In this document: positions 1-64,000 of the stretch, one piece after another
Layout of the letters: each line of letters opens with the position of its first letter
Numbering within the stretch: position 1 is the first letter of the stretch
Assembly: GCA_943789445.1 (NCBI GenBank)
Contig: CALSUC010000002.1
Coordinates: 12,256-76,255 of the forward strand
Reading direction: 5' to 3'
DNA: 64,000 bases
Source: an uncultured Gammaproteobacteria bacterium
GTDB lineage: Bacteria; Pseudomonadota; Gammaproteobacteria; UBA4575
Notes under the pieces: model-generated
The model's input: the letters and a program-made list of their open reading frames with translations, nothing else
Database searches by the model: none
What the model was told of the DNA's origin: nothing
Translations under genes and position numbers: made by a program

Positions 1-2521
1 TGCAGTGGGTGTCGCAGCGGCTGAGGCCAGCAAGGCCATTATCCACAGCACAGTACCGCTGACCATTACCCTGGACGATACAGCTCTGACAGCGGGTGAA
101 ACCGCAACGGTCACCTTTACCTTTCATGAGGCCGTCACTGATTTCGATAACAGTGATATAACCGTGGAAGGCGGCACGTTATCAACCGTGACTTCAGCGG
201 ATGATGGCATCACCTGGACAGCAACGTTCAGGCCGACAGCGGGCATCAAAGATGCCACTAACCTGATTAAAGTGGGCTACGACTGGACCTATGTTTCTTC
301 GGGTAATGCACCCGCTGTTGAGCATGGGCAGGTCAACGCAGCCTTTACTACGGTAGCGCCAGTGGGTGTGACTGTTTCTGGTATTGGTAACAGCATCACC
401 AAAACGGCGATGGGTGGCAGCGGTAATGCAGGCACCTTCTCGGATCAGGTCATCACTGCAGATGGCTCGGTATCGACTACGGTAGCTGAAACGAATACGG
501 CCCGTACGATTGGTCTTTCTGGCAGCGATACCGATGTAAGCTATAGCTCGATTGATTACGCGTTGATATGTGGGCCGATGGCTCGCTTCGTGTCTATGAA
601 AACCGCTCTAACAAGGGGTGGGTCGGTACTTATGCGACAGGCGATGAACTGAGTGTTGAGCGTACTGGCTCGACGATTACCTACCTGAAAAATGACGTAG
701 TACTCTACACCTCAAGAGTTGCTTCGACGGGTGATTTGCATGTGGATACCTCGCTTACTAGTAAAGGTGCTACATTGAACGACATCGTCATCAAAGGGGA
801 TAACCTGACTGCAGGCGCCACAGGCATCACTGCCAGTAGCGCTAATTTTTCGGTTGATACCGTCTACGCCACCGCTGACCATTACCCTGGACGATACAGC
901 TCTGACAGCGGGTGAAACCGCAACGGTCACCTTTACCTTTAATGAGGCCGTCACTGGTTTCGATAACAGTGATATAACCTTGGAAGGCGGCACGTTATCA
1001 GCCGTGACTTCAGCGGATGATGGCATCACCTGGACAGCAACGTTCACGCCGACAGCGGACATCAAAGATGCCACTAACCTGATTAAAGTGGGCTACGACT
1101 GGACCTATGTTTCTTCGGGTAACGCACCCGCTGTTGAGCAGGTCAACGCAGCCTTTACCACGGTAGCGCCAGTGGGTGTGACTGTTTCTGGTAACAGCAT
1201 CACCAAAACGGCGATGGGTGGCAGCGGTAATGCAGGCACCTTCTCGGATCAGGTCATCACTGCAGATGGCTCGGTATCGACTACGGTAGCTGAAACGAAT
1301 ACGGCCCGTACGATTGGTCTTTCTGGCAGCGATACCGATGTAAGCTATAGCTCGATTGATTACGCGTTGATATGCGGGCCGATGGCTCGCTTCGTGTCTA
1401 TGAAAACCGCTCTAACAAGGGGTGGGTCGGTACTTATGCGACAGGCGATGTACTGAGTGTTGAGCGTACTGGCTCGACGATTACCTACCTGAAAAATGAC
1501 GTAGTACTCTACACCTCAAGAGTTGCTTCGACGGGTGATTTGCATGTGGATACCTCGCTTACTAGTAAAGGTGCTACATTGAACGACATCGTCATCAAAG
1601 GGGATAACCTGACTGCAGGCGCCACAGACTTCATTACCAGTAGCGCTAATTTTTCGGTTGATACCGTCTCGCCACCGCTGACCATTACCCTGGACGATAC
1701 AGCTCTGGCAGCGGGTGAAACCGCAACGGTCACCTTTACCTTTAATGATGCCGTCACTGGTTTCGATAACAGTGATATAACCGTGGAAGGCGGCACGTTA
1801 TCAGCCGTGACTTCAGCGGATGATGGCATAACTTGGACAGCAACGTTCACGCCGACAGCGGACATCAGTGATAGCACTAACCTGATTAAAGTGGGCTACG
1901 ATTGGACCTATGTTTCTTCGGGTAACGCACCCGCTGTTGAGCAGGTCAACGCAGCCTTTACCACGGTAGCGCCAGTGGGTGTGACTGTTACTGGTAACAG
2001 CATCACCAAAACGGCGGGGAATGGCTGGGTAATGCAGGCACCTTCTCGGATCAGGTCATCACTGCAGATGGCTCGGTATCGACTACGGTAGCTGAAACGA
2101 ATACGCATCGTATGATTGGTCTTTCTGACAGCGATACCGATGCAAGCTATACCTCGATTGATTACGCGATTTATCTGCGGACGATGGTCGCTTGTGGTCT
2201 ATGAAAACGGCGCTAACAAGGGGCGTTCGGTAGCTATGCGACAGGCGATGTACTGAGTGTTGAGCGTACTGGCTCGACGATTACCTACCTGAAAAATGGC
2301 TCGGTATTCTACACCTCAACAGTTGCTTCGACGGGTGATTTGCATGTGGATACCTCGTTGTATACGACAGGTGCTACATTGAACGACATCGTCATCACTC
2401 AGGCGCCACAGACTTCATTGCCAGTAGCGCTAATTATGTTGTTAATACCGTCACGCCAACCATCACCATTGCTGATGTCGCGGGCGACAACACCATTAAC
2501 TACCTTGAAGACGATGTCACC

Positions 2522-3796
2522 GTGGCTATCTCAGGTACCACCACGGGGGTGGAAGATGGGCAAATTCTGACCGTGACACTGAATGGCAAGGATTACCAAG
2601 CGACGGTTTCAGGCAATGCCTGGAGTGTGGATGTGCCAGCAGCAGATGTGCAAGCATTAGCAGAGAGTAACCATAGCGTTACCGCCTTAGGAGAGAGTAA
2701 CCATAGCGTTACCGCCAATGTAACGAATGCAGTGGGTGTCGCAGCGGCTGAGGCCAGCAAGGCCATTATCCACAGCACAGCACCGCTGACCATTACCCTG
2801 GACGATACAGCTCTGACGGCGGGTGAGACCGCAACGGTCACCTTTACCTTTCATGAGGCCGTCACAGGTTTCGATAACAGTGATATAACCGTGGAAGGCG
2901 GCACGTTATCAACCGTGACTTCAGCGGATGATGGCATCACTTGGACAGCAACGTTCACGCCGACAGCGGACATCAAAGATGCCACTAACCTGATTAAAGT
3001 GGGCTACGACTGGACCTATGTTTCTTCGGGTAATGCACCCGCTGTTGAGCAGCTCAACGCAGCCTTTACCACGGTAGCGCCAGCGGGTGTGACTGTTTCT
3101 GGTATTGGTAACAGCATCACCAAAACGGCGCCTAGCTGGCATAATGCAGGCACCTTCTCGGATCAGGTCATCACTGCAGATGGCTCGGTATCGACTACGG
3201 TAGCTGAAACGAATACGGCCCGTACGATTGGTCTTTCTGACATCGATACCAATCTACTCTATAGCTCGATTGATTACGCGCTTCGTCTGAGGAGTGATGG
3301 CTCGCTTAGTGTCTATGAAAACGGCGATAATAGGGGGTGGTTCGGTACTTATTCGAGTGGCGATGTACTGAGTGTTGAGCGTACTGGCTCGACGATTACC
3401 TACCTGAAAAATGGCTCGGTATTCTACACCTCAACAGTTGCTTCGACGGGTGATTTGCATGTGGATACCTCGCTTTCTAGTGAAGGTGCTACATTGAACG
3501 ACATCGTCATCAAAGGGGATAACCTGACTGCAGGCGCCACAGACTTCACTGCCAATAGCGCTAATTTTTCGGTTGATACCGTCACGCCACCGCTGACCAT
3601 TACCCTGGACGATACAGCTCTGGCAGCGGGTGAAACCGCAACGGTCACCTTTACCTTTAATGATGCCGTCACTGGTTTCGATAACAGTGATATAACCGTG
3701 GAAGGCGGCACGTTATCAGCCGTGACTTCAGCGGATGATGGCATCACTTGGACAGCAACGTTCACGCCGACAGCGGACATCAGTGATAGCCACTAA
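2522..3796 (+). CDS. Longest intact adhesin fragment ORF in gene 1 (424 aa). It covers a module C tail, module A, module B and the next module A.
   Basis: ORF track. It contains a 24-nt internal micro-duplication (ESNHSVTALGESNHSVTA) at 2661..2715. Confidence 0.5.
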   Translation: MAISGTTTGVEDGQILTVTLNGKDYQATVSGNAWSVDVPAADVQALAESNHSVTALGESNHSVTANVTNAVGVAAAEASKAIIHSTAPLTITLDDTALTAGETATVTFTFHEAVTGFDNSDITVEGGTLSTVTSADDGITWTATFTPTADIKDATNLIKVGYDWTYVSSGNAPAVEQLNAAFTTVAPAGVTVSGIGNSITKTAPSWHNAGTFSDQVITADGSVSTTVAETNTARTIGLSDIDTNLLYSSIDYALRLRSDGSLSVYENGDNRGWFGTYSSGDVLSVERTGSTITYLKNGSVFYTSTVASTGDLHVDTSLSSEGATLNDIVIKGDNLTAGATDFTANSANFSVDTVTPPLTITLDDTALAAGETATVTFTFNDAVTGFDNSDITVEGGTLSAVTSADDGITWTATFTPTADISDSH

Positions 3797-4439
3797 CCTG
3801 ATTAAAGTGGGCTACGATTGGACCTATGTTTCTTCGGGTAACGCACCCGCTGTTGAGCAGGTCAACGCAGCCTTTACCACGGTAGCGCCAGTGGGTGTGA
3901 CTGTTACTGGTAACAGCATCACCAAAACGGCGGCGGATGGCTGGGTAATGCAGGCACCTTCTCGGATCAGGTCATCACTGCAGATGGCTCGGTATCGACT
4001 ACGGTAGCTGAAACGAATACGCATCGTATGATTGGTCTTTCTGACAGCGATACCAATGCAAGCTATAGCTCGATTGATTACGCGATTTATCTGCGGAACG
4101 ATGGCTCGCTTGTTGTCTATGAAAACGGCGCTAACAAGGGGCGTTCGGTAGCTTATTCGAGTGGCGATGTACTGAGTGTTGAGCGTACTGGCTCGACGAT
4201 TACCTACCTGAAAAATGGCTCGGTATTCTACACCTCAACAGTTGCTTCGACGGGTGATTTGCATGTGGATACCTCGTTGATACGACAGGTGCTACATTGA
4301 ACGACATCGTCATCACTCAGGCGCCACAGACTTCATTGCCAGTAGCGCTAATTATGTTGTTAATACCGTCACGCCAACCATCACCATTGCTGATGTCGCG
4401 GGCGACAACACCATTAACTACCTTGAAGACGATGTCACC

Positions 4440-5267
4440 GTGGCTATCTCAGGTACCACCACGGGGGTGGAAGATGGGCAAGTTCTGACCGTGACACTGA
4501 ATGGCAAGGATTACCAAGCGACGGTTTCAGGCAATGCCTGGAGTGTGGATGTGCCAGCAGCAGATGTGCAAGCATTAGCAGAGGGTAACCATAGCGTTAC
4601 CGCCAATGTAACGAATGCAGTGGGTGTCGCAGCGGCTGAGGCCAGCAAGGCCATTATCCACAGCACAGCACCGCTGACCATTACCCTGGACGATACAGCT
4701 CTGACGGCGGGTGAGACCGCAACGGTCACCTTTACCTTTCATGAGGCCGTCACTGATTTCGATAACAGTGATATAACCGTGGAAGGCGGCACGTTATCAA
4801 CCGTGACTTCAGCGGATGATGGCATCACCTGGACAGCAACGTTCACGCCGACAGCGGGCATCAAAGATGCCACTAACCTGATTAAAGTGGGCTACGACTG
4901 GACCTATGTTTCTTCGGGTAATGCACCCGCTGTTGAGCATGGGCAGGTCAACGCAGCCTTTACCACGGTAGCGCCAGTGGGTGTGACTGTTTCTGGTATT
5001 GGTAACAGCATCACCAAAACGGCGATGGGTGGCAGCGGTAATGCAGGCACCTTCTCGGATCAGGTCATCACTGCAGATGGCTCGGTATCGACTACGGTAG
5101 CTGAAACGAATACGGCCCGTACGATTGGTCTTTCTGGCAGCGATACCGATGTAAGCTATAGCTCGATTGATTACGCGTTGATATGCGGGCCGATGGCTCG
5201 CTTCGTGTCTATGAAAACCGCTCTAACAAGGGGTGGGTCGGTACTTATGCGACAGGCGATGTACTGA
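4440..5267 (+). CDS. Adhesin fragment ORF (275 aa) covering modules C, A and part of B.
   Basis: ORF track. Same repeat protein. Confidence 0.45.
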   Translation: MAISGTTTGVEDGQVLTVTLNGKDYQATVSGNAWSVDVPAADVQALAEGNHSVTANVTNAVGVAAAEASKAIIHSTAPLTITLDDTALTAGETATVTFTFHEAVTDFDNSDITVEGGTLSTVTSADDGITWTATFTPTAGIKDATNLIKVGYDWTYVSSGNAPAVEHGQVNAAFTTVAPVGVTVSGIGNSITKTAMGGSGNAGTFSDQVITADGSVSTTVAETNTARTIGLSGSDTDVSYSSIDYALICGPMARFVSMKTALTRGGSVLMRQAMY

Positions 5268-8200
5268 GTGTTGAGCGTACTGGCTCGACGATTACCTACC
5301 TGAAAAATGACGTAGTACTCTACACCTCAAGAGTTGCTTCGACGGGTGATTTGCATGTGGATACCTCGCTTACTAGTAAAGGTGCTACATTGAACGACAT
5401 CGTCATCAAAGGGGATAACCTGACTGCAGGCGCCACAGGCATCACTGCCAGTAGCGCTAATTTTTCGGTTGATACCGTCACGCCACCGCTGACCATTACC
5501 CTGGACGATACAGCTCTGACAGCGGGTGAGACCGCAACGGTCACCTTTACCTTTAATGAGGCCGTCACTGGTTTCGATAACAGTGATATAACCTTGGAAG
5601 GCGGCACGTTATCAGCCGTGACTTCAGCGGATGATGGCATCACCTGGACAGCAACGTTCACGCCGACAGCGGACATCAAAGATGCCACTAACCTGATTAA
5701 AGTGGGCTACGACTGGACCTATGTTTCTTCGGGTAACGCACCCGCTGTTGAGCAGGTCAACGCAGCCTTTACCACGGTAGCGCCAGTGGGTGTGACTGTT
5801 ACTGGTAACAGCATCACCAAAACGGCGGGGATGGCGCGGTAATGCAGGCACCTTCTCGGATCAGGTCATCACTGCAGATGGCTCGGTATCGACTACGGTA
5901 GCTGAAACGAATACGGCCCGTACGATTGGTCTTTCTGACAGCGATACCGATGTAAGCTATAGCTCGATTGATTACGCGTTGATATGCTGGGCCGATGGCT
6001 CGCTTCGTGTCTATGAAAACGGCTCTAACAAGGGGTGGGTCGGTACTTATGCGACAGGCGATGTACTGAGTGTTGAGCGTACTGGCTCGACGATTACCTA
6101 CCTGAAAAATGGCGTCGGTATTCTACACCTCAAGAGTTGCTTCGACGGGTGATTTGCATGTGGATACCTCGCTTTCTAGTACAGGTGCTACATTGAACGA
6201 CATCGTCATCAAAGGGGATAACCTGACTGCAGGCGCCACAGACTTCATTACCAGTAGCGCTAATTTTTCGGTTGATACCGTCGTCACGCCACCGCCGACC
6301 ATTACCCTGGACGATACAGCTCTGACGGTGGGTGAAACCGCAACGGTCACCTTTACCTTTAATGAGGCCGTCACTGGTTTCGATAACAGTGATATAACCG
6401 TGGAAGGCGGCACGTTATCAGCCGTGACTTCAGCGGATGATGGCATCACCTTGGACAGCAACGTTCACGCCGACAGCGGACATCAATGATGCCACTAACC
6501 TGATTAAAGTGGGCTACGATTGGACCTATGTTTCTTCGGGTAACGCACCCGCTGTTGAGCAGGTCAACGCAGCCTTTACCACGGTAGCGCCAGTGGGTGT
6601 GACTGTTACTGGTAACAGCATCACCAAAACGGCGGGGATGGCTGGTAATGCAGGCACCTTCTCGGATCAGGTCATCACTGCAGATGGCTCGGTATCGACT
6701 ACGGTAGCTGAAACGAATACGCATCGTATGATTGGTCTTTCTGACAGCGATACCGATGTAAGCTATACCTCGATTGATTACGCGTTGTATCTGGCGAACG
6801 ATGGTCGATTGGGGTCTATGAAAACGGCGCTAACAAGGGGAGTTCGGTACTTATGCGACAGGCGATGTACTGAGTGTTGAGCGTACTGGCTCGACGATTA
6901 CCTACCTGAAAAATGGCTCGGTATTCTACACCTCAACAGTTGCTTCGACGGGTGATTTGCATGTGGATACCTCGTTGTTAGTACAGGTGCTACATTGAAC
7001 GACATCGTCATCAAAGGGGATAACCTGACTGCAGGCGCCACAGACTTCATTGCCAGTAGCGCTAATTTTTCGGTTGATACCGTCACGCCACCGCTGACCA
7101 TTACCCTGGACGATACAGCTCTGACGGCGGGTGAAACCGCAACGGTCACCTTTACCTTTAATGAGGCCGTCACCGGTTTCGATAACAGTGATATAACCGT
7201 GGAAGGCGGCACGTTATCAGCCGTGACTTCAGCGGATGATGGCATCACCTGGACAGCAACGTTCACGCCGACAGCGGACATCAATGATGCCACTAACCTG
7301 ATTAAAGTGGGCTACGATTGGACCTATGTTTCTTCGGGTAACGCACCCGCTGTTGAGCAGGTCAACGCAGCCTTTACCACGGTAGCGCCAGTGGGTGTGA
7401 CTGTTACTGGTAACAGCATCACCAAAACGGCGGCGGATGGCTGGGTAATGCAGGCACCTTCTCGGATCAGGTCATCACTGCAGATGGCTCGGTATCGACT
7501 ACGGTAGCTGAAACGAATACGGCTCGTATGATTGGTCTTTCTGACAGCGATACCAATGTAAGCTATACCTCGATTGATTACGCGATTTATCTGCGGAACG
7601 ATGGTCGCTTGTGGTCTATGAAAACGGCGCTAACAAGGGGACGTTCGGTAGCTTATGCGACAGGCGATGTACTGAGTGTTGAGCGTACTGGCTCGACGAT
7701 TACCTACCTGAAAAATGGCTCGGTATTCTACACCTCAACAGTTGCTTCGACGGGTGATTTGCATGTGGATACCTCGTTGTATACGACAGGTGCTACATTG
7801 AACGACATCGTCATCAAAGGGGATAACCTGACTGCAGGCGCCACAGACTTCATTGCCAGTAGCGCTAATTTTTCGGTTGATACCTAGCCACCGCTGACCA
7901 TTACCCTGGACGATACAGCTCTGACGGCGGGTGAAACCGCAACGGTCACCTTTACCTTTAATGAGGCCGTCACTGGTTTCGATAACAGTGATATAACCTT
8001 GGAAGGCGGCACGTTATCAGCCGTGACTTCAGCGGATGATGGCATAACTTGGACAGCAACGTTCACGCCGACAGCGGACATCAATGATGCCACTAACCTG
8101 ATTAAAGTGGGCTACGATTGGACCTATGTTTCTTCGGGTAACGCACCCGCTGTTGAGCAGGTCAACGCAGCCTTTACCACGGTAGCGCCAGTGGGTGTGA

Positions 8201-9356
8201 CTGTTACTGGTAACAGCATCACCAAAACGGCGGCGGTGGCTGGGTAATGCAGGCACCTTCTCGGATCAGGTCATCACTGCAGATGGCTCGGTAGTCGACT
8301 ACGGTAGCTGAAACGAATACGGCTCGTATGATTGGTCTTTCTGACAGCGATACCGATGCAAGCTATACCACGATTGATTACGCGATTTTTCTGCGGAACG
8401 ATGGTCGCTTGTGGTCTTTGAAAACGGCGCTACAAGGGGACGTTCGGTAGCTTATGCGACAGGCGATGTACTGAGTGTTGAGCGTACTGGCTCGACGATT
8501 ACCTACCTGAAAAATGGCTCGGTATTCTACACCTCAACAGTTGCTTCGACGGGTGATTTGCATGTGGATACCTCGTTGTATACGACAGGTGCTACATTGA
8601 ACGACATCGTCATCAAAGGGGATAACCTGACTGCAGGCGCCACAGACTTCATTGCCAGTAGCGCTAATTTTTCGGTTGATACCTCTGCCACCGCTGACCA
8701 TTACCCTGGACGATACAGCTCTGGCGGCGGGTGAAACCGCAACGGTCACCTTTACCTTTAATGAGGCCGTCACTGGTTTCGATAACAGTGATATAACCTT
8801 GGAAGGCGGCACGTTATCAGCCGTGACTTCAGCGGATGATGGCATCACCTGGACAGCAACGTTCACGCCGACAGCGGACATCAGTGATAGCCACTAACCT
8901 GATTAAAGTGGGCTACGACTGGACCTATGTTTCTTCGGGTAACGCACCCGCTGTTGAGCAGGTCAACGCAACCTTTACCACGGTAGCGCCAGTGGGTGTG
9001 ACTGTTACTGGTAACGACATCACCAAAACGGCGGCGTGGCTGGGTAATGCAGGCACCTTCTCGGATCAGGTCATCACTGCAGATGGCTTTATGTCGACTA
9101 CGGTAGCTGAAACGAATACGTATCGTATGATTGGTCTTTCTGACAGCGATACCGATGTAAGCTATACCACGATTGATTACGCGATTTTTCTGGCGAACAA
9201 TGGTGCGCTTCTTGTCTTTGAAAACGGCGCTTACAAGGGGGGTTCGGTAGCTATGCGACAGGCGATGTACTGAGTGTTGAGCGTACTGGCTCGACGATTA
9301 CCTACCTGAAAAATGGCTCGGTATTCTACACCTCAACAGTTGCTTCGACGGGTGAT

Positions 9357-9908
9357 TTGCATGTGGATACCTCGTTGTATACGACAGGTGCTACATTGAA
9401 CGACATCGTCATCAAAGGGGATAACCTGACTGCAGGCGCCACAGACTTCATTGCCTCTAGCGCTAATTTTTCGGTTGATACAGCAGGTACAGCAGCTATT
9501 GTAGGTACTTCAGGAGCAGATACCCTTGTAGGTGATGCAAATGATAATATCATCACAGGTGGTGATGGAGACGATACGATGACTGGTAGTGGTGGTCATG
9601 ATATCTTTGATTTCAATCTTTCGACCTTAGGGAATACAGATACGATATCTGATTTCATACTGGGAGCTGAAGCAACAGCGGATACGGATAAATTAGATTT
9701 AAGTGACTTACTCTCTTATACAACCGGTGATGACTTGGCACACTTTATTCAAGTGCTAGATGGTGGTACAGATGTCACGCTAAACATTGATAAAGATGGT
9801 GAATCTGATTTTACGACCCCTGAGCAGATAATTATTTTAGAAGGTATTGGAACAGGTTCTTTGGACTTGGCTGCTTTGACAGCGGACGATAATCTAGTCG
9901 TTTTATAA
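9357..9908 (+). CDS. C-terminal fragment of adhesin 1. RTX calcium-binding nonapeptide repeats plus the T1SS C-terminal target domain occupy 9483..9908.
   Basis: GGxGxDxxx repeats and the DLSDLL motif are present. A stop at 9906-9908 is followed by the terminator. Confidence 0.7.
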   Translation: MHVDTSLYTTGATLNDIVIKGDNLTAGATDFIASSANFSVDTAGTAAIVGTSGADTLVGDANDNIITGGDGDDTMTGSGGHDIFDFNLSTLGNTDTISDFILGAEATADTDKLDLSDLLSYTTGDDLAHFIQVLDGGTDVTLNIDKDGESDFTTPEQIIILEGIGTGSLDLAALTADDNLVVL

Positions 9909-10047
9909 AAAGTAGCGATAAATAAAAGCCCTCACTAACGTTGTTGTTTGGTGAGGGCTTTTTTTTTGTAGTACAAGCAACGTATCATAAGTAATTACTC
10001 GGTAATGCCGAGGGCTACTAGTGATTGAATAAGATTGATACTGCCCT
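9909..10047. repeat. Copy 1 of an identical ~139-bp direct repeat forming the 3' flank of an adhesin gene. It contains a terminator.
   Basis: The string 'aaagtagcgataaataaaagccctcactaacgttgttgtttggtgagggcttttttttt...gattgatactgccct' is identical to 19169..19307. The flanks diverge immediately after (10048 'ttcggg' versus 19308 'aaacat'). Confidence 0.9.
9928..9967 (+). terminator. Rho-independent terminator of adhesin 1.
   Basis: Stem gccctcac(9928-9935)/gtgagggc(9951-9958) followed by a T9 run. Confidence 0.85.
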
Positions 10048-13030
10048 TTCGGGTGCTCACCTAATGCCTTTATTATCCGCTGCCCCAGAGCGACCACAAG
10101 TCGTCGATCTACGCGCTCAAGGGCATGCGCCGGTCAATGTGATTATTTCTTGTTACATGACTGGAGTTACCTGCTTTTCCAAATATAGTCAAAGATAACC
10201 TAACTTAATTTTGGTGAGGTTTGACCGCTCAGTTCGGACTTTAAGACGGATTAAAGTGCTCTTCTTTATTTGGTTAATATATAATTTTTTTGTTTTTATG
10301 GGGCTCCAGTTAATGCGAGCTGCCGCTGAATAAAAATAATCTATAAAACAATATGTAACAGATAGCGGGCATGGGGAGATCCACATTGCCTAGGATTTAG
10401 AATTCAGCCGATGGTGGCAGGCCTAGTATGGCCGCTTACCTAAAAGATGCGAGTTGGCTACTCGGAGATAGTGGACTGCGTATTAATTATTGTACTTTTT
10501 AACAGTTCACTAAATATTATAAAAATTAAAGGTAGCATGGTTATGAGTGAAAAAATTCAAGAAGCGACCAGCTCAATGTATAAGAATTCAAGGGGTGTCG
10601 CAGCGGCTGAGCAGCAAGGCCATTATCTATCACAGCACAGCACCGCTGACCATTACCCTGGACGATACAGCTCTGACGGCGGGTGAAACCGCAACGGTCA
10701 CCTTTACCTTTAATGAGGCCGTCACCGGTTTCGATAACAGTGATATAAGCTTGGAAGGCGGCACGTTATCAGCCGTGACTTCAGCGGATGATGGCATCAC
10801 CTGGACAGCAACGTTCACGCCGACAGCGGACATCAAAGATGCCACTAACCTGATTAAAGTGGGCTACGACTGGACCTATGTTTCTTCGGGTAACGCACCC
10901 GCTGTTGAGCAGCTCAACGCAGCCTTTACCACGGTAGCGCCAGTGGGTGTGACTGTTACTGGTAACAACATCACCAAAACGGCGGGGGAGGCTGGGCTAA
11001 TGCAGGCGCCTTCTCGGATCAGGTCATCACTGCAGATGGCTCGGTAGTCGACTACGGTAGCTGAAACGAATACGGCCCGTATGATTGGTCTTTCTGACAG
11101 CGATACCGATGCAAGCTATGCCACGATTGATTACGCGATTTATTTGCGGAACGATGGCTGCGCTTGTGTCTTTGAAAACGGCGCTAGCAAGGGGACGTTC
11201 GGTACTTATTCGAGTGGCGATGTACTGAGTGTTGAGCGTACTGGCTCGACGATTACCTACCTGAAAAATGGCTCGGTATTCTACACCTCAGCGGTTGCTT
11301 CGACGGGTGATTTGCATGTGGATACCTCGTTGCATACGACAGGTGCTACATTGAACGACATCGTCATCAAAGGGGATAACCTGACTGCAGGCGCCACAGA
11401 CTTCATTGCCTCTAGCGCTAATTTTTCGGTTGATACCGTCAGCCACCGCTGACCATTACCCTGGACGATACAGCTCTGACGGCGGGTGAAACCGCAACGG
11501 TCACCTTTACCTTTAATGAGGCCGTCACCGGTTTCGATAACAGTGATATAACCGTGGAAGGCGGCACGTTATCAGCCGTGACTTCAGCGGATGATGGCAT
11601 CACTTGGACAGCAACGTTCACGCCGACAGCGGACATCAATGATGCCACTAACCTGATTAAAGTGGGCTACGATTGGACCTATGTTTCTTCGGGTAACGCA
11701 CCCGCTGTTGAGCAGCTCAACGCAGCCTTTACCACGGTAGCGCCAGTGGGTGTGACTGTTACTGGTAACAGCATCACCAAAACGGCGGGGGTGGCTGGGC
11801 TAATGCAGGCACCTTCTCGGATCAGGTCATCACTGCAGATGGCTCGGTAGTCGACTACGGTAGCTGAAACGAATACGGCTCGTATGATTGGTCTTTCTGA
11901 CAGCGATACCGATGCAAGCTATAGCCACGATTGATTACGCGATTTATCTGCGGAACGATGGTGCGCTTGTGGTCTTTGAAAACGGCGCTAGCAAGGGGAC
12001 GTTCGGTACTTATTCGAGTGGCGATGTACTGAGTGTTGAGCGTACTGGCTCGACGATTACCTACCTGAAAAATGGCTCGGTATTCTACACCTCAACGGTT
12101 GCTTCGACGGGTGATTTGCATGTGGATACCTCGTTGCATACGACAGGTGCTACATTGAACGACATCGTCATCAAAGGGGATAACCTGACTGCAGGCGCCA
12201 CAGACTTCATTGCCAGTAGCGCTAATTTTTCGGTTGATACCATCACCACCGCTGACCATTACCCTGGACGATACAGCTCTGACGGCGGGTGAAACCGCAA
12301 CGGTCACCTTTACCTTTAATGAGGCCGTCACTGGTTTCGATAACAGTGATATAACCGTGGAAGGCGGCACGTTATCAGCCGTGACTTCAGCGGATGATGG
12401 CATAACTTGGACAGCAACGTTCACGCCGACAGCGGACATCAATGATGCCACTAACCTGATTAAAGTGGGCTACGATTGGACCTATGTTTCTTCGGGTAAC
12501 GCACCCGCTGTTGAGCAGGTCAACGCAGCCTTTACCACGGTAGCGCCAGTGGGTGTGACTGTTACTGGTAACAGCATCACCAAAACGGCGGCGATGGCTG
12601 GGCTAATGCAGGCACCTTCTCGGATCAGGTCATCACTGCAGATGGCTCGGTATCGACTACGGTAGCTGAAACGAATACGGCTCGTATGATTGGTCTTTCT
12701 GACAGCGATACCGATGCAAGCTATACCACGATTGATTACGCGATTTATCTGCGGAACAATGGCTCGCTTGGGGTCTTTGAAAACGGCGCTAACAAGGGGA
12801 CGTTCGGTAGCTTATGCGACAGGCGATGTACTGAGTGTTGAGCGTACTGGCTCGACGATTACCTACCTGAAAAATGGCTCGGTATTCTACACCTCAACAG
12901 TTGCTTCGACGGGTGATTTGCATGTGGATACCTCGTTGCATACGACAGGTGCTACATTGAACGACATCGTCATCAAAGGGGATAACCTGACTGCAGGCGC
13001 CACAGACTTCATTGCCTCTAGCGCTAATTT

Positions 13031-13837
13031 TTGGTTAATACCGTCACGCCAACCATCACCATTGCTGATGTCGCGGGCGACAACACCATTAACTACCTTG
13101 AAGACGATGTCGACGTGGCTATCTCAGGTACCACCACGGGGGTGGAAGATGGGCAAGTTCTGACCGTGACACTGAATGGCAAGGATTACCAAGCGACGGT
13201 TTCAGGCGATGCCTGGAGTGTGGATGTGCCAGCAGCAGATGTGCAAGCATTAGCAGAGGGTAACCATAGCGTTACCGCCAATGTAACGAATGCAGTGGGT
13301 GTCGCAGCGGCTGAGGCCAGCAAGGCCATTATCCATAACAGCACAGCACCGCTGACCATTACCCTGGACGATACAGCTCTGGCGGCGGGTGAAACCGCAA
13401 CGGTCACCTTTACCTTTAATGAGGCCGTCACTGGTTTCGATAACAGTGATATAACCGTGGAAGGCGGCACGTTATCAGCCGTGACTTCAGCGGATGATGG
13501 CATCACTTGGACAGCAACGTTCACGCCGACAGCGGACATCAATGATGCCACTAACCTGATTAAAGTGGGCTACGATTGGACCTATGTTTCTTCGGGTAAC
13601 GCACCCGCTGTTGAGCAGGTCAACGCAGCCTTTACCACGGTAGCGCCAGTGGGTGTGACTGTTACTGGTAACAGCATCACCAAAACGGCGGCGAATGGCT
13701 GGACTAATGCAGGCACCTTCTCGGATCAGGTCATCACTGCAGATGGCTCGGTATCGACTACGGTAGCTGAAACGAATACGGATCGTATGATTGGTCTTTC
13801 TGACAGCGATACCAATGCTAAGCTATACCACGATTGA
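13031..13837 (+). CDS. Adhesin 2 fragment ORF (268 aa) covering modules C, A and the start of B.
   Basis: ORF track. Confidence 0.45.
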   Translation: MVNTVTPTITIADVAGDNTINYLEDDVDVAISGTTTGVEDGQVLTVTLNGKDYQATVSGDAWSVDVPAADVQALAEGNHSVTANVTNAVGVAAAEASKAIIHNSTAPLTITLDDTALAAGETATVTFTFNEAVTGFDNSDITVEGGTLSAVTSADDGITWTATFTPTADINDATNLIKVGYDWTYVSSGNAPAVEQVNAAFTTVAPVGVTVTGNSITKTAANGWTNAGTFSDQVITADGSVSTTVAETNTDRMIGLSDSDTNAKLYHD

Positions 13838-14648
13838 TTACGCGATTTATCTGCGGAACAATGGTGCGCTTGGGGTCTATGAAAACGGCGCTAACAAGGG
13901 GACGTTCGGTAGCTATGCGACAGGCGATGTACTGAGTGTTGAGCGTACTGGCTCGACGATTACCTACCTGAAAAATGGCTCGGTATTCTACACCTCAACA
14001 GTTGCTTCGACGGGTGATTTGCATGTGGATACCTCGTTGTATACGACAGGTGCTACATTGAACGACATCGTCATCAAAGGGGATAACCTGACTGCAGGCG
14101 CCACAGACTTCATTGCCTCTAGCGCTAATTTTTCGGTTAATACCGTCACGCCAACCATCACCATTGCTGATGTCGCGGGCGACAACACCATTAACTACCT
14201 TGAAGACGATGTCGACGTGGCTATCTCAGGTACCACCACGGGGGTGGAAGATGGGCAAGTTCTGACCGTGACACTGAATGGCAAGGATTACCAAGCGACG
14301 GTTTCAGGCGATGCCTGGAGTGTGGATGTGCCAGCAGCAGATGTGCAAGCATTAGCAGAGGGTAACCATAGCGTTACCGCCAATGTAACGAATGCAGTGG
14401 GTGTCGCAGCGGCTGAGGCCAGCAAGGCCATTATCCATAACAGCACAGCACCGCTGACCATTACCCTGGACGATACAGCTCTGGCGGCGGGTGAAACCGC
14501 AACGGTCACCTTTACCTTTAATGAGGCCGTCACTGGTTTCGATAACAGTGATATAACCGTGGAAGGCGGCACGTTATCAGCCGTGACTTCAGCGGATGAT
14601 GGCATCACCTTGGACAGCAACGTTCACGCCGACAGCGGACATCAATGA
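13791..14648 (+). CDS. Adhesin 2 fragment ORF (285 aa) covering modules B, C and A.
   Basis: ORF track. Confidence 0.45.
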   Translation: MVFLTAIPMLSYTTIDYAIYLRNNGALGVYENGANKGTFGSYATGDVLSVERTGSTITYLKNGSVFYTSTVASTGDLHVDTSLYTTGATLNDIVIKGDNLTAGATDFIASSANFSVNTVTPTITIADVAGDNTINYLEDDVDVAISGTTTGVEDGQVLTVTLNGKDYQATVSGDAWSVDVPAADVQALAEGNHSVTANVTNAVGVAAAEASKAIIHNSTAPLTITLDDTALAAGETATVTFTFNEAVTGFDNSDITVEGGTLSAVTSADDGITLDSNVHADSGHQ

Positions 14649-16876
14649 TACCACTAACCTGATTAAAGTGGGCTACGATTGGACCTATGTTTCTTCGGGT
14701 AACGCACCCGCTGTTGAGCAGGTCAACGCAGCCTTTACCACGGTAGCGCCAGTGGGTGTGACTGTTACTGGTAACAGCATCACCAAAACGGCGGCGGATG
14801 GCTGGTAATGCAGGCACCTTCTCGGATCAGGTCATCACTGCAGATGGCTCGGTATTCGACTACGGTAGCTGAAACGAATACGCATCGTATGATTGGTCTT
14901 TCTGACAGCGATACCAATGCTAAGCTATACCTCGATTGATTACGCGATTTATCTGCGGACAATGGTGCGCTTGGGTCTATGAAAACGGCGCTAACAAGGG
15001 GACGTTCGGTACTTATGCGACAGGCGATGTACTGAGTGTTCAGCGTACTGGCTCGACGATTACCTACCTGAAAAATGGCTCGGTATTCTACACCTCAACA
15101 GTTGCTTCGACGGGTGATTTGCATGTGGATACCTCGTTGATACGACAGGTGCTACATTGAACGACATCGTCATCGACTCAGGCGCCACAGACTTCATTGC
15201 CACTAGCGCTAATTATTTGGTTAATACCGTCACGCCAACCATCACCATTGCTGATGTCGCGGGCGACAACACCATTAACTACCTTGAAGACGATGTCGAC
15301 GTGGCTATCTCAGGTACCACCACGGGGGTGGAAGATGGGCAAGTTCTGACCGTGACACTGAATGGCAAGGATTACCAAGCGACGGTTTCAGGCGATGCCT
15401 GGAGTGTGGATGTGCCAGCAGCAGATGTGCAAGCATTAGCAGAGGGTAACCATAGCGTTACCGCCAATGTAACGAATGCAGTGGGTGTCGCAGCGGCTGA
15501 GGCCAGCAAGGCCATTATCTATAACAGCACAGCACCGCTGACCATTACCCTGGACGATACAGCTCTGGCGGCGGGTGAAACCGCAACGGTCACCTTTACC
15601 TTTAATGAGGCCGTCACTGGTTTCGATAACAGTGATATAACCGTGGAAGGCGGCACGTTATCAGCCGTGACTTCAGCGGATGATGGCATCACCTTGGACA
15701 GCAACGTTCACGCCGACAGCGGACATCAATGATACCACTAACCTGATTAAAGTGGGCTACGATTGGACCTATGTTTCTTCGGGTAACGCACCCGCTGTTG
15801 AGCAGGTCAACGCAGCCTTTACCACGGTAGCGCCAGTGGGTGTGACTGTTACTGGTAACAGCATCACCAAAACGGCGGCGGATGGCTGGTAATGCAGGCA
15901 CCTTCTCGGATCAGGTCATCACTGCAGATGGCTCGGTATCGACTACGGTAGCTGAAACGAATACGCATCGTATGATTGGTCTTTCTGACAGCGATACCAA
16001 TGTAAGCTATACCTCGATTGATTACGCGATTTATCTGCGGACAATGGTGCGCTTGTGGTCTATGAAAACGGCGCTAACAAGGGGACGTTCGGTACTTATG
16101 CGACTGGCGATGTACTGAGTGTTCAGCGTACTGGCTCGACGATTACCTACCTGAAAAATGGCTCGGTATTCTACACCTCAACAGTTGCTTCGACGGGTGA
16201 TTTGCATGTGGATACCTCGTTGATACGACAGGTGCTACATTGAACGACATCGTCATCAAAGCGGATAACCTGACTGCAGGCGCCACAGACTTCATTGCCA
16301 GTAGCGCTAATTTTTCGGTTAATACCATCACGCCAACCATCACCATTGCTGATGTCGCGGGCGACAACACCATTAACTACCTTGAAGACGATGTCAACGT
16401 GGCTATCTCAGGTACCACCACGGCGGTGGAAGATGGGCAAGTTCTGACCGTGACACTGAATGGCAAGGATTACCAAGCGACGGTTTCAGGCAATGCCTGG
16501 AGTGTGGTGTGCCAGCAGCAGATGTGCAAGCATTAGCAGAGGGTAACCATAGCGTTACCGCCAATGTAACGAATGCAGTGGGTGTCGCAGCGGCTGAGGC
16601 CAGCAAGGCCATTATCTATAACAGCACAGCACCGCTGACCATTACCCTGGACGATACAGCTCTGACGGCGGGTGAAACCACTCAGGTTACCTTTACCTTT
16701 CATGAGGCCGTCACGTGGAAAATTTTGACATCAATGATATTGCGGTTGAAAACGGCACCCGTTCATCGAGTCCTGTCGACTTCAGATGATGTGGAATAAC
16801 TTCACAGCAACATTAACGCCAGATTCTGCCGCGGCCGATAGCACCAATAAAATTTCCGTGGGTAATCGCTGGAACT

Positions 16877-18220
16877 TTGTTGGGTCTGCTCCTGAATCGG
16901 GTAATAAACCGGTTGTGTTTGTATCAGAAGTTGGTGTGGACACGATTGGTAATAATATTTTTAAAACGGCGGCGACTGGCTGGTAATGCAGGCACCTTCT
17001 CGGATCAGGTCATCACTGCAGATGGCTCGGTATCGACTACGGTAGCTGAAACGAATACGCATCGTATGATTGGTCTTTCTGACAGCGATACCAATGTAAG
17101 CTTTACCTCGATTGATTACGCGATTTATCTGAGGAGCAATGGTGCGCTTGCGGTCTTTGAAAACGGCGCTAACAAGGGGGAGTTCGGTACTTATTCGAGT
17201 GGCGATGTACTGAGTGTTGAGCGCTTCGGCTCGACGATTACCTACCTGAAAAATGGCTCGGTATTCTACACCTCAACAGTTGCTTCGACGGGTGATTTGC
17301 ATGTGGATACCTCGTTGCATACGACAGGTGCTACATTGCAAAATGTGGTTATCAATAATGGCGAGTTGGTTAGCAGTAATAATTATGCGGTGAACACTCT
17401 GACGCCAACCATTAATATTGATGCGATTGCCACAGATAATGTTTTGGATTTCGTTGAAGATAATCACTCGTTGCTTGTCACCGGTACAACCACCAACGTA
17501 TCAGATGGGCAAGTGGTGACTGTGACTATCGCCGGTGTCGAGTATACGAGCAGTGTGACGGGTAATGTATGGGGCGTTAAGGTGCCGCAGGCGGTTGCTG
17601 CGGCGCTATCCTCAAGCGTTACGGTGGCTGTGAGTGTCAGTAACGCATCAGGCGTTAACGCAACGGCCAATACGACTTTCACTCACACTACTGATGAGCC
17701 TGTGGTCATTACTATCAGTGATAATGATATAGATTCATCAGAAACGGCCGTGGTTACCTTCCGGTTCAAGGAGGCTGTTACAGACTTCGAGCTTGCTGAT
17801 ATTAATGTGGATTCAGGCACCTTATCTAATCTTGTTAGCACGGATGGCGGTACAACCTTCACCGCGACCTTTACACCAACACCGGGTGTGAAGAGCGACG
17901 TCAGCAAAATCTCGATTGGTTCCAATTGGACGTATCAGTCGTCTGGTGCATCGCCTGTAGTATCAGACATCAAGGTCGCCTTTGAAAATGAAGTGGGTGT
18001 TGATGTAACTACTAATAATATTGTCAAAACAGGATTTGCTGGTTGGACTTCAGGTGCCTTTTCTGAGAATTCCCTGGCAGGGGATGGTTACGTTGCAACT
18101 ACGGTAGCTGAAACGAATACGCATCGTATGATTGGTCTTTCTGACAGCGATACCAATGTAAGCTTTGACACGATTGATTACGCGTTTATCTGCGTGCAAT
18201 GGTGCGCTTGTGGTCTTTGA
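16877..18220 (+). CDS. Adhesin 2 fragment ORF (447 aa) spanning the diverged repeat copies B, C', A'' and B'.
   Basis: ORF track. It is ~50% identical to the homogenised copies (TVAETNTHRMIGLSDSDTNVSF is retained). Confidence 0.5.
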   Translation: MLGLLLNRVINRLCLYQKLVWTRLVIIFLKRRRLAGNAGTFSDQVITADGSVSTTVAETNTHRMIGLSDSDTNVSFTSIDYAIYLRSNGALAVFENGANKGEFGTYSSGDVLSVERFGSTITYLKNGSVFYTSTVASTGDLHVDTSLHTTGATLQNVVINNGELVSSNNYAVNTLTPTINIDAIATDNVLDFVEDNHSLLVTGTTTNVSDGQVVTVTIAGVEYTSSVTGNVWGVKVPQAVAAALSSSVTVAVSVSNASGVNATANTTFTHTTDEPVVITISDNDIDSSETAVVTFRFKEAVTDFELADINVDSGTLSNLVSTDGGTTFTATFTPTPGVKSDVSKISIGSNWTYQSSGASPVVSDIKVAFENEVGVDVTTNNIVKTGFAGWTSGAFSENSLAGDGYVATTVAETNTHRMIGLSDSDTNVSFDTIDYAFICVQWCACGL

Positions 18221-18448
18221 AAACGGCATTAGCAAGGGGGCGTTCGGTAGCTATGCGACAGGCGATGTACTGAGTGTTCAGCGTACTGGCTCGACGATTA
18301 CCTACCTGAAAAATGGCTCGGTATTCTACACCTCAACAGTTGCTTCGACGGGTGATTTGCATGTGGATACCTCGTTGGATACGACAGGCAGTACATTAAA
18401 GAATATTGTGATCAGCGATGGAAGGCTTGCACCAGCAGCGATTACAGC

Positions 18449-19153
18449 GTGGATACGCAGTTTAGTCTTGAAAATGCTAGCGTGGCGGGTAATCAAGTTG
18501 TGCTCACCTTTGATGCGACGATTAATGCACTTAGCACTCCGTCACTTCAATCTTTTGATATTCAGGTTGATGGCGCGACCAGAAACGTTACGGCGATTTC
18601 CTTTTCGGGCAATACGGCTACGTTAACCATTGATGGAAAAGCGGTGGTTGATACTGATTCAGTCGAATTCTCTTATAGTCAGCTAGGTTCTGCTGGTTTT
18701 GAGAGTGCTGCGGGAGCTGTTGTTGCTAATAACAACATTGAGGCTGTGTTTGGCACCACAGGTAATAATGCTATTTCTGGAACCTCTGCCAGTGAATATG
18801 TGTTTGGTGGCAGTGGTAATGATACTATTACTGGTGGTGCTGGGAATGATATTCTGACAGGTGGCGCTGGTAGCGATACTTTTGATTACAACAACACTAC
18901 AGATGGCAGCGACACCATTACCGACTTTACCGTGGGGAGTGGTGGTGACAGCTTAGATTTACGTGACCTTTTAGATTACGCTAGTGGTGATACCTTAGCT
19001 GACTACATTGAATTGACAAACGATGGGACAGACGTCACCTTAAAAATAGATAAAGACGGGGGCGGTGATGAATTTACCAGCCCTGATGTAACAATTACTC
19101 TACAAGGGATCAATGATGCAGCAGGTTACTTTGGCATCACTAGAGACCGATAA
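18449..19153 (+). CDS. C-terminal fragment of adhesin 2. It carries a unique beta-rich region, RTX repeats and the T1SS C-terminal target domain.
   Basis: Contains GGSGNDTITGGAGNDILTGGAGSDTFDY and DSLDLRDLLDY. The stop is followed by the terminator copy. Confidence 0.7.
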   Translation: MDTQFSLENASVAGNQVVLTFDATINALSTPSLQSFDIQVDGATRNVTAISFSGNTATLTIDGKAVVDTDSVEFSYSQLGSAGFESAAGAVVANNNIEAVFGTTGNNAISGTSASEYVFGGSGNDTITGGAGNDILTGGAGSDTFDYNNTTDGSDTITDFTVGSGGDSLDLRDLLDYASGDTLADYIELTNDGTDVTLKIDKDGGGDEFTSPDVTITLQGINDAAGYFGITRDR

Positions 19154-19168
19154 CTTAGCCGTATTGTA

Positions 19169-19307
19169 AAAGTAGCGATAAATAAAAGCCCTCACTAACG
19201 TTGTTGTTTGGTGAGGGCTTTTTTTTTGTAGTACAAGCAACGTATCATAAGTAATTACTCGGTAATGCCGAGGGCTACTAGTGATTGAATAAGATTGATA
19301 CTGCCCT
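19169..19307. repeat. Copy 2 of the ~139-bp direct repeat (3' flank of adhesin 2).
   Basis: Identical to 9909..10047. Confidence 0.9.
19188..19227 (+). terminator. Rho-independent terminator of adhesin 2 (identical to the 9928..9967 copy).
   Basis: Same hairpin and T-run. Confidence 0.85.
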
Positions 19308-19470
19308 AAACATGTGTCTCAGGATGTAAGTCCTCAGTGTTTGAGTATTTTTGCGAATAAATAACCAAAAAAGATATTGAGGTATAGGAAACTTATAAAC
19401 GCGCCAGCCGTTTCTAATGGCTGGATTGGTTTATACTGAGTGCTCTTTAAATTTATAGCCCAGCAAAATC

Positions 19471-20973
19471 TTGATCTCACAGCAGCTTTCTTTATTAGCC
19501 AAGGGACATGCGCAACGCTATTTGCGTATTGGCCAAGTTGGTATCGAGAAGGAATCTCTACGTACTGATCCACAGGCTAATATCGCGCAAAGCGATCATC
19601 CGTCTGAATTGGGTGCGACCTTAACCCATCCTTTTATTACCACTGATTACTCTGAAGCCCTATTAGAGTTTGTGACGCCACCGCTGCCTGATAGTGGGCA
19701 AGCCTTGGCGTTTCTTGATGACATCCATCGTTTTGTTTATCCAAGGATAGGTCAAGAGTCTCTATGGCCGGGGAGTATGCCACCGCGTTTGGCGGGCGAG
19801 CAGAGTATTCGTATTGCACATTATGGCAGCAGTAATCTGGGGCAAATGAAAGAGGTCTATCGCCGTGGTTTAGGTTATCGCTATGGTAAGATCATGCAGG
19901 TGATTGCTGGTATCCATGTCAATTTATCCATTGATGAGGCCTTTTGGCCGCGCTGGCAGGCACTGAAGAATGATTCATCTGCATTGCGTGATTTTGTAGA
20001 CCAACAATACTTTATTCAGATCCGTAATCTACAGCGTATAGGCTGGTTAATTCCTTATTTGTTCGGCGCCTCACCGGTGGTGGATGAGAGCTTTAGGCAT
20101 GCCGGTGCTGGTATGCTGGCAGAGTTTGATCGCCATACCCGTATTGTTGAGGATGCCACCTCGCTGCGGTTGGGTGATATTGGCTATACCAATCAGCGTG
20201 AAAATGAAATTGGTATTAAGGCCTGCTATAGCAGCTTGCCAGAATATGTGCGTTGTTTGGCCGGTGCAATCAGTAAACCCTACAGGCCATATGAAGAGAT
20301 TGGCGTCTGCGTCGATGGTGCCTATCGCCAGCTGAATGCAAACATATTGCAGATTGAAAATGAGTACTACAGTAATGTGAGGCCCAAGCAAATAACGCGT
20401 GAGAATGAAAAGCCAACACATGCCTTGCTGCATCGTGGTGTGCGTTATGTCGAGATTCGTTCCTTAGATCTCAATCCATTCTCAGCCCTTGGCGTGGAAC
20501 AGGAGCAGTTGGATTTTATTGAGTTATTGTTCCTTTATTGTTTATTGGCAGATGATCGTAGTATCGATAGACGGCAACGTGAAGAGATTGATATTAATGC
20601 CTATGAGGTCAGTCACCATGGCCGTCGACCAAATCTAGAATTGCGGCTTGATGGTGAAAGTGTGGCTTTGACGCAATGGGGCGAGTCTATTTTTTCTGAG
20701 ATGCGCCAGCTTGCAGAGTTATTAGATAAGCCGAATTATATCGCTGCGCTGAATCGCTATGAGCCGGTATTGCGTGACCCTGACGAGAGCCTCTCGGCGC
20801 GTATATTAAAAGAGATGAGATTGAAGTCATCGACTTATCTTGAGTTGATCCATGACTATGCTAAAACCTACCAAGCCGCCACACAGCCTCTAGCGCCCGA
20901 GCGCGAAAAAGAATTTATGCGTATAGCGGCCGAGAGCTTGACTAAACAAAGAACAAATAGAAGCGGCCGATAG
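19471..20973 (+). CDS. gshA: Glutamate--cysteine ligase.
   Basis: The 500-aa ORF is collinear with E. coli GshA from memory (..LRTD..HPxxLGxxLTH..ITTDxxEALLEFxTP..; NLQRIGWLIPYLFGASP; LRLGDIGYTN; NILQIENEYYS; VEIRSLDLNPFS). Confidence 0.9.
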   Translation: MISQQLSLLAKGHAQRYLRIGQVGIEKESLRTDPQANIAQSDHPSELGATLTHPFITTDYSEALLEFVTPPLPDSGQALAFLDDIHRFVYPRIGQESLWPGSMPPRLAGEQSIRIAHYGSSNLGQMKEVYRRGLGYRYGKIMQVIAGIHVNLSIDEAFWPRWQALKNDSSALRDFVDQQYFIQIRNLQRIGWLIPYLFGASPVVDESFRHAGAGMLAEFDRHTRIVEDATSLRLGDIGYTNQRENEIGIKACYSSLPEYVRCLAGAISKPYRPYEEIGVCVDGAYRQLNANILQIENEYYSNVRPKQITRENEKPTHALLHRGVRYVEIRSLDLNPFSALGVEQEQLDFIELLFLYCLLADDRSIDRRQREEIDINAYEVSHHGRRPNLELRLDGESVALTQWGESIFSEMRQLAELLDKPNYIAALNRYEPVLRDPDESLSARILKEMRLKSSTYLELIHDYAKTYQAATQPLAPEREKEFMRIAAESLTKQRTNRSGR

Positions 20974-21070
20974 CCTGCCTTTTGCCGATTTCTTGAGCGA
21001 GTATTTTGCACGTCAATAAGATCGCACTTAATGATTTAAGCGATGCCGTTTAAAGGTATGGAGATAAAAA

Positions 21071-21484
21071 ATGTATAAGAAATATATCGTGATGCTGGCC
21101 CTGTTTTTGTGTACGAGTGTGGTGCAGGCCGAGTTGGAACATATTACGGTGCAGCAGCTGTCGGCATTGATGGAAGAAGGCATCACTGTTATCGATATCC
21201 GTACCCCTGAAGAATGGCAACAAACTGGCATTGTCGAGGGCAGTCATCCGATTATGTTTTTTGATCAAAAGGGTAAGCCACATATCGAAGAATGGATGCA
21301 GCAAACCGATGACTTAATTAATCCTGAGCAAGCAGTGATCTTGATCTGTCGTTCGGGTAATCGCACTACGAGTGTCGGCACTTTTCTCAGCAAACAATTG
21401 GGTTTTAAACAGGTGTATAGCGTGAAGGGTGGTATTAACAGTTGGTTGAAGGCAGGGAACAAGACACAGCCGCTTGAACCATAG
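21071..21484 (+). CDS. Single-domain rhodanese-like sulfurtransferase with an N-terminal signal peptide.
   Basis: Has a hydrophobic leader (MYKKYIVMLALFLCTSVVQA), an active-site loop CRSGNRT and a GGAG RBS. Confidence 0.8.
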   Translation: MYKKYIVMLALFLCTSVVQAELEHITVQQLSALMEEGITVIDIRTPEEWQQTGIVEGSHPIMFFDQKGKPHIEEWMQQTDDLINPEQAVILICRSGNRTTSVGTFLSKQLGFKQVYSVKGGINSWLKAGNKTQPLEP

Positions 21485-21489
21485 GGGGA

Positions 21490-24400
21490 CTAGTTGTTTC
21501 TACGCAGCGTGCGACGCCAATCAAACTGCAATAGGCTTGGGATTAAGATCAGTGTAAAGAGTGTACTGACAATCATGCCACCGACAATCACTGCGGCCAA
21601 ACCGCGATAGAGCTCAGAGCCAGCGCCAGCAAATAAGACTAAAGGCAGCATGCCAAAGACAGTAGTCGTAGTGCTCATTAAGATAGGGCGTAAACGGGTA
21701 CGCACGGCTGTGCGCACAGCATCTAGGCGATTAGCACCGGCACGTTCTGCATTGCGTGCTTGGTAGACTAATAAGATCGCATTGTTTACCACTAGACCTA
21801 ATAAAATAATGAAGCCGATCATGGTTAAGAGGTCGGCTGATAACCCAAGGATGTGTAATGCTGCAACGCCACCAATGGTCGCTAAAGGTAATGCCATCAT
21901 TACTAGTAGGCTGTCTGTGAACGAGCGGAATAGCGCGGCCATCAGTAGTAATAAGATAATCAATGCGATGGTGAAGCTACCACTGAGGTTCTTGATCGCT
22001 ATGCTCAGGCTATCGGCTGAGCCACCATAGAGGATCACACCATCAGCGGGTAATAGTGGTTCTAATAAGGGTTCTATCTCTGATTTAATAATAGTGATGG
22101 CCTGTTCTAATGGGACATCTTCCGGTGGCGTGACCTCTAGTGTCACGGTGCGTCGTCGATCTAGGCGGCGGATCTGACTGGCGCCAGCGGTGCGTTCGAT
22201 GCTGGCTAATTCGGCAAAGGGTACAACACTACCGTTAGCCGTCGATAGTGGGATGGCGGCAATTTCTTCAGGCGTGTGCCACTGTGGAATTTTCAGGATA
22301 ACGTCTAGGCGTTCTTCACCATCGAAATACTCACCAACCTTGAGGCCATCACCTAAGACCTGCGTGACCTTAGCCAATGTTTGTCGGTTCCAGCCAGCTT
22401 CTTGCAGACGGTCATCATGTGGCTTGAATTGTAATTCAGGCTCGGCTAACTCCAAGCCAGGGCGTGGCCGCACTCTGGCGCCAGGTATCTTTTGTGGAAT
22501 GGCGGTAAAACCTACCCGTGCGGCCTCGAGTAAGGCGTCAATATTGCGCCCTTGAATGTTGATCTCAATCTCACGATTGGCACCAAAGCCTGAGAATAAA
22601 GAGGCCTTGCGCACGACTGCAAAGGTATCAGGAAAACCACTGACCGCCTGACTTAATACCTTGACCAGTTCATCGACTTTATTCGGGTCTTCTGCCCGGC
22701 CACCGATAAAGATCGAGCCAGAGCGTGCAACAAAAAAGTATTGTTTAATCTTTGGCTCTTTCTCGCCAGTCATATAAGGCTGGATGCGATCAGCAATGAT
22801 GTCGCCCATCTCATCTTTAATATGATTAATATTGACACCCGGTGGCGGCAGGATGAAGCCAAAGGCAAGATTGCGATTGCCGGTAGGGAGGTAATCGCGC
22901 TCAGGGAAAAACTGCCATGAGCTGGCTATCGGTATGATGATTAAGCCAGCGACTAAGGCGATGCGTAGTTTCGGTGAGCGCGTCAGATTGACTATTTTAT
23001 TACTTGCTGAATCCCATTTTGTGGCGAGGTGGTCTTCAAATTTTGCTCGACGTAACCAGACCATGCTGGCGGCTGGAATCAAGATAGTGGCAACCAACAT
23101 AGAGGCGATGATAGCGGCAGTAATCGCAATCGCTAAATCAGAAAACAGTTGGCCACTTTGATCACGTAAAAACAGGATCGGTAAGAAGATCGCGACTGTG
23201 GTTGCGGTGGAAGCGAGTAAGGCCGGCCAGACTTCTTGCGTGCCTTTTAAGGCGGCATCAAAACCCGAGTAACCTTTTTCACGTAATCGTACAATGTTCT
23301 CCAGTACGATGATCGCGGCATCCATTACCATGCCGACGGCAAAGGCGAGGCCGGCAAGTGAAACGACATTGATCGATTTACCGACGCCTAAGATGACTAC
23401 AAAGGCGATGCAAAGACACAGAGGGATGGTGATGGTGACAACCAGAGTGGCACGGAAGTGACGTAAGAAAAACCAGAGTATGACGACCGCTAGTAAAATG
23501 CCGATACCGAGATTGCCACGTAGTAATTCAATCGCGCTATGGATGTAAACCGTTTCGTCATAGACCTGTTCAATGCTGAGCTCAGCGCGTTTTAATGGGC
23601 CCTGACGTAGCTCGTTCATGGCGAGATCTAAATCGCGCATCACATCTAAAACGTTAACACCATTTTCGCGATAGGCATTGACCGCAATGGCGGCTTTACC
23701 CCGGGTGATGACGAAATTATCGCGTTTGGCATTGCGCACTTCTACCGTTGCGATATCGCGTAGGTAGATAGGCTTGCCATCACGCCATTCTAAGATCAGG
23801 TTTTGTAGGTCCTGTGGTGAGAGACCGCCAATATAACGCAGTGTGTATCGGCGCTTGCCGACATCGGCACTGCCGCCAGAAACATCATCATTGCCACCAA
23901 CTAGCTGTACCGTCTTGCTTAGATCAACACCTTTGCCTGCGGCTAGGTAGGGGTCGACAGTGATGCGAATCTGTTGTTGGTTGCCACCGCGTATCTCAGA
24001 CATGGCGACACCGGGTACCCGTTCAAAACGTGACTGAATGACTTCTTCTACGTAGTCGCGGTAGTCCTCAATATCATTTTCATTTTCGGCCGTGGGCTTA
24101 ATAATGAACCAAGCAATCGGACGACTACGGCCACCGGCGGTACTGAGGATCGGCTCGTCGGCGTCATCGGGGTAGCTGGAGACGCGGTTTAAGCGGTTGA
24201 TGACCTCAATCAGCCCACGCTGTAAATCAAAGTCGACATCAAAGGCGATGGATATTTTGCCTTGGCCCTGACGTGCCTCAGAGAGTAGCTCGGTCATGCC
24301 GGGCAGGCCACGCAGTTGTTGTTCCTGCGGCTCTATGATTTCTGATTCAACTTCTTCGGGTGCCGCTGCACGCCAATTGGTTTTGATGGTGATCTCTGGG

Positions 24401-24525
24401 CGTTCCACCTCAGGGGTGAGTTGTACCGGTAGCTTGTCTAAGGCGAGTAGGCCAAAGAGGATCACCAGTAGGCCGGCTACTAGGCCAGCGGTGGGGTTGC
24501 TTAAGGCGCCGCGAGTGAGACTCAT
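21490..24525 (-). CDS. RND family efflux permease (AcrB/HAE-type, 1011 aa).
   Basis: 12-TM RND topology with large periplasmic loops. It is translationally adjacent to the membrane fusion protein (MFP) upstream. Confidence 0.9.
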   Translation of the reverse strand: MSLTRGALSNPTAGLVAGLLVILFGLLALDKLPVQLTPEVERPEITIKTNWRAAAPEEVESEIIEPQEQQLRGLPGMTELLSEARQGQGKISIAFDVDFDLQRGLIEVINRLNRVSSYPDDADEPILSTAGGRSRPIAWFIIKPTAENENDIEDYRDYVEEVIQSRFERVPGVAMSEIRGGNQQQIRITVDPYLAAGKGVDLSKTVQLVGGNDDVSGGSADVGKRRYTLRYIGGLSPQDLQNLILEWRDGKPIYLRDIATVEVRNAKRDNFVITRGKAAIAVNAYRENGVNVLDVMRDLDLAMNELRQGPLKRAELSIEQVYDETVYIHSAIELLRGNLGIGILLAVVILWFFLRHFRATLVVTITIPLCLCIAFVVILGVGKSINVVSLAGLAFAVGMVMDAAIIVLENIVRLREKGYSGFDAALKGTQEVWPALLASTATTVAIFLPILFLRDQSGQLFSDLAIAITAAIIASMLVATILIPAASMVWLRRAKFEDHLATKWDSASNKIVNLTRSPKLRIALVAGLIIIPIASSWQFFPERDYLPTGNRNLAFGFILPPPGVNINHIKDEMGDIIADRIQPYMTGEKEPKIKQYFFVARSGSIFIGGRAEDPNKVDELVKVLSQAVSGFPDTFAVVRKASLFSGFGANREIEINIQGRNIDALLEAARVGFTAIPQKIPGARVRPRPGLELAEPELQFKPHDDRLQEAGWNRQTLAKVTQVLGDGLKVGEYFDGEERLDVILKIPQWHTPEEIAAIPLSTANGSVVPFAELASIERTAGASQIRRLDRRRTVTLEVTPPEDVPLEQAITIIKSEIEPLLEPLLPADGVILYGGSADSLSIAIKNLSGSFTIALIILLLLMAALFRSFTDSLLVMMALPLATIGGVAALHILGLSADLLTMIGFIILLGLVVNNAILLVYQARNAERAGANRLDAVRTAVRTRLRPILMSTTTTVFGMLPLVLFAGAGSELYRGLAAVIVGGMIVSTLFTLILIPSLLQFDWRRTLRRNN

Positions 24526-24531
24526 GTTGTT

Positions 24532-25587
24532 TTATTTGTTCGCTTTGAAGACAGTACTAGTGACGCTAGTGCCTGCGCGCAAGCGTTCGCCACCGCGTAC
24601 AACAATGGCGTCGCCAGCAGCGATATCACCAATCGCTTCAATGTAGTCGCCATCACCCATGCCGATCTCTATAACGACCTGTTCGGCAATATTATCGGCA
24701 TTGACTTTAAACACCGTGGTGCTGCCTTTGCGTAGTACTAAGGCGTCACGGTGTATTGAGACAACATTACGTGCCGCTGTAAAAGGCAGTCTGACACGAA
24801 CCAATGTACCTGGTGCAATGGCCTTTTCTGGGGTTAAGCGTACTTCAAATAGACGTGAGCTATTGATGCTGGCTGGTACGATTGAATGCACAATTGCACT
24901 GCTGGATTGTTGGTTTAGCAAGACTTCGAGCTGGCTGTTGATCTGGATTAGACCGATCATCTGCGCTGCGATATAGACTTGGATTTCATTACTGTTTAGG
25001 TCGACAAAACGTACCACGGTATCGCCTGTCTTTAGCCATTCACCTATTTGAACCGTGCGTTCTGTTACTACACCGTCGTAGGGTGCAATGATCTTGGAGC
25101 GTTTAATACGCTCTTCAATTTGCATTAAACGGGCTTGAGCAGCACGCATATCACTTTGTGCGATCTGCAGGGAGGTCTGTGTTTGATCTAGTTGGTCGCG
25201 TGCCACACTGTTCGATTTGAGTAGCGCTTGATAACGCCGCACCTGTTTTTTAAATAGTGCGACACTGGCTTGCTCACTGGCGACGGTGGCTAGCTGTTCT
25301 TCTCTTTGTTGTTGTAAGAAGACGTCATCCAGAGTGGCAATGGCTTGGCCTTTTTTTAGCGCAGTGCCGACTTCAACAATAGCGGTTAGGCGGCCTTCAA
25401 TTTCGGCGGCTATGCGAATGTCATTCTTGCTCAGGCTGATACCGGTATAAAGTACGGTAGGCGCTAATTGACGGATCTCGGCGGTATCGACAACCACTGG
25501 CTTGCTGCGACCCGCGGCGAAGCTGAGATTGCTACAAATTAGGAGCGCGCTAACAAGCGTCGTGAGAATGATCTTCATGGTAATCAA
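24532..25587 (-). CDS. RND efflux membrane fusion (periplasmic adaptor) protein.
   Basis: Has a signal/TM anchor, coiled-coil hairpin and beta-barrel domains. It lies 7 bp upstream of the RND gene. Confidence 0.85.
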   Translation of the reverse strand: MITMKIILTTLVSALLICSNLSFAAGRSKPVVVDTAEIRQLAPTVLYTGISLSKNDIRIAAEIEGRLTAIVEVGTALKKGQAIATLDDVFLQQQREEQLATVASEQASVALFKKQVRRYQALLKSNSVARDQLDQTQTSLQIAQSDMRAAQARLMQIEERIKRSKIIAPYDGVVTERTVQIGEWLKTGDTVVRFVDLNSNEIQVYIAAQMIGLIQINSQLEVLLNQQSSSAIVHSIVPASINSSRLFEVRLTPEKAIAPGTLVRVRLPFTAARNVVSIHRDALVLRKGSTTVFKVNADNIAEQVVIEIGMGDGDYIEAIGDIAAGDAIVVRGGERLRAGTSVTSTVFKANK

Positions 25588-25658
25588 CGGTTAGTTCCTT
25601 CGATCTGAACAATATCATACAACCGACTTTGTCTTATATAACAAGATGGTTCAGGAAG

Positions 25659-25708
25659 GGCCTAAACCCAGTGCTCGTACTGTCGCACTAAGGCAGGAAT
25701 TTTAGGCC
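25659..25708 (-). terminator. Nested hairpin immediately after the radical SAM gene stop (ggcctaaa...tttaggcc with an inner agtgc/gcact stem). It is a possible terminator or processing structure with no clear U-run.
   Basis: An 8-bp perfect inverted repeat plus an inner 5-bp stem. It is located between the rSAM stop (25715) and the MFP start. Confidence 0.3.
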
Positions 25709-25714
25709 TATGAG

Positions 25715-26680
25715 TTAATCTTCACTAAGTGCACCAGAACAACTACTGCCCTGACCCGCAGTGCAGCCATAACAGTGTTGTCCAATCATAATTTCGGCAT
25801 TATCTAGACTGTTTTCTAATAGCATAGATAGATGCTTTTTCGATTGATCGGGGTTTTCTAGGGGCATCTCTAGCATCTGATTGAAGTCGCAGTCATATAA
25901 GTAGCCCTGCCAATCAACACTGATGGTGTCACGGCACATGACGTTGTCGATATTATCGATTTGGTGGGCATTTTTTAGCGTATCTAGATAACTATGAAAG
26001 TTACCCTTAGCCGCCAAGGTGCTGCCAAAACGCTTGATAGGCATGTTGGTGATGACAAATAACTGATTGAATTTTATAGAGAATCTTTCATCTAGCTGGG
26101 TTTTGTAATCCATTTCTAGGGCCGCTTGTGGTGGCGGTAATACGGCACCAATGGGGTTATACACTAGATGCAGGCGACGCTCGTTGTCGATGGCATAACC
26201 TAGGCTATTGAGTAGTTTAAGTGCCTCGATACTCTTGCTAAAAACACCTTTGCCACGCTGTAGGTCAACATTCAGCTCTGAGTAGCAGGGCAATGAGGCA
26301 ACCACCTCTACCTGTTGCTCGGCTAGAAATTCAGCAAGACCTTCTTCCCCTGGCTCAAATAGCACGGTGAGATTGCAGCGATCACGCACATTCAGCCCAG
26401 CCTGTCGGGCATGACGCACTAAGGCGCGAAATTGTGGGTGTAGCTCGGGTGCACCACCGGTTAGATCTAATAGTTTAAAGCGGCCGGAGGCGATCACCTT
26501 AAATAAGATCGCCATATTCTCATCATCCATCATCTCGGTACGTGTGGGACCGGCGTTGACGTGGCAGTGAACACAGCTTTGATTGCAACGATAACCCAGA
26601 TTGACCTGCAAAGTATCACTGGATTGTCTGCGGATTTGGGGGAAATCGCTGGGGAATAATAGGGGTTTAGTTTCGCGCAT
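25715..26680 (-). CDS. Radical SAM/Cys-rich domain protein of the ArsS family (TIGR04167-like, 'arsenosugar biosynthesis radical SAM protein'-type).
   Basis: N-terminal CNQSCVHCHV (a CxxxCxxC radical SAM cluster motif) and a C-terminal Cys-rich tail (C..C..HCYGCTAGQGSSCSG) typical of DUF3641. Confidence 0.75.
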   Translation of the reverse strand: MRETKPLLFPSDFPQIRRQSSDTLQVNLGYRCNQSCVHCHVNAGPTRTEMMDDENMAILFKVIASGRFKLLDLTGGAPELHPQFRALVRHARQAGLNVRDRCNLTVLFEPGEEGLAEFLAEQQVEVVASLPCYSELNVDLQRGKGVFSKSIEALKLLNSLGYAIDNERRLHLVYNPIGAVLPPPQAALEMDYKTQLDERFSIKFNQLFVITNMPIKRFGSTLAAKGNFHSYLDTLKNAHQIDNIDNVMCRDTISVDWQGYLYDCDFNQMLEMPLENPDQSKKHLSMLLENSLDNAEIMIGQHCYGCTAGQGSSCSGALSED

Positions 26681-26699
26681 AAGTTACGTTACTAGATCA

Positions 26700-28826
26700 C
26701 TAGCCTAAGCGCCATGCTTGATAGCGTTGTAGTAATTGTTTGGCTCGGTCGCTAAAGCGTTCGCGTCGCCATTTTCCAGCAACAAAGCGATTGATTTCAC
26801 TGCGACTTGGGTAGAGGTGGATGCTTTGTAGAATCTTGTTCAAACCTAGGCCGTGGGTTCTAGCGAGGACAAATTCATGGATCAGTTCGCTGGCGCCTTC
26901 TGACACTATCTGTACACCTAGTATCTTGTCGCTGTTAACTGGTGTTAAGACCTTAATAAAGCCTGAATCGTGCTCATCGGTGATGGCACGATCAATCTCA
27001 TCCATATCAAAGCGCGTAACCGTATAATCGATTTTTTGTTGTTTGGCGGCTTCTTCATTCAGGCCTAAGGAGGCTATCTCTGGATCGGTAAAGATCGCCA
27101 GCGGTACGTGATCTAGGCTGCAGCGAAAGCGCTTAAACGGGGCGAAGCTGGCGTTGGCTGCAGCGTACCAGCCTTGATGTGCAGCGACATGGGTGTAATT
27201 AAGTGGGCTGGTGACATCACCACAGGCATAGACATTATTAAAGCGTGTCTGTAGATAGTTGTTGCTGACTAGGCGTCCCTGTTCATTAGTTTCTAGGGCT
27301 AGGGCTTCTAGGCCAGTCAGGTTGGCTTGTCGCCCTACGGCTACTAGTAGGTGGCTGAACTCGACCTGTAGGCTGTTGCCATATTGTTCACCAATAAGGC
27401 GTGAACCTGCATCTGTTGTTTCATAACGCAGGCTTTTAAAGCCTGGGAACAGTTTCACACCATCGGCGATTAAGGCTTGTTCTACCACTGCTGCGAGTTC
27501 GGGGTCTTCACGGTTTAAGATATGCTCAGATGGAAAAATCATGCTGACTTCTGCACCTAGGCGTTGAAAAGCCTGCGCCAGTTCACAGCCTATCGGGCCA
27601 GCACCGATGATTAATAGCTGTTGCGGTAATGTCTGTAATGACCAAATATTATCGCTGGTGTAATAGTTGATCTCGCTGATGCCAGGTAAATCTAAGGTGT
27701 TGGGGCGTGCGCCAGTGGCGATGGTAATGTTGCGGGTATTGAGTACCTTGCCATTGACCTCAACCTGCCAAGGTGAGATGACTTTGGCCTGACCTTGGAT
27801 GCAATCGACTCCTAGTTCACGGTAGCGTTGGCGTGAGTCTTTTGGTGCGATGCGGGCGATTTTATTCATGATGCGTTGTCTAACATCACCAAACTGTAGC
27901 TGGTAGTCGACTTGGGCTACGCCATAGTGCTGCGCTTGATTCAAGCTATGTACGTATTTCGCACTGCGTAAGATCGATTTTGACGGTACACAGCCAGTAT
28001 TTAAGCAATCACCACCCATATCGGAGGCTTCAATTAAGGCAACTTTGGCTTGTAGCGTGGCACTGCTATAAGCGGCGACTAGGCCGCCGGCACCACCACC
28101 GATGACGATGTTGTGATAGTCAAACTGCTTGGGTCGTTGAAAACCTCGATAGGCCCTACGCTGGCGCAGGATCTGCATAAATTTGTTGGCGGTTAGTGGG
28201 AACAGGCCTAGTAATAAGAAACTAAGAATCAGCTTCAGCGAGAGGATATCCTGAGCTGATCGGATGCTAGCCAGCTGCACACCGGCATTTACATAGACCA
28301 TGGTCGCTGGCAGCATGCCGAGCTGGCTGACCCAATAATAAGTGCTTAGACGTATTGGCGTCATTGCGGTGACGACATTGACCAGGCCAAACGGGAACAG
28401 TGGGACCATGCGTAAGAAGAACAGATATAAGGCACCTTCTTCTTCAACCTTTTGATTAATCTTTTTTAAGGTCTCGGCATAGCGTGTTTGGATCCAGTCA
28501 CGGGCGATATAACGAGCGATCAAGAAGGCTAGACTAGCGCCAATAGTGGAGGCGAAGGAGACAATAAACAGGCCTTTGCTAAAGCCAAATATGGCACCTG
28601 CAGCTAGCGTCATGATGGCCGCCATCGGTAGGGAGAACGCCGTCACGATGACATAGAATGCAAAAAACAGGCTAGCAAATTGCACAGGCTGGTCGTGAAA
28701 TGCCTGCGCCAGTTCACTTTGCCGATCTTGCAGACCAGCGAGACTCCAATCAATGTTGGATGCTGAGAGTAAAATGAAGGTAAAGCAAGAGATAGCTGCA
28801 ATCAGTAAAAGAGCTTTTTTCATCAT
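26700..28826 (-). CDS. Bifunctional TVP38/TMEM64 (DedA-like) membrane domain fused to a class-I pyridine nucleotide-disulfide oxidoreductase (mercuric reductase/dihydrolipoamide dehydrogenase-like).
   Basis: The N-terminal ~220 aa are polytopic membrane. Then come a GGGAGG FAD motif, the redox-active disulfide GGDCLNTGCVPSK, a second GAGPIG NAD motif and a C-terminal dimerisation domain. It lies 19 bp upstream of the rSAM gene on the same strand. Confidence 0.8.
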   Translation of the reverse strand: MMKKALLLIAAISCFTFILLSASNIDWSLAGLQDRQSELAQAFHDQPVQFASLFFAFYVIVTAFSLPMAAIMTLAAGAIFGFSKGLFIVSFASTIGASLAFLIARYIARDWIQTRYAETLKKINQKVEEEGALYLFFLRMVPLFPFGLVNVVTAMTPIRLSTYYWVSQLGMLPATMVYVNAGVQLASIRSAQDILSLKLILSFLLLGLFPLTANKFMQILRQRRAYRGFQRPKQFDYHNIVIGGGAGGLVAAYSSATLQAKVALIEASDMGGDCLNTGCVPSKSILRSAKYVHSLNQAQHYGVAQVDYQLQFGDVRQRIMNKIARIAPKDSRQRYRELGVDCIQGQAKVISPWQVEVNGKVLNTRNITIATGARPNTLDLPGISEINYYTSDNIWSLQTLPQQLLIIGAGPIGCELAQAFQRLGAEVSMIFPSEHILNREDPELAAVVEQALIADGVKLFPGFKSLRYETTDAGSRLIGEQYGNSLQVEFSHLLVAVGRQANLTGLEALALETNEQGRLVSNNYLQTRFNNVYACGDVTSPLNYTHVAAHQGWYAAANASFAPFKRFRCSLDHVPLAIFTDPEIASLGLNEEAAKQQKIDYTVTRFDMDEIDRAITDEHDSGFIKVLTPVNSDKILGVQIVSEGASELIHEFVLARTHGLGLNKILQSIHLYPSRSEINRFVAGKWRRERFSDRAKQLLQRYQAWRLG

Positions 28827-28902
28827 AGGCTTCCACGGGGTCAGAGGTATCGGATGAGGCTTTAAATTACCGCAATGCTTACATCCACGTGAACTAGGAT
28901 GT

Positions 28903-29835
28903 ATGATTTTGCCTTTATTATCCAGTCATGCAGTGAGTCATATGCGTTTAATTAGTTATCATTTTCAAGGAAAAGTTCAGCTTGCAGTTGAACTGGGTCA
29001 AAAAGTATTTTTACCACTACTAGATAGCCGCTGGGATCAGAGGATTGATTCTATGTTGGCGTTGATCGATGCTGGTGATGCTGCATTGGCACAGTTGAAA
29101 ATACTAGCTGCTGAGCCTGAAGCTGCCAGTCTATGTGCATTTGCCCCAGAACAGCTTAGCTCACCGATCCCACGACCACGACAAAACGTGATGTGCCTAG
29201 GCCTGAATTACAAGGATCATGTGGCGGAAACTAATACGGATCCAACACAGGAGGTCAAATTACCACGCTCACCGATTGTCTTTACTAAGGCGGCCAATAG
29301 TATGAATGGGCCTTATAGTGATATCGCAATTGATACAGCTATCTCAGCGAAGATGGACTGGGAGTCTGAGCTGGCGGTGATTATTGGTAAGGGTGGCATC
29401 GGTATTAGAGAAGAAGATGCGATGCAGCATGTCTTTGGTTACAGTGTATTGAATGATGTCACTGCCAGAGATCGCCAAAAATGGCATAAACAGTTTTTTA
29501 TCGGTAAGAGTTATGCTGGTTGTTGCCCGATGGGGCCGGCTATTGTGACCGCCGATGAGATTGCTGATCCACATGACTTGGCTATTCGTAGTTGGGTTAA
29601 TGGTGATCTCAAACAAGAATCGAATACCTGTCACCAAATCTTCAGTATCGCGAATGTTATTGCAGTTTTGTCACAGGGTATGCAGTTAGAAGCAGGTGAT
29701 ATCATTGCTACCGGGACGCCAGAGGGTGTTGGCTATGCCCGTACACCGCCAGAGTATTTAATGCCTGGTGACGTGGTTGAATGCGAAGTAGAAGGGATTG
29801 GCAAGATCGCAAACCGCATAACGCAAAGAACGTAA
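28903..29835 (+). CDS. Fumarylacetoacetate hydrolase (FAH) family protein. The start may instead be the Met at 28942.
   Basis: C-terminal FAH fold motifs (..VFGYSVLNDVTARD.., GKS, GTPEGVG). Confidence 0.7.
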   Translation: MILPLLSSHAVSHMRLISYHFQGKVQLAVELGQKVFLPLLDSRWDQRIDSMLALIDAGDAALAQLKILAAEPEAASLCAFAPEQLSSPIPRPRQNVMCLGLNYKDHVAETNTDPTQEVKLPRSPIVFTKAANSMNGPYSDIAIDTAISAKMDWESELAVIIGKGGIGIREEDAMQHVFGYSVLNDVTARDRQKWHKQFFIGKSYAGCCPMGPAIVTADEIADPHDLAIRSWVNGDLKQESNTCHQIFSIANVIAVLSQGMQLEAGDIIATGTPEGVGYARTPPEYLMPGDVVECEVEGIGKIANRITQRT

Positions 29836-29869
29836 GTTCGGCCATGATCAGCTGATAAATGGCTGAGGG

Positions 29870-31018
29870 GTGTTTGCTATGAACGCTAGTCAATCGTTTC
29901 AATTTCGAGGTGAAGCGGCTGAGTATTTCCGCATTTGGATTGTGAATCTATTCCTCTCCATTGTTACTTTGGGGATTTACTCGGCCTGGGCCAAGGTGCG
30001 TAATAAGCAGTATTTTTACGGTAATACGATGGTTGCCGGTAGTGCCTTTGAATACAGTGCAGACCCAATTATGATCTTGAAGGGTCGATTGTTGGTGGTG
30101 GCTATACTGTTATTGTTTTCTTTTCTTGCTCGTTATTACCCACTCTTAGATCTGCTTTATTCGCCACTGTTTTTATTCATTCTGCCGTGGCTAGTATTGC
30201 GTGGCCTGATGTTTAATGCGCGTTATTCTAGTTATCGTAACCTGCATTTTGCTTTTGTTGGCGGCCTTGGCAAGACTTATGCCGTAGTGCTTGGTCTGGG
30301 TATGATAACGCCCATGTTAATTATACTGGCCTCGTATTCTCTACTGGGGCCAGTGCTCGGTGTTGGGCAGGATGCAGTATCAAGGAGCGGGGTGGTGTTT
30401 ATTTTAGGCACCACGCTACTGTTGTTGTTTATCTGGTGGGTCTTGTCTAGCTATTATTTGCAGCACTATTACGTCAATCATTCTCACTATGGTCGCTTGT
30501 CATTCGCGATGATGGCCTCTCTGAAACAGTTCTTTATATTTTTTAGTATTGCTGCGCTAGGATTCTCGGTCGCATTGATACTATTTCTATCGTTTAAATT
30601 TAGTGTTGATGCAGGTGATTTTGTAATAGATCTTGAGCTGACTTATACGTTAATAGTTGTTTCCATTATGTTGCTTTATCTACGCGCCTATCTGAAGGTG
30701 CGGGTGTTTAATCAAGTGTGGAGTATGACGCGTTTAATGGATGCCGCTGATCAACCGCCAACGCAGCTTATGAGTTTTCACACAGAGCTTAAGGTGAATC
30801 CACTCTTCTTCGTTTATCTGACCAATATCATCGCCTCAGCAATCAGTTTAGGTTTGCTTATCCCATGGGCTAGGGTGCGTTTAGCGCGTTATCAAATTAA
30901 TCGGATGACACTGTTAATGCATGGTGATCTCGATCGTATTATCGCCGATGAGAAAATGAAGGTGGGTAGCTTCGGTGGTGAGATGGGCGATCTCTTGGAT
31001 ATCGATATCGGCTTATGA
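29870..31018 (+). CDS. DUF898 (YjgN-like) inner membrane protein.
   Basis: N-terminal F.F.G...EYFRIWIVN.FL..VTLGIYS.WAKVR motif and a duplicated polytopic architecture. Confidence 0.75.
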   Translation: MFAMNASQSFQFRGEAAEYFRIWIVNLFLSIVTLGIYSAWAKVRNKQYFYGNTMVAGSAFEYSADPIMILKGRLLVVAILLLFSFLARYYPLLDLLYSPLFLFILPWLVLRGLMFNARYSSYRNLHFAFVGGLGKTYAVVLGLGMITPMLIILASYSLLGPVLGVGQDAVSRSGVVFILGTTLLLLFIWWVLSSYYLQHYYVNHSHYGRLSFAMMASLKQFFIFFSIAALGFSVALILFLSFKFSVDAGDFVIDLELTYTLIVVSIMLLYLRAYLKVRVFNQVWSMTRLMDAADQPPTQLMSFHTELKVNPLFFVYLTNIIASAISLGLLIPWARVRLARYQINRMTLLMHGDLDRIIADEKMKVGSFGGEMGDLLDIDIGL

Positions 31019-32037
31019 TGAAGACTTCAGTCAATTATTTTGATGGCCATTCTGCATCAAGTGTCGAGGCCGAACTGCGGCTACAAGAAAATGGTGACTG
31101 CCAATTACTGTCGGATGATTTGCAGTATGATTTTGTTTGGGCCGAGGCTAAGTTAAGCCCAGCATTAGCTAAGACCGCACGTAGTTTAAAGCTACCCAAT
31201 GGTGCCAAATGTGAGATCTCTGATCTTGCAGTATTAGCATGGATGGAGGCGCAGCAAGATGCTAAACAAAAAAGCAGAGGCTTGCTCTATTGGGTAAATT
31301 TGATGGAGTCGCGTTGGCATTTTGTGCTGATAACAGCGGTGCTTGTGATTGTCTTTGCCTTCAGTATGGTCACTTACGGTTTGCCTGCCTTGTCGAAGGG
31401 TGTAGCGCTTGCGTTGCCATTGTCTATCGATCAGCAGTTGTCAGAGGGTGCCAGTAGTTTGCTTGAGAGTAAATTGCTCAAGCCCAGTGAGATTCCACTA
31501 GAACGTCAGCAGGTGATAGCGACTGAATTTACGCGGATTATTAATCAGCTGGATGATGGGCATAGCTTTAGTCTGATTTTTCGTAAGGGCTTGGGTGCGA
31601 ATGCCTTTGCCTTTCCCTCTGGCATTATTCTTGTCACTGATGGTTTGGTGAATTTAGCGCAGACTGATGCCGAGGTCGTTAGTGTGTTGTTGCATGAGAT
31701 GGGCCATGTGGTGAATCGCCATGGACTGCGTCTGTTATTACAGGGTTCGGCATTGACCCTATTGATAACAGTAGTCACTGGAGACTTTAGTGCCAGCACT
31801 GGTTTTATTGCGGCGCTGCCAGTCATGTTATTAGAGCAGGGCTACTCGAGAGATCTTGAGCGTGAGGCAGACGACTTCAGTCTAAACTATATGCAAGCCC
31901 AAGGTTTAAGTACGCAGGCATTTGCCGATATTCTGCAACGCATTAGTGGTGATGATCAAAATTCAGTTTGGCAATACGCGTCTAGCCACCCAACCACGGC
32001 TGAGCGAATCCGTCGATTTCAACAGACAACACCATGA
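31015..32037 (+). CDS. M48 family zinc metallopeptidase with an N-terminal cytoplasmic domain and a TM segment.
   Basis: LLHEMGHVVNRH (HExxH) motif. It overlaps the DUF898 gene by 4 bp (ATGA). Confidence 0.8.
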   Translation: MMKTSVNYFDGHSASSVEAELRLQENGDCQLLSDDLQYDFVWAEAKLSPALAKTARSLKLPNGAKCEISDLAVLAWMEAQQDAKQKSRGLLYWVNLMESRWHFVLITAVLVIVFAFSMVTYGLPALSKGVALALPLSIDQQLSEGASSLLESKLLKPSEIPLERQQVIATEFTRIINQLDDGHSFSLIFRKGLGANAFAFPSGIILVTDGLVNLAQTDAEVVSVLLHEMGHVVNRHGLRLLLQGSALTLLITVVTGDFSASTGFIAALPVMLLEQGYSRDLEREADDFSLNYMQAQGLSTQAFADILQRISGDDQNSVWQYASSHPTTAERIRRFQQTTP

Positions 32038-33443
32038 GTGCAGTTTCTCTGCGCGCACGCTTTCTGCATCGATGGTCTAGCCCGGCCGGTTATCGTGAGG
32101 TCTTGCAAATCGCCTTGCCAATGATTTTAAGCACTGGGGCTTGGGGCTTTTTATTGTTTTTTGATCGGATGTTCTTGGCCTGGTATTCGCCCGAGGCGGT
32201 GGCGGCTGCGATGCCAGCCGGTATGACTAGCTTTGCCTTGCTGGCTTTTTTTATCGGCATATCTGCCTTTGTGAATACCTTTGTTGCACAGTATTTTGGT
32301 GCTGATGAATACACTGAGATTGGCGCTATTATTTGGCAGGGTGTGTATCTCAGTCTGTTGTCCTTGCTACTTATTGTGCCTATGTATTTTCTCGCTGAAG
32401 CTTTATTTGCCGCCGCGGGACATGGGGCTGCGGTGCAAGAACTTGAGGTGATTTATTTCAAGACGCTGTTGTACTCAGCAGTGTTCCAAGTGATGAATAA
32501 TGCACTCTCTAGTTTCTTTTCTGGGACGGGGAGAACGCTAGTGTTGATGTGGGTCAGCCTGCTGATATTAGTGATTAATCTGGTCTTAGACTACGCCTTG
32601 ATATTCGGTCATTGGGGATTCCCTGAGTTGGGTATTCGTGGTGCAGCTATTGCGACTAATATTGGTATCATTGCCGGTTTTTTCACCTTCGTTTTTCTGA
32701 TCACTTCTAAGGTCAGCCGAGATAGGTTTCACACGCTTAAGCGCTGGCGCTTTGATGCCTCTTTGTTTCTTCGTCTGATTCGTTTTGGTCTGCCAAATGG
32801 CGTGCGTCTATTTATTGATATGTCTGCCTTTGCTGCTTTTTTATTATTGGTTGGGTTGCTCGGTACGCTTGAGTTAGTGGCGAGTAATATCGCATTTAAT
32901 ATTAATGCGCTGTCTTTCTTGCCGATGGTCGGCATGATGGTTGCGGTATCGGTATTAGTTGGTCAGCGCTTAGGTCAAGGTGAGCCAGAGCTGGCCGAGC
33001 GCTCAGTCTGGTCTGCTATTCATATATCATTTGTATTTTTTACGATTCTGGGTACAGCCTATATTTTAATACCCGAATTTTTTATTTGGCCTTTCACGCA
33101 ACAGGGAGGCTTGGATAGGCTCAATGGCAGCCATGAGCTGGTGGTTGTTCTGTTACGCTTTATTGCCTTCTTTGGACTCTTTGATGCGATGTTTTTGGTC
33201 TTGTTGGGTGCGCTAGAAGGGGCTGGAGATACGCGTTTTATTATGCGCAGTAGTTTTTTATTATCGTTTTTATTGTTGATTTTACCCTGTTACTTTTATG
33301 TTCAGAGTGGGGCCGCAACAGTGACTTTATTGTGGCTGATTATCACGCTAAATATTGTTGCTTACTGTGCGCTATATTACTGGCGCTTTCGTGCGGCTGG
33401 CTGGAAAAAGCTACGAGTGATTAACGATTCAAAAGAATCATGA
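32034..33443 (+). CDS. MATE family efflux transporter.
   Basis: 469 aa and 12 TM segments. It overlaps the M48 gene by 4 bp. Confidence 0.8.
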   Translation: MSAVSLRARFLHRWSSPAGYREVLQIALPMILSTGAWGFLLFFDRMFLAWYSPEAVAAAMPAGMTSFALLAFFIGISAFVNTFVAQYFGADEYTEIGAIIWQGVYLSLLSLLLIVPMYFLAEALFAAAGHGAAVQELEVIYFKTLLYSAVFQVMNNALSSFFSGTGRTLVLMWVSLLILVINLVLDYALIFGHWGFPELGIRGAAIATNIGIIAGFFTFVFLITSKVSRDRFHTLKRWRFDASLFLRLIRFGLPNGVRLFIDMSAFAAFLLLVGLLGTLELVASNIAFNINALSFLPMVGMMVAVSVLVGQRLGQGEPELAERSVWSAIHISFVFFTILGTAYILIPEFFIWPFTQQGGLDRLNGSHELVVVLLRFIAFFGLFDAMFLVLLGALEGAGDTRFIMRSSFLLSFLLLILPCYFYVQSGAATVTLLWLIITLNIVAYCALYYWRFRAAGWKKLRVINDSKES

Positions 33444-33472
33444 ATTACAGTGGCGAGTTATCAGCGCGGCTA

Positions 33473-34513
33473 TTAGTTGAGTATGAAGGGTCGCATGCGA
33501 CTGCTGAATGTTTTGACGTAACCTTTTTCTTCTCGCGTGATTAAGAGTACGGCCAGATCGTTTTCTTCGGCATAGGCATAAGCCTCTTGTGGCCCTAAGA
33601 CTAATAGTGCAGTAGCCCATGCATCGGCCACTGTAGTTGACTCATGTAGCACCGTGACCGAGGCCAAGTTATGTTGAACCGGGTAGCCTGTGCGAGGGTC
33701 GATCGTGTGTGAATAGCTCTGACCTTCATGCTCAAAGTAATTGCGATAGTCACCTGAAGTGGCAACGCCTAAATTATCTAGGCCGATGACAGCTTCCACG
33801 CTACGGCCTGCATGCATCGGTGTTTCTATACCTATACGCCAAGCAGCACCATGTTCGGCAATGCCCTTGGCCTTAATTTCCCCACCAATCTCGACCATGT
33901 AGTTTTTAACGCCAAAATTATCTAAGAGCATGGCCAGCTGGTCGACGCCATAGCCCTTGGCGATTGCCGATAAATCGACATAGACATTTTCTGCTGGCTT
34001 GAAAATACTAAGCGGTTGTTGTCGGGTTTGAATGCGATCCCAGCCCAAGGTCAGTCTTGCAATACGCACCTCAGTTGCACTAGGAAAGGCAAACCCTTCC
34101 AGCTTGGCACCAAAGCCCCATAAGTTTACTAGTGGCCCAACAGTGATATCAAAGGCACCCTTGCTGGCTTGGCTGACGCTGTAGGCACGATCTAAAACGT
34201 AGATCAGTTCGGCATCGGCAGCGAACCAACCACTATGGTCCTGCGCATTGAACAGGCTGAGTTGTGAGTCTGGGATATAGGTCGACATCAATTGGTTGAT
34301 CTCGGCGAGTCTTTGTTCTGCGGCTAGACGTACCGTTTTTATTTTTAGTGTGCTGGCCTGCCCATGCCACTGCATGGTGTAGCTGGTGCCCATGGTTTCA
34401 CCACTGACTTGTGGGCCATGGTTTTCTTTACCGCAGGCGCTGAGTAATAGCAGTAGGCCAAGTGCTGCAGTTAGCGCAAAGTGATTTCGAAATGAGGGCT
34501 TGCTAGGGGACAT
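33473..34513 (-). CDS. apbE: FAD:protein FMN transferase (ApbE family) lipoprotein.
   Basis: Lipobox LLSAC. Has the ApbE motifs GVATSGDYRNYFE and HTIDPRTGYP. Confidence 0.85.
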   Translation of the reverse strand: MSPSKPSFRNHFALTAALGLLLLLSACGKENHGPQVSGETMGTSYTMQWHGQASTLKIKTVRLAAEQRLAEINQLMSTYIPDSQLSLFNAQDHSGWFAADAELIYVLDRAYSVSQASKGAFDITVGPLVNLWGFGAKLEGFAFPSATEVRIARLTLGWDRIQTRQQPLSIFKPAENVYVDLSAIAKGYGVDQLAMLLDNFGVKNYMVEIGGEIKAKGIAEHGAAWRIGIETPMHAGRSVEAVIGLDNLGVATSGDYRNYFEHEGQSYSHTIDPRTGYPVQHNLASVTVLHESTTVADAWATALLVLGPQEAYAYAEENDLAVLLITREEKGYVKTFSSRMRPFILN

Positions 34514-34641
34514 CTTGTTTGGGCTCGGCGGTTAACACGTCGGAGCCAAAAGCATACAAGAGTTGGTCTGGATTTTATATCGTTTGGGGTTGTACCACAG
34601 GCCTAAGAGGGTCTGTGGTACGGATGTTGCTGTTGAGTGAC

Positions 34642-35190
34642 TTAGATTTTTCCGTCTAGGCCCATCTGATAGTACTTGTGCGTGATCTTTTCTTGGTTCT
34701 CAAGTAACCAGTCGATATCCGGCTCATTGTTCATGGCCTTGTGGATCGCGTTAGACATTGCTTTGCGATGAATGTCGAATAAGACCTTGTGATCTAGGTC
34801 ATCGGCTGTGGCAACCATTGGGTTTAACCAAACCGAAACGATAATACCTAGGTCGTTGGCTTTTTCTTTTGGAATGTCACCAGCACGTACAGCATCTAAT
34901 ACACCGTTTGCGATTGCGGCTTGCACAGTACCCATGAGGATATTGGTGTAACGCTCATCTTTAACCGTGACCTTGGAGACCATCAAGGTTGCAGGACGCA
35001 CTTGGATGTCGGTATTCAGGATAGCCAATACGCGGCTATGCCCCTTAACTTGATCGCCAAGTAGGGTAGCAAAAGCAGTTCCAACTGGACCGTCTAGCTC
35101 ACCGATAATAACTTCTGGCTCAGCCGCGGTGCCTGCAGGGCCTCCAGCAACTAGAGATTCACCGACTCGCATTACAATTCTTTCTGACAT
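34642..35190 (-). CDS. fae: Formaldehyde-activating enzyme (Fae) family protein.
   Basis: Recalled Fae features are conserved: V/MRVGESLVAGG, IIGE.DGP..TAF, HSRVLAILNTDIQVRPATLMVSKVTVKDERY, IPKEKANDLGIIVSVW. Confidence 0.7.
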   Translation of the reverse strand: MSERIVMRVGESLVAGGPAGTAAEPEVIIGELDGPVGTAFATLLGDQVKGHSRVLAILNTDIQVRPATLMVSKVTVKDERYTNILMGTVQAAIANGVLDAVRAGDIPKEKANDLGIIVSVWLNPMVATADDLDHKVLFDIHRKAMSNAIHKAMNNEPDIDWLLENQEKITHKYYQMGLDGKI

Positions 35191-35374
35191 GATGATATTT
35201 CTCCTGATCAGTCTTGGGTAATATAAAACATAGGGGGGTAACTTTGGCGGCTATTCTACATGATCAGCTTGCCAGAACAATTTAAGGCGACACATTTATA
35301 TGGCAATTTTGAGCCACTATTTAATGTAATAATGGGTAGAGCATCTGTAGCCGTGATTTCATCGATAGTTAAGA

Positions 35375-35872
35375 ATGACTAAAATATTAAGTATCTTCAG
35401 ACACGCTGAGGCGAAGTATAATCCTCGCTGTAGTGACCATCTGCGCCCCTTAAGCCTCAACGGCGTGGCCGATGCTGGGCGTATGGCGAAGCATTTAACT
35501 GGCATGGTGGCGCCGATTGATAGGGTTTTTTGTAGCGATGCAGGGCGTACGCTGGAGACCTGGCAGATCTTGAATCAGACGCTATCGGTTAGTGCTGAAC
35601 ACATTATTTTTGATCCCAGTCTGTATCTTGCAAATTCGGCTGACCTGATTGCGCGCGTTGAGACCCTATCTAATGAGTGGCAGCACGTTGCCCTAGTTGG
35701 ACATAATCCGGGATTAACCAGCCTGTGTAATTTTTATACTGGCGATGCGCTCTGTGATTTGCCGACTGGCAGCCACTATTGTGTCGGTTTTGAAGTCGAT
35801 GATTGGCGCGCTACCAGCCGTTTGATGGGTGTATTACTGAATTTTACCGTACCGCAGCAACTCAAGCCTTAA
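35375..35872 (+). CDS. SixA-type phosphohistidine phosphatase (histidine phosphatase superfamily).
   Basis: N-terminal RHAEA motif and a ~160-aa single domain. Confidence 0.65.
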   Translation: MTKILSIFRHAEAKYNPRCSDHLRPLSLNGVADAGRMAKHLTGMVAPIDRVFCSDAGRTLETWQILNQTLSVSAEHIIFDPSLYLANSADLIARVETLSNEWQHVALVGHNPGLTSLCNFYTGDALCDLPTGSHYCVGFEVDDWRATSRLMGVLLNFTVPQQLKP

Positions 35873-35909
35873 ATCAGCGAAATGCTTGAGTTGTTGCGAT
35901 GTGGAGCGG

Positions 35910-36653
35910 TTACCAGTAATTTTCGGTGCTGATGCTACCTGGGGTACGTCTCAGGTTTTTGGTCAAGCCACGCTCTTGTAGCAGTTCACGCGTATCTTTC
36001 ACCATGTCTGGATTACCGCAGAGCATAATCTGCGACTTGCCTTCTTCGACCTTAATTCCAGCACGTTTTTCTAGTGAACCATTCTTAAATCCAGCTGGGA
36101 TACGTCCCGGTAGGCTGAAGTCGGTCTTTTCACGGCTGACGAAGGGGACATAGCAGAATTGATCAGGGTGTTTTGCACTGAGCTCATCAATCAGCTCGCG
36201 ATAAGCCAGTTCAGCGGCATTTCTTACAGCATGCACCAACACCAGTTTGTTGAAGCGTGTCCAAGCTTGATCGGTTTTTAGGATCGACAAGAACGGTCCA
36301 ATGCCGGTGCCGGTAGACAACATCCAAAGGTCTTCGCTTTCAGGGATTTCATCTAGGATCAGGAAACCATTCGGTTTTTTACCGAGGTAGACGTGATCAC
36401 CGGCCTTAAGCTCGGCCAGTCGCGGGGATAGGGCGCCTTCTGCGACATTGATGGAATAAAATTCATGGAAGCCCTCATCTGGTGCGCTGACGAAGGAATA
36501 GGGGCGGCCGATGATTTCATCATCAATTTCTAAGCCTAAACGTCCAAATTGGCCGGCCTTATAAGGCTGTACATCACCTTCTACACGTAGGCTGTAGAGA
36601 GTATCGGTCCAGTGGATATTCTCGATTACCTTGCCATCAATCCAATTCGACAT
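35910..36653 (-). CDS. fpr: Ferredoxin--NADP(+) reductase.
   Basis: Strongly collinear with E. coli Fpr (W.DGKV..I..WTD.L.SL..., RPYSF, LSPRLA.LK.GD, WMLSTGTGIGP). Confidence 0.85.
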   Translation of the reverse strand: MSNWIDGKVIENIHWTDTLYSLRVEGDVQPYKAGQFGRLGLEIDDEIIGRPYSFVSAPDEGFHEFYSINVAEGALSPRLAELKAGDHVYLGKKPNGFLILDEIPESEDLWMLSTGTGIGPFLSILKTDQAWTRFNKLVLVHAVRNAAELAYRELIDELSAKHPDQFCYVPFVSREKTDFSLPGRIPAGFKNGSLEKRAGIKVEEGKSQIMLCGNPDMVKDTRELLQERGLTKNLRRTPGSISTENYW

Positions 36654-37023
36654 ATTTGTTCTACCTTAGAGTGTCTCTTTTCAGCGCGTATCTTAACTAA
36701 GCCGAAGTGATTTTTGAACAATTCCCATGGGGTAGGCAGTTCATGTGCAAAACAAATACATTATGAGGGTAATTATTAAGAATGATTTCTAGTTGATGTT
36801 GTATATCGACTGGCACACATTTAGACGCCTATCTCGGAGTGTTCTATCACTTGTGATTCCGCTGAGTCGCTATCAAAATGGCTCGTGCTATGACAAAATG
36901 CGCAGGAATTTCGGTACAGCTTTACCCGCTGCGCCCTATCAGCAGAATTTATTGGCGCGTCGAGTTTCGACGGCAATAATTATAAGGCCCGCTCATTGTA
37001 AGCAGGGCTAACTTAACAACGAA
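36654..37023 (+). promoter_or_regulatory. A ~370-nt structured leader/promoter region upstream of the molybdoenzyme operon. It is a candidate cis-regulatory RNA (for example a Moco-type riboswitch), which I have not verified.
   Basis: The intergenic region is unusually long and has several perfect short hairpins (cgtcga/tcgacg, gcgcag..ctgcgc, ggcccgct..agcagggc). There is no convincing SD at the ATG. Confidence 0.25.
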
Positions 37024-39999
37024 ATGAAAGAGACAGCTATGGCCTCAACTTTTAAGGGACTACCAATCGCCCTCAACCTGCCGCAGTTCGAAAACCACGA
37101 GAAGCAAGAAGGAAAGTACACCACCTGTTATATGTGTGCTTGTCGCTGTGGTATCAAAGTAACTGTCGAAGATAACGAAGTACGATTTATCCAGGGTAAC
37201 AAGAACCATCCAGTGAATAAGGGTGTGCTCTGTGCCAAGGGTAATGCAGGCATTATGAAGCAAAAATCGCCGGCTAAATTACAGCAGCCGATGATGCGTA
37301 AGAAAGGCAGCGAGCGTGGTACCGGTGAGTTTGAGCCAGTATCATGGGATGTCGCGCTAGATTATTTATCAGAGCGTTTAGAAAAGATCCGTAATACTGA
37401 TCCTAAGAAGCTTGCATTCTTTACTGGTCGTGACCAGATGCAGGCTTTAAGTGGTCTTTGGGCACAACAGTACGGCACCATTAACTGGGCGGCCCATGGT
37501 GGTTTCTGTTCAGTCAATATGGCGGCAGCAGGACTCTACTCGATTGGTCATGCATTCTGGGAATTTGGTGATCCTGATTGGGATAACACTAAGTACTTCA
37601 TGCTTTGGGGCGTGGCCGAAGATCATGCATCCAATCCAATTAAAATTGGTTTAGAAAAGATTAAGCGCCGTGGCGCTAAGTTTGTCTCGATTAACCCAGT
37701 ACGTACGGGTTATCAGGCGATTGCCGATGAATGGGTGCCTATTAAGCCGGGTACTGATGCGATTCTCGCGCTGTCGATGATTCACGTTTTGATGAAGAAT
37801 GATTTATTCGATTGGGAATATTTGGTTCGATACACCAATTCACCTTACTTGGTTTACAACACACCAGGCGAAAGCACCGATGGTTTGATCTGTCGCGATG
37901 CTGAAGGCAATCCACAGTCTTGGGATCTTGAGAAAGAAGCCCTAGTGGATGGTAGTCTGCCTGAGATTAAGCCTGCTCTATTTGGTGAATACACTTCAGC
38001 CGACGGTAAGGCGCTGAAGACAGTATTTACACTATTAGCAGAACGCTACTTAGATGATCAGTACTCACCAGCAGAAGCCAGCAAAGTATGTGGTGTTGCA
38101 GCTGATGACATCGAACGCATGGCCTTAGAAATGGCGCATGTTGCGTTTGAAGAGACGATTGAGATTAATTGTGAATGGACTGACTGGGCCGGTCGTAAGC
38201 ACGACAAGTTCATTGGTCGTCCTGTGTCTATGCACGCGATGCGTGGTATTTCAGCGCATTCCAACGGCTTCCAAGCCTGTCGTGCGATTCACTTATTACA
38301 AATTATGTTGGGTTCAGTGGATGTTCCAGGTGGTCACTTGGCCAAGCCTCCATTCCCGAAACATATTGTGCCACCGATCAAGCCGGCCAAGCCGACTTCG
38401 CCGGGGCAGCCGCTTAACTCACCACCTTTAGGTTTCCCAACCTGTCCTGAAGATTTGGTTATCGATGATGATGGTAAGCCATTGCGAATCGATAAGGCCT
38501 ATTCATGGGATGCACCGATTGCTAATCATGGCTTGATGCATATGGTGATTACCAATGCGGTCAAAGGCGATCCCTACCCGATTGATACCCTGATCATCTT
38601 TATGGCGAACATGAGTTGGAACTCAACCATGAACACCAGCTCAGTGCGCGATATGCTGACCGAGAAAGATGAGAGCGGTGAAAAAGATGAGAATGGCGAC
38701 TATAAATACAAGCTACCGTTCTTAGTCGTAGCCGATGCCTTCCATTCTGAAATGACAGCCTTTGCTGACTTGATCCTTCCAGATACAACGTACTTAGAGC
38801 GATACGATACGATTTCGATTCTCGATCGTCCGATCTCTGAGCCTCACGCTGTCTGTGATGCGATTCGTGCGCCAGTGATTGAGCCTGATCGTGATGTACG
38901 ACCATGGCAGGAAGTGTTGGTTGATTTAGCGACTCGTCTGAAGTTCCCAGCCTTTACGAAGGAAGATGGTAGCCCGAAATATGAAGGCTATAACGATTTC
39001 GTTATTAATTATGAGAAGGCACCAGGTCTTGGCTTCCTCGCCGGTTGGCGTGGTGAAGACGGTAGCAAATCATTGCGTGGTGAGCCGAATCAAAACCAAT
39101 GGCAAGACTATATCGATAACGAATGTTTCTTTGAGCATAAGTTACCGAAGGAGCATCACTACTACCGCTTCGCTAATAAAGGGTATTTAGAGTTTGCCAA
39201 AGAGTCTGGCTTTATTGGTTCATCTAAGCCGATTATTATGGAGCTGTACTCTGAGTCCTTGCAGAAGTTCCGTCTTGCAGGTCAGGGTTTATATGATGGT
39301 CCTCAACCAAAGAATGATTACGATAAGCATCGCATGGTGACTTATTTTGATCCGCTACCGGATTACTATGAGCCGTTAGAGCAGCAAGCGACTTCATCGA
39401 CTGAATATCCGTTCTTTGCGATTACCCAGCGTCCAATGATGATGTATCACTCATGGGATTCGCAGAATGCCTGGTTACGTCAGATTTTGGCTCAAAACTA
39501 TATGTACATGAACCGCCAGAAAGCGGAAGAAATGGGTATTGTTGATCTGTCATGGATTTGGGTTGAGTCTGAAAATGGCAAGATCCGCGTTCAAGTAAAA
39601 TTGATGGAAGGTGTTGAGAGCAACACCATCTGGACGTGGAATGCGATTGGTAAACAACGAGGTGCTTGGGGATTAGATCCTACGGCGAACGAATCGAATG
39701 ATGGCTTCTTGCTGAATCATTTGATCAGTGAGCATCTACCGTCTAAGTCGGCCGATCGCGCAGTGACTAACTCTGATCCAATTACGGGGCAAGCAGCTTG
39801 GTATGATTTGCAAGTGAAGATCTATCCAGCGGCAGCAGGCGAAACAGGTACATGGCCTACTTTCGATACGATTAAGCCGATGCCAGGTGCAGAAAAGCCG
39901 GTGTCTAAGCTTCAATATCAAACACATAAAGCAGTTGGACTGCATCGTTCGATGCGCGACATTCTGACTCGCGGCAAGACTAAAAGGGATGATTCATGA
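37024..39999 (+). CDS. soeA: DMSO reductase-family (CISM) molybdopterin oxidoreductase catalytic subunit with no Tat signal. It is a candidate SoeA (cytoplasmic sulfite dehydrogenase large subunit).
   Basis: 991 aa. An N-terminal C-x2-C-x3-C-x27-C [4Fe-4S] motif (CYMCACRC...GVLCAKG) is present. There is no RR motif and no possible N-terminal extension, because an in-frame TAA sits 9 nt upstream. It is followed by an FeS subunit and a DmsC-type anchor, which is the architecture of SoeABC. Confidence 0.5.
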   Translation: MKETAMASTFKGLPIALNLPQFENHEKQEGKYTTCYMCACRCGIKVTVEDNEVRFIQGNKNHPVNKGVLCAKGNAGIMKQKSPAKLQQPMMRKKGSERGTGEFEPVSWDVALDYLSERLEKIRNTDPKKLAFFTGRDQMQALSGLWAQQYGTINWAAHGGFCSVNMAAAGLYSIGHAFWEFGDPDWDNTKYFMLWGVAEDHASNPIKIGLEKIKRRGAKFVSINPVRTGYQAIADEWVPIKPGTDAILALSMIHVLMKNDLFDWEYLVRYTNSPYLVYNTPGESTDGLICRDAEGNPQSWDLEKEALVDGSLPEIKPALFGEYTSADGKALKTVFTLLAERYLDDQYSPAEASKVCGVAADDIERMALEMAHVAFEETIEINCEWTDWAGRKHDKFIGRPVSMHAMRGISAHSNGFQACRAIHLLQIMLGSVDVPGGHLAKPPFPKHIVPPIKPAKPTSPGQPLNSPPLGFPTCPEDLVIDDDGKPLRIDKAYSWDAPIANHGLMHMVITNAVKGDPYPIDTLIIFMANMSWNSTMNTSSVRDMLTEKDESGEKDENGDYKYKLPFLVVADAFHSEMTAFADLILPDTTYLERYDTISILDRPISEPHAVCDAIRAPVIEPDRDVRPWQEVLVDLATRLKFPAFTKEDGSPKYEGYNDFVINYEKAPGLGFLAGWRGEDGSKSLRGEPNQNQWQDYIDNECFFEHKLPKEHHYYRFANKGYLEFAKESGFIGSSKPIIMELYSESLQKFRLAGQGLYDGPQPKNDYDKHRMVTYFDPLPDYYEPLEQQATSSTEYPFFAITQRPMMMYHSWDSQNAWLRQILAQNYMYMNRQKAEEMGIVDLSWIWVESENGKIRVQVKLMEGVESNTIWTWNAIGKQRGAWGLDPTANESNDGFLLNHLISEHLPSKSADRAVTNSDPITGQAAWYDLQVKIYPAAAGETGTWPTFDTIKPMPGAEKPVSKLQYQTHKAVGLHRSMRDILTRGKTKRDDS

Positions 40000-40688
40000 A
40001 ATTAGGATTAGTTGTCGATCTAGACACTTGTGTCGGCTGTAATGCCTGTGCAGTTGCGTGTAAGCAGTGGAATACTTCGGGTACCACTGGGCCGTTAACT
40101 GATTTGGAACCTTACGGCAAAGACCCAACGGGTGTTTGGTTTAACCGTATTCGTAACTATGAGCTGGGCGACTACCCAGATAACAAGACTGTGCATTTCC
40201 CAATGTCTTGTATGCATTGCGAAGATGCGGCTTGTGTCACGGTATGTCCTACAGGCGCTTCTTATAAGCGTGAAGAAGACGGTATCGTTTTAGTCGATCA
40301 AGATAAATGTATGGGTTGTAACCTCTGTGCATGGGCCTGTCCTTATGGCGCACGTGAGCTTGATCCTGAAGAAGGCGTGATGAAGAAGTGCACCCTTTGT
40401 GTCGATCGAATTTATGACGAAGCCTTGCCAGAAGATGAGCGTCAACCAGCCTGTGTTATGACCTGTCCTGCACATGCACGATTCTTTGGTGACTTTGATG
40501 ATCCAAACTCAGAAGTTTCTAGACTCTCTCGTGAGCGTGGTGGTGAACATTTAATGCCAGAGCTTGGTTACAAGCCGGTGAATACTTATCTACCACCGCG
40601 TAATAAGCCAAATATTCCAACTTACAAAAACGAAACTAATCCAATTGAAAAAGTGAAAGATTGGGTTAACCGTTTAGTTGCACGATAA
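39996..40688 (+). CDS. soeB: Four-cluster 4Fe-4S ferredoxin-type subunit (DmsB-like) with no Tat signal. Candidate SoeB.
   Basis: Has CxxCxxCxxxC groups (CVGCNAC, CMHCEDAAC, CMGCNLCAWAC, CTLC..). It overlaps the catalytic-subunit gene by 4 bp. Confidence 0.5.
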   Translation: MKLGLVVDLDTCVGCNACAVACKQWNTSGTTGPLTDLEPYGKDPTGVWFNRIRNYELGDYPDNKTVHFPMSCMHCEDAACVTVCPTGASYKREEDGIVLVDQDKCMGCNLCAWACPYGARELDPEEGVMKKCTLCVDRIYDEALPEDERQPACVMTCPAHARFFGDFDDPNSEVSRLSRERGGEHLMPELGYKPVNTYLPPRNKPNIPTYKNETNPIEKVKDWVNRLVAR

Positions 40689-40700
40689 AAAGGAATCCAG

Positions 40701-41645
40701 ATGCATCCAGCATTCTCAGTTATATTTTTTACGGTCACCTCAGGTGCCGGCTATGGTTTGATCGCAATCACTGCAATCTACAGTGCTTTTGATTTCTCCC
40801 AGCCTATGACAGGTGCGCAAACATTGATGTTATCAGCGGTTGCCTTAGCCTTGATTACCAGCGGCCTGATTTCTTCTACTTTTCACTTGGCGAATCCAAA
40901 GAATGCATGGCGTGCGTTTAGTCGTGTGCGTACTTCGTGGTTGGCGCGTGAGGGTTTATTAGCGATCTTGTTCTACCCAATCGTTATGCTTTATGTCTAC
41001 TTAGTGTGGCGTGGTGTTGATGCAAGTTCCTCAACAGCGATGACCACCTTGGCATTGATTACCGGTGTATGGGCGATTGTAACGGTGTTCTCAACGGGCA
41101 TGATTTACGCTTCATTGAAGACGATTCGACAATGGAATAATGCATTGACCCCAGTGAACTACATCAGCCTAGGCTTAATGTTAGGCGGCTTGTTGTTCTC
41201 ATGGTTGTTGTCTTTGTCTGGCAATGTGTCGGCTAACCTGACTATGGTTGCAAGCTACATGGTTGTGATCGCAGCGACGATTAAGATCGTTTATTTCTTT
41301 TGGATCGGAACGCCAGCAGGCCCAACTATTAATACGGCAACCTCGTTTACTGCACGGACAGTAAGGTTGTTAGATGTAGGTCATACCGCAGGCACCTTCT
41401 TAACCGATGAGTTTGGTTATCAAGTTGCGCGTGATCGCCTCGTTGCATTACGTTGGATTGCGATAATCTTAGGCTTTGTGCTGCCATCATTGATCATTTG
41501 GTTCGGTCTGGGTGAGGGCGACAATACCTTAATGCTAGGTGCTGCTGTGATTAGCGCCTTTGCTGGTGTTGCGGTTGAGCGGTGGTTGTTCTTTGCCGAA
41601 GCTCGCCATGTGGTGAATCTATACCACGGTGCGCAACAGTGCTAA
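40701..41645 (+). CDS. soeC: DmsC/NrfD-type integral membrane quinone-interacting anchor subunit. Candidate SoeC.
   Basis: 314 aa with ~8 TM helices. The N-terminal FFTV..GAG..IAI resembles DmsC. Confidence 0.5.
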   Translation: MHPAFSVIFFTVTSGAGYGLIAITAIYSAFDFSQPMTGAQTLMLSAVALALITSGLISSTFHLANPKNAWRAFSRVRTSWLAREGLLAILFYPIVMLYVYLVWRGVDASSSTAMTTLALITGVWAIVTVFSTGMIYASLKTIRQWNNALTPVNYISLGLMLGGLLFSWLLSLSGNVSANLTMVASYMVVIAATIKIVYFFWIGTPAGPTINTATSFTARTVRLLDVGHTAGTFLTDEFGYQVARDRLVALRWIAIILGFVLPSLIIWFGLGEGDNTLMLGAAVISAFAGVAVERWLFFAEARHVVNLYHGAQQC

Positions 41646-41675
41646 CAAGGCGGTAATCAATCCTTGTTAGAACCT

Positions 41676-41706
41676 AAAAGGCGAGTCAATGACTCGCCTT
41701 TTTTGT
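41676..41706. terminator. Bidirectional rho-independent terminator shared by the molybdoenzyme operon (+) and the Rieske gene (-).
   Basis: 'aaaaggcgagtcaatgactcgccttttttg': a stem ggcgagtc/gactcgcc flanked by an A-run and a T-run. Confidence 0.8.
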
Positions 41707-41730
41707 GTCCATCTACTTTTTATCTGGGTG

Positions 41731-42048
41731 CTAGTTTAGGGCGAGCCAAATCTCATCGTCCTGGATTGTAACCGCATAGGTCTGTAGGGCTTCATCCGCA
41801 GGGTCTTCCGACGGCTCACCATCAACGACACTAAACCAGCTGCCATGTAAGGTGCACTTGACCTTGTCACCACGTAGACAGCCTAAGGCTAGAGAAGAGT
41901 CTTCGTGGGTGCAGGTGTCATCCACTGCATAGATGGTGCCTTCGACATTGGCTAATAAGATCGGGGCTCGGCCGGGCATGCAAATCTTCTTTGTCGTTCC
42001 CGCTGTGACTTCAGCCAATTTGGCTGCAAATGTGTTTTTGTTTTCCAT
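41731..42048 (-). CDS. Small Rieske [2Fe-2S] ferredoxin.
   Basis: Has the CTH..(x)..CLHGSWF Rieske ligand boxes (CTHEDSSLALGC...CTLHGSWF). 105 aa. Confidence 0.75.
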   Translation of the reverse strand: MENKNTFAAKLAEVTAGTTKKICMPGRAPILLANVEGTIYAVDDTCTHEDSSLALGCLRGDKVKCTLHGSWFSVVDGEPSEDPADEALQTYAVTIQDDEIWLALN

Positions 42049-42232
42049 AGCGTTACTTTAAAAAATACAGCAAAACACTTCAATAACTCTTAGGGAGGGC
42101 ATATTTCTGCTCTCAGCCTTGGCGTTGTCGGGGATGTCTTGCTCAGAGAAGGGCGCTTATATCATTCGGTAGTATTTCCAAGCAGCAAAGGGGATGGTTA
42201 AATAGCTCGCTTCACTACTCAGGTTTTAGATT

Positions 42233-42463
42233 ATGCCTTACTTTGTATTTCACCTCGTACGCGATGGCCGTATGCGTTTAGACGAGATTAATCTCGTGGA
42301 TCAGTTTGATGCCTATAAAGAGGCCAAACAATTTGCTCGTGCGCAACGTGAGCTCGATACCGGTAAAGAAATTAAAATCATGTTCGAAGAAGATGCATCG
42401 ATGGCCGAGAGTAAGCTGGCAGAGCAACGCGATGCACCTATTCTGAGGGAATGGGAAAAATAA
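42233..42463 (+). CDS. Hypothetical small protein (76 aa).
   Basis: ORF with no recognisable motif. It is divergent from the Rieske gene. Confidence 0.4.
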   Translation: MPYFVFHLVRDGRMRLDEINLVDQFDAYKEAKQFARAQRELDTGKEIKIMFEEDASMAESKLAEQRDAPILREWEK

Positions 42464-42470
42464 CTTAGGC

Positions 42471-42932
42471 ATGGACGAGACCCACTATCGCTCAACCTAT
42501 GCTGAGATCAACCCGATTAAATGTGCCTTTGAAAAGGCAATTAATTCGCGTGTCTGTAATTGTTCGAAGTCATCCCGTTTTAACCTTGCTGATCGTGAAG
42601 GAGTGGCCTGTGAATCTGCCGCCAGTCATGGCCTGTGTCAGGAGCTATTAGAGCTACTGCGAGAAAAGGCACGCTTTGCCTTGCAGCAAACCCAAGTCGA
42701 TGGGCCATTACCACATAATGCTGAAATTAAGATTCAGTGTGGTGGCGTGAAGGGCTTAATCGAGCTGCTCAAGGGATTGCATCCTGATCAGACAAATGCG
42801 GCAGAAGACGATGTCTATGCCGTGATCCAGCAGGCACTAGGCGACTTTGAACGCCTTAATGCCCTGCCTTTCAGTCAAATCATGCAACAAGTCACAGCCT
42901 ATCAAGGGCGCAAGCGGCGCGGGGCTAAATAG
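42471..42932 (+). CDS. Hypothetical protein (153 aa).
   Basis: ORF only. Confidence 0.4.
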   Translation: MDETHYRSTYAEINPIKCAFEKAINSRVCNCSKSSRFNLADREGVACESAASHGLCQELLELLREKARFALQQTQVDGPLPHNAEIKIQCGGVKGLIELLKGLHPDQTNAAEDDVYAVIQQALGDFERLNALPFSQIMQQVTAYQGRKRRGAK

Positions 42933-42944
42933 CCTGTCCGGTGA

Positions 42945-43988
42945 TTAACCTTTATTGCTGTTGTACTGCTGGCTAAACATGGCCCAGATGGCGAGAAAGA
43001 ATGCCGCAATCACAGGACCTAAGACAAAACCCGAAATGCCGATCATGGCAATGCCACCCAGGGTGCTGAGTAGGATTAAGTAGTCTGGCATTTGTGTGTC
43101 GCGTCCAACCAGGATAGGGCGTAAGACATTGTCGACCATGCCAATCACAAAGACCCCAACCAAAATCAAAATAATGGCCGCAGTCATTTGCTCATTTGCC
43201 AATAGGTAGATAGCTGCTGGCAGCCAAATCAGGGCCGCACCCACGGCAGGCAGTACCGATAAGATGGTCATTACTGCAGCCCAGAACAAGGCTGATTGAA
43301 TCCCTAATAATGCAAAGCTGATACCACCAATAGCACCCTGTATACCGCCAACCACTAGGGTGCCTTTAATCGTAGCGCGTGATACTGCAGCAAATTTGTT
43401 GAGCAATAAACGCTCGTTATGATCACCTAGGGGTAAGGTTTCAACTAACTTATTGAGCAAGGTATCGCCGTCACGGATACAGAAAAATAAGAGATACAGC
43501 ATTAAGAAAAATAACAGGGTGAATTGCAGTGCATCCTGACCAAAACTGAGCAGATAAGCGCCTAAGGCTTGGCTGAGTTGCATCGCGCTGTTACTGATCT
43601 TGGTTTCTAGATCGGCTAATGAGAGATCGCCGTACTGAAGTAACTGTTCTAATGCAGGCAGGCTGCTTTGTAGCCATTGAATGCCGTGCGCTAGATTGAT
43701 ATCACCAGCAGTAATCGCCTGATATAGACCAACACCCTCTTTGGCTACCGCAATACTTAGAAATAGGGCCGGCGCAATGGCGCAGATCAGAATAATGAAC
43801 ACACTGAGCAGCGCCGTGCTGTTTTGACGCTGATTGCCTAGATGGTGCTGTAAGAAGTGATGTAAGCCACGAAACAGGACTGCCAGCGTGATGGCCCATA
43901 ACAAAGGTTGGAAAAAAGGCGCGAGTAGACCGGCAAAGGCTGCAGTTGCGGCAGCTAGCAGGATGAAAAAGAAGGTATTTTGGATCAC
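42945..43988 (-). CDS. AI-2E family transporter (PerM/YhhT-like).
   Basis: 347 aa polytopic membrane protein with the characteristic C-terminal GxxG-rich TM core. Confidence 0.75.
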   Translation of the reverse strand: MIQNTFFFILLAAATAAFAGLLAPFFQPLLWAITLAVLFRGLHHFLQHHLGNQRQNSTALLSVFIILICAIAPALFLSIAVAKEGVGLYQAITAGDINLAHGIQWLQSSLPALEQLLQYGDLSLADLETKISNSAMQLSQALGAYLLSFGQDALQFTLLFFLMLYLLFFCIRDGDTLLNKLVETLPLGDHNERLLLNKFAAVSRATIKGTLVVGGIQGAIGGISFALLGIQSALFWAAVMTILSVLPAVGAALIWLPAAIYLLANEQMTAAIILILVGVFVIGMVDNVLRPILVGRDTQMPDYLILLSTLGGIAMIGISGFVLGPVIAAFFLAIWAMFSQQYNSNKG

Positions 43989-44196
43989 GACATTCCCTGT
44001 TTTGTTTAGGACCGCACTGAAAAAGGCTGATTCTTGGCTTAAGTTGTTATTTTAGAGCTAGTTTTTAGGAAAAAGGGGATTTGTACAAGGGCTCTTTAGG
44101 CTTACCTTAAATAAGTACTTGCTTATATTAGAAAATTATACTATTCTGATCTCATCAAATTTAAACCTTATCTGAAATTTAATTAGGAGAACGCAA

Positions 44197-44310
44197 ATGA
44201 CACGTTTTACTTCATTCTTTGATAAAGGCATCTCTGTGATGTGTGCTGAAACAGCTATATTTATTTCAGGTCTGATTGCTTTATTCGCTATTGTGATTGC
44301 CTTGTTTTAA
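44197..44310 (+). CDS. Small hydrophobic protein (37 aa: MTRFTSFFDKGISVMCAETAIFISGLIALFAIVIALF). It is not in the supplied ORF track.
   Basis: An AGGAGA RBS lies 6 nt upstream of the ATG. There is a single predicted TM helix. It is followed at 44345..44376 by a strong rho-independent terminator. Confidence 0.45.
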   Translation: MTRFTSFFDKGISVMCAETAIFISGLIALFAIVIALF

Positions 44311-44344
44311 ACCGCTTTTCATATCTACCTCCACGTAGACTTTT

Positions 44345-44376
44345 ACGCCGACATCTCTTGTCGGCGTTTTTTTTGC
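44345..44376 (+). terminator. Rho-independent terminator.
   Basis: Stem acgccgaca/tgtcggcgt followed by T9. Confidence 0.8.
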
Positions 44377-44446
44377 CTAAAATTTAGTTGTATCGTCTAG
44401 TGGCTGGGTTATTGAGTGTCGTGTGACAGGCCAGATTATAGCGAGA

Positions 44447-45295
44447 TTAAAATACTGAAGAGCTTAGTTCGTTAACCGCTGAAAGCATCTCTGGATCATC
44501 ACTAAGGGCTTGAGATATTGAGCTCCTACAGGCCGTTACTGGGTTAATGCCAGTAGCGATTAATTTTCCAGCATGTACCAATAGACGGGTACTAGCGCCT
44601 TCATCTAAACCACTGCCTTTCAAGTTGCGTGTCATCTGTGCAAACCTCACCAGCTGTTTAGCGGTTACATTATCAACCCCGGTCTCGGTTTCAATAATCT
44701 TTTGCTCAGTGGCGGCATCTGGATAATCAAATTCTAAGGCAACAAACCGTTGTCGAGTACTTTGCTTTAGGTCTTTTAAGACGCTTTGATAGCCAGGGTT
44801 ATAAGAGATCGCCATACAGAAGTCTTCTGGTGCCTCTAATAATTCGCCCAGCTTCTCGATGGGTAATACACGGCGATCATCACACAGCGGGTGAATGACG
44901 ACAGTGGTATCTTTTCGTGCCTCAACAATCTCATCTAAGTAACAAATGCTGCCGGTACGGACGGCACGTGCGAGTGGGCCATCGACCCAAACGGTTTCGC
45001 CACCGGTCACTAGATAGCGGCCGACCAAGTCAGAGGCGGTTAAGTCATCATGACAGGAGACGGTAATCAGTGGTCTTTGCAGACGCCAGCCGATGTATTC
45101 CATGAAGCGTGTCTTACCACAGCCGGTAGGCCCTTTCAGTAAAACAGGGAGTTTGTTTTTATAGGCGGCCTCAAAGACTTCAATCTCGTCAGCGACTGGC
45201 TCGTAATAAGGCTCGTCAGTAACAAAATATTCTTCGGGCTTATAGCTTTTTGCAATGTTCTTGGCATCCATTTCGGTATTCACGCTGATATTCAT
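44447..45295 (-). CDS. CbbQ/NirQ/NorQ family AAA+ (MoxR-class) ATPase.
   Basis: Walker [14 protein letters not shown] and Walker B ICYLDEI. It is ~270 aa core, collinear with CbbQ/NorQ. Confidence 0.8.
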
Positions 45296-45389
45296 GTGCC
45301 AGCCAGCTTACCCGTATATAAGGCCCGTGCAAGTTTAGGTGTGCACGGACGATATACAGGTTTTGTTCTACAGGATGCTAAGGGGCAGA

Positions 45390-46037
45390 CTAAGTCTGTA
45401 GGTAGATAGTGTCACCATCAAGAGTCACGTCACCACTCTTCTTTAGATCTTGGATGGTGCGACTAACCGATTCTCTCGAACAGCCTATAAGACTGGCAAG
45501 TTCACGATGCGTAGCAAAGTTAGCCACTTTTTTGCCAGCCACTTCTTGTGCGTTGTTGCGTAAAGCCCAAAGTACACGCTGATGGATGCTGCCCAATGCG
45601 ATCTCTTTCAGGTGCTGTGAGATGTTCGCAATCTCTGAGGAGAGCCGTGTGGCAATACAGTGCATGAAGTCAGGGTGATCTGCGTAAAACTGGCTGAAGT
45701 CAGCATGCTGGATAGTGAGGATGTTGCAGGGTTCTTTGGTGATCACGCTGGCGAACTGTTTGCCATCATTTAACCAAGCGGTTTCACCAAAGGATTCGCC
45801 TTGGCTTAACTTATATAGGGTGACTTCTTTGCCTTGCTGGTTTTCTTTAAAGACCCTGACAGTCCCTTTTAGGATGAAGTAGACCGACTGTAAGATGTCG
45901 CCATCCATACAGATGATGGTGTTTTTACGTAGCGCTCGAATACTACTGCGCTTGGCTAGTGGTTGTAAGCATTCAACACTATAGCGTTTAAAACATTGAG
46001 TGCGTTGTAGGTCAAAGGTTAGGAGATCTATAGTCAT
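45390..46037 (-). CDS. Crp/Fnr family transcriptional regulator (Dnr/NnrR-like; lacks the FNR N-terminal Cys cluster).
   Basis: cNMP-binding beta-roll plus a C-terminal HTH (RELASLIGCSRESVSRTI). Confidence 0.75.
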   Translation of the reverse strand: MTIDLLTFDLQRTQCFKRYSVECLQPLAKRSSIRALRKNTIICMDGDILQSVYFILKGTVRVFKENQQGKEVTLYKLSQGESFGETAWLNDGKQFASVITKEPCNILTIQHADFSQFYADHPDFMHCIATRLSSEIANISQHLKEIALGSIHQRVLWALRNNAQEVAGKKVANFATHRELASLIGCSRESVSRTIQDLKKSGDVTLDGDTIYLQT

Positions 46038-46372
46038 AGTATTTTTAGTCTGGGTTAGCTCCTTGTCCCGGTCACCCTGGACTGTTGTAAAAAAGACACA
46101 ACTCGATATGAACTCGAAAGATGATAATCCTTAAACACCTTTCAGCCTTTCTTCGTCAGAAATGGGCACAGCCCTTATGTGACAATAATTACGAAAGTGT
46201 ATCGTTATAATACACTGAATATAAATTAAAATAACTATTAAATAGCCTATCTCTACTGATTGGGAAGAAATTTTTTCACTTTCAGCGGTTTAGATAGGGA
46301 AGTTAACTTATTGTATTGAGTTCTTCTCTGTTGCAAAAATACAACATTACTAAATAAACGAGAGGAAACTCA

Positions 46373-47622
46373 ATGAAACAACTAGTTAAAGCTTCTGCTC
46401 TAGCGCTAAGCCTAGTGGCTGCATCTGCAGCACACGCAGGTGGTGTTGCTGGTGGCAATGCAAACTCAAACTGGACAATCTATGGCTGGCAGAACTGGTC
46501 TTTAGAGTCTGTTGATAATGGTGCACGTGATACAACTCGCATTAACAACAACGCTGCAAACATCGGCTTCTCAGCTGCTGTTGACACTGGCATGATGGTC
46601 GGTGGTGAAGCAATGATGGTTAATTTCCGTTGTGAGCAGTTCACTTTCCATAACCGTTTCTAATGGCTCATACTAACTGGTGTAACCGTAACTCAAAGAT
46701 CTCTTTAAGCGGTTCTTTCGGTGAGATCATGTTCGGCCAATGGTTACTTCCATACAACGAAATGGTTGCACAATGGGTTGATCCATTCTACGACGCAGGC
46801 GCTGATTCACATACTTCACTGATGGGTAACATCGGTTATGGTAATCAGTTCTTCTACAATGGTTCATTTGGTCAGTCTGATTCTTTCAACCGTCGTCAAG
46901 AAGAAGTGATCCAGTACTTCAGCCCTAACATGAACGGTGTAACTTTCCGTATTGCTACAACTAACGCTAACCAGTCTGGTTCTGGCGAAGAAGTTACTAA
47001 AACAGGTGCAGGTGGCGCTACTGAACTAGATCCACGTATCTGGTCTATGGGTGTTGCGTACGAAACTACGCTAGATTCAGGCGACAACGTCTGGTTAGCA
47101 GCAACTTACCAGTCTCACGACGAATGGTCTGCTGTAACTTACTCTTGTGATGATTCAGACGATAAGTCTTACCGTCTAGCGGGTCGTTACATCAAGCAAT
47201 GGGGCCAAGGTCAATCAACTCAAGTTTCTGCAATGTGGGAAACTCTTGAGTACGATTGGGAAGGCTGTGCAAGCGCTCCTGCTGCTATGTCTGCTGTTAT
47301 GACTGGAAACAATGTAGACGTGGAACGTGATGCATTCATGCTTTCTGCTAAGCAGACTTTCGGTAACGGTTTCGACATGCGCCTTTCTTACATGGACGCA
47401 GACGAGCTAGAAGTTAACGGTGACGATCTTAACAATTCTGATGCTACGGCTTACAACATCGGTATGTTCTACACAATGCCGGCTGGCACAGAGCTACGTT
47501 TAACCTACTCTAAGGTTGATAACGAAGACGCTTCTAACTACGACTTCGGTATTGGTGGTTCAGGCGCAGCAGTTGGTGAAGACGCCAAGATGTGGGCACT
47601 AGGTATTGTTCAGTGGTTCTAA
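46373..47622 (+). pseudogene. Outer-membrane general porin (Neisseria-type, Porin_4) interrupted by a -1 frameshift near 46610-46660. This is either a pseudogene or a sequencing error.
   Basis: ORF 46373..46663 gives the signal peptide plus the porin N-terminus (WTIYGWQNWSLESVDNG). ORF 46663..47622 continues in another frame and ends with the C-terminal ...WALGIVQWF (terminal Phe). There is a GAGAGGA RBS. Confidence 0.6.
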
Positions 47623-47700
47623 GTTGTTTTTAGAAACATAAAGAGGTACTCGAGTAGTCGGTGAATGTACGGAAGAAATTGATTTCATTGACCTCTCACT

Positions 47701-47733
47701 AAACGCCCCCTGTCTCGGCAGGGGGCGTTTTTT
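47701..47733 (+). terminator. Rho-independent terminator after the porin gene.
   Basis: Stem cgccccctg/cagggggcg followed by T6. Confidence 0.85.
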
Positions 47734-47903
47734 ATGGGGCCTAATTTTTTCTATCCCCTGATGTCTCACGGCTCTCTTCTGAGCTATCGCTAATGGGTAG
47801 GAAACTGCTCTATTGCATAATCTATGGCAGGCTTTCATTGACTCACCTGTAGCAAGTAAGATACTTTACTAAGTTACTTATTTATCAAAAGTTTTTAGAC
47901 AAA

Positions 47904-49757
47904 ATGCAAAGCGCAGCAGAACAAGCAGAAGAGATTCAACAGGCCTCGGATCACCCTCTAGCTGGAACTGAAATGTCCGGCTCCGATATGATCGTGCAGG
48001 TCCTTGCCCAAGAACAGACCGACGTCATCTTCGGTTACAGTGGTGGCGCAATCTTGCCTACCTATGACGCCGTTTTTCGTTATAACAAAGAGCATAACGA
48101 CGCGATGCCACTGATCGTCCCAGCGAACGAGCAGGGTGCCGGTTTCATGGCCTCTGGCTATGCCCGTGCCTGCGGTAAGGTCGGTGTGGTGATGGTGACT
48201 TCAGGACCAGGCGCGACGAACACGGTAACGCCGGTACGCGACTGCATGGCAGATTCTATTCCAATCGTTGTGATCAGTGGCCAAGTGCCAACTGCGGCGA
48301 TCGGCAGTGATGGTTTCCAAGAGGCACCGATTGCTAACCTGATGGGCGCAATTGCTAAGCATATTTTCTTGGTTACCGATCCAACTAAATTAGAGGCAAC
48401 GCTGCGTACGGCATTTGAGATTGCACGCACCGGTCGGCCGGGGCCAGTGGTAGTTGATATCCCTAAAGATGTGCAGAACTGGGTAGGGACATTCGAAGGC
48501 CATGGTCGCTTGCCGATCCGCGGTTATCGTGAACGTATTCATAGTGTCTTAGCTAACCCACTACCAGTTGAGAAGTGTCAGCAATTCTATGACGCCTTAA
48601 GCCGAGCCAAGAAACCACTGCTGTATGTTGGTGGCGGTGCAATCAATGCTGAGGTCTCTAAAGAATTAACTGAATTTGCCGATGCCTTTGGCATCCCGGT
48701 GGTCTCTACTCTGATGGGTATTGGTGCCTATGACACGACTCGCTCGCGGGCATTACATATGCTCGGTATGCACGGTACTGCATTTGCCAATTACGCGACT
48801 GATGATTGTGATTTCTTGATTGCAGTGGGTGCACGTTTTGATGATCGAGTAGCGGCTGTGCCGACTCAGTTTGCCCCAACGGCTAAATTTATTGCGCATT
48901 TTGATATCGATCCTTCAGAGATCGATAAGGTCAAATCAGTCGATTGGCACCATGTGGGTTTGTTACCACAGAGTCTGACTCGGTTGCTGAACTATGGCCA
49001 AAAAGATTATAAGTTTGAAGCTGATTACAGTGAGTGGCATGCGCATGTGGCTGATCTGAAATCAACCTATGCGATGAACTACGATCGTGAGAGTGAGCAT
49101 ATCCAGCCCTATGCGGTGATTGAAGAGATTAATAAGATCACTAAAGGCGAGGCGATTGTCAGTACAGGTGTTGGCCAACATCAAATGTGGGCGGCGCAGT
49201 ACTTTGATTTTAAGCATCCGCGATTATGGATGACCTCTGGCAGTATGGGGACTATGGGGTTTGGTCTGCCAGCAGCGATTGGTGCACAGTTTGCTAAGCC
49301 AGATGCGATGGTGATTGATATTGATGGTGATGCCAGTATTCGTATGAATCTGGGTGATCTTGAAACAGTGACAACCTATGACCTGCCGGTGAAGACGGTG
49401 GTGCTGAATAATTTCGGTGACGGCATGGTTAAGCAATGGCAGAAGCTATTCTTCAAGGGTCGCCTATCTGCCAGTGATAAATCATTGCATAAAAAGAACT
49501 TCGTTAAGGCTGCTGAAGCAGATGGCTTTGAATATGCAGTGCGTCTAGATAAGAAAGAAGATCTGGAGCGTGTTGTACGAGAGTTTATTGCATATCCAGG
49601 GCCTGCTTTCTTAGAGGTGATTATTGATCCTGATGCTGGGGTTTATCCGATGGTTGGCCCGGGTAGCTGTTATGCCGAAATGATCACTGGACCTTTTATT
49701 CCAACTCGAGATGGGCATGATCCTGTGACCGAAGTGGATGCCTCTGAGATGTTCTAG
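47904..49757 (+). CDS. Thiamine-diphosphate-dependent enzyme of the acetolactate synthase large-subunit family. There is no adjacent small subunit, so it could be an ALS, glyoxylate carboligase or sulfoacetaldehyde acetyltransferase-type enzyme. The start may instead be the internal Met at ~47970.
   Basis: GYSGGAILP, VMVTSGPGATN and GRPGPVVVDIPKDV are present. The TPP-binding GDG..(N) motif GDASIRMNLGDLET...NN is present. Confidence 0.7.
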   Translation: MQSAAEQAEEIQQASDHPLAGTEMSGSDMIVQVLAQEQTDVIFGYSGGAILPTYDAVFRYNKEHNDAMPLIVPANEQGAGFMASGYARACGKVGVVMVTSGPGATNTVTPVRDCMADSIPIVVISGQVPTAAIGSDGFQEAPIANLMGAIAKHIFLVTDPTKLEATLRTAFEIARTGRPGPVVVDIPKDVQNWVGTFEGHGRLPIRGYRERIHSVLANPLPVEKCQQFYDALSRAKKPLLYVGGGAINAEVSKELTEFADAFGIPVVSTLMGIGAYDTTRSRALHMLGMHGTAFANYATDDCDFLIAVGARFDDRVAAVPTQFAPTAKFIAHFDIDPSEIDKVKSVDWHHVGLLPQSLTRLLNYGQKDYKFEADYSEWHAHVADLKSTYAMNYDRESEHIQPYAVIEEINKITKGEAIVSTGVGQHQMWAAQYFDFKHPRLWMTSGSMGTMGFGLPAAIGAQFAKPDAMVIDIDGDASIRMNLGDLETVTTYDLPVKTVVLNNFGDGMVKQWQKLFFKGRLSASDKSLHKKNFVKAAEADGFEYAVRLDKKEDLERVVREFIAYPGPAFLEVIIDPDAGVYPMVGPGSCYAEMITGPFIPTRDGHDPVTEVDASEMF

Positions 49758-49780
49758 CTAACAGCTAAATCTAGTCCAAA

Positions 49781-49820
49781 AAAAAACGCGGCACCTCGAA
49801 AGGTGGCCGCGTTTTTTTTT
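49781..49820. terminator. Bidirectional rho-independent terminator between convergent genes.
   Basis: A9-cgcggccacc..ggtggccgcg-T9. Confidence 0.85.
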
Positions 49821-49834
49821 CAGTGTAACTTTGA

Positions 49835-50602
49835 TTAGAAGTCAGTAATAACGACATCCTTAATCGTATTGCTTTGTACGTCAGCTACAGTAGGTAACAA
49901 GCTGGTAGCGATCAACGCTTGGCCACAGTTACTCTTCTTTGCACGTAGCGTTCCCATCCAAGCCTTAACTTTAGCGCGTTGCTCGATAAGGTCATTGGCA
50001 GGTGTCAGGCTAAGTAGGTGTAGCTGAGCCATCCAGTAAATGTCAGCCAGTGAGAAGTTCTTGCCAGCAACGAATTTATTCTTCGTTAGACGTTGCTCAA
50101 GATCATCTAATAATGGGCCTAGTACGGCTTTCGCCGCATCGATGGTGGCCGCATCATTACTCGCTTTGACTAAGGTCTCGTTTACGATGGCTGAGATATG
50201 TGGGCCTGCTTGATTGCGTGCAATAGCACAGCAATCATCTTGCTCAGCGGCCAGCGTAACGTTTTTAGGAATTAGTGAAAAACCTAGTCCGCGTGCATTC
50301 ACATACTCAGTGATCGACTTTACGCCATAGCTGAAAAAGTCATTCTCTTTTAGAGCCGGCAACATGCCAAACTCAGAAATCGCAATAAAATCAGCAGATT
50401 GGTTTTCACCACCAGCGACGTCGATGGTGCCGGTATTCATTTCCATACCTTGTTCTGCGGCGACTAAGATGCACTTTAGCGTGTCGGCACAATAGGCTGC
50501 ACCTAGTAGCTGAAGTACGTACTGGGTTTTCTTCATTTCACCAGAAAGGCCGTATTCGCCCGCATCGGCATCACCTGCTGCGCGTTGGTCAAATAAATCC
50601 AT
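49835..50602 (-). CDS. GST-like (thioredoxin-fold plus helical GST C-terminal domain) protein with a 22-aa acidic N-terminal extension. It is paralog 1 of a tandem pair.
   Basis: Strong RBS AAGAGGAAA. The N-terminal domain carries Cys (..AYCADTLKCILVAAE..). C-terminal GST-C-like helices are present. Confidence 0.55.
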   Translation of the reverse strand: MDLFDQRAAGDADAGEYGLSGEMKKTQYVLQLLGAAYCADTLKCILVAAEQGMEMNTGTIDVAGGENQSADFIAISEFGMLPALKENDFFSYGVKSITEYVNARGLGFSLIPKNVTLAAEQDDCCAIARNQAGPHISAIVNETLVKASNDAATIDAAKAVLGPLLDDLEQRLTKNKFVAGKNFSLADIYWMAQLHLLSLTPANDLIEQRAKVKAWMGTLRAKKSNCGQALIATSLLPTVADVQSNTIKDVVITDF

Positions 50603-50646
50603 GGAGGTTTCCTCTTAAATAAATTTTGTTTCTATCGTGAATGGGA

Positions 50647-51213
50647 TTAGCTGACTTGAGACATGGCGCTTGCACGTATGCCTTCAGGGACTACCTGCTC
50701 AACACGGCTTAACCATGCATCAACATGGCTTAGACCCTGTGGGCAGCTGCCTGCTTTCTTTAGCTGTAAAACGCCTGCGGCTACTGGGCCGTCAGCCTGC
50801 GTTATTGGGCCAGCTAGATAGTCATTGGTCGCTAGGATTTCATCCATGCGACGTAAAATCTTTTCTATCTGTAGGTTGTTATCCAGTAATTCATTGGCAA
50901 CTGCTAACCAATAATTCTGATCACCTAAGTGACGTGCCTTCTTGGGCCGTAGTGGAGCACCATCACCTTTTACATCAAGGTAGGTATAAATTGCATTTTC
51001 ACTATTGATCTTGACTGGACCGTGCGACATTTCTAATTGCTTGCCATCACCGAGGTCTAGCTCTAAGGCTACTCCGCGTACTGCCGCTGCCATAATGCAG
51101 CGAGCACTGCTGGCATTGTTTGGGCCGCTGAGTGCGAAGTTGTCATTCTTGCTGGCAACCGCAGCTTTTTCTTTGCTTTTACCAAATCCAAATAATCCCA
51201 TTTTTGACTCCAA
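50647..51213 (-). CDS. GST-like protein, paralog 2 (same architecture, with a conserved Cys in ..SSARCIMAAAV..).
   Basis: Parallel motif order with the upstream paralog. Confidence 0.5.
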   Translation of the reverse strand: MESKMGLFGFGKSKEKAAVASKNDNFALSGPNNASSARCIMAAAVRGVALELDLGDGKQLEMSHGPVKINSENAIYTYLDVKGDGAPLRPKKARHLGDQNYWLAVANELLDNNLQIEKILRRMDEILATNDYLAGPITQADGPVAAGVLQLKKAGSCPQGLSHVDAWLSRVEQVVPEGIRASAMSQVS

Positions 51214-51493
51214 GGAATTTGAGCGCCCTAGTGGCGCTAGTTTCGACTGAGCTGCGTGGCATAAATAGGTGTTTGACCCTGAATTGTTTCACGCAGGCAG
51301 GTGATTATCTCAGATTCACCTTAAAACGTAATCCCTTAGATTGAATAAATTAGACAAACTTGTATAGATAATTCTATATATTTCAGTTGTTAGCCCAAAA
51401 ATCACAACAAAGGGTCTGGACACTGTCCTGTTAGAAAGATCGCAATTCTCGATCAGGTCACTACAATGACAGAATACTCATTCTTACATAACT

Positions 51494-52027
51494 ATGGCTT
51501 ACCCCAACGATTTTGCTACCCGCGTAGGGCGCTGGATGATCTCACTGGCTTGGATTGGCATTCTGCTGCTGCTCACTATGCTGTTCTCAAAATTTCTAGA
51601 GAATAAGCGTGAGGCGCAGGAACAGGTTGTTAGCCAAGTATCAGCCGTCGGTGATCGCCAAGTGGTTTTACGTGGCGGTGCATCGGGGCACTATATTGCG
51701 AAGGGTAAGATTAATCGCCAGACGGTTCGCTTCTTAGTCGATACAGGGGCTAGTTATGTGACCGTGCCAGCGACGGTTGCTGCTCGACTAGGTTTGCAAA
51801 AAGGCATGGAGATGCAGGCAAATACTGCGAATGGCATGATTACAGTCTATGCCACGCGGTTGAACTCAATTAGTCTCGGTGAGATCACGTTGCGTAATGT
51901 GCGCGCCAGTATTAATCCCTATATGCAGGGTGAGGAAATACTACTGGGGATGTCATTTTTAGGTCAGCTTTCGGTTAATCACGAGCGTGGGCGCATGACG
52001 ATCACCCAACGCTCATCTGATTTTTAA
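51494..52027 (+). CDS. Membrane-anchored retropepsin-like (clan AA, TIGR02281-type) aspartic protease.
   Basis: N-terminal TM helix. Catalytic FLVDTGASYVTVP. Confidence 0.75.
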   Translation: MAYPNDFATRVGRWMISLAWIGILLLLTMLFSKFLENKREAQEQVVSQVSAVGDRQVVLRGGASGHYIAKGKINRQTVRFLVDTGASYVTVPATVAARLGLQKGMEMQANTANGMITVYATRLNSISLGEITLRNVRASINPYMQGEEILLGMSFLGQLSVNHERGRMTITQRSSDF

Positions 52028-52031
52028 GGCC

Positions 52032-53294
52032 TTATGGCGTGAACTCGTCAGCCAGTTTTTTTGTAACGGCTACATTTTTTAGAGTGACATATTGCGGTAG
52101 GCCATCTTTGTAAGGTGGGTAGTCTTCACCCTTGATCAATGGGGCTAGATAGTCACGACACTTCTGAGTAATGCTAAAGCCATCTTTACTGATAAAGCTC
52201 TTAGGCATCATTTTTTCGACATTGGCGACGCGTGAAAGCTTTGCGCTACCGATCTTCCAACGATATGGCTTATTTGAGCTGCGAATAATGGTTGGCATGA
52301 CTGCAGTTTCACCAGCAAGGGCCAGTTCTACCGCTGCCTTACCCATGGCATAAGCCTGCTCTACATCTGTCTTAGAGGCGATATGGCGCGCTGAGCGTTG
52401 TAAATAATCGGCTACTGCCCAATGGTATTTAAACCCAGTCTCGTCTTTGATCATCTGTGCCAGTACCGGGGCAACACCGCCTAGCTGTTTATGTCCAAAG
52501 GCATCGGTATTGCCAGCGTCGGCGAGGAACGTACCATCGGCATAATGTGCGCCTTCAGAAACAACAATGGCACAATAGCCATAATCGGCGACGGATTTTT
52601 TTACCTTGGCCATAAAGGCTTTACGCTCAAAGGCGACCTCTGGGAATATAATAATATGTGGGGCATCACCCTTATTTTCAGCGGCTAAACCACCTGCGGC
52701 GGCAATCCAGCCGGCATGGCGGCCCATCACTTCCATCACAAAGACCTTGGTTGAGGTTTTTGCCATCGAGGCGACATCAAAGCCTGCTTCACGGATAGAT
52801 ACGGCAACATACTTGGCTACTGAGCCGAAACCAGGGCAGTTATCGGTAACAGGTAAGTCGTTATCGACTGTTTTTGGGATACCAATGCATTGGATTGGAT
52901 AGCCCATTTTCTTGCTTAGCTGCGAGACTTTATTTGAAGTGTCTTGCGAGTCACCACCACCGTTATAGAAAAAGTAACCGATGTTATGGGCCTTAAAGAC
53001 TTCAATTAAGCGCTCGTATTGGGCGCGATCTTCTTCAATGCTTTTTAACTTATAACGACAGGAGCCAAATGCGCCGGAAGGTGTATGGCGTAAGGCGGCA
53101 ATCGCACGTGCCGATTCTTTCGAGGTATCGATTAGATCCTCGGTCAGTGCACCAATAATACCGTTACGACCGGCATATACTTTAGCGATCACATCTTTAT
53201 GTTTGCGGGCAGTTTCAATCAGGCCGCAGGCGCTGGCATTGATAACGGCAGTGACACCGCCGGACTGGGCATAGAAGGCGTTCTTTTTAGTCAT
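52032..53294 (-). CDS. pfp: Pyrophosphate-dependent 6-phosphofructokinase (PPi-PFK, ~420-aa type).
   Basis: PFK family motifs (GGDGS-like GGGDSQD, PKTVDNDL, MGR). At 420 aa it is longer than ATP-PFK (320 aa). Confidence 0.65.
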   Translation of the reverse strand: MTKKNAFYAQSGGVTAVINASACGLIETARKHKDVIAKVYAGRNGIIGALTEDLIDTSKESARAIAALRHTPSGAFGSCRYKLKSIEEDRAQYERLIEVFKAHNIGYFFYNGGGDSQDTSNKVSQLSKKMGYPIQCIGIPKTVDNDLPVTDNCPGFGSVAKYVAVSIREAGFDVASMAKTSTKVFVMEVMGRHAGWIAAAGGLAAENKGDAPHIIIFPEVAFERKAFMAKVKKSVADYGYCAIVVSEGAHYADGTFLADAGNTDAFGHKQLGGVAPVLAQMIKDETGFKYHWAVADYLQRSARHIASKTDVEQAYAMGKAAVELALAGETAVMPTIIRSSNKPYRWKIGSAKLSRVANVEKMMPKSFISKDGFSITQKCRDYLAPLIKGEDYPPYKDGLPQYVTLKNVAVTKKLADEFTP

Positions 53295-53343
53295 AGTGTG
53301 TTGCTTCCGTACTTAATAAAATGGGGGCAGTGTTATAGATTAA

Positions 53344-53724
53344 TTAGGCTGTCGCATTATCTGCAAACTCGGCTTGAGTCTGCAGTAGGGTGATCACGCA
53401 ATGGTTAATTTCGGTGAAATAATCTTGATCTGTCGCAAAATGCTCGCTATCTTCGTAAAAAAACAGTCCGCGGAATTCTTTTTTACCCGCTTTGACGATC
53501 AGAAAGGTGCAATCTTCAGCTTGCCATACCACGGTTGGGTAGGATGCACTTTCGGTGCTAATCTCGTTTAATTCTAGCTCGACATCTGCAATTTCTATAG
53601 CGATGACCTCGTCTGGCCAGCGTTGATCGATATGGCTCTGCACTTGCTGCGTTTCGATCGCGTCAAAGTCAGTGATTTTGGTCATAATTAATGAGTTGCG
53701 TTTAATACCGGCATGGGCAGCCAT
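53344..53724 (-). CDS. Hypothetical protein. The likely start is the Met at 53685.
   Basis: ORF only. Confidence 0.4.
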   Translation of the reverse strand: MAAHAGIKRNSLIMTKITDFDAIETQQVQSHIDQRWPDEVIAIEIADVELELNEISTESASYPTVVWQAEDCTFLIVKAGKKEFRGLFFYEDSEHFATDQDYFTEINHCVITLLQTQAEFADNATA

Positions 53725-53772
53725 GTAGGTATATGTAAAATATTGGGCTACTGATTTAAATTAATCCGCTAA

Positions 53773-54444
<672 letters not shown>

Positions 54445-54466
54445 GGCCTAGGACAAAAGCTTAGGC

Positions 54467-54817
54467 ATGGACGTACTACTTACTTTAGCGATAGTCGTTG
54501 TATTGGTATGGCTGTGGCTAGATGGCACTCGTTCACGTGAGTTTGCAATACGGCATTGTCGTGAATTTAGTGAAGGCAATCGTGTGCAGTTCTTGGATCA
54601 GTCGATTCATCAGAGCAAAATGCGATTTGCCCGCGGACGTTCCGGCAGGATAGGGCTGAGACGCTTTTATGTGTTTGAGTTTAGTATCAACGGAGCCGAT
54701 CGTTATAGCGGTGTCGCAGTGGAGTTTGGTAACCGCATTGAATATCTCTCACTGTTACATCCACAGGGTGAGATTATCCAAGGTGATCGACGTTTAGCTG
54801 GACTACCGAGAGACTAA
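54467..54817 (+). CDS. DUF3301 family protein.
   Basis: N-terminal TM helix plus a basic core. Recalled DUF3301 pattern. Confidence 0.5.
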   Translation: MDVLLTLAIVVVLVWLWLDGTRSREFAIRHCREFSEGNRVQFLDQSIHQSKMRFARGRSGRIGLRRFYVFEFSINGADRYSGVAVEFGNRIEYLSLLHPQGEIIQGDRRLAGLPRD

Positions 54818-55011
54818 ATGTTTCTAGTACAGGCTTACTTTGAGAGCCGTTTTATTGTGTTAAGGTTATTTTATTCATGACCTAGGCTTGATCGCACTGC
54901 GATTAGCCGCAAGAGCATGTGTAATTAGTGACTAAACAGTATTAGTCACATCAAATTTAAGATTGGCTTAGACATCGCTCTAAGTCAGCGCATTAAAAGT
55001 AGAGGATAAGC

Positions 55012-55860
55012 ATGGCGTTTAATACGATTATTTCAGCACAAGAGCTGGCAAAGATTGTGGGCAATGAAGATGTACGTGTATTCGATTGTCGCTTTAGTTT
55101 GAAAGACCCTGAGGGTGGTTTAAAGGCCTACCAATCTGGGCATATCGCAGGCGCACAACGTGCTGATATGGATACTCAATTATCTTCAGCGATGACCGAG
55201 ACCTCAGGGCGTCACCCGATTCCACAGGCTGAGGTGTTGGCCGAGCAGTTACGTGCTTGGGGCATCAGTAAAGATACCCAAGTGATTGCCTATGACGATA
55301 TGTTTGGTGCCTTTGGTTCACGTCTATGGTGGCTTCTACGTTGGTTAGGCCACGAGAATGTTGCCGTATTAGATGGTGGTTTGAAGACTTGGCAGGAAGC
55401 TGGCATGGACTTGGTTACTGATGAAGCAAGCTATGCCGCTGGTGATTTTCAGGCAGCAGTCAATGACGCTTGGGTGATGGATGTTGATAGCGTCGAAGCC
55501 CAGCTAGCAGCAGGTGAAATCACCTTGGTTGATGCAAGGCCAGCAGATCGCTTTACGGGTAAGGATCAGCAAACGGATCCAGTGCCAGGGCATGTGCCGG
55601 GCGCGCAGAGTCTACCGTTTGGTGGCAATCTCACCAGTGATGGAAAGTTTCAGTCAGCTGAAGCATTGAATCAGCGTTTTGCTGAAGTGATCCCACAGGG
55701 TGATGTGGCTCAATTAGTCAATATGTGTGGTTCAGGTGTGACTGCTTGTCATAATCTATTGGCGCAAAAGATTGCTGGCTACCAGCCTGCACGATTATTT
55801 ATTGGTTCTTGGAGCCAGTGGATTCGTGATCCAAAGCGTGCGGTTGTTACCGACGTTTAA
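55012..55860 (+). CDS. sseA: 3-mercaptopyruvate sulfurtransferase (tandem rhodanese).
   Basis: Two rhodanese domains. The active-site loop CGSGVTACH matches E. coli SseA. Confidence 0.85.
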   Translation: MAFNTIISAQELAKIVGNEDVRVFDCRFSLKDPEGGLKAYQSGHIAGAQRADMDTQLSSAMTETSGRHPIPQAEVLAEQLRAWGISKDTQVIAYDDMFGAFGSRLWWLLRWLGHENVAVLDGGLKTWQEAGMDLVTDEASYAAGDFQAAVNDAWVMDVDSVEAQLAAGEITLVDARPADRFTGKDQQTDPVPGHVPGAQSLPFGGNLTSDGKFQSAEALNQRFAEVIPQGDVAQLVNMCGSGVTACHNLLAQKIAGYQPARLFIGSWSQWIRDPKRAVVTDV

Positions 55861-55872
55861 TTACTGGCATCG

Positions 55873-56493
55873 GTGTGTGGCGTTCTCTGTCCCACACCAC
55901 TAGCCCATAGTTTCGAGGAAAGAGTTGTGAAATTCTGTAGTCGCTGTGGTTCTGCTGAGATTGAATCAAAGATTCCTGATGGTGATAATCGGGCACGCTT
56001 CTGTTGTCCGGATTGCGGCATAATCTTTTATGAAAACCCAAAGATTGTTACCGGTTGCGTGGTCACCCACGAAGATAAAGTTCTGCTGTGTAAGCGAGCG
56101 ATAGAACCGCGTTTAGGTAGCTGGACCTTGCCAGCAGGTTTCATGGAAAATAATGAAACCATACAACAAGGTGCTGCACGTGAAACCTATGAGGAAGCAA
56201 CTGCAACAGTCGCTGATCTATCTTTATTTGCGGTCTATAACCTGACGCATATTAGTCAGGTCTATATGATGTTCCGTGCTGAGTTAGATCGGCCGGAAGC
56301 AAGCCCAGGTGTCGAAAGTTTAGAGACCGAGTTTGTATTAGAGCAAGATATCCCGTGGGATGACCTTGCATTCCCTGTCATCGATGAGACCTTGAAGTTA
56401 TTTTTTGCGGATCGAAAGGCGGGTGAGTACAACGTTCATCATGGTGAAATTACACGCTTAGCTGATCGTACGTTACGCACGACTCGATTCTAA
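55873..56493 (+). CDS. NUDIX hydrolase with an N-terminal zinc ribbon.
   Basis: CxxC...CxxC followed by the Nudix box GFMENNETIQQGAARETYEEA. Confidence 0.75.
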   Translation: MCGVLCPTPLAHSFEERVVKFCSRCGSAEIESKIPDGDNRARFCCPDCGIIFYENPKIVTGCVVTHEDKVLLCKRAIEPRLGSWTLPAGFMENNETIQQGAARETYEEATATVADLSLFAVYNLTHISQVYMMFRAELDRPEASPGVESLETEFVLEQDIPWDDLAFPVIDETLKLFFADRKAGEYNVHHGEITRLADRTLRTTRF

Positions 56494-56504
56494 TAGGCGC
56501 GGCG

Positions 56505-56897
56505 TTGAAGAAATTACTCTCAGTGATTGAGCTTGGTGGTTATGAGGACTTTTCTAGTCTTTATCAGGAGCTAGGCTATGAAGTCACGCAAGAGATTACG
56601 ACACGTAAAGCCATTTCACGGCTCAAACGTACCAGCTATGATGTTGTGGTCGCCGAGTTTAATTATCAACATACCTTTCGCGATCGTCTTAGTAATTTAG
56701 AATCAATTATTGCTGGCATTCAAAAGCAGAATGCAAAATGCATCGTGATTTACGAAAAAGAGTTTGAAAATCATTTAGCGACTTTACGACAGCAATTTGA
56801 TTTTAATGCCGAGCTCAGTCTGCCGATTGCCCGTGAGGATATGCGGCTGGCGTTGCAAGGTTTAGAAGGACGTGAGGCGAGTGCCGCAGTTGAGTAG
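56505..56897 (+). CDS. Hypothetical protein (130 aa), possibly a degenerate receiver-like fold.
   Basis: ORF only. Confidence 0.4.
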   Translation: MKKLLSVIELGGYEDFSSLYQELGYEVTQEITTRKAISRLKRTSYDVVVAEFNYQHTFRDRLSNLESIIAGIQKQNAKCIVIYEKEFENHLATLRQQFDFNAELSLPIAREDMRLALQGLEGREASAAVE

Positions 56898-56940
56898 GGT
56901 GTCGAACCAAACTTAATGGTTAGTGGCTTGAGTAGTGGTT

Positions 56941-57135
56941 TTAGGCATCGATATCTGGAATCATCTTAGATTCCATTCTTGTGATCAGGTCTTTAATAGC
57001 AAGCTTGCGTTTTTTTAGGCGTTTAATCTGGAGCTGATCAATATGATCATTGCTTGATAAGGCAATGATGGCGGCGTCTAGATCAGCATGCTCAATCTTT
57101 AATGCCATGATCTTCGTTACGAATTCATTCCCCAT
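56941..57135 (-). CDS. DUF465 (YdcH-like) small protein.
   Basis: 64 aa with the characteristic LK.EH.DLD..I motif. Confidence 0.6.
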   Translation of the reverse strand: MGNEFVTKIMALKIEHADLDAAIIALSSNDHIDQLQIKRLKKRKLAIKDLITRMESKMIPDIDA

Positions 57136-57161
57136 TTTTTGCTAGAGCATCCATTAGCTAT

Positions 57162-57473
57162 TTATTTCCCACCACCAAGGCAGGGTGGTGAATTTGGACT
57201 CAGGCCATTTTTCTCAGCCCATTCTGTAGGTGTATAGGTATGCATGGATAATGCATGCACTCCGGTGGCTAACTCGTCGGCTAACAATTGGTTGATTTTA
57301 CGCTGACGTTTAATCAGCATTTCACCTTCAAACGCTTCACAGACAACAATTAATTTAAAATGTGATTCTGATCCAGGTGGTACATTGTGCCTACTGCTTT
57401 CGTTATGCACCTCTAAGTGCTGAGGTGAGAATGCTTCCTGTAATTTACTGGTGATACTGTTTTGTACTTGCAT
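57162..57473 (-). CDS. bolA: BolA family transcriptional regulator.
   Basis: LEV.NES..H.....G.E.HF.L.VVS..F.G and the overall 103-aa BolA fold pattern. Confidence 0.8.
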   Translation of the reverse strand: MQVQNSITSKLQEAFSPQHLEVHNESSRHNVPPGSESHFKLIVVCEAFEGEMLIKRQRKINQLLADELATGVHALSMHTYTPTEWAEKNGLSPNSPPCLGGGK

Positions 57474-57499
57474 TGATTTCTACTCGGGTGGTTATCTTC

Positions 57500-58321
57500 T
57501 TATGACTCTTCTGGTACAGCGACCTGCTCTGTTTGTGTGAGTCCAAGAAAACGTAGTGCGTTGTCCATACTGTAACGGCAAAGTTCAAGCCTGTCATCGC
57601 CTCGATGGCGAGCGATATGTTCTGAGATATGCGGTAGATGGCAGGGCTCATTACGTGGATTTTTCGGTTTTGGCCGTAGGCTGCGTGGCAATAGATACGG
57701 TGCATCAGTCTCTATTAATAGCTTGTCTTGTGGGATCAAAGGCACTAATTCATGCAGGTGTTTTCCACGCCTTTCATCGCAGATCCAACCAGTGATGCCG
57801 ATATAAAAGCCCATCTCGATGTAGCATTCTAATGCGATGCGGTCACCGGTGAAGCAGTGCACAACGGTTGCTTGTAGCGCGCTATGGTATTCACTAATGA
57901 TTTCACGAAAGCGATCATGTGCATCACGTTCATGCAGGAATAGGGGCAGGCCTAACTCGATAGAGAGTTCGATCTGTTGTCTAAAGGCATGCTCTTGTTG
58001 TTCTTGTGTTGAGAGGTTGCGATGAAAGTCTAAGCCAGCTTCACCAATAGCCAATACTTCACTGCGCTGTGCTAATGCCTGTAAATTCGCTCGGGTATTA
58101 TCTTGCCAGCCCTTGGCATTGTGTGGGTGTACACCGACAGTCGCGTATAAGTTATGGCTATGTTGGCTACACAATTCAACGGCATGCTGGCTATCTGCAA
58201 GATCTGATCCAGCGATTAAGCAATGACTGACACCAGCATGTTTAGCTCGTTCAAGGATTAGCTCTTGGTCATCCTTGAACTGGCTGCTGGTGAGATTTAG
58301 ACAGAAATCAAATAGCGCCAT
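57500..58321 (-). CDS. tatD: TatD family metal-dependent hydrolase. The start is set at MALFDF; the ORF track extends to 58405.
   Basis: HCH/H..D metal ligands. FDFC.NLTS..F at the N-terminus as in E. coli TatD. Confidence 0.75.
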   Translation of the reverse strand: MALFDFCLNLTSSQFKDDQELILERAKHAGVSHCLIAGSDLADSQHAVELCSQHSHNLYATVGVHPHNAKGWQDNTRANLQALAQRSEVLAIGEAGLDFHRNLSTQEQQEHAFRQQIELSIELGLPLFLHERDAHDRFREIISEYHSALQATVVHCFTGDRIALECYIEMGFYIGITGWICDERRGKHLHELVPLIPQDKLLIETDAPYLLPRSLRPKPKNPRNEPCHLPHISEHIARHRGDDRLELCRYSMDNALRFLGLTQTEQVAVPEES

Positions 58322-59186
58322 GGTCGACCTGTTTACGTTGCTGACAGGCGGGGCATAGCTCACCCTCTGGCTTGCCAGACTCTGTTTCATCGTTAGCACT
58401 AGCAAACATACTGTCTTGTCCTTCTAAAGATACTTGGCATTCGAGACAAAGTCGCATTGGCTGCGTGCGCAGTTGGCTATCTATAGTGATACGTTCGTCG
58501 AAAACAAAACAGTTGCCTTGCCAGTGACTGCCACCAGTTTGGCGTAAATATTCAATGATGCCACCGTCTAATTGGTAAACCTGTTTAAAGCCTTGGCTCT
58601 CCATATAAGGCCCTGCTTTTTCACAACGGATGCCGCCGGTACAGAAGGTCACCATCGGTTTGTCTTTATCCAGTTGTGACATCTCTGTTTGGCGTTGCTT
58701 TAAGGTCTTGAATTTTTTTAGATTCAAATGTTTGGCTGTGGCAAAGCTACCGATCTCATATTCAAAGGTATTACGCATATCGATCAGATTGAAATCGCGC
58801 CCTTCATCCAGCCATCGCTTTAGCTTGGCTGGGCTCAAGTATTGGTGTTCAGATTCTCCAGCATGTACGGTTTCTACGCCTAAGGGCACTAGCTCTTTTT
58901 TGGTCTTGAAGTTGAGCTTGCTGTAAGGGATCTTCTGACAATAGGTTTCATGAAACTTAATGCCGCAAAAACGCGAGTCTTGATCTAGCCTTTGGCGGAA
59001 GGTGAGTACCGCCAACAGATTGCCAGCGATGCTGATATTAATGCCTTCACTGGCTAAAAATACGGTGCCGAGGATCCCTAGGCCATGTGAAAAGCCCTCA
59101 ATCTCTAATAGAGTGGCTTGTGTGTCCTCTACGGGCACGAAACGATAACCTGCGATATGAGTGACTATGGGCGTTAATTGCAGCAT
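58308..59186 (-). CDS. trhO: Rhodanese-related sulfurtransferase TrhO/YceA (tRNA U34 hydroxylase) with a C-terminal Cys-rich tail.
   Basis: CTGGIRCEKA and NCFVFDERI are collinear with E. coli YceA. Confidence 0.8.
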   Translation of the reverse strand: MLQLTPIVTHIAGYRFVPVEDTQATLLEIEGFSHGLGILGTVFLASEGINISIAGNLLAVLTFRQRLDQDSRFCGIKFHETYCQKIPYSKLNFKTKKELVPLGVETVHAGESEHQYLSPAKLKRWLDEGRDFNLIDMRNTFEYEIGSFATAKHLNLKKFKTLKQRQTEMSQLDKDKPMVTFCTGGIRCEKAGPYMESQGFKQVYQLDGGIIEYLRQTGGSHWQGNCFVFDERITIDSQLRTQPMRLCLECQVSLEGQDSMFASANDETESGKPEGELCPACQQRKQVDHGAI

Positions 59187-59253
59187 AGTAAAAGGGTCTC
59201 CCGGTGAAGGCTGGGCATAGTAACGTATTCAATTTGTAAGAAAAATAAAATCA

Positions 59254-61917
59254 ATGATGAAAGATGGAAATCCAAAAGCAATATTACTGCAAGATTATCA
59301 CGCACCTGACTACCGTATAGAGCAAGTAGCACTGTGTTTCAAATTATACGCTGAAAAGACCGTTGTAGAGTCGAAAATTGACCTTATAGCGAGTGATTTA
59401 GAGGCCGCCACCAGATCTCCATTGGTTTTGCATGGTGAGCAGCTAAGTTTGCAGCAAGTCATGTTGGATGGTGTCAGCTTGACTAGCGAGGCCTATCAGC
59501 TAGCAGACGATCAATTACTGATTGAGCAGGTACCTGCTCAATTTACCTTAGAGACGGTGGTTGAAATAGACCCTGCGAGTAATACTGCCTTGGAAGGGCT
59601 TTACCTCTCATCCGGTAATTACTGCACGCAATGTGAGGCCGAAGGCTTCCGCAAGATCACTTACTACCTTGATCGTCCCGATGTGATGGCGGTGTTCTCG
59701 GTGCGTATCGAGGCCGATGCTAAGGCATTTCCAGTGCTGTTATCCAACGGTAATCGGATACAGCAGGGTGAGCTTGCCGATGGTCGTCATTTTGCTGAAT
59801 GGCACGACCCATTTCCAAAGCCTAGTTATCTATTTGCCCTAGTCGCTGGTGACCTAAGTTGTAATAGCGCTAGCTTTACCACCATGAGTGGTCGGCAGAT
59901 TGATTTAGAGGTGTATACCGAGGCGCATAATGCCGATAAATGTGAACATGCGTTGCTGTCTTTACAGAAGGCGATGGCCTGGGATGAACAGACCTATGGT
60001 CTGGAATACGATCTGGATACTTATATGATCGTGGCGGTGGACGATTTCAATATGGGCGCTATGGAGAACAAAGGCCTTAATGTCTTTAACTCTAAATGTG
60101 TCTTAGCTAGTCCAGATACGGCGACCGATGCTGACTATATGACGATTGAGGCAGTTATCGCGCATGAGTACTTCCATAACTGGACGGGTAATCGTGTTAC
60201 TTGTCGTGATTGGTTCCAGCTCAGTTTGAAGGAAGGCCTAACAGTTTTTCGTGATCAGGAATTTACTTCTGATATGACCTCGCGTGCGGTCAAGCGAATT
60301 CAAGATGTACGCTTTTTCCGTACCCATCAGTTTGCTGAAGATGCTGGCCCAATGGCGCACCCAATCCGCCCAGCCTCCTATGTAGAGATTAATAATTTCT
60401 ACACCTTAACGGTGTATGAAAAAGGTGCCGAAGTGGTGCGTATGTACCAGACCTTACTGGGTAAAGCTGGGTTCAAAAAGGGTTTGCAACGGTACTTTGA
60501 AAAACATGATGGCCAAGCAGTGACGACAGATGATTTTGCGCAATCCATGGCAGAAGCCAATGCGACTGATCTGAGTGATTTTATGCCTTGGTATAGTCAG
60601 TTCGGTACACCGAGTATAAAAGTAGAATCGACTTATGATGCGCAGGCAAAAAGTTACACCCTGCAGTTTGAACAACAACTGGTGAGTAATGCACAACAGC
60701 CACAACCGCAGGCGCAATTAACGCCGATTACTGTTGCCTTGCTAGATGCACAGGGCCATGCGATGCCGCTGCAGCTAGCCGGTGATGAGGTTGGTTCAGT
60801 GTCAGAAATGACATTGCATTTAAATCAAATCAAACAACAGTTTTGTTTCCAGCAGGTTACAGAGGAACCGATCCCTTCTCTGTTGCGGGGCTACTCGGCA
60901 CCGGTGAAGTTGGACTATAACTACAGCGATGCGGATTATGCTTTTTTGATGGCGAAGGATAATGATAGCTTCAATCGTTGGGAGGCCGGTCAGCAATATG
61001 CGGTGAGTTGTATCCTGTGTTCAATCAAAGCCATACAATCGAAACAAGCGTTGCCCGAGCATCAAGATTTTTGCCAGGCATTGGCAAGCTTCTTTGCAGA
61101 ACAAGCGCAAGCCGATCCTGCCTATGTTGCAGAGATGATGATTTTACCGCCAGAGACTTATCTTGCAGAACTGATGACACCGATCGATGTGGATGCGATC
61201 TACCGTGCACGTAAGTTATTACAAGTGGCGATAGCAGAAAAGCTAGAGGCTTCATTGTTATCTTGTGTGCAGCAGTATATGAAGGCCTCTACAGCTAAGG
61301 CCTATCAATATAATGCACAAGACATGGGGCAGCGGCGTTTGATTGCGGTCTGTCTAAGCTATCTCTGTGCCTTGGATAAAGTGCAATACCATGATTTGGC
61401 GGCCGATTATTTCTCGACAGCTAATAATATGACGGCGAGCATGTCGGCATTGGATGCCTTGAATGATGTGGACTGTGTGCAACGACAACAGGCCTTAGAT
61501 AGTTTTGCTCAACGTTGGCAAAGCGATACCTTGGTGATGGATAAATGGTTTGCATTGCAGGCACGCGCGCGCACTGAAGATGCGTTGCAGGTGGTTAAAG
61601 GTCTCATGCAACATGAGGCCTTTGCGATGACCAATCCAAATAAGGTGCGTGCATTAATTGGCAGCTTTAGTATGGCCAATCCAACCACCTACCACGCCAA
61701 AGATGGTTCTGGTTATCGCTTCCTTGCAGATCAAGTGATAGCGCTGAATGCGATTAATCCACAGGTTGCCGCACGTCTGATTAAGCCACTTATCTCTTGG
61801 CATAAATATGATGAGCAGCGGCAAGCATTAATGTGTGCCGAGTTGCGTCGTATCTTAGATACAGAAGGGCTCAGTAGTGATGTGTTTGAATTGGTCGATC
61901 GTGGTCTGGCGCAGTAA
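59254..61917 (+). CDS. pepN: Aminopeptidase N.
   Basis: GAMEN and HEYFHNWTGN...E zinc motifs. 887 aa. Confidence 0.95.
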   Translation: MMKDGNPKAILLQDYHAPDYRIEQVALCFKLYAEKTVVESKIDLIASDLEAATRSPLVLHGEQLSLQQVMLDGVSLTSEAYQLADDQLLIEQVPAQFTLETVVEIDPASNTALEGLYLSSGNYCTQCEAEGFRKITYYLDRPDVMAVFSVRIEADAKAFPVLLSNGNRIQQGELADGRHFAEWHDPFPKPSYLFALVAGDLSCNSASFTTMSGRQIDLEVYTEAHNADKCEHALLSLQKAMAWDEQTYGLEYDLDTYMIVAVDDFNMGAMENKGLNVFNSKCVLASPDTATDADYMTIEAVIAHEYFHNWTGNRVTCRDWFQLSLKEGLTVFRDQEFTSDMTSRAVKRIQDVRFFRTHQFAEDAGPMAHPIRPASYVEINNFYTLTVYEKGAEVVRMYQTLLGKAGFKKGLQRYFEKHDGQAVTTDDFAQSMAEANATDLSDFMPWYSQFGTPSIKVESTYDAQAKSYTLQFEQQLVSNAQQPQPQAQLTPITVALLDAQGHAMPLQLAGDEVGSVSEMTLHLNQIKQQFCFQQVTEEPIPSLLRGYSAPVKLDYNYSDADYAFLMAKDNDSFNRWEAGQQYAVSCILCSIKAIQSKQALPEHQDFCQALASFFAEQAQADPAYVAEMMILPPETYLAELMTPIDVDAIYRARKLLQVAIAEKLEASLLSCVQQYMKASTAKAYQYNAQDMGQRRLIAVCLSYLCALDKVQYHDLAADYFSTANNMTASMSALDALNDVDCVQRQQALDSFAQRWQSDTLVMDKWFALQARARTEDALQVVKGLMQHEAFAMTNPNKVRALIGSFSMANPTTYHAKDGSGYRFLADQVIALNAINPQVAARLIKPLISWHKYDEQRQALMCAELRRILDTEGLSSDVFELVDRGLAQ

Positions 61918-61945
61918 GACATGACAGACACAAGGGGCTGACGAG

Positions 61946-63430
61946 ATGAGTAGCTTGCTGGATAAATTAGAGCGTGCTGGTAATCGCTTGCCTGATCCTA
62001 GCGTGCTATTTATTGCTGGGGCCCTGTTGATTGCCTTACTGGCAGAATTGGCGGTGGGCCTGCAATGGCAGGCAGTGCGTTGGTTGGGGCCAGATCAATC
62101 TGAGCTGGTGCTTGCGCGTAGCGTGCTACAAGGTGAGGGGGTCTGGTGGTGGCTGAGCACCATGGTGCAGAATTTTATTCAGTTCCCTCCCTTGGGAATC
62201 GTCTTGGTTGGCATGCTGGGTATTGGTTTAGCCGAGCGTTGCGGTCTACTGCCTGCATTGATCTGTGCCGCCGGCAATGCAATACAAGATAGGTACTTGA
62301 TTCCAGCGACACTGTTTATTGGTGTGATGTCTTCTTTGGCTATGGATGCGGGCTATGTTGTCTTGCCACCACTAGCTGCGACTTTATTTATGGCGGCTGG
62401 TCGTTCGCCAATCCTCGGTATTGTCACTAGCTTTGCAGGTGTCTCTGCGGGCTTTGGTGCGAATCTATTAATCACCAGTATCGACCCCTTACTCGCTGGC
62501 TTTACACAATCCGCTGCACAGATTATTACGCCAGATTATAAAGTGGCGGTTACCAGTAATTGGTGGTTCATGGCGGTGTCGACCATCGTACTAACCTTTA
62601 GTGGTTGGGCGATCACGCAGTATTGGGTAGCGCCGAGAACAGAGCGTCTGGCGTTTGATGCACAAGCCGCAGAACCGTTGTTGCAGTTAAGTGGCGAACA
62701 ACGCTCCGCGTTGCGTTGGGCGGCAGTGGCTTTTATTGTGGTTTTATTATCAGCGGTGATAGCAACACTATGGTCTGAAGGACCACTGCATGGCATGGGG
62801 ACACATTTTCCACGTTGGGTTGAAGCGACAGTGCCATTATTATTTTTGCTGTTTCTGCTCCCCGGTGTGGTTTACGGACTGCGTGTTGGTAGCATTCGTT
62901 CAAGTAAAGATGCAGCCGGTTTCATGGGGGCCACACTGGCAGATCTAGGCCCATATATCGTCCTGGCATTTTTTGCCGCACAGTTCATTGCGATCTTTAA
63001 ATACACACATTTGGGTGAGATGTTGGCCTTGACTGGTGGGGCTTGGTTAGCGGGGATGGAGCTGAATGTTTTTGTCTTGCTTTGTGCTTTCGTGTTGCTT
63101 GTGTGTTTGGGGAATTTGTTGATTGGTTCGATGTCGGCGAAGTATGCGTTTTATGCACCAGTCTTTGTACCTATGTTAATGCAAGCTGGGGTGAGTCCAG
63201 AGTTAACGCAGGTGGTATACCGTATTGGTGATTCTGTGACGAATGTTATTACGCCGTTTAATCCCTACATGATTATTATTTTGGCCTTGTTGCAGAAATA
63301 CCATCGTCAGGCAGGAGTTGGGACTTTGATCAGTTTGACGTTGCCATACAGTGTTGGCTTTTTACTGGCGTGGATGTTGCTGCTTTTATTCTGGCTGTTG
63401 CTGGCTCTGCCATTAGGGCCCAGCGCATAG
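61946..63430 (+). CDS. AbgT family transporter.
   Basis: 494 aa polytopic membrane protein with the AbgT-type N-terminus (MSSLLDKLERAGNRLPDP.VLF). Confidence 0.75.
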   Translation: MSSLLDKLERAGNRLPDPSVLFIAGALLIALLAELAVGLQWQAVRWLGPDQSELVLARSVLQGEGVWWWLSTMVQNFIQFPPLGIVLVGMLGIGLAERCGLLPALICAAGNAIQDRYLIPATLFIGVMSSLAMDAGYVVLPPLAATLFMAAGRSPILGIVTSFAGVSAGFGANLLITSIDPLLAGFTQSAAQIITPDYKVAVTSNWWFMAVSTIVLTFSGWAITQYWVAPRTERLAFDAQAAEPLLQLSGEQRSALRWAAVAFIVVLLSAVIATLWSEGPLHGMGTHFPRWVEATVPLLFLLFLLPGVVYGLRVGSIRSSKDAAGFMGATLADLGPYIVLAFFAAQFIAIFKYTHLGEMLALTGGAWLAGMELNVFVLLCAFVLLVCLGNLLIGSMSAKYAFYAPVFVPMLMQAGVSPELTQVVYRIGDSVTNVITPFNPYMIIILALLQKYHRQAGVGTLISLTLPYSVGFLLAWMLLLLFWLLLALPLGPSA

Positions 63431-63478
63431 ACCGCGCTAAGCCACAGTAATACAACTAATAGTGTATCGAGATGAGTG

Positions 63479-63994
63479 CTAAAAGTTATCGGTAGAAGTG
63501 AATAAGCCAACACGTAAATCTTTGGCATGATAGATCTCACGACCATCGACTGACATCACACCATCAGCGATACCTAATGCCAGCTTGCGTGAAATTACGC
63601 GTTTGATATCAATCTCATAGGTCACCATTTTTGCCGTTGGCAATACTTGGCCACTGAACTTCACATCACCCACACCAAGTGCACGACCACGACCTGGATT
63701 GTCCAGCCAAGCAAGATGAAAGCCAACTAACTGCCACATGGCATCTAAGCCTAAGCAGCCTGGCATGACGGGGTCCCCCGGGAAGTGACAAGCAAAAAAC
63801 CAAAGGTCAGGTTTGATGTCTAGTTCGGCGATGATTTTGCCTTTGCCGTAACTACCGCCATCTGAGTTAATCAGAGTGATGCGGTCGGCCATCAGCATAT
63901 TAGGTGCTGGTAGCTGTGCGTTGTTAGGGCCGAACATCTCACCTTTAGAGCAGGCGATTAGTTCTTCATAGGTATAACTTGAAGGGTTGGTCAT
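63479..63994 (-). CDS. fabA: 3-hydroxydecanoyl-[ACP] dehydratase/isomerase.
   Basis: 171 aa. Active-site [19 protein letters not shown]. Confidence 0.95.
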
Positions 63995-64000
63995 GCGTAT

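Follow-up and report, generated by a model that had tools for sequence, protein, structure and literature searches.

The window analysed here, a 64,000-nucleotide stretch of one contig, comes from an uncultured gammaproteobacterium that is abundant in environmental metagenomes. At its start lie two tandem paralogous genes on the plus strand, and, in keeping with an earlier sequence-only reading that assigned them to the RTX/type I secretion (T1SS) class, the 3' ends of both match PF00353 (HemolysinCabind) and TIGR03661 (T1SS_VCA0849). Gene 1, which begins before the window start, is represented by its 3' part only (1–9908, stop codon at 9906–9908) and shares 98% identity with gene Y of contig L081. 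Its C-terminus (9504–9872) comprises RTX nonapeptides at 9504–9605 and a T1SS C-terminal target domain at 9639–9872, and at 9924–9968 lies an intrinsic terminator, a hairpin followed by a U-tract (dG −22.8 kcal/mol, z −5.2). After a spacer (9909–10536), the first ~140 bp of which recur after gene 2, follows the complete gene 2 (10537–19169, ~2870 codons). Its ATG at 10537 is preceded by AAAGGTAG, and its N-terminus of ~35 residues before the first repeat has an in-frame counterpart in L081. The true stop of gene 2 is most likely the codon at 19167–19169 and not the apparent one at 19151–19153. The C-terminal region (18455–19114) consists of a SWM_repeat (18455–18682), RTX nonapeptides (18779–18880) and the T1SS C-terminal target domain (18911–19114), and the terminator at 19184–19228 is identical to that of gene 1. 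TIGR03661 scored 50.9 bits in gene 2 and 36.2 bits in gene 1 (cut-off 17.6), while the PF00353 matches, just upstream of the secretion signal, reached 47.6 and 32.1 bits (cut-off 23). Each protein carries ~3–4 RTX nonapeptides, and TRF reported a 27-bp period at 18806–18870 within the RTX block of gene 2.

Anatomy of the repeat array

Self-BLAST of positions 1–22000 gave long diagonals at offsets of 803–816, 1100, 1621, 1911 and 2202, which bears out the repeat periodicity claimed earlier. A search with one 803-bp reference unit recovered 17 full-length copies, a divergent one (78%) and a partial one, each of them on the plus strand; overall, we count 17 close and two divergent copies of an A-B unit of ~800 bp across the two head-to-tail genes. 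The copies had been described as near-perfectly identical in DNA, but ungapped pairwise identity among the 17 units ranges from 90.7 to 99.0% (mean 94.9%), with another 1–3% of gap columns.

The array of gene 1 (55–9485) holds 11 units, starting at 55, 870, 1673, 2781, 3588, 4669, 5484, 6290, 7089, 7889 and 8689. Gene 2 has six units (10641–16629; starts at 10641, 11444, 12247, 13347, 14449 and 15533), the last four of which are followed by C modules at 13047–13346, 14149–14448, 15233–15532 and 16331–16629. Two divergent units come next (16630–18460), namely A'B'C' at 16630–17730 and A''B'' at 17731–18460. Gene 1 also contains C modules, one at 2454–2780 with an in-frame 30-bp tandem duplication at 2657–2716 and a second at 4372–4668, and the window opens, at positions 1–54, with the tail of yet another. 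In all, the ~300-bp C insert was found in six close copies, present in six units, and one divergent copy.

The Ig-like assignment of two of the modules held up in profile searches. Module A matched Pfam Big_12 with up to 177.7 bits, and the optional insert C matched NCBIfam Ca_tandemer with 64.7–80.1 bits in the three close modules scored (cut-off 50), the divergent C' module scoring 48 bits, slightly under that cut-off. The Ig_like_ice model also matches module C, including the copy at 2454–2780.

Frame changes within the repeats

The sequence-only reading implied readable, intact open reading frames and was silent on frame changes. The longest open stretch in 1–19153 is, however, 485 codons, and at least 59 frame changes are present in all. 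Frameshift-aware alignment placed 28 of them, the full number for gene 1, in 55–9485 and 29 in 10641–18460, to which single changes near 10606 and at 19124 add up to 31 for gene 2. When the frames were followed through the 57 changes in the repeats, not one in-frame stop was met over the aligned 17.3 kb (~5,750 codons). The changes cluster in hot spots at unit residues 118–121, 169–177, 187 and 233, one of which has both plus and minus shifts, and of ten columns with a single-base deletion, nine are polymorphic among the copies (p about 1e-6). Comparison of the window with L081, a contig of the same population, over 8.6 kb of repeat region showed 92 substitutions and 44 indel events. Most of these differences sit at columns that vary between copies (73 of 89 substitutions inside A-B units, 42 of 44 indels), and for 65 of the 89 the alternative allele is present in another copy.

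The surroundings behave differently. The unique 10-kb flank at 21487–31414 aligned with zero gap columns to six further assemblies from this population (99.8–99.92% identity), and genes in 19.4–64 kb align end to end with their Pfam profiles. Short-read contigs were open at places where the window is broken: L089, 99.2% identical over 3.4 kb, has 346 open codons over 18130–19170, and L091, 96.9% identical, has 338 over 8893–9908. In a third, L090, which comes from a relative, 1175 codons are open across three complete A-B units. Fragmentation next to intact neighbours was also seen in other repetitive genes on contigs from the same study, and RTX adhesin open reading frames have been noted to be rarely assembled accurately (bioRxiv 10.1101/2025.09.30.679566). 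Because the flank is free of indels, the indels fall on inter-copy variable columns and the short-read contigs are open, we conclude that the ~59 frameshifts are most likely consensus errors of long-read metagenome assembly and not biological, the real genes being intact. They were probably made where reads from different repeat copies were mixed. Direct demonstration of the errors covers the final ~1 kb of either gene, and for the gene bodies the conclusion draws on the error pattern and on analogy to the 89%-identical relative.

We consider it very unlikely that these are real, recently decayed pseudogenes, whose frameshifts arose in the cells and were spread between copies by gene conversion. 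Gene conversion of real lesions could explain why the same unit positions are hit again and again. Against decay, shifts of opposite sign occur at one hot spot, and the indels fall on columns that vary between copies. Of the substitutions that separate the two assemblies, 18 are synonymous and 73 non-synonymous, a lack of synonymous bias as under neutral decay, although diversifying selection or cross-talk where copies vary would account for this ratio as well. Also against decay, no nonsense codon was met over the 17.3 kb once frames were followed. Fragmented frames do occur in all long-read assemblies of the clade; the indels are nevertheless not the same in assemblies whose adjacent flank is ~99.9% identical over ~850 nt (one substitution, no indel), and short-read contigs that carry this sequence or a related one are open throughout. 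Whereas a pseudogene carries its lesions in the DNA of the organism, those found here are absent from short-read contigs and differ between assemblies of one population. Because of the probable assembly errors, copy numbers and fine-scale readings of concerted evolution at this locus are unsafe, and the unit counts above are best taken as estimates.

Variation of the locus between assemblies

That the locus would vary between strains was also borne out, as assemblies 99.8–99.9% identical in the flank have different paralogs, or none, beside gshA. Contig L081/L085, from the same population, has gene Y, the counterpart of gene 1, directly before gshA and lacks gene 2; L091 likewise has a gene-1-type end there, and L086 no such gene. 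This raises the prospect that the two-gene tandem and its copy numbers are assembly products, formed by collapse, expansion or the joining of strain variants, and that the real locus differs. The ~1.2 kb of extra repeat and the aberrant unit junction at 21008/21011 in L081/L085 fit such an origin. We regard it as unlikely, given that a gene-2-type end was found beside gshA independently in L089 and that the spacer between genes 1 and 2 is no copy of the X-Y spacer of L081, the two being 87–90% identical beyond the first ~140 bp. Moreover, the direct repeat of ~140 bp that follows each gene would offer a simple recombination route between two real arrangements.

Predicted fold and variability of module B

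The earlier reading had left module B unassigned, and our searches of Pfam and NCBIfam agree: neither B nor B-rich relatives matched any family at E≤0.1, SPRY, LamG and CBM models included, and a PDB sequence search gave no relatives. The intact module B of unit 2781 (3044–3589) yielded an AF2 model (pLDDT 79.5, pTM 0.80) in which the predicted fold is a SPRY/concanavalin A (ConA)-like bent beta-sandwich. B thus shares its modelled bent beta-sandwich with SPRY domains (Pfam PF00622) but does not match their sequence model, and its identity to SPRY/B30.2 and ConA-like lectins (SPRYD3 2yyo, TRIM PRYSPRY, CBM66 4b1m, legume lectins) is only 7–18%. It also differs from SPRY/ConA-like domains in being a putatively extracellular bacterial tandem repeat instead of an intracellular eukaryotic adaptor domain. 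Matches in BFVD were to phage structural and receptor-binding proteins.

The B family is large, with 4364 cluster representatives at E≤1e-3 and up to 25 copies per protein. Uncharacterised bacterial giant proteins (such as P0096, P0017, P0104 and P0098) share the B-type family with the window at 30–56% identity and likewise carry the module many times over (25 copies in P0096, of 6469 aa), interspersed with domains of Ig-like, cadherin-like, fn3 or PKD type. They differ from the window in the partners of B, namely fn3, Big_9, cadherin and a GH5 cellulase, and the combination of Big_12, RTX and TIGR03661 was not seen among the giant B-type proteins scanned.

Sequence variation in B is concentrated in four loop patches; in TRIM PRYSPRY domains, too, variation sits in loops. 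Between adjacent units of an intact short-read contig, pN/pS in B was 1.06–1.95, and pN was 0.15–0.20 in B versus 0.05 in A. Since the loop patches, these ratios and the differing gene content beside gshA point the same way, we tentatively put forward that the tandem B modules may be a SPRY-like binding battery, in which diversifying selection would keep the loops distinct, gene conversion would homogenise Ig-like spacers and domain cores, and the paralogs X, gene 1/Y and gene 2 would recombine with one another, reshuffling loop cassettes as well as entire genes inside a single population.

Secretion and anchoring

The description of the products as giant RTX/T1SS adhesins stands as far as RTX/T1SS repeat proteins are concerned. 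The term adhesin is an inference, because gene 2 has no retention module and the 45 kb downstream contain none of the T1SS genes. Gene 2 and gene Y of L081 both begin ~35 residues before the first Big_12 and neither shows a retention module, the N-terminal stretches (10547–11044, and 9604–10023 of L081) giving zero NCBIfam matches and Big_12 alone in Pfam. Across 19.4–64 kb we found no T1SS, LapG or LapD genes, and the only HlyD-family protein is paired with an AcrB-type RND pump.

In giant size, tandem Ca2+-dependent Ig-like extender domains and a C-terminal RTX nonapeptide block followed by the T1SS signal, the two proteins resemble RTX fibrillar adhesins (LapA, MapA, FrhA, SiiE, MpIBP), which likewise occur as two or more paralogs in a genome, at loci that vary between strains and are often mis-assembled (bioRxiv 10.1101/2025.09.30.679566). 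Those adhesins, however, have a pore-plugging N-terminal retention module, which is missing in gene 2 and in the gene 1 ortholog of L081, and linked ABC transporter, membrane fusion and outer-membrane genes, often with LapG/LapD, none of which occur in the 45 kb seen. In their distal ligand-binding region, binding domains project from split extender domains, whereas no separate C-proximal ligand-binding region was found here and the putative binding module B forms part of the chain in each unit, at least 11 times in gene 1 and eight times in gene 2; the RTX block is also short by comparison, with only 3–4 nonapeptides.

The short N-terminus without a Pfam or NCBIfam retention-module match, the absence of LapG, LapD and T1SS genes nearby, and the SWM_repeat ('cyanobacterial long protein repeat') domain adjoining the RTX block of gene 2 would all suit released or loosely attached RTX proteins, either matrix- or S-layer-like or of the SwmB/oscillin sort of motility-associated giant surface proteins, with SPRY-like modules serving self-association or polymer binding. 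We give such non-anchored proteins roughly one chance in four, as the N-terminus of gene 1 lies outside the window, other means of anchoring are conceivable, and Ig domains of the extender type, which include Ca_tandemer, are characteristic of fibrillar adhesins (bioRxiv 10.1101/2025.09.30.679566).

Discussion

Taken as a whole, positions 1–19228 probably hold two separately terminated genes for giant Ca2+-binding, type-I-secreted proteins, intact in reality and broken by assembly errors, that form a fibre with lectin-like modules. Each protein would be a chain of A-B units, with A a Big_12 Ig-like spacer and B a SPRY/ConA-fold module with hypervariable loops; some units gain a Ca_tandemer Ig domain (C), and a short RTX beta-roll followed by a VCA0849-type secretion domain would close the chain. 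Most likely, such a protein serves as a long extracellular fibre, stiffened by calcium, that displays many slightly different lectin-like binding modules and so mediates multivalent attachment or aggregation.

The locus resembles ~45 small open reading frames or a pseudogene purely through consensus errors at inter-copy variable sites, and unless the reads themselves are checked, it is unsafe to rely on annotations, pseudogene counts or 'concerted evolution' readings taken from such loci. Giant RTX/T1SS repeat proteins are an ordinary kind of bacterial surface protein. What sets these apart is module B, a large family (>4,000 clusters at 50% identity) of SPRY/ConA-fold repeats, predicted to be extracellular, for which Pfam and NCBIfam hold no model, and its reiteration along an RTX-secreted fibre as opposed to a single placement at the tip. 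If the variable loops of B bind ligands, this would be a multivalent-attachment design unlike that of studied RTX adhesins, and if loop diversification operates as tentatively proposed, the fibre would amount to a bacterial analogue, secreted by a T1SS, of SPRY receptors with variable loops.

Tandem units and gene ends

Because the unit exceeds the 500-bp period limit of Tandem Repeats Finder, which returned only two short arrays, we relied on a BLAST self-comparison of positions 1–22,000, where long collinear matches lay at offsets of ~803–816 bp, 1100 bp and their sums. Each unit consists of an Ig-like module A and a module B, and the 1100-bp period arises because a ~300-bp insert (module C, also Ig-like) follows six of them. 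With the 803-bp unit 10641–11443 as query, we recovered 17 full copies on the forward strand at 90–98% identity, starting at 55, 870, 1673, 2781, 3588, 4669, 5484, 6290, 7089, 7889 and 8689 in gene 1 and at 10641, 11444, 12247, 13347, 14449 and 15533 in gene 2, together with a divergent forward-strand copy at 16630 (78% identical to the query) and a partial one at 18098. The periodicity and the at least 18 copies noted in the sequence-only reading are therefore real and far beyond chance. The near-perfect identity that it attributed to the copies was refuted: the ungapped pairwise identity of the 17 units ranged from 90.7 to 99.0% (mean 94.9%), with means of 94.4% and 97.0% inside genes 1 and 2, respectively, and 94.8% across the two, and the copies did not cluster by gene. 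One C module carries an in-frame 30-bp tandem duplication (2657–2716; LAESNHSVTA/LGESNHSVTA) that is absent from the other C copies.

Gene 1 (+) runs from beyond the window start to a stop codon at 9906–9908 and is separated by a spacer (9909–10536) from gene 2 (+), which begins with the ATG at 10537, preceded by AAAGGTAG, and ends near 19160; gshA (19471–20973) lies downstream. Both C-termini matched PF00353 (RTX nonapeptides) and TIGR03661 (T1SS C-terminal target domain, VCA0849 type) above curated cut-offs, and gene 2 additionally carries a SWM_repeat domain. The RTX/T1SS reading of the gene ends was thus borne out, and both features on which it had been staked, the ~805/1100-bp periodicity and the RTX/T1SS models at the C-termini, were present. 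The same hairpin with a U-tract lies behind both genes (9924–9968 and 19184–19228; dG -22.8 kcal/mol, matched by 0 of 200 shuffles), a structure overlooked by a simple terminator scan and revealed by folding. Searching the full window for Rfam families and tRNAs gave no matches.

Frameshifts are confined to the repeats and best explained by misassembly

Two giant genes had been proposed as readable, which did not hold up: no giant ORF exists in 1–19153, where the longest open stretch measures 485 codons and the forward strand of the repeat region is split into ~45 short ORFs across all three frames. Frameshift-aware alignment of each unit to the sole intact one (2781–3587) gave 28 frame changes for gene 1 and 29 for gene 2; with the frame followed through them, neither gene showed an in-frame stop. 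The codons for the N-terminus of gene 2 hold one further frameshift, near 10606, and an extra G at 19124 moves the stop of this gene from 19167–19169 (…LETDNLAVL*) to 19151–19153. The frameshifts recur at unit residues 118–121, 137, 169–177, 187 and 233, with both +1 and -1 changes at the same spot.

Unlike the repeats, to which the frameshifts are limited, the flank at 19.4–64 kb is intact, with ~25 genes matching Pfam models end to end; the segment 21487–31414 aligned to six other contigs at 99.8–99.92% identity with zero gap columns. The same split was seen against one of the six, a long-read contig from the same population (L081/L085; ENA ERZ10646675 contig_7820). Over ~850 nt of adjacent flank, starting at the terminator and reaching ~590 nt into gshA, it differed from the window by a single substitution and by no indel; in an 8.6-kb comparison with gene 1 there were 92 substitutions and 44 indel events, each assembly being open where the other is broken. 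Among the 89 substitutions inside A-B units, 73 fell at columns that vary between copies (background 16%), and for 65 the alternative base was found in another repeat copy. Likewise, 42 of the 44 indels lay at or next to a variable column (background 38%), and nine of ten single-base deletion columns within the window were polymorphic between copies (p about 1e-6). This is the pattern expected from a consensus of reads placed on the wrong repeat copy. Homopolymer-length error as the sole cause of the indels was rejected, as many lie outside homopolymers and inter-copy column variability predicts them better.

Contigs from short reads agreed. In L089 (ERZ23491064 scaffold_2607; 99.2% identical over 3.4 kb) a single 346-codon frame is open over window positions 18130–19170, a stretch in which the window carries indels at 18186, 18193, 18196, 18428 and 19124; in L091 (a JGI contig, 96.9% identical) 338 codons are open over 8893–9908, where the window is shifted at 9238. 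A third, L090 (JGI, about 89% identical), holds a single 1175-codon frame covering other Ig-like domains, three complete A-B units, a SWM-like domain, the RTX block and the secretion domain. The contigs L084 and L087 were unusable for checking gene 2, their C-terminal type being different. Long-read contigs of the same study also contain other fragmented repetitive genes (this repeat-protein family and RHS/YD) beside whole single-copy genes, which suggests that repeat-associated fragmentation is general in the data set. On one of them (L083, 14451–18695; ERZ10646685 contig_26434), RHS/YD-repeat genes split into short ORFs, with a Y1 transposase gene between them, sit beside a related repeat-protein gene. 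A recent survey describes RTX adhesin ORFs as rarely assembled accurately and often annotated as pseudogenes (bioRxiv 10.1101/2025.09.30.679566). We consider it highly improbable that the frameshifts are real in the organism; assembly error best explains the gene breakage and is proven only for the last kilobase of each gene.

Near the 3' end of gshA, an extra C at 20954 relative to L089 leaves a product of 500 instead of 515 residues, and TIGR01434 was matched only up to position 495 of 512. Four contigs (L084, L085, L087 and L088) show one or a few gap columns each across this stretch; L086 aligns without gaps and yields the same 500-residue call. The extra C may be a true variant, or else a consensus error left over beyond the repeats.

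Module B varies in predicted loops and has a probable SPRY-like fold

After frame correction, module A was nearly invariant and the differences between copies clustered in four patches of B: the tetrapeptide preceding NAGTFS, ETNT-x-R … IDYA, L-x-x-DG-x-L-x-V-x-ENG-x-x-KG-x-FG and SL-x-x-x-GATL. According to the structural model described below, these patches would lie mostly in loops. The frameshifts coincide with them, as a failure of assembly at differing sites would predict. No third-position excess was seen among polymorphic columns (45/42/32 at codon positions 1/2/3). Because the window sequence is error-prone, we turned to the intact contig L090, in which three adjacent units gave pN/pS of 1.06–1.95 for B, with pN of 0.15–0.20, compared with a pN of about 0.05 for A. 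Given these unit differences, the loop hypervariability of B is probably genuine, and it may reflect diversifying selection. The multi-allelic columns raised the idea that a diversity-generating retroelement had produced the variable sites, which seems unlikely: the window showed no reverse transcriptase, and in the few variable columns inspected the base A was not consistently in the majority.

Module A belongs to Pfam Big_12 (up to 177.7 bits) and C to NCBIfam Ca_tandemer (64.7–80.1 bits for the three close inserts scored, 48 bits for the divergent C' module of gene 2; cut-off 50), C also matching Ig_like_ice below that model's cut-off. For B, there was no Pfam or NCBIfam match even at E≤0.1, and profile searching against the PDB turned up no meaningful sequence relative. 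AlphaFold2, supplied with a small set of aligned B modules taken from distant proteins, predicted an all-beta sandwich (pLDDT 79.5, pTM 0.80). A phmmer search of 1.84 billion cluster representatives retrieved 4364 proteins at E≤1e-3, of which 556 passed E≤1e-30. B recurs within single proteins, reaching 25 copies in one of 6469 residues, and the domains found alongside it include fn3, Big_9, cadherin-like, PKD and GH5. Based on the fold model and this wide spread, we regard B as a common, unnamed extracellular repeat of predicted SPRY/ConA fold, a fold that serves sugar or protein binding. Structural matches in BFVD, 28–30% identical, included a structural protein of Cellulophaga phage phi13:1 and a protein of an uncultured marine phage with the annotation Ash2-like SPRY (S0A0Y9 and A0A8D9CD80); the domain family may therefore be used in phage host recognition.

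The locus beside gshA differs between closely related contigs

Contigs that are 99.8–99.9% identical in the flank have different genes adjoining gshA, consistent with the strain-variable locus anticipated from the sequence. A gene-2-type end occupies this position in the window and L089, a gene-1-type end in L081/L085 and L091, an unrelated paralog with a gene-1-type tail in L084 and another type in L087; L088 retains only a 3' remnant, in which the terminator is preceded by the final ~65 nt of a gene-1-type end. L086 (ERZ10646678 contig_16433) has no repeat-protein gene there, its homology beginning at window position 19393. The array thus behaves as a presence/absence island in this population. 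On L086, 99.8% identical from 19393 on, GroES/GroEL, an amidase and a 380-residue protein replace the whole array. About 140 bp after the stop codon are duplicated behind both genes and would therefore give a recombination route between arrangements. L081 contains about 1.2 kb more repeat than gene 1. It also has an aberrant unit junction at its positions 21008/21011, where the sequence leaps from unit offset 729 to 255. This junction would cut short a B and an A module and is probably a mis-join in that assembly, or else real unequal recombination. Copy number should not be trusted in any of these assemblies.

The window comes from an uncultured gammaproteobacterium. Searches with the gshA protein found relatives at 84–98% in environmental metagenome contigs and 'MAG: Gammaproteobacteria bacterium' entries at about 61–63%; among the matches listed in a genome-contig scan, relatives were 43–55% identical and lacked synteny. 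Neither the window's AcrB-type protein nor the proteins P0001, P0002 and P0093 had an exact match on record. The flank also encodes three rhodanese-domain proteins, Fae (formaldehyde-activating enzyme), a DmsABC-like molybdopterin oxidoreductase, CbbQ/NorQ and a 420-residue PFK-family phosphofructokinase (21071–21484, 34642–35190, 37024–41645, 44447–45295, 52032–53294, 55012–55860 and 58308–59186), a set that would presumably fit a sulfur-oxidising or C1-using chemolithoautotroph.

A putative secreted fibre with many related binding sites

Judging from their domain content, the products of both genes are most likely giant repeat proteins that depend on Ca2+ and leave the cell by type I secretion, export being indicated by the RTX block together with the TIGR03661 domain. 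In one defining respect they differ from RTX adhesins: the retention module was not found in gene 2 or in the L081 ortholog of gene 1, where only ~35 residues precede the first Ig domain. No T1SS, LapG or LapD genes occur in the 45 kb downstream. These observations speak for proteins that are released or otherwise attached, a serious though less likely alternative. Reiteration of an Ig spacer and a SPRY-like module would create a fibre with many related, non-identical putative binding sites, binding being suggested by the predicted fold, and such a fibre could serve multivalent attachment, aggregation or matrix building. The biology is that of a variant of a well-known kind of protein, in which a single element is moderately new, namely the reiterated, loop-variable SPRY-like module for which no family model exists.

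Follow-up and report, generated by a model that had tools for sequence, protein, structure and literature searches.

The window, i.e. the whole stretch of 64,000 nucleotides that was analysed, carries at positions 1-19153 of its forward strand two tandem genes for type I-secreted RTX adhesins, which appear as many short ORFs in the ORF map. Adhesin gene 1 (1-9908, +), delimited by the ORF map, Pfam/NCBIfam models and the C-terminal alignment to a homologous protein of contig L027, lacks its 5′ part, which lies beyond the window edge, and stops with a TAA at 9906-9908. It is made up of tandem units of a Big_12 domain and a second module, here called module B, then an RTX/T1SS C-terminus, and its tail aligns with the RTX end of the L027 protein. 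Adhesin gene 2 (10537-19153, +) probably starts at ATG 10537 or 10543, as judged from the sequence, and contains repeat units, a diverged C-terminal region and RTX nonapeptides with a T1SS C-terminal signal. The Pfam and NCBIfam searches returned Big_12 (3.6e-53) and Ca_tandemer in the array, and HemolysinCabind (1.2e-12) and TIGR03661 (2.1e-13) on 18449-19153, the C-terminus of gene 2.

The count and spacing of the anchor ATCACCAAAACGGCG, which occurs 17 times versus 0.1 expected by chance, define 17 repeat units (395-16962, +). The anchors start at 395, 1199, 2002, 3116, 3918, 5010, 5813, 6620 and 7418 for the first nine units and at 8218, 9019, 10970, 11773, 12576, 13676, 14779 and 15863 for the last eight, all on the forward strand. 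A unit, composed of a Big_12 Ig domain and a ConA-like module B of ~145 residues, measures ~801 nt, or ~1100 nt with an additional Ig-like module, and the units are mutually 85-100% identical. On the 3′ side of gene 1, a terminator-like hairpin was read directly at 9928-9967 (+), with the structure GCCCTCAC-N15-GTGAGGGC followed by T9; the pattern scan, limited to loops of up to 8 nt, did not report it. The hairpin belongs to a 140-nt tail (9908-10047) identical to the one following gene 2 (19168-19307), which forms repeat family D12. No ABC transporter, membrane fusion protein or TolC-like gene and no N-terminal retention module was recognised among the scanned ORFs of the window, the 5′ end of gene 1 lying outside it. 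As an island, the adhesin pair varies between strains and is missing in related ones: the Illumina-type contigs reached via the neighbouring RND pump have no adhesin island beside gshA.

A protein-guided, frameshift-aware alignment of the 15 complete units revealed 49 frameshifts and one in-frame stop codon, with additional frameshifts at 9019-9272 and 15863-16962, beyond these units. A reference-free minimum count gave at least 24 unavoidable frame switches in gene 1 and at least 23 in gene 2, at least 47 in total, and 11 of the 17 anchor-to-anchor distances are not divisible by 3. The preliminary description, made from the letters of the window, had estimated roughly 40 disruptions, which is the right order and slightly too low. 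Once the frame is corrected, the units show 85-99% identity to intact units, and a single stop codon remains in ~4,400 codons, versus the 49 frameshifts. An in-frame TAG, already noticed and then placed at 7887-7889, in fact lies at 7885-7887 (+), where the VDT-(V)(V)TP-P junction varies between units (columns 152-160); the orthologous copy in L001, a second long-read metagenome contig, has one additional T at this place and is likewise out of frame. The breaks had been assigned to two recurrent hotspots, but the alignment columns show that they recur at about ten or more unit positions, namely the linker and columns 25, 46, 57-65, 75-78, 121, 139, 152-160, 312 and 326. Their density reaches ~4 events per kb in tiles with 10 or more copies, and a few events occur in diverged copies. 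Four frame switches (16797, 16984, 18218 and 18624) lie in adhesin segments for which the window contains no second version with 90% identity or more, and three of these four coincide with the hotspots named above, in diverged copies of the unit.

The stretch from ATCACCAAAACGGCG to AATGCAGGC, described at first as a linker with at least eight length variants, is indeed diverse, with 13 distinct sequences of which frame-shifting forms are part, but it takes only four lengths (12-15 nt); 7 of 17 copies are in frame. One out-of-frame example, gggaatggctgggt (14 nt), is found at 2017-2030 (+), and the out-of-frame form TGGGTAATGCAGGC also occurs at 3933-3946, 7433-7446 and 8233-8245, plus six L001 copies; where 11 long-read copies have TGGGTAATGCAGGC, L027 has TGGGGTAATGCAGGC. 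An in-frame TAA, previously ascribed to one linker, does occur, but in two, at 14806-14808 (+), where it results from the 13-nt linker gcggatggctggTAAtgc, and at 15890-15892. The linker at 13691-13705 (+) is an in-frame member of the TGGGTAATGCAGGC family (gcg aat ggc tgg act, A-N-G-W-T, then NAG), and AAxGWxNAG is probably the true form of this family. Linkers of intact copies read AMGGSGNAG, GWNGDGNAG, VSGWSNGAG, APSWHNAG, AANGWTNAG and GAKGWNAG. The stretch is not a plain Gly-rich interdomain linker, because the ConA-like module already starts within it, with a Trp that hardly varies and the xAG motif. Residues are conserved on either side of each shift; in the linker, for example, W precedes the shift and NAG follows it.

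A second hotspot was confirmed in the interval from GATTACGCG to GATGG. Its example at 563-591 (+), in unit columns 57-65, is ttgatatgtgggcc, which lacks the polymorphic base of ttga[g/a]tatg, and the same class of event is found at 1367, 2169, 5178, 6785, 7585, 8385, 14947 and 16029. Examples of out-of-frame alleles in the array are GATGGCATCACCTTGGACAGC, CATCACCTTGG, GATAGCCACT, GGTAGCTTAT, TTGATACGACA and CTGGGTAATGC.

The breaks lie on the differences between copies. Of 48 core events, 44 fall on codons that are variable in a set of seven intact units, versus 34.5% expected (p=1.6e-16), a statistic that is inflated because the alignment program favours mismatching codons for frameshifts. 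When this placement bias was allowed for by counting events within one codon on either side of a variable codon, 46 of 48 events qualified, versus 63.7% expected (p=1.5e-7). Among the single +1 insertions, 13 of 17 juxtapose both alleles of an inter-copy SNP, and deletion of either base yields a haplotype present elsewhere. Thus CACCTGG and CACTTGG give CACCTTGG, as at 6445-6454 (+), where atcaCCTTgg equals atcacctgg plus atcacttgg; the same insertion is found at 14604 and 15688. Of the 22 single −1 deletions, 13 hit a base that is multi-allelic, and 19 can be restored to a haplotype found elsewhere. Most indels are not of the homopolymer kind: 31 of the 52 indel bases lie outside such runs, and the runs involved do not exceed 4 nt. 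There is no simple-sequence tract at the hotspots, Tandem Repeats Finder yielding just one 30-nt and one 27-nt repeat, and by inspection no shared methylation-type motif was found there.

The preliminary description had proposed a comparison with orthologous loci. The alignment of window positions 1-8615 with the orthologous array of L001 (12355-21008) shows 92 mismatches and, in addition, 44 gap events, of which 37 are 1 nt long. The larger indels, of 3, 6, 6 and 15 nt, mostly keep the frame, which would be expected of real differences. Most indels differ between the two contigs. Unit types that are broken in the window can be intact in L001, seven units there forming a single 1486-aa ORF, and the opposite case also occurs. 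About ten frameshifts are common to both, notably the TGGGTAATG linker and a −1 shift at unit position 58. These shared events could be real mutations that both inherited; equally, L001 probably comes from the same platform and pipeline, so that systematic errors can recur there.

The unique flanks present a different picture. Versus the sister contig L025 they show 15 mismatches and 3-5 gaps over 8.9 kb, and versus the Illumina-style contig L005 they show 708 mismatches and one uncompensated coding indel over 15.3 kb, i.e. indel to substitution ratios of about 3:15 and 1:708 versus 44:92 in the array. A global alignment of the gene 2 tail with L025 proved not to be orthologous and was set aside. 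The ~45 kb of unique genes had been credited with one frameshift, in the porin, which is indeed split at ~46663; the control region gshA (19471-20973, +) adds a window-specific +1 insertion at ~20951-20954 that replaces the last 22 GshA residues, so that at least two frameshifts are seen outside the adhesins.

Homologues of the adhesin are intact elsewhere. Two JGI contigs, L027 and L028, which are probably short-read contigs, carry a homologue of ~88% identity whose reading frame runs uninterrupted for 1175 and 773 aa, respectively, through 2.5-3.5 units and the RTX end; as they represent another lineage, their open frames do not prove that the genes of this strain are intact. A megablast search of the repeat stretch against complete E. 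coli genomes gave no match, and the C-terminal region of gene 2, compared with one genome per GTDB species, found just distant relatives (~40% identity) in unrelated MAGs. Exact look-ups of the database proteins P0001 and P0003 and of the window GshA matched no contigs.

Taken together, these data make it very probable that the frame breaks are assembly consensus errors in near-identical repeats and not features of the DNA of the organism. The position and form of the indels, together with the non-inheritance of most of them, are shown by the sequence comparisons, as are the intact homologues. Errors of this origin are expected to be mostly small indels with few substitutions or nonsense codons, to be limited to repeats with clean flanks and to sit at copy differences as allele hybrids, and this is what was found: 49 frameshifts versus one stop with 1-nt gaps dominating, ~4 events per kb in the most repeated tiles versus two frameshifts in ~45 kb of unique genes, and the 44/48 and 13/17 proportions given above, although a few events do occur in diverged copies. 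Allele doubling, the bias to variable codons and the comparisons with L001 and the flanks strongly support the chimeric consensus or polishing artefact that had been one of three explanations put forward. Published work describes errors that survive short-read polishing in repeats (PMC8812927) and names frameshifts by indels as the typical, main defect of long-read assemblies (PMC9262707; 10.1101/2021.08.23.457338).

We propose that only long reads could span the array of near-identical units and that reads or segments from different copies, possibly also from co-existing strains, would be stacked on the same draft position. Where the copies differ, the consensus may have kept the two alleles next to each other, which adds one base (+1), or may have left out the disputed base, a −1 deletion. 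A further component, of a systematic kind, would be a G4 run of the linker called too short, TGGGGTAAT being read as TGGGTAAT; one homologue on a probable short-read contig has TGGGGTAAT versus TGGGTAAT in the long-read contigs. The unique genome around the locus is clean, either through polishing with short reads, which cannot be placed in near-identical repeats, or because copy ambiguity does not arise there. What can be said of the platform and of the polishing history is inferred from the type of error and from the names and sizes of contigs, the sister contigs having Flye-style names and sizes of 0.03-1.2 Mb.

The mixed pile-ups could also stem mainly from co-assembled strains with different arrays rather than from the copies of a single genome, a version of the artefact that we consider possible but rather unlikely. 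Closely related contigs of the same project, L001, L025 and L026 (ERZ10646675, ERZ10646689), differ in unit number, and gene 2 measures ~9 kb in the window versus ~14 kb in L001, in agreement with such a mixture; however, the unique flanks bear no sign of it, and confusion between copies is sufficient because the fused alleles occur in neighbouring copies of the same contig.

That both adhesins are true pseudogenes, with real 1-2-nt indels spread among copies by gene conversion, is improbable. Some frameshifts do occupy the same unit position in several copies, in the window and in L001, and the adhesin pair could be dispensable because the island is missing in related strains. Nevertheless, inherited inactivation with nonsense and missense changes in proportion to the indels was not found: there is one nonsense codon versus 49 frameshifts (about 50 indels in all), and most indels are unshared by orthologous copies that differ by ~1% in substitutions. 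Moreover, the insertions copy the alternative allele of a neighbouring copy, which mutation would not do repeatedly, the events keep away from the 65% of codons in which the copies do not differ, and W and NAG are retained on either side of the linker shift. Together with the intact homologues on probable short-read contigs, this speaks against the real decay of both genes that had been considered at first. A narrower reading, in which a subset of the frameshifts, those common to the window and L001 (e.g. the TGGGTAATG linker, 11 copies), is real and reflects recent inactivation or readthrough at recurrent −1 sites, the other events being assembly noise, is very improbable.

Hypermutable hotspots, i.e. 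real frameshifts that would switch expression or yield variants by phase variation or programmed diversification of the N-terminal segment of module B, are scarcely credible: linker length and sequence do differ among intact copies and lineages, but most indels lie outside homopolymers and no simple-sequence tract is present, 10 or more event sites are spread across both domains and not in the linker alone, and ~25 shifts per gene cannot be a switch because one frameshift already abolishes a protein of at least 3000 aa. Slipped-strand phase variation was rejected as the sites have no simple-sequence repeat or long homopolymer, and diversification by a diversity-generating retroelement as the indels are unlike its adenine-specific substitutions. 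The hypervariability of the linker, the third of the original explanations, thus stands for the in-frame diversity of the intact copies, the GW-x-NAG segment at the N-terminus of module B really varying between copies in frame; the frame-shifting forms are very probably errors on top.

As a probable case of long-read (Nanopore-type) repeat error, the array is typical in its mainly 1-nt indels that fragment ORFs, in their accumulation where reads lack unique placement while the unique genome is clean, and in the homopolymer undercall of G4 as G3. Unlike the usual errors, most events double or drop alleles at inter-copy SNPs, which is less often described. Contingency genes share with this locus the surface adhesin and frame-changing lengths at recurrent positions, but not the lack of a simple-sequence repeat or long homopolymer, nor the dozens of simultaneous shifts per gene.

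The true adhesin genes are most likely intact, and in the units of their products a Big_12 Ig domain would alternate with a beta-sandwich module of the ConA-like kind. They resemble the giant T1SS RTX adhesins (LapA/BapA/SiiE/MpIBP; NCBIfam NF033510, 'Ca2+-stabilized repeat-containing adhesin') in their Big_12/Ca_tandemer arrays and in the C-terminal RTX nonapeptides with the TIGR03661 T1SS target domain, and differ from them in the alternation of Ig with a ~145-aa ConA-like/SPRY-like jelly-roll and in the tandem arrangement of two genes with identical 140-nt tails. Module B matches no Pfam or NCBIfam model. A phmmer search against the PDB gave only non-significant matches (Pyocin L1, E=0.77; filamin, E=0.45), and the AlphaFold model of a 424-aa ORF, with a pLDDT below 50 for module B, was left out of the fold search. 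A B-lectin identity was considered and gave way to the ConA-like fold; module B is a widespread but unmodelled repeat domain.

The main value of these observations is one of caution. Gene callers cut both adhesins into ~50 fragments, and the protein database already lists such fragments as separate 'proteins' of 200-500 aa (P0001, P0002, P0006 and others). Loci of this kind distort pseudogene counts, pangenome statistics and domain censuses of long-read MAGs. The signature of doubled and dropped alleles is visible from sequence alone and could serve to flag or repair such regions, whose underlying genes belong here to an ordinary class, the RTX adhesins.

The plus strand of window positions 1-19153 appeared in the ORF map as a mosaic of short ORFs, the translations of which matched Big_12 (3.6e-53, Pfam/NCBIfam) and also the NCBIfam 'Ca2+-stabilized repeat-containing adhesin' repeat, with RTX nonapeptides and the T1SS C-terminal target domain TIGR03661 at 18449-19153. 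Gene 1 (+) enters at the left window edge and stops with TAA at 9906-9908, followed by a hairpin, GCCCTCAC-N15-GTGAGGGC, and a T9 run. The probable start of gene 2 (+) is ATG 10537 or 10543, and the gene next after the adhesins is gshA (19471-20973, +). The 140-nt tail following gene 1 (9908-10047) is an exact repeat of the one following gene 2 (19168-19307), both including the terminator hairpin, and near-identical units are common to the two genes; tails and units together point to a recent duplication or gene conversion behind the pair. The anchor ATCACCAAAACGGCG, found 17 times where chance predicts 0.1, delimits units of ~801 nt (~1100 nt where an extra Ig-like module is included) that are 85-100% identical to each other over long stretches.

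The frame breaks reported in the preliminary description are present in the sequence. The length of 11 of the 17 units is not divisible by three. Using a custom DNA-to-protein aligner permitting frameshifts, with the intact units of the related contig L001 as references, we counted 49 frameshifts and one in-frame stop across 15 complete units, with additional frameshifts beyond them at 9019-9272 and 15863-16962. A reference-free count put the minimum number of frame switches at 24 in gene 1 and 23 in gene 2. The in-frame TAG exists, at 7885-7887 rather than 7887-7889, and the in-frame TAA created by the linker arises at both 14806 and 15890. Events are not restricted to the linker and a second hotspot (unit columns 57-65), as had been proposed, and recur at no fewer than 10 unit positions.

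The seven intact L001 units were codon-aligned and the differing codons marked, which amounted to 92 of 267 core columns. Forty-four of the 48 core events of the window fell on these variable codons (34.5% expected, p=1.6e-16). With a tolerance of one codon, which allows for the aligner's bias toward placing shifts on mismatching codons, the count was 46 of 48 (63.7% expected, p=1.5e-7). The long stretches over which the units do not vary are practically free of events, as is directly visible in the unit alignment, and 31 of 52 indel bases lie outside homopolymers. Four of the frame switches are in parts of the adhesins for which the window has no copy that is >=90% identical; in three cases the site is the linker or the second hotspot within a diverged copy of the unit (16984, 18185-18218).

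Every copy was tabulated between conserved flanks, and the out-of-frame alleles were compared with the in-frame ones. The former proved to be hybrids of in-frame alleles found in other copies: atcacctgg and atcacttgg give atcaccttgg, gatgcc and gatagc give gatagcc, ggtagctat and ggtacttat give ggtagcttat, aatgtaagc and gatgcaagc give aatgctaagc, and gtctcg and gtcacg give gtctacg. In the same way, a base is dropped where ttg[t/c/a]atacg reads ttgatacg, ggt[g/a]cgctt reads ggtcgctt and ttga[g/a]tatg reads ttgatatg. In 13 of the 17 single +1 insertions, deleting either of two bases yielded two different haplotypes, both present elsewhere in the arrays. Among 22 single -1 deletions, 13 affected a base with at least two alleles and 19 could be restored to a haplotype found elsewhere. 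That the inserted base is repeatedly the allele of a neighbouring copy indicates the consensus of a mixed pile-up and not mutation.

The linker, at the low-confidence N-terminal edge of module B, holds a nearly invariant Trp and an xAG motif. It exists in 13 distinct sequences but in four lengths (12-15 nt), not at least eight, and is in frame in 7 of 17 copies. The intact copies read AMGGSGNAG, GWNGDGNAG, VSGWSNGAG, APSWHNAG, AANGWTNAG, GAKGWNAG and AAAGWNAG, a diversity that is real and in frame. Genuine hypervariability, which had been offered as one explanation, thus describes the in-frame variation only; all out-of-frame copies are members of a single family short of one base, GCG GCG nnn GGC TGG G-T AAT GCA GGC. 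In this family, the conserved Trp is read in the frame before the shift and N-A-G in the frame after it, so that one base is missing from the single codon between them. The equivalent in L027, a homologous contig that is probably a short-read assembly, reads AGC TGG GGT AAT GCA GGC, which points to a systematic G4-to-G3 undercall; this would also account for the recurrence of the linker shift in both long-read contigs, the window and L001.

The protein database already holds fragments of the adhesin locus as separate small proteins, and their close relatives lie on a few large contigs only. L001 (ENA ERZ10646675 contig_7820, 1.21 Mb) carries the same tandem pair followed by gshA, fragmented in a different pattern from the window, with seven intact units in total and a 1486-aa uninterrupted ORF over five of them. 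Fragmented copies are also found on L025 (ERZ10646689 contig_27689) and L026 of the same project. We infer that the three are long-read assemblies from their Flye-style names, their large size and their 97-100% identical 800-nt arrays, spannable by long reads only. Between window 1-8615 and L001 12355-21008 we counted 92 mismatches along with 44 gap events. Single-base gaps make up 37 of these events, and the lengths of the longer gaps are for the most part divisible by three (3, 6, 6 and 15 nt). The controls gave a very different picture. A comparison of 8.9 kb of unique flank (window 19160-28100) with L025 yielded 15 mismatches and 5 gaps; the three small gaps comprise two intergenic ones, one of these in a T run, and an insertion in gshA. 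Against L005, a contig with a MEGAHIT-type name from a related strain, window 19301-34600 shows 708 mismatches and one uncompensated single-base coding indel. The indel:substitution ratio is thus one to two orders of magnitude higher in the array than in the flanks, and the array indels are mostly private to one assembly, both of which fit poorly with inherited mutations.

Considering the position of the events on codons that vary between copies, the hybrid alleles and the clean flanks, the frame breaks are very probably an assembly artefact specific to near-identical repeats, caused by ambiguous placement of long reads, possibly with strain mixing. Ambiguous placement would keep both alleles or lose a base at inter-copy SNPs, with undercalling of short G runs as an additional component; the unique genome would either have been polished by a method unable to act in repeats or have been free of the problem from the start. 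This behaviour of repeats has been described (PMC8812927), and indel frameshifts are likewise documented as the chief defect that remains in long-read assemblies (PMC9262707; 10.1101/2021.08.23.457338). Real decay of both adhesin genes is improbable. About 10 shifts are common to the window and L001 and may be inherited, real frameshifts, although we attribute them to one systematic error, repeated where the sequence context is the same. A pseudogene of an age to have gained ~50 indels should show many nonsense and radical changes, whereas the units, once frame-corrected, match intact ones at 85-99% identity and contain one stop in ~4,400 codons. Biological hypermutation or phase variation is hardly credible, since simple-sequence tracts are absent and dozens of shifts per gene could not work as a switch.

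Outside the adhesins we found two frameshifts rather than the porin alone. The Porin_4 gene (46373-47622, +) is split at ~46663 into ORFs 46373-46663 and 46663-47622, the latter matching profile positions 81-309 only. The other is a +1 insertion at 20951-20954, at the 3' end of gshA, which is missing from L025 and from Illumina-style L005 and replaces the last 22 residues of GshA (...TKQR|TNRSGR* vs ...TKQRKIEAADSLPFADFLSEYFACQ*); it is probably another consensus error.

Gene 2 spans ~9 kb in the window vs ~14 kb in L001; either the number of units differs between the two or one of the assemblies has collapsed some of them. The window and the orthologous L001 copy (P0122: ...SVTALGESNHSVTANV) share a 30-nt in-frame tandem duplication in the extra Ig-like module (window 2657-2716, two copies, 96% identical); unlike the unshared 1-nt indels, this duplication is probably real. 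On L026 (ERZ10646675 contig_14756), a third, paralogous adhesin locus lies beside type II secretion genes at 6063-14469, likewise broken (ORFs of 168-803 aa) and followed by an intact 1340-aa Big_5/Big_12 protein. In strains whose RND pump is 96-98% identical (Illumina-type contigs, L005-L024), the genes after gshA are DUF2322, amidase_2 and groEL/ES and an adhesin is lacking, which makes the tandem pair a strain-variable island inserted beside gshA. Several short-read contigs stop directly 3' of gshA. The closest named relatives are annotated 'MAG: Gammaproteobacteria bacterium' only; Fae, the formaldehyde-activating enzyme (34642-35190, -), and a PPi-dependent phosphofructokinase (52032-53294, -) suggest a methylotrophic gammaproteobacterium as host.

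JGI metagenome contigs were scanned with a conserved unit 22-mer, which matched two, Ga0209199_1015727 (L027, 5.1 kb) and Ga0206130_10043040 (L028, 3.3 kb), whose size suggests short-read assemblies. Both are ~88% identical to the window units with linkers in frame, and are open over 1175 aa (3.5 units) and 773 aa (2.5 units), respectively, each with the RTX end. Module B, the ~145 aa after the linker, is present in every unit (one intact copy at 3140-3577) and had no Pfam or NCBIfam match. Its AlphaFold2 model, from a 41-segment homologue alignment (pLDDT 87.7, pTM 0.81), resembled in Foldseek ConA-like jelly rolls (SPRY, CBM66, galectin, GH16, LamG; E ~1e-4, TM 0.5-0.58), and a ConA-like/SPRY/CBM66-like jelly roll is therefore the confidently predicted fold. 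A search with only module B (E<=1e-3) matched 4,202 representative proteins, in which the module occurs up to 25 times; among them are intact proteins of 5,433 aa with 19 copies and 6,469 aa with 25. Such giants indicate that the architecture is normally expressed as one huge ORF, and module B appears to be a repeat domain that is widespread in giant adhesins and still lacks a family model.

Follow-up and report, generated by a model that had tools for sequence, protein, structure and literature searches.

A predicted SPRY-like domain reiterated in two tandem giant RTX adhesin genes

The stretch of DNA that was analysed (64 000 nucleotides; the window) carries two tandem genes for type I-secreted RTX adhesins, each with its own RTX repeats and secretion signal, so that the repeat array is split over two genes and not confined to one. 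Both genes and all features given below lie on the + strand. Gene 1 (1–9908, with its 5′ end outside the window) encodes a giant RTX adhesin built of [C]-A-B repeats with 11 copies of module B and many frame changes. Gene 2 (10547–19153) encodes a paralogous RTX adhesin with eight B copies; its start is either GTG 10547 or, with a frameshift, ATG 10538. Module A (for example 2777–3142) pairs a bacterial Ig-like domain of the Big_12 family with a linker (PF19078; the ORF scored E 3.6e-53) and was found by tblastn in every repeat unit of both adhesins. Module C (for example 2522–2779) is a Ca_tandemer-like Ig domain that scored below the NCBIfam cut-off and is present in some units only. No solved-structure relative of the A or C modules was found by sequence. 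In both genes the B modules are separated by Big_12 Ig-like domains, joined in some units by the Ca_tandemer-like Ig domain, with a period of ∼800 nt for A+B units and ∼1100 nt for C+A+B units.

The C-terminus of gene 1 (9483–9908) combines RTX nonapeptides with a type I secretion target domain (TIGR03661, 36.9 bits), and that of gene 2 (18449–19153) has these same two elements (51.2 bits) plus an SWM repeat, both scores being above the TIGR03661 cut-off of 17.6 bits. PF00353 also matched the two C-termini above its cut-off (E 8e-8 and 1e-12). Both adhesins therefore carry RTX repeats together with a VCA0849-type type I secretion signal at their C-terminal end, and with their tandem arrays of Ig-like extenders they have the architecture of RTX adhesins. 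On inspection for a retention module, gene 2 was found to have ∼30 residues ahead of its first A module; gene 1 enters the window without its N-terminal part. Genes of a type I secretion system (ABC transporter, membrane fusion protein or TolC-like protein) were not found within the window, the downstream genes being gshA, an RND pump (AcrB and its fusion protein) and housekeeping genes. An exact direct repeat of 140 nt occurs at 9908–10047, where it contains the gene 1 stop codon and a terminator hairpin, and again at 19168–19307, downstream of gene 2; the 9.26 kb segment between the two copies is missing at the syntenic locus of a related contig (L025). Scanning the region between the genes (9850–10650) for Rfam families and promoters gave the terminator hairpin alone.

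A tblastn search with a clean copy of module B (3143–3583) as the query located 19 copies within positions 1–19153, far above chance and in agreement with the earlier count of at least 18 repeats; the consensus quoted at that time also agrees with the translations. The copy originally placed at 430–860 was recovered at 425–864 as two matches (425–565 in frame 2 and 568–864 in frame 1) and is therefore genuine, with a 1 nt frameshift near 566; its fold domain spans ∼365–810. The second copy (1229–1668) has an identical 1 nt deletion, and in the third (2031–2396) the tail is replaced, a C module following. After the clean reference copy, gene 1 continues with copies at 3947–4370, 5040–5479, 5841–6282, 6647–7084 (containing a frame-shifted stretch), 7447–7884 (with a short double frameshift within the variable segment), 8246–8683 and finally 9046–9482. 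The first copy of gene 2 was matched at 11048–11440 from residue 17 onwards, so that the copy itself starts at ∼11000, and is followed by copies at 11811–12244, 12605–13031, 13706–14147, 14807–15231, 15891–16329, 16985–17401 and 18050–18440. The last of these is the most diverged and contains one frameshift. Only the copies at 3143–3583 and 16985–17401 run over their whole length in a single frame without a visible shifted stretch. The terminal copies, previously described as ∼50% diverged, are 71% (16985) and ∼59–68% (18050) identical to the clean copy; the A modules that flank them are ∼45% identical.

Homologues and the structural model place the conserved domain of the clean copy at ∼3083 to ∼3530, beginning ∼60 nt upstream of the start assigned initially and ending ∼55 nt earlier. 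The fold domain begins ∼20 residues ahead of 'NAGTFS' and stops at 'IVIKG', and the 21-residue tail that follows is linker or next-domain sequence. An AlphaFold2 model calculated from a 55-sequence alignment reached a pLDDT of 92.3 and a pTM of 0.88 (a single-sequence run gave a pLDDT of only 40) and shows a β-sandwich of 13–14 strands, in keeping with the discrete β-rich unit proposed earlier and with its placement outside the Ig-like, cadherin and VCBS families. The best solved structures in a Foldseek search were SPRY/B30.2 domains, headed by Ash2L (6w5n_D; E 1.2e-6, TM 0.66) and including SPRYD7 (7ccb), DDX1 (4xw3), TRIM67 (7qs5; TM 0.69), RanBP9/10 and NEUZ; GH16, CBM66 and PL7 entries ranked below them. 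Module B is accordingly modelled as one compact, SPRY-like (concanavalin-A-like) domain of ∼145 residues folded into a bent β-sandwich, an assignment made on fold, with TM values of 0.66–0.69 and sequence identities of 8–18%.

The initial annotation had left module B unassigned. With respect to curated sequence families this stands: the clean copy gave no match in Pfam or NCBIfam even at E ≤ 10, and the scans yielded no confident Pfam match across the 140 residues. A SPRY-like fold, PHROG 19691 and a domain of a solved phage protein can nevertheless be assigned. When 68 diverse family members were compared with Pfam, PF00622 (SPRY) was absent from the 25 listed of the 27 families matched at E ≤ 1, and the only SPRY-related profile match was Neuralized (one member, E 0.084). 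The remaining matches of the clean copy and of the 68 members in the Pfam and NCBIfam scans were weak and partial ones to Phage_cement (PF22758) and Mycobacteriophage_Gene3 (PF25687), and otherwise noise. A word-indexed search with a single copy returned only 25 fragments and made module B appear to be a rare domain; an exhaustive search showed the opposite, with 4349 protein clusters at E ≤ 1e-3, falling to 2220 when the threshold is set to E ≤ 1e-10. The 150 top-ranked family proteins contain 815 copies (up to 25 per protein) at a spacing of either 150–160 or 240–250 residues, and a single-copy scan of a genome collection found relatives at 27–55% identity. The names of the large homologue clusters are uninformative ('hypothetical protein' or a spurious 'ribosomal protein S4E'). 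Domains neighbouring the homologues include FN3 with a GH5 cellulase, PKD/cadherin/Big_9, Calx-β and a T9SS sorting tail; the near-invariant residues of the family, in the pattern S, GL, E.G, Y, D, Y..N, D, are S28, G52, L53, E81, G83, Y92, D96, Y109, N112 and D130 in the copy at 3077–3529. Module B hence represents a very large family lacking a Pfam or NCBIfam model, whose members are arrayed in tandem in giant proteins, secreted or at the surface, from several bacterial phyla.

Marine Cellulophaga phages also have the domain, as one copy in a structural protein of the virion. The profile of this virion protein family, PHROG 19691, matched the window copy with E 2.1e-13 over positions 128–254 of 623 and matched 63 of the 68 family members (best E 6.8e-18), the match being confined to a single domain of the phage protein. 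In the PDB, 26gp_Q ('Structural protein') matched the family profile over nearly the whole domain (E 1.2e-5). The predicted structure of the structural protein of Cellulophaga phage phi13:1 superposed on module B with a TM of 0.87 and an r.m.s.d. of 1.9, and tblastn gave 30% identity to module B for phages phiST, phi13:1 and phi19:2. A literature search returned nothing specific on the structure of the phage protein and no report of SPRY domains in RTX adhesins.

Conservation of the module B core in the diverged terminal copies had been taken as a sign of selection. This core is 95–100% identical in DNA, with 0–2 synonymous differences in 39 codons; in the last unit, the A module next to it differs synonymously at 34 of ∼113 aligned codons. 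Near-identical core DNA beside a diverged A module points to concerted evolution (gene conversion) and is therefore not evidence of purifying selection; the case for selection on the fold is made by the breadth of the family instead. The locus thus illustrates how homogenization at the DNA level can be mistaken for selection. In a variable segment of 58 codons the pooled pN/pS is 1.31 (pN 0.186), compared with 0.53 (pN 0.027) for the A module of the same genes, these values being derived from eight in-frame copies in error-prone assemblies, with non-independent pairs and with consensus errors that cluster in the variable segment.

Taken together, module B is probably a reiterated SPRY-like putative binding module of two secreted giant adhesins. 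The adhesin would fold outside the cell in a Ca2+-dependent manner, its Ig-like domains forming a rod, and each SPRY-like domain may offer a face to which a protein or glycan ligand binds. With a putative face on every B domain, the fibre would bind with high avidity from end to end and not at the tip alone. The candidate face probably takes in the long 'SDSDTNVSY' loop together with the hairpin after it, since this is the sole part that varies between copies and its changes are mostly amino-acid-changing; the remainder of the domain would be held nearly identical among copies by gene conversion. The ligand- or carbohydrate-binding role suggested initially is reasonable because the modelled fold is SPRY/concanavalin-A-like, a class of binding modules, and the domains found beside the homologues and the pN/pS of the variable segment are consistent with it. 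Against a binding role, 19 near-identical copies resemble the extender region of an RTX adhesin more than its ligand-binding region. With regard to the adhesin reading as a whole, no N-terminal retention module was seen for gene 2 and no type I secretion genes were found within the window. The same near-identical, gene-conversion-homogenized copies, together with the head-to-tail arrangement of up to 25 copies in homologues, would suit an extender bead without a ligand of its own, which with Big_12 would add only length, bulk or mechanical and hydrodynamic properties to the fibre, the true ligand-binding region being nonexistent or located in another part, such as that upstream of the window. 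This is a less likely though serious alternative. The extenders known from RTX adhesins are Ig-like sandwiches whose two termini lie at opposite ends, whereas SPRY/ConA-like domains are typically binding modules; moreover, variation is focused in one segment with pN/pS above 1, unlike in the Ig module, and a homologous domain occurs in a phage virion protein.

That module B is instead a catalytic domain of ConA-like fold (a glucanase of the GH16 type or a lyase of the PL7 type) is very improbable. GH16, VvEG16 and PL7 entries do appear among the Foldseek matches (ranks 17, 21 and 41, E ∼1e-5), but they rank under ∼20 SPRY entries and are longer (185–216 residues against 158 in the query); the GH16 ExDxxE catalytic motif was not seen when the window copy was read by eye, the near-invariant family residues look like hairpin or turn positions rather than a catalytic set, and a catalytic domain repeated 19-fold would be unusual. 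Equally little credence can be given to an internally duplicated lectin akin to the bulb-type (monocot mannose-binding, β-prism II) lectins. Such a reading is suggested by the likeness of 'Y.L..DG.L.VYENG' to the QxDxNxVxY subdomains of pyocin L1: in a phmmer search of the PDB, pyocins L1 and L2 were the sole matches (E 0.011–0.16), aligned on this motif. These E values are marginal, the matches were lost with the family profile, the window consensus agrees at no more than three of the five QxDxNxVxY positions and the confident model is a single sandwich with no threefold prism; on the profile search and the model, a pyocin L1 or B-lectin identity was rejected. Nor was the internal duplication proposed initially recovered, as an hhalign comparison of the two halves of the family alignment gave 13 aligned columns without significance (probability 2.9%, P 0.016), and in the model the two 'related segments' are separate β-hairpins with N/D-G turns, one being YALRL-RSDG-SLSVYE.

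It also had to be considered whether both genes are decayed pseudogenes, with real frameshifts and a module B that is functionless in this organism. Successive tblastn segments change frame 18 times in gene 1 and 20 times in gene 2 (∼38 in total within 19 kb), the database relatives found by word search are likewise fragments, and one deletion is common to the window and one copy in L025. Decay is nevertheless improbable. The frameshifts are limited to the repeats: the neighbouring 44 kb of unique genes contains none, and AcrB (1011 residues) and others match Pfam profiles from end to end. They fall at sites that vary among copies, as does the recurrent 1 nt deletion, whose site is intact in L025, and in that contig an uninterrupted ORF of 1486 residues runs across the same repeats. 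Outside the short shifted stretches the translated B copies show no stops or other damage. Contig names such as 'contig_7820' fit long-read metagenome assemblies, and a frameshift and assembly problem of the same kind has been documented for RTX adhesin genes (10.1101/2025.09.30.679566). We infer that the frameshifts in both adhesin genes are errors of repeat assembly or polishing; the locus thus also illustrates the corruption of such genes by repeat assembly.

An extension of the binding-module reading, put forward tentatively and judged rather unlikely, is that the B domains together make up a multi-specific recognition array in which the scaffold is fixed by gene conversion and a loop-and-hairpin patch, roughly 'SDSDTNVSY…LRNDGSLVVYENGANKG.FG', diversifies under positive selection. 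The variable loops of TRIM5α-type SPRY domains diversify and would provide a parallel for this patch. If such an array exists, one fibre would carry many related but distinct binding sites, and the use of this family in virion proteins of marine phages would imply that a recognition module has been exchanged between phages and the surface proteins of bacteria of several phyla. Independently of this, thousands of giant bacterial surface proteins, and phage virion proteins as well, contain a domain family for which no curated sequence model exists; a family model, which can be anchored to a solved phage structure, would annotate much 'hypothetical' sequence. A putative binding module in each repeat would also widen the picture of RTX adhesins as Ig-like extenders plus a few binding domains at the tip.

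The carrier resembles the RTX adhesins MpIBP, FrhA and that of Aeromonas hydrophila in its Ig-like extenders, C-terminal RTX repeats and type I signal. The ligand-binding domains of those proteins are CBM-like, vWFA and peptide-binding domains, and as in RTX adhesin binding domains module B is predicted to be a β-sandwich of the lectin-like superfamily. Described RTX adhesins have one or few binding domains near the C-terminus, projecting from 'split' domains (PMC12077191, PMC10865825, 10.1101/2025.09.30.679566), whereas here a candidate binding domain is present in every repeat unit up to the RTX region. The virion protein of Cellulophaga phages phiST, phi13:1 and phi19:2 (PHROG 19691; 26gp_Q) is a true sequence homologue over the whole domain; unlike the module B array, it has one copy near the N-terminus of a protein of 555–626 residues encoded amid virion structural genes. 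With CBM66, LamG and GH16 the fold is common at the superfamily level; these are lower-ranked and longer, with no sequence relationship detected. Most classical SPRY domains serve inside eukaryotic cells as protein-interaction modules present in one copy, whereas module B is extracellular, is bacterial or phage-borne, occurs in long tandem arrays and gave no Pfam SPRY match in 68 members. Its model nevertheless shares with SPRY/B30.2 domains (Ash2L, SPRYD7, DDX1, RanBP9/10 and TRIM PRY-SPRY; PF00622) the bent two-sheet sandwich, with a Foldseek probability of 1.00 and E ∼1e-6, and the hallmark 'GD-x-hydrophobic strand … x-Y-x-K/R-N-G' hairpin can be read by eye in its sequence.

Positions 1-19153 of the window (+ strand) were filled by repeats with periods of ~800 and ~1100 nt. 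Three modules cut from a single long clean ORF (2522-3796) were used as tblastn queries, and the array was resolved into units of A-B or C-A-B. Module A is a bacterial Ig-like domain of the Big_12 family (PF19078, E 3.6e-53); module C is similar to the Ca_tandemer Ig repeat but scored below the cut-off (NF033510, E 9e-11). Inside one C module (2657-2716) a perfect-like 30-nt tandem duplication doubles 'AESNHSVTA(L/N)' (TRF score 113, 96% matches). Module B was found in 19 copies, one of them at 425-864; this count and the accuracy of the proposed consensus against the copy translations confirmed the initial annotation, which had described a module repeated at least 18 times, including at 430-860.

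The module B array is two genes rather than one. The C-terminus of gene 1 (9483-9908, + strand) combines RTX nonapeptides with a type I secretion target domain of the VCA0849 type. Just past its stop codon comes a terminator hairpin, a strong stem-loop and T-run (AAAAGCCCTCACTAACG…GGTGAGGGCTTTTTTTTT, 9920-9967) that looks like an intrinsic terminator. Weak Rfam matches to a Thr/Phe leader at 9920-9967 were rejected as spurious, being caused by the stem-loop and T-run. About 600 nt of unique sequence separates the end of gene 1 from the start of gene 2 (+ strand, start 10547 or 10538, end 19153). The C-terminus of gene 2 is unlike that of gene 1, though its secretion signal is of the same kind: after its final B copy and ahead of the RTX repeats it carries an SWM_repeat/cyanobacterial long-protein repeat (PF13753, E 2.8e-8, 18449-18690) that gene 1 lacks. 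The 9.26 kb segment holding the whole of gene 2 is flanked by a 140-nt exact direct repeat (9908-10047 and 19168-19307). The syntenic metagenomic contig L025 contains only a gene 1-type adhesin, whose C-terminus adjoins gshA on the upstream side; gene 2 therefore appears to be an additional paralogue, truncated at its 5' end and differing at its C-terminus, that arose by recent insertion or duplication. Only ~30 residues precede its first A module, and similarity to the repeats' C-to-A junction begins near 10590. No retention module was found at the gene 2 start (10538-10640), so the protein, if made, may be released rather than anchored.

Between successive tblastn segments, 18 changes of reading frame were counted in gene 1 and 20 in gene 2 (~38 in total), and additional short double shifts were found within module B copies. 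A recurrent 1-nt deletion was located at TTGA[G/A]TATG (for example near 566, 1370 and 5181); this site is intact in L025. The ~38 changes are restricted to the repeat genes (1-19153) and the neighbouring genes (19471-64000) are all intact, the remaining 44 kb coding for full-length proteins such as a 1011-aa AcrB, a 991-aa molybdopterin oxidoreductase and an 887-aa aminopeptidase N. This confinement, the variation of the deletion site among copies, the 1486-aa ORF that runs unbroken through the same repeat units in L025 and the concentration of shifts in the copy-variable part of module B form an error signature, and the frame changes are probably errors of repeat assembly, consensus or polishing. 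The same problem has been described for RTX adhesins in a recent survey (10.1101/2025.09.30.679566). Both adhesin genes are very likely intact in vivo.

No Pfam or NCBIfam model matched a clean module B copy (3143..3583), even at E<=10. A word-indexed homologue search returned just 25 fragments; an exhaustive search returned 4349 clusters at E<=1e-3 (2220 at E<=1e-10, 554 at E<=1e-30). Most of the proteins among the matches listed were several hundred to several thousand residues long, and a single protein held as many as 25 copies. The best 150 of the 4349 contained 815 copies, spaced 150-160 aa head to tail or 240-250 aa, the latter interpreted as leaving one Ig-sized domain between copies. 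As these copies cover query residues ~22-25 to 164-167, the conserved domain starts ~20 residues ahead of 'NAGTFS' (at '…PAGVTVSGNSITKTA..W') and ends at 'IVIKG'; the module as originally drawn began ~20 residues too late, and its final ~20 residues are linker. Relatives are spread over Bacteroidota, Acidobacteriota, Gamma- and Alphaproteobacteria and Arcobacter, and their partner domains include FN3 with a GH5 cellulase; Big_9, cadherin and PKD; Calx-beta, RCC1 and PD40; and a T9SS sorting tail. An alignment of 68 diverse members (A2) likewise matched no Pfam or NCBIfam family; the family is thus large, yet without a model in either. PF25687 ('Mycobacteriophage Gene 3 protein') reached whole-protein E values down to 2e-12 on multi-copy homologues (P0028, P0101), with all single stretches failing; small as it is, the PF25687 family may be distantly related to the module B domain at the level of fragments.

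Relatives were also found among phage virion proteins. PHROG 19691 ('virion structural protein') was matched by 63 of the 68 A2 members and by the window copy at E 2.1e-13, and the A2 profile matched the solved chain 26gp_Q ('Structural protein', 620 aa) over nearly the full domain (E 1.2e-5). By tblastn, a homologue (30% identity, E 2e-10) was located in virion structural proteins of Cellulophaga phages phiST, phi13:1 and phi19:2, encoded amid other virion structural genes. Among predicted viral structures, the phi13:1 structural protein (TM 0.87, rmsd 1.9) and a protein from an uncultured marine phage that bears the automatic name 'ash2 subunit' (TM 0.85) matched best.

An AlphaFold2 model of module B, computed on a 55-sequence alignment, comprised 13-14 strands (pLDDT 92.3, pTM 0.88). 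In a Foldseek search of solved structures about twenty SPRY/B30.2 entries came out on top (Ash2L, SPRYD7, DDX1, TRIM9/67/16/25, RanBP9/10, SPSB3, NEUZ; E ~1e-6, TM 0.66-0.69), followed by other ConA-like folds (GH16, CBM66, PL7). On these matches, module B is by predicted fold a SPRY-like member of the concanavalin-A-like superfamily; the clean copy and the A2 members fail the Pfam SPRY sequence profile. The earlier view that module B cannot be placed in standard families therefore holds for Pfam and NCBIfam, and gives way before PHROG 19691, 26gp_Q and the SPRY-like fold match. Two other readings were rejected on common grounds. An internal duplication had been proposed from 'YALRL-RSDG-SLSVYE' and a second, related segment, and a bulb-type lectin (B-lectin, pyocin L1-like) was considered; phmmer of the clean copy against the PDB gave only marginal matches, to pyocin L1, on the motif 'Y.L..DG.L.VY'. 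In the model the two segments are separate, successive beta-hairpins with G-containing turns, and a half-versus-half comparison of family sub-alignments aligned 13 columns at a probability of 2.9% (P 0.016).

Across the 18 copies in which its own frame is kept, a 39-residue core, 'GDVLSV…VDTSL', varies little or not at all, and its DNA (117 nt) is 95-100% identical (0-7 differences, at most two synonymous codon differences between copies). The A modules of the terminal units differ from internal copies at many synonymous sites (8/13 codons in one block). Gene conversion between B segments yields a mosaic of this kind. Conservation in the terminal copies, previously taken as a sign of selection, fits conversion and is not evidence of purifying selection; that evidence lies in the breadth of the module B family. 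Differences between copies, also in L025 and L001, fall in one hypervariable 58-codon segment, 'AETNT…GDVLSV' (3203-3376 and equivalents), which in the model covers a long loop together with a hairpin and the strand after it. Its pooled pN/pS was 1.31 (pN 0.186) over eight in-frame copies from three contigs, a small sample of non-independent pairs in a region where the assemblies are error-prone; that of the A module was 0.53 (pN 0.027, 21 copies). Within the limits of a small sample and an error-prone segment, this suggests that selection on a patch of module B is either relaxed or diversifying.

The array encodes two type I-secreted RTX-type proteins in which Ig-like domains alternate with a SPRY-like domain. 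The Ig-like domains would form a Ca2+-stiffened rod, as reported for other RTX adhesins (PMC7493085), and every SPRY-like domain would supply a putative binding face, giving avidity along the entire fibre; for this face the variable patch is the leading candidate. The chief alternative to a binding module, that module B is a purely structural bead, is considered rather unlikely. No paper combining 'SPRY' with 'RTX adhesin' was found in a full-text literature search. Both the fold of module B and its RTX carrier are of already known kinds. In described RTX adhesins, however, binding domains number one or a few, lie near the C-terminus and project from split domains (PMC12077191, PMC10865825, 10.1101/2025.09.30.679566), whereas here a candidate binding domain is present in every unit.

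Follow-up and report, generated by a model that had tools for sequence, protein, structure and literature searches.

To our knowledge, no enzyme of arsenosugar formation other than ArsS has been characterised. The cyanobacterial enzyme combines the 5'-deoxyadenosyl radical of SAM with trivalent dimethylarsenite to give 5'-deoxy-5'-dimethylarsinoyl-adenosine in a redox-neutral reaction (PMC13598754, PMC12159101), and its family, TIGR04167, is a listed selenoprotein family with a GxxU motif (PMC13188914). This adenosylation of DMAs(III) has been demonstrated biochemically for cyanobacterial ArsS only, and the proteobacterial members are putative ArsS enzymes. In RefSeq, 'arsenosugar biosynthesis' clusters associate ArsS with TIGR04283 and TIGR04282, to which an MTAP-like phosphorylase, DUF547 or an ArsM-like gene may be added. 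Among flavoenzymes, the mercuric reductase MerA uses a C-terminal Cys-Cys pair to hand Hg(II) to the active site, and the replacement of the catalytic His by Tyr is a MerA signature that distinguishes a metal(loid)-reducing from a disulfide-reducing site. Besides, DedA proteins of the COG0398 branch are now held to be lipid scramblases rather than ion channels, and the commonest fusion of this subfamily, COG0398 with PF07992/PF02852, has been catalogued without a function and without a link to ArsS (Todor et al. 2023, PMC10127716).

The window, i.e. the whole 64-kb stretch of DNA analysed here, belongs to a marine bacterium and carries what appears to be this very fusion architecture next to an ArsS-family gene. 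Both adjoining genes of the preliminary description were found as minus-strand open reading frames with exactly the boundaries it gave, and its domain calls (DedA/TVP38 plus an FAD disulfide reductase with CLNTGC, followed by an ArsS-like radical SAM protein) proved correct against Pfam and NCBIfam. The features are, in order of coordinates:

21490-24525, minus strand: RND (AcrB-type) efflux permease (ACR_tran, 620 bits)
24532-25587, minus strand: RND membrane-fusion protein, 127 bp downstream of the ArsS gene
25715-26680, minus strand: ArsS-family gene, 321 aa, ATG start (open reading frame list)
25739-25777, minus strand: C-terminal Cys-rich motif HCYGCTAGQGSSC; C314 is the Sec position in selenoprotein members
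26564-26587, minus strand: radical SAM cluster motif CX3CX2C, CNQSCVHC, residues 32-39 (C32, C36, C39)
26681-26699, minus strand: intergenic spacer between fusion gene and ArsS gene, 19 nt, TGATCTAGTAACGTAACTT
26700-28826, minus strand: DedA-flavoprotein fusion gene, 708 aa, ATG start (open reading frame list)
26700-28130, minus strand: class-I pyridine-nucleotide disulfide oxidoreductase domain, MerA-like, residues 233-708
26787-26837, minus strand: segment ILQSIHLYPSRSEINR, with Tyr672 where disulfide reductases have the acid-base His, as in MerA
27990-28007, minus strand: redox-active CLNTGC, residues 274-279 (C274 and C279)
28131-28826, minus strand: DedA/VTT (TVP38/TMEM64-type) membrane domain, residues 1-232
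28827-28902, no strand: divergent intergenic region common to the fusion gene and the FAA-hydrolase gene, 76 bp, presumed promoter region
28903-29835, plus strand: FAA-hydrolase gene, divergent neighbour of the fusion gene

The 19-bp gap, the gaps of 1-16 bp in orthologous loci and a spacer in which no terminator-like hairpin was found suggest that the fusion gene and the ArsS gene are co-transcribed. In the lineage of the window, the gap stays within 1-19 bp while fusion identities range from 53 to 90%. Promoter consensus searches of the 76-bp divergent region returned weak matches, none above chance. The RND membrane-fusion protein gene may belong to the same unit as ArsS, an arrangement conserved in the window lineage only, since the RND genes occur in the same order at L001, L002, L081-L087 and on the P0208 contig and are absent at the other 78 ArsS loci.

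The downstream protein is, judged by its profile scores, an orthologue-grade member of the ArsS family. Indeed, it reaches 444.9 bits on TIGR04167 in the NCBIfam profile search (cut-off 300), which makes it a full family member, with a match spanning residues 16-318 and profile positions 2-303 of 303. The runner-up family obtains only 40 bits and MoaA at most 29 bits, so that the ArsS model is far better than families such as PqqE/MoaA, which the preliminary description had named as the competing assignment. Pfam adds DUF3641 (PF12345, 188 bits) and a Radical_SAM match. The cysteines of CNQSCVHC are invariant in an alignment of 22 homologues, all ten conserved family cysteines are retained, and the DUF3641-domain motif HCxGCTAGxGSS(C/U) takes the form HCYGCTAGQGSSC, with Cys rather than Sec at the Sec position. 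Over its full length, the protein is 44% identical to ArsS of Pseudanabaena, whose gene adjoins arsM.

The upstream protein joins two domains. Its VTT domain matches PF09335 at residues 70-183 with 84 bits (gathering score 33.9), and residues 2-225 are all-helical in the AF2 model (pLDDT 83). The same architecture is found in all 120 best fusion homologues, and homologues in RefSeq bear the name 'bifunctional TVP38/TMEM64 family protein/FAD-dependent oxidoreductase'; placement in the COG0398 branch rather than COG0586/COG1238 is suggested by the 'TVP38/TMEM64 family' name given there to full-length homologues and by the PF07992/PF02852 fusion, which is reported to be typical of COG0398 (PMC10127716). 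Residues 239-677 match Pyr_redox_2 (192 bits), Pyr_redox (64 bits) and Pyr_redox_dim (95 bits) of Pfam, with GGGAGG (residues 243-248) as FAD motif and GAGPIG (residues 408-413) as NAD(P) motif. C274 and C279 are the only invariant cysteines among 32 fusion homologues, while H670, Y672, P673 and E677 are invariant across 38, and Tyr672 aligns with the MerA Tyr in structure 5x1y. The domain ends in a Cys-free two-helix C-terminal extension, the last Cys of the fusion lying at or before residue 569. Its best NCBIfam model is NF004991 (PRK06370.1-3, an FAD-containing oxidoreductase subfamily), with 449.6 bits under a cut-off of 620.

The association of these two proteins is conserved. The neighbourhood census proposed in the preliminary description, run on the 80 nearest ArsS genome loci, found DedA plus reductase at 31 and an ArsM-like gene at 12. 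Among the 46 well-flanked loci (at least 5 kb on both sides of ArsS), 26 carry DedA and reductase no more than 10 kb from ArsS, 24 of them on its strand, and often at a distance of 8-300 bp, as compared with about 0.5% expected for a single-copy gene by our own rough estimate. These counts rule out chance pairing, and the lack of conserved pairing that the preliminary description had considered is not what the genomes show. At least 27 contigs are apparently common to the top ArsS and top fusion match lists, and both fused and split forms of DedA and reductase occur (split in L032 and L061). ArsS and the fusion, or its split form in cyanobacteria, adjoin each other amid unrelated surroundings in beta- and gammaproteobacteria and cyanobacteria, and the common denominator of the association is ArsS rather than ArsM or the transferases. 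DedA plus MerA-like flavoprotein is the most persistent ArsS partner after the two transferases, which themselves (TIGR04283 and TIGR04282) are present in 39 of the 46 well-flanked loci.

Neither these transferases nor an ArsM-like gene was found by tblastn anywhere in the 64-kb window, in agreement with the preliminary description as to arsM, and no ars resistance genes were found there either. In related loci, ArsM-like genes with the four ArsM cysteines, as read from the sequences, are present in 12 of 80 (85% lack an adjacent ArsM); a low-molecular-weight phosphatase-type ArsC was matched by motif in L055, L061 and L070, and a PiT phosphate transporter and an MTAP-like phosphorylase were also found. 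The pair of the window appears to be what remains of a larger cluster type, already known, that comprises TIGR04283, TIGR04282 and the MTAP-like phosphorylase, a kinship absent from the preliminary description.

The split form of the fusion lies inside cyanobacterial arsM-arsS operons. The gene order is TVP38 > reductase > arsM > TVP38 > arsS in Pseudanabaena and Leptolyngbyaceae JSC-12, and arsM > VTT > arsS in Synechococcus PCC 7502. In the Pseudanabaena operon, ArsM reaches 570 bits on NF038099 and the reductase 833 bits on NF004991. The window reductase domain, a diverged relative, is 38% identical to this reductase, with which it has the H-x-Y-P motif and the Cys-free tail in common, and the identity of the window DedA domain with the TVP38 genes that stand alone in the operon is 33-38%. 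The upstream protein is a Rosetta-stone fusion, its two halves being separate genes in cyanobacteria. The preliminary description had reasoned that methylarsenite is an unlikely substrate where ArsM is missing; this finds no support, since the DedA-reductase pair sits in bona fide arsM-arsS operons, and 5 of 31 proteobacterial loci, as well as one Acinetobacter plasmid, combine the fusion with an ArsM-like gene.

Because of the conserved pairing, the presence of the same components in cyanobacterial arsM-arsS operons, the arsenic-related genes at other loci and the MerA-like His-to-Tyr site, we give about even chances to the reading that the two genes are a stripped-down, ArsS-centred 'arsenosugar-type' cluster in which the fusion reduces a pentavalent arsenical to feed ArsS. 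In the cytoplasmic flavin domain, electrons would pass from NAD(P)H via FAD to C274/C279, and this dithiol would act at the membrane on a methylated arsenical in an oxidised state, most likely the pentavalent one, and reduce it, with the DedA domain as anchor or conduit. The reduction would supply or regenerate the trivalent species, which is labile in air and the lone pair of which ArsS should need. With neither arsM nor the two downstream transferases in the vicinity, the substrate might be made elsewhere in the genome or dimethylarsinate might be taken up, and the adenosylated product might be processed elsewhere or exported, possibly via the adjacent RND pump. While the family assignments, the conserved pairing and the split form in cyanobacteria are established, we infer the substrate, the direction of hand-over and any role of the pump; the transfer of a reduced species from a membrane-coupled reductase to ArsS, as the preliminary description imagined, is plausible. 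Several points count against this reading: the window contains no arsM, ars, TIGR04282 or TIGR04283 gene, the fusion also occurs without ArsS, the FAD domain scores under the NF004991 cut-off, and COG0398 proteins are proposed scramblases. Moreover, the ArsS reaction being redox-neutral, a reductase is needed only for a substrate that arrives oxidised. The bolder version, in which the fused or split pair is a dedicated membrane NAD(P)H-dependent reductase for DMAs(V) and MAs(V), is unlikely. We know of no bacterial gene assigned to such a reduction, and the literature searched yielded only a glutathione-dependent route. If true, ArsM-less marine bacteria could take dimethylarsinate from seawater to ArsS, in an organoarsenical synthesis that bypasses methylation.

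A general accessory role of the fusion, in membrane, lipid or thiol-redox processes instead of in supplying ArsS with its substrate, is doubtful, yet worth considering. The DedA domain would then flip a phospholipid or lipid-linked product while the flavin domain keeps a thiol, quinone or lipid near the membrane reduced; in clusters that contain ArsS, the action of the fusion would come downstream, e.g. on arsenosugar-phospholipid-type products, or be protective. The fusion is indeed not ArsS-specific. It is carried by 89 plasmid records, of which those outside Burkholderia and Acinetobacter lack ArsS, and Pseudoalteromonas, Catenovulum, Falsirhodobacter and E. coli IncC pYDC637 have a second conserved context, in the order fusion > DUF547 > ABC importer > CDP-alcohol phosphatidyltransferase > fatty-acid hydroxylase, of which Sphingopyxis has a part. 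One homologue adjoins a patatin lipase, and no ArsS was found within 8 kb of the metagenomic homologue P0239. Such occurrences went unseen in the preliminary description. DUF547, fatty-acid hydroxylase, CMD, HAD-II and ECF sigma factor genes are common to ArsS-type and ArsS-less clusters, and a lipid role would suit the scramblase activity proposed for COG0398 DedA proteins (PMC10127716). However, the fusion stays beside ArsS without the transferases and with no lipid gene near in the window and in L001, L002, L033, L042, L053 and L078, its MerA-like His-to-Tyr site favours a small inorganic or organometalloid substrate over a disulfide, and its DedA domain has no conserved Cys to carry electrons across the membrane.

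Alternatively, the reductase could serve ArsS itself, with the flexible Cys/Sec tail (C306...C314) entering the CLNTGC site in trans to be kept reduced, much like the GCUG tail that acts in cis in large thioredoxin reductases. ArsS as the common denominator of the association agrees with this arrangement, as do the tail itself, which bears the Cys/Sec and is disordered at residues 313-321 of the ArsS AF2 model (pLDDT 87), and a reductase deprived of its own C-terminal redox centre. In addition, a second, distant radical SAM family with a similar C-terminal HxCxxC...SSC motif also adjoins the fusion. Nevertheless, we consider this distinctly unlikely, as Tyr takes the place of the acid-base His that thiol-disulfide exchange requires, the fusion often occurs where there is no ArsS-like gene, and ArsS catalysis is redox-neutral.

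The preliminary description had itself pointed to a reduced chalcogen or metalloid species; on the chalcogen reading, DedA would take up selenite or tellurite, the flavoprotein would reduce it and the radical SAM protein would adenosylate a Se or Te species instead of arsenic. A DedA protein has reportedly been linked to selenite resistance (Ledgham 2005), TIGR04167 counts selenoproteins among its members as cited above, and ArsM is missing from the window and from beside most related ArsS genes. But Sec in an enzyme is uninformative about its substrate, the search for Sec returned a Cys codon at that position in 74 of 74 readable orthologues, and no selenium-metabolism genes were seen among the annotated genes of the window or related loci. 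The recurring partners (ArsM-like, ArsC-like, PiT) are arsenic-related, and DedA plus reductase belongs to true arsM-arsS operons. Nothing selenium-specific thus emerged, and we hold this reading to be very unlikely. Finally, a membrane-anchored mercuric reductase that stands beside ArsS through inherited synteny, with no functional significance, is hardly credible: the best PDB match of the reductase is MerA (5x1y, 248 bits), the MerA-type Tyr is present and flanking genes are likewise syntenic within the lineage, but the score on the MerA model TIGR02053 (347.4 bits) is under the cut-off of 454.45, the C-terminal Cys pair and NmerA are missing, no merR, merT or merP was seen in the neighbourhoods examined, and the adjacency recurs in unrelated surroundings from beta- and gammaproteobacteria to cyanobacteria.

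Both proteins are already named in RefSeq, and their pairing from cyanobacteria to proteobacteria is already annotated in databases, which tempers the value of these observations, as does the occurrence of the fusion in at least one ArsS-free context, since its role may be wider than arsenic. We found no description of the link between fusion and ArsS in the literature searched, including PMC10127716, and no study of the function of the reductase partner. The comparison of loci depicts a pair that is fused in proteobacteria, split inside cyanobacterial arsM-arsS operons and, in some lineages, apparently the sole remaining partner of ArsS. Arsenic biochemistry thereby gains a concrete, cloneable candidate for a redox or transport step of the arsenosugar pathway, and the DedA field a defined genomic context for its commonest fusion.

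Set against known systems, the window fusion resembles MerA (Tn501, Bacillus, Lysinibacillus 5x1y) in its class-I flavoprotein fold, the CxxxxC next to FAD and the Tyr in place of the catalytic His. It differs in lacking the C-terminal Cys-Cys and the N-terminal metal-binding domain (NmerA), and in its N-terminal DedA membrane domain and Cys-free C-terminal extension. With ArsS of Synechocystis sp. PCC 6803 and the cyanobacterial operons, the window has in common the TIGR04167 equivalog, CX3CX2C, the C-terminal Cys-rich motif and the presence of both TVP38/DedA and an NF004991-type reductase, whereas it has no arsM in 64 kb, a gene that in Synechocystis is a neighbour of arsS or co-transcribed with it, its accessories are fused and an RND pump follows. 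Compared with the arsenosugar-type clusters of RefSeq, both transferases, the phosphorylase, DUF547 and the methyltransferase are lost from the window lineage or have moved elsewhere in it; yet in those clusters (e.g. Acinetobacter portensis pJNE5-X3_NDM-1) ArsS directly adjoins the same fusion, with identities between the proteobacterial clusters and the window of 57-62% for ArsS and 44-56% for the fusion.

The two genes under study lie on one strand in the DNA of an uncultured marine gammaproteobacterium and are laid out, with the domains and motifs of the upstream fusion protein, as follows:

26700-28826, minus strand: gene of the DedA-reductase fusion, 708 aa
Fusion residues 70-183: VTT/DedA domain (PF09335, 84 bits)
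Fusion residues 243-248: FAD-binding GxGxxG
Fusion residues 274-279: CLNTGC
Fusion residues 408-413: NAD(P)-binding GxGxxG
Fusion, reductase part: complete class-I pyridine-nucleotide disulfide oxidoreductase (Pyr_redox_2 192, Pyr_redox 64, Pyr_redox_dim 95 bits)
25715-26680, minus strand: gene of the radical SAM protein ArsS, 321 aa

Judged by their profile matches, the family memberships of both proteins are secure. The radical SAM protein reaches 444.9 bits against the NCBIfam equivalog model TIGR04167 (cut-off 300), with the runner-up family at 40 bits; it also matches DUF3641 (188 bits), carries the cluster motif CNQSCVHC and has the C-terminal motif HCYGCTAGQGSSC, with a cysteine where selenoprotein members have selenocysteine. 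A PqqE/MoaA-type identity, the finding that the preliminary description had named as speaking against ArsS, fails because TIGR04167 far outscores the MoaA models (445 versus at most 29 bits). The nearest solved folds to the ArsS model (pLDDT 87, tail 313-321 disordered) are SPASM/twitch-type radical SAM enzymes at a TM of ∼0.5; its structural neighbours SkfB, BlsE, EpeE and MoaA reach TM ∼0.5 at most with 12-17% identity, and no solved ArsS structure was found among the structural matches. The exact coordinates, the 19-nt spacer on the minus strand, the DedA domain joined to a complete flavoenzyme with its CLNTGC, FAD and NAD(P) motifs, the ArsS family and the lack of any detectable ArsM-like gene across the 64-kb window all agree with what had been described from the sequence. 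Both genes are probably co-transcribed, given their separation by 19 bp, the short spacing (1-16 bp) in the orthologous loci of the same lineage and a gap free of terminator-like sites. Searching the window for promoters and terminators gave counts no higher than in shuffled controls, and a weak hairpin that separates ArsS from the membrane-fusion protein gene (25668-25648) lacks significance. Neither Rfam families nor tRNAs were detected in the window. Identical ArsS sequences are carried by 43 public contigs, and NCBI names the two products in metagenome-assembled genomes as "arsenosugar biosynthesis radical SAM protein ArsS" and "FAD-dependent oxidoreductase".

The only invariant cysteines of the fusion among 32-38 homologues are C274 and C279. 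Conservation among homologues also singles out Tyr672, in the segment S-I-H-L-Y-P-S-R-S-E five residues ahead of a conserved Glu, which aligns to the MerA 5x1y position. We take this position to hold the acid-base histidine in glutathione reductase and lipoamide dehydrogenase, and a tyrosine in MerA. The predicted active site is clearly MerA-like, and by its sequence features the flavin domain is MerA-like without being MerA: a true MerA was rejected, the fusion having neither the C-terminal Cys pair nor the N-terminal metal-binding domain, and scoring 347 bits against a cut-off of 454. The AF2 model (pLDDT 83) predicts a helical membrane domain at 2-225, the reductase and two C-terminal helices at 676-707.

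The pairing of the fusion with ArsS is conserved. Scanning a single genome for each species yielded at least 598 loci with ArsS relatives, from which the best 80 (56-62% identity; beta- and gammaproteobacteria plus a few others) were analysed, the two halves of the fusion being sought by tblastn. Of the 80 loci, 31 encode both halves no more than 10 kb from ArsS; among the 46 whose flanks reach 5 kb or more on either side, the number is 26. The ArsS strand is shared in 24 of these 26, about half of them within 300 bp. The neighbourhood census that had been proposed as a check on the pair thus came out in its favour. By our own rough estimate, a single-copy gene would be found this close by chance in ∼0.5% of cases. 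Since gene order and intervening genes differ among the paired loci, the pairing is not one inherited block. In two loci (L032, L061), DedA and reductase are separate neighbouring genes, and at least 27 contigs are apparently common to the 120 top matches of the fusion and of ArsS. In the window lineage, the order fusion, ArsS, membrane-fusion protein and RND pump is kept down to 53% fusion identity, and flanking genes are likewise syntenic. The RND pump was rejected as a universal ArsS partner, being confined to this lineage, L001 and L002.

Two further features of the window deserve mention. One is a three-gene molybdopterin oxidoreductase complex, conserved in related contigs at a distance of ∼8 kb from the pair and far under every curated cut-off (top match PhsA-like, 203 bits versus 694):

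37024-41645, plus strand: 991-aa catalytic, 230-aa 4Fe-4S and 314-aa membrane subunits

The other, window positions 1-19153 on the plus strand, holds ∼25 short same-strand ORFs with GTG/TTG starts, all with Big_12 Ig-like repeats and two (9357-9908, 18449-19153) with RTX nonapeptide repeats, at a GC content of 0.52 versus 0.47 elsewhere. The appearance is that of one or two very large RTX/Big_12 adhesin genes that repeat mis-assembly or pseudogene decay has riddled with frame shifts.

ArsS usually belongs to a larger cluster. It is usually followed by a TIGR04283 GT2-type protein (238 bits, cut-off 182) and a TIGR04282 DUF2064 protein (197 bits, cut-off 134); 39 of the 46 loci with sufficient flank encode one or both. 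Recurrent members include an MTAP-type phosphorylase (TIGR01694, 321 bits, cut-off 275), DUF547, DUF3047, a sodium/solute-symporter-like membrane protein and an unannotated family of ∼360 aa. An ArsM-like methyltransferase (NF008823, 169 bits, under the cut-off) with the four ArsM-typical cysteines, as read from its sequence, occurs in 12 of the 80 loci. Among RefSeq plasmids, pJNE5-X3_NDM-1 of Acinetobacter portensis exemplifies the complete arrangement: arsS, the fusion (named [quoted passage not shown]), DUF547, TIGR04283, TIGR04282, methyltransferase and phosphate transporter, with mtnP nearby. Unlike the other proteobacterial clusters, in which one or both of the TIGR04283/TIGR04282 genes are usual, the window lineage has neither near ArsS. 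Since only ArsS and the fusion are retained there, as in L001, L002 and four more loci, the window contains a pared-down version of an already known type of cluster. Two accessory families call for comment. A family of ∼340-400 aa matching no Pfam or NCBIfam model (c8; representative L062 10872-11963) recurs just after ArsS, also in L011, L012, L024, L033, L034, L043, L044, L046, L053, L069, L074 and L078; with its GDFNWFN, HGD-like and Cys-Gly-Cys motifs, it may be a divergent metallophosphoesterase. Car1 is a metallophosphoesterase arsenate reductase with Cys-x-Cys (PMC12124457). DUF547 proteins beside the fusion (representative L069 15660-16502) combine a signal peptide with NCASIGCP, a CxxxxC of spacing identical to the reductase dithiol, which hints at a periplasmic thiol-redox partner.

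ArsM and ArsS have been characterised in cyanobacteria, where the following gene orders surround arsS:

Pseudanabaena galeata pPg_02: TVP38, "mercuric reductase" (519 aa), arsM, TVP38, arsS (five genes, one strand)
Leptolyngbyaceae JSC-12: TVP38, reductase, arsM, TVP38, arsS, as in Pseudanabaena
Synechococcus PCC 7502: arsM, VTT, arsS
Leptolyngbya ohadii: small CMD-family gene, arsS
Thermocoleostomius sinensis: small CMD-family gene, arsS

The split form of the fusion thus stands inside arsM-arsS operons. In Pseudanabaena, ArsM (NF038099, 570 bits, cut-off 400) and ArsS (TIGR04167, 416 bits) accompany a reductase (NF004991, 833 bits, cut-off 620) with 38% identity to the window flavin domain over 444 residues. 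Both contain H-x-Y-P and have a C-terminal extension devoid of Cys, and NF004991 also ranks first for the window domain (449.6 bits, under the 620 cut-off). Identity between the window DedA domain and the two Pseudanabaena TVP38 proteins is 33-38%. Because TVP38 and reductase genes occur split in these operons, the proteobacterial fusion is their Rosetta-stone version. This undercuts the earlier step from the absence of arsM to a substrate other than methylarsenite, as DedA and reductase genes reside within genuine arsM-arsS operons. A possible further lead is the Synechocystis gene order slr0303 to slr0305. In L. ohadii and T. sinensis (L099 5630-5962, L100 5659-5991), a 110-aa carboxymuconolactone-decarboxylase (CMD; AhpD-like) gene immediately precedes ArsS, with neither arsM nor DedA genes next to ArsS; CMD-family genes recur in proteobacterial islands too.

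How might the fusion serve ArsS? Pentavalent methylated arsenicals arise readily in air. The cytoplasmic flavin domain would pass electrons from NAD(P)H through its dithiol to a small oxidised metalloid, most plausibly such an arsenical, and thereby provide ArsS with a trivalent substrate, the DedA part acting as anchor or conduit. We regard the chances of this proposal as evenly balanced. ArsS as a persistent partner, the Tyr-type site, the redox-neutral ArsS reaction and the aerobic or oxygenic carriers all fit it. Glutathione-dependent MAs(V) reduction was reportedly described by Huang in 2022. Since the ArsS reaction is redox-neutral (PMC12159101), any reductase has to act before or after the ArsS step.

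The main rival, a broader membrane, lipid or redox role of the fusion, appears doubtful to us; it would explain why the fusion also occurs without ArsS and fits the scramblase function currently ascribed to COG0398 proteins (PMC10127716). PF07992/PF02852 is the commonest fusion of COG0398 DedA proteins (Todor et al., PMC10127716). Plasmids carry the full-length fusion in 89 records and ArsS in only 54, of which 49 are from Burkholderia. Outside these, a conserved ArsS-free unit headed by the fusion continues with DUF547, an ABC importer (SBP_bac_8 type), a CDP-alcohol phosphatidyltransferase and a fatty-acid hydroxylase:

L101, 8995-16294: ArsS-free unit
L102, 8001-16256: ArsS-free unit
L103, 6929-13197: ArsS-free unit
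L104, 7001-14960: ArsS-free unit

It is found on replicons of Pseudoalteromonas, Catenovulum and Falsirhodobacter and on enterobacterial IncC-type plasmids (E. coli IncC pYDC637), and in part in Sphingopyxis. A TonB receptor often precedes it, and its surroundings include an ECF sigma factor, a CMD protein and a HAD-II protein. The DUF547 slot is taken by a ∼356-aa FAD-dependent oxidoreductase in L101 (E. coli IncC) and by neither in L103 (Falsirhodobacter); the hydroxylase was observed in Pseudoalteromonas and Catenovulum. This unit looks like an uncharacterised phospholipid head-group pathway, and several of its accessory genes are common to ArsS-type clusters. A betaine/choline-type binding protein, which would point to arsenocholine, was rejected, the ABC binding protein being of SBP_bac_8/1 type. 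One metagenomic homologue of the fusion has no ArsS within 8 kb and an adjacent patatin lipase. Because of these contexts, an ArsS-specific role has to be held loosely.

Other surroundings of the fusion were also observed. A second radical SAM family (L088 7037-7966, L089 11917-12858; 61% mutual identity, 24% to the ArsS core) stands beside it, accompanied in Methylohalomonas lacus by an ArsM-like methyltransferase and on a Tara contig by DUF2064 and a phosphorylase; neither member passes TIGR04167, the best match being Rv1681-like, and the family ends in an ArsS-like HHRCxSCFxYGxSCS. In E. coli pYDC637 (L101 6216-8703) and a B. glumae plasmid (L106 4515-6930), the fusion directly follows a DUF2282-DUF692-"DNA-binding domain"-DoxX operon, which we take to be a bufferin-type copper-binding RiPP operon. 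Nearby genes for an ECF sigma factor and its zf-HC2 anti-sigma, for a CMD protein and for a HAD-II protein suggest a metal or oxidative-stress island.

A dedicated function of the fusion as a bacterial enzyme reducing pentavalent methylarsenicals seems unlikely. We find it rather improbable that the task of the reductase is to maintain the Cys/Sec tail of ArsS in reduced form. The chalcogen substrate considered in the preliminary description is still harder to maintain: all 74 readable orthologues encode cysteine in the C-terminal GSSC motif and none has TGA, and no selenium-specific feature was found for the pair. Plain MerA or chance synteny seems hardly credible.

To conclude, ArsS belongs to a family already known, the architecture of the fusion has been catalogued and carries a RefSeq name, and the cluster type is already annotated as "arsenosugar biosynthesis". 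With respect to the literature searched, the systematic link of ArsS to a DedA and MerA-like reductase pair appears to be new, as do lineages that have retained ArsS and the fusion alone.
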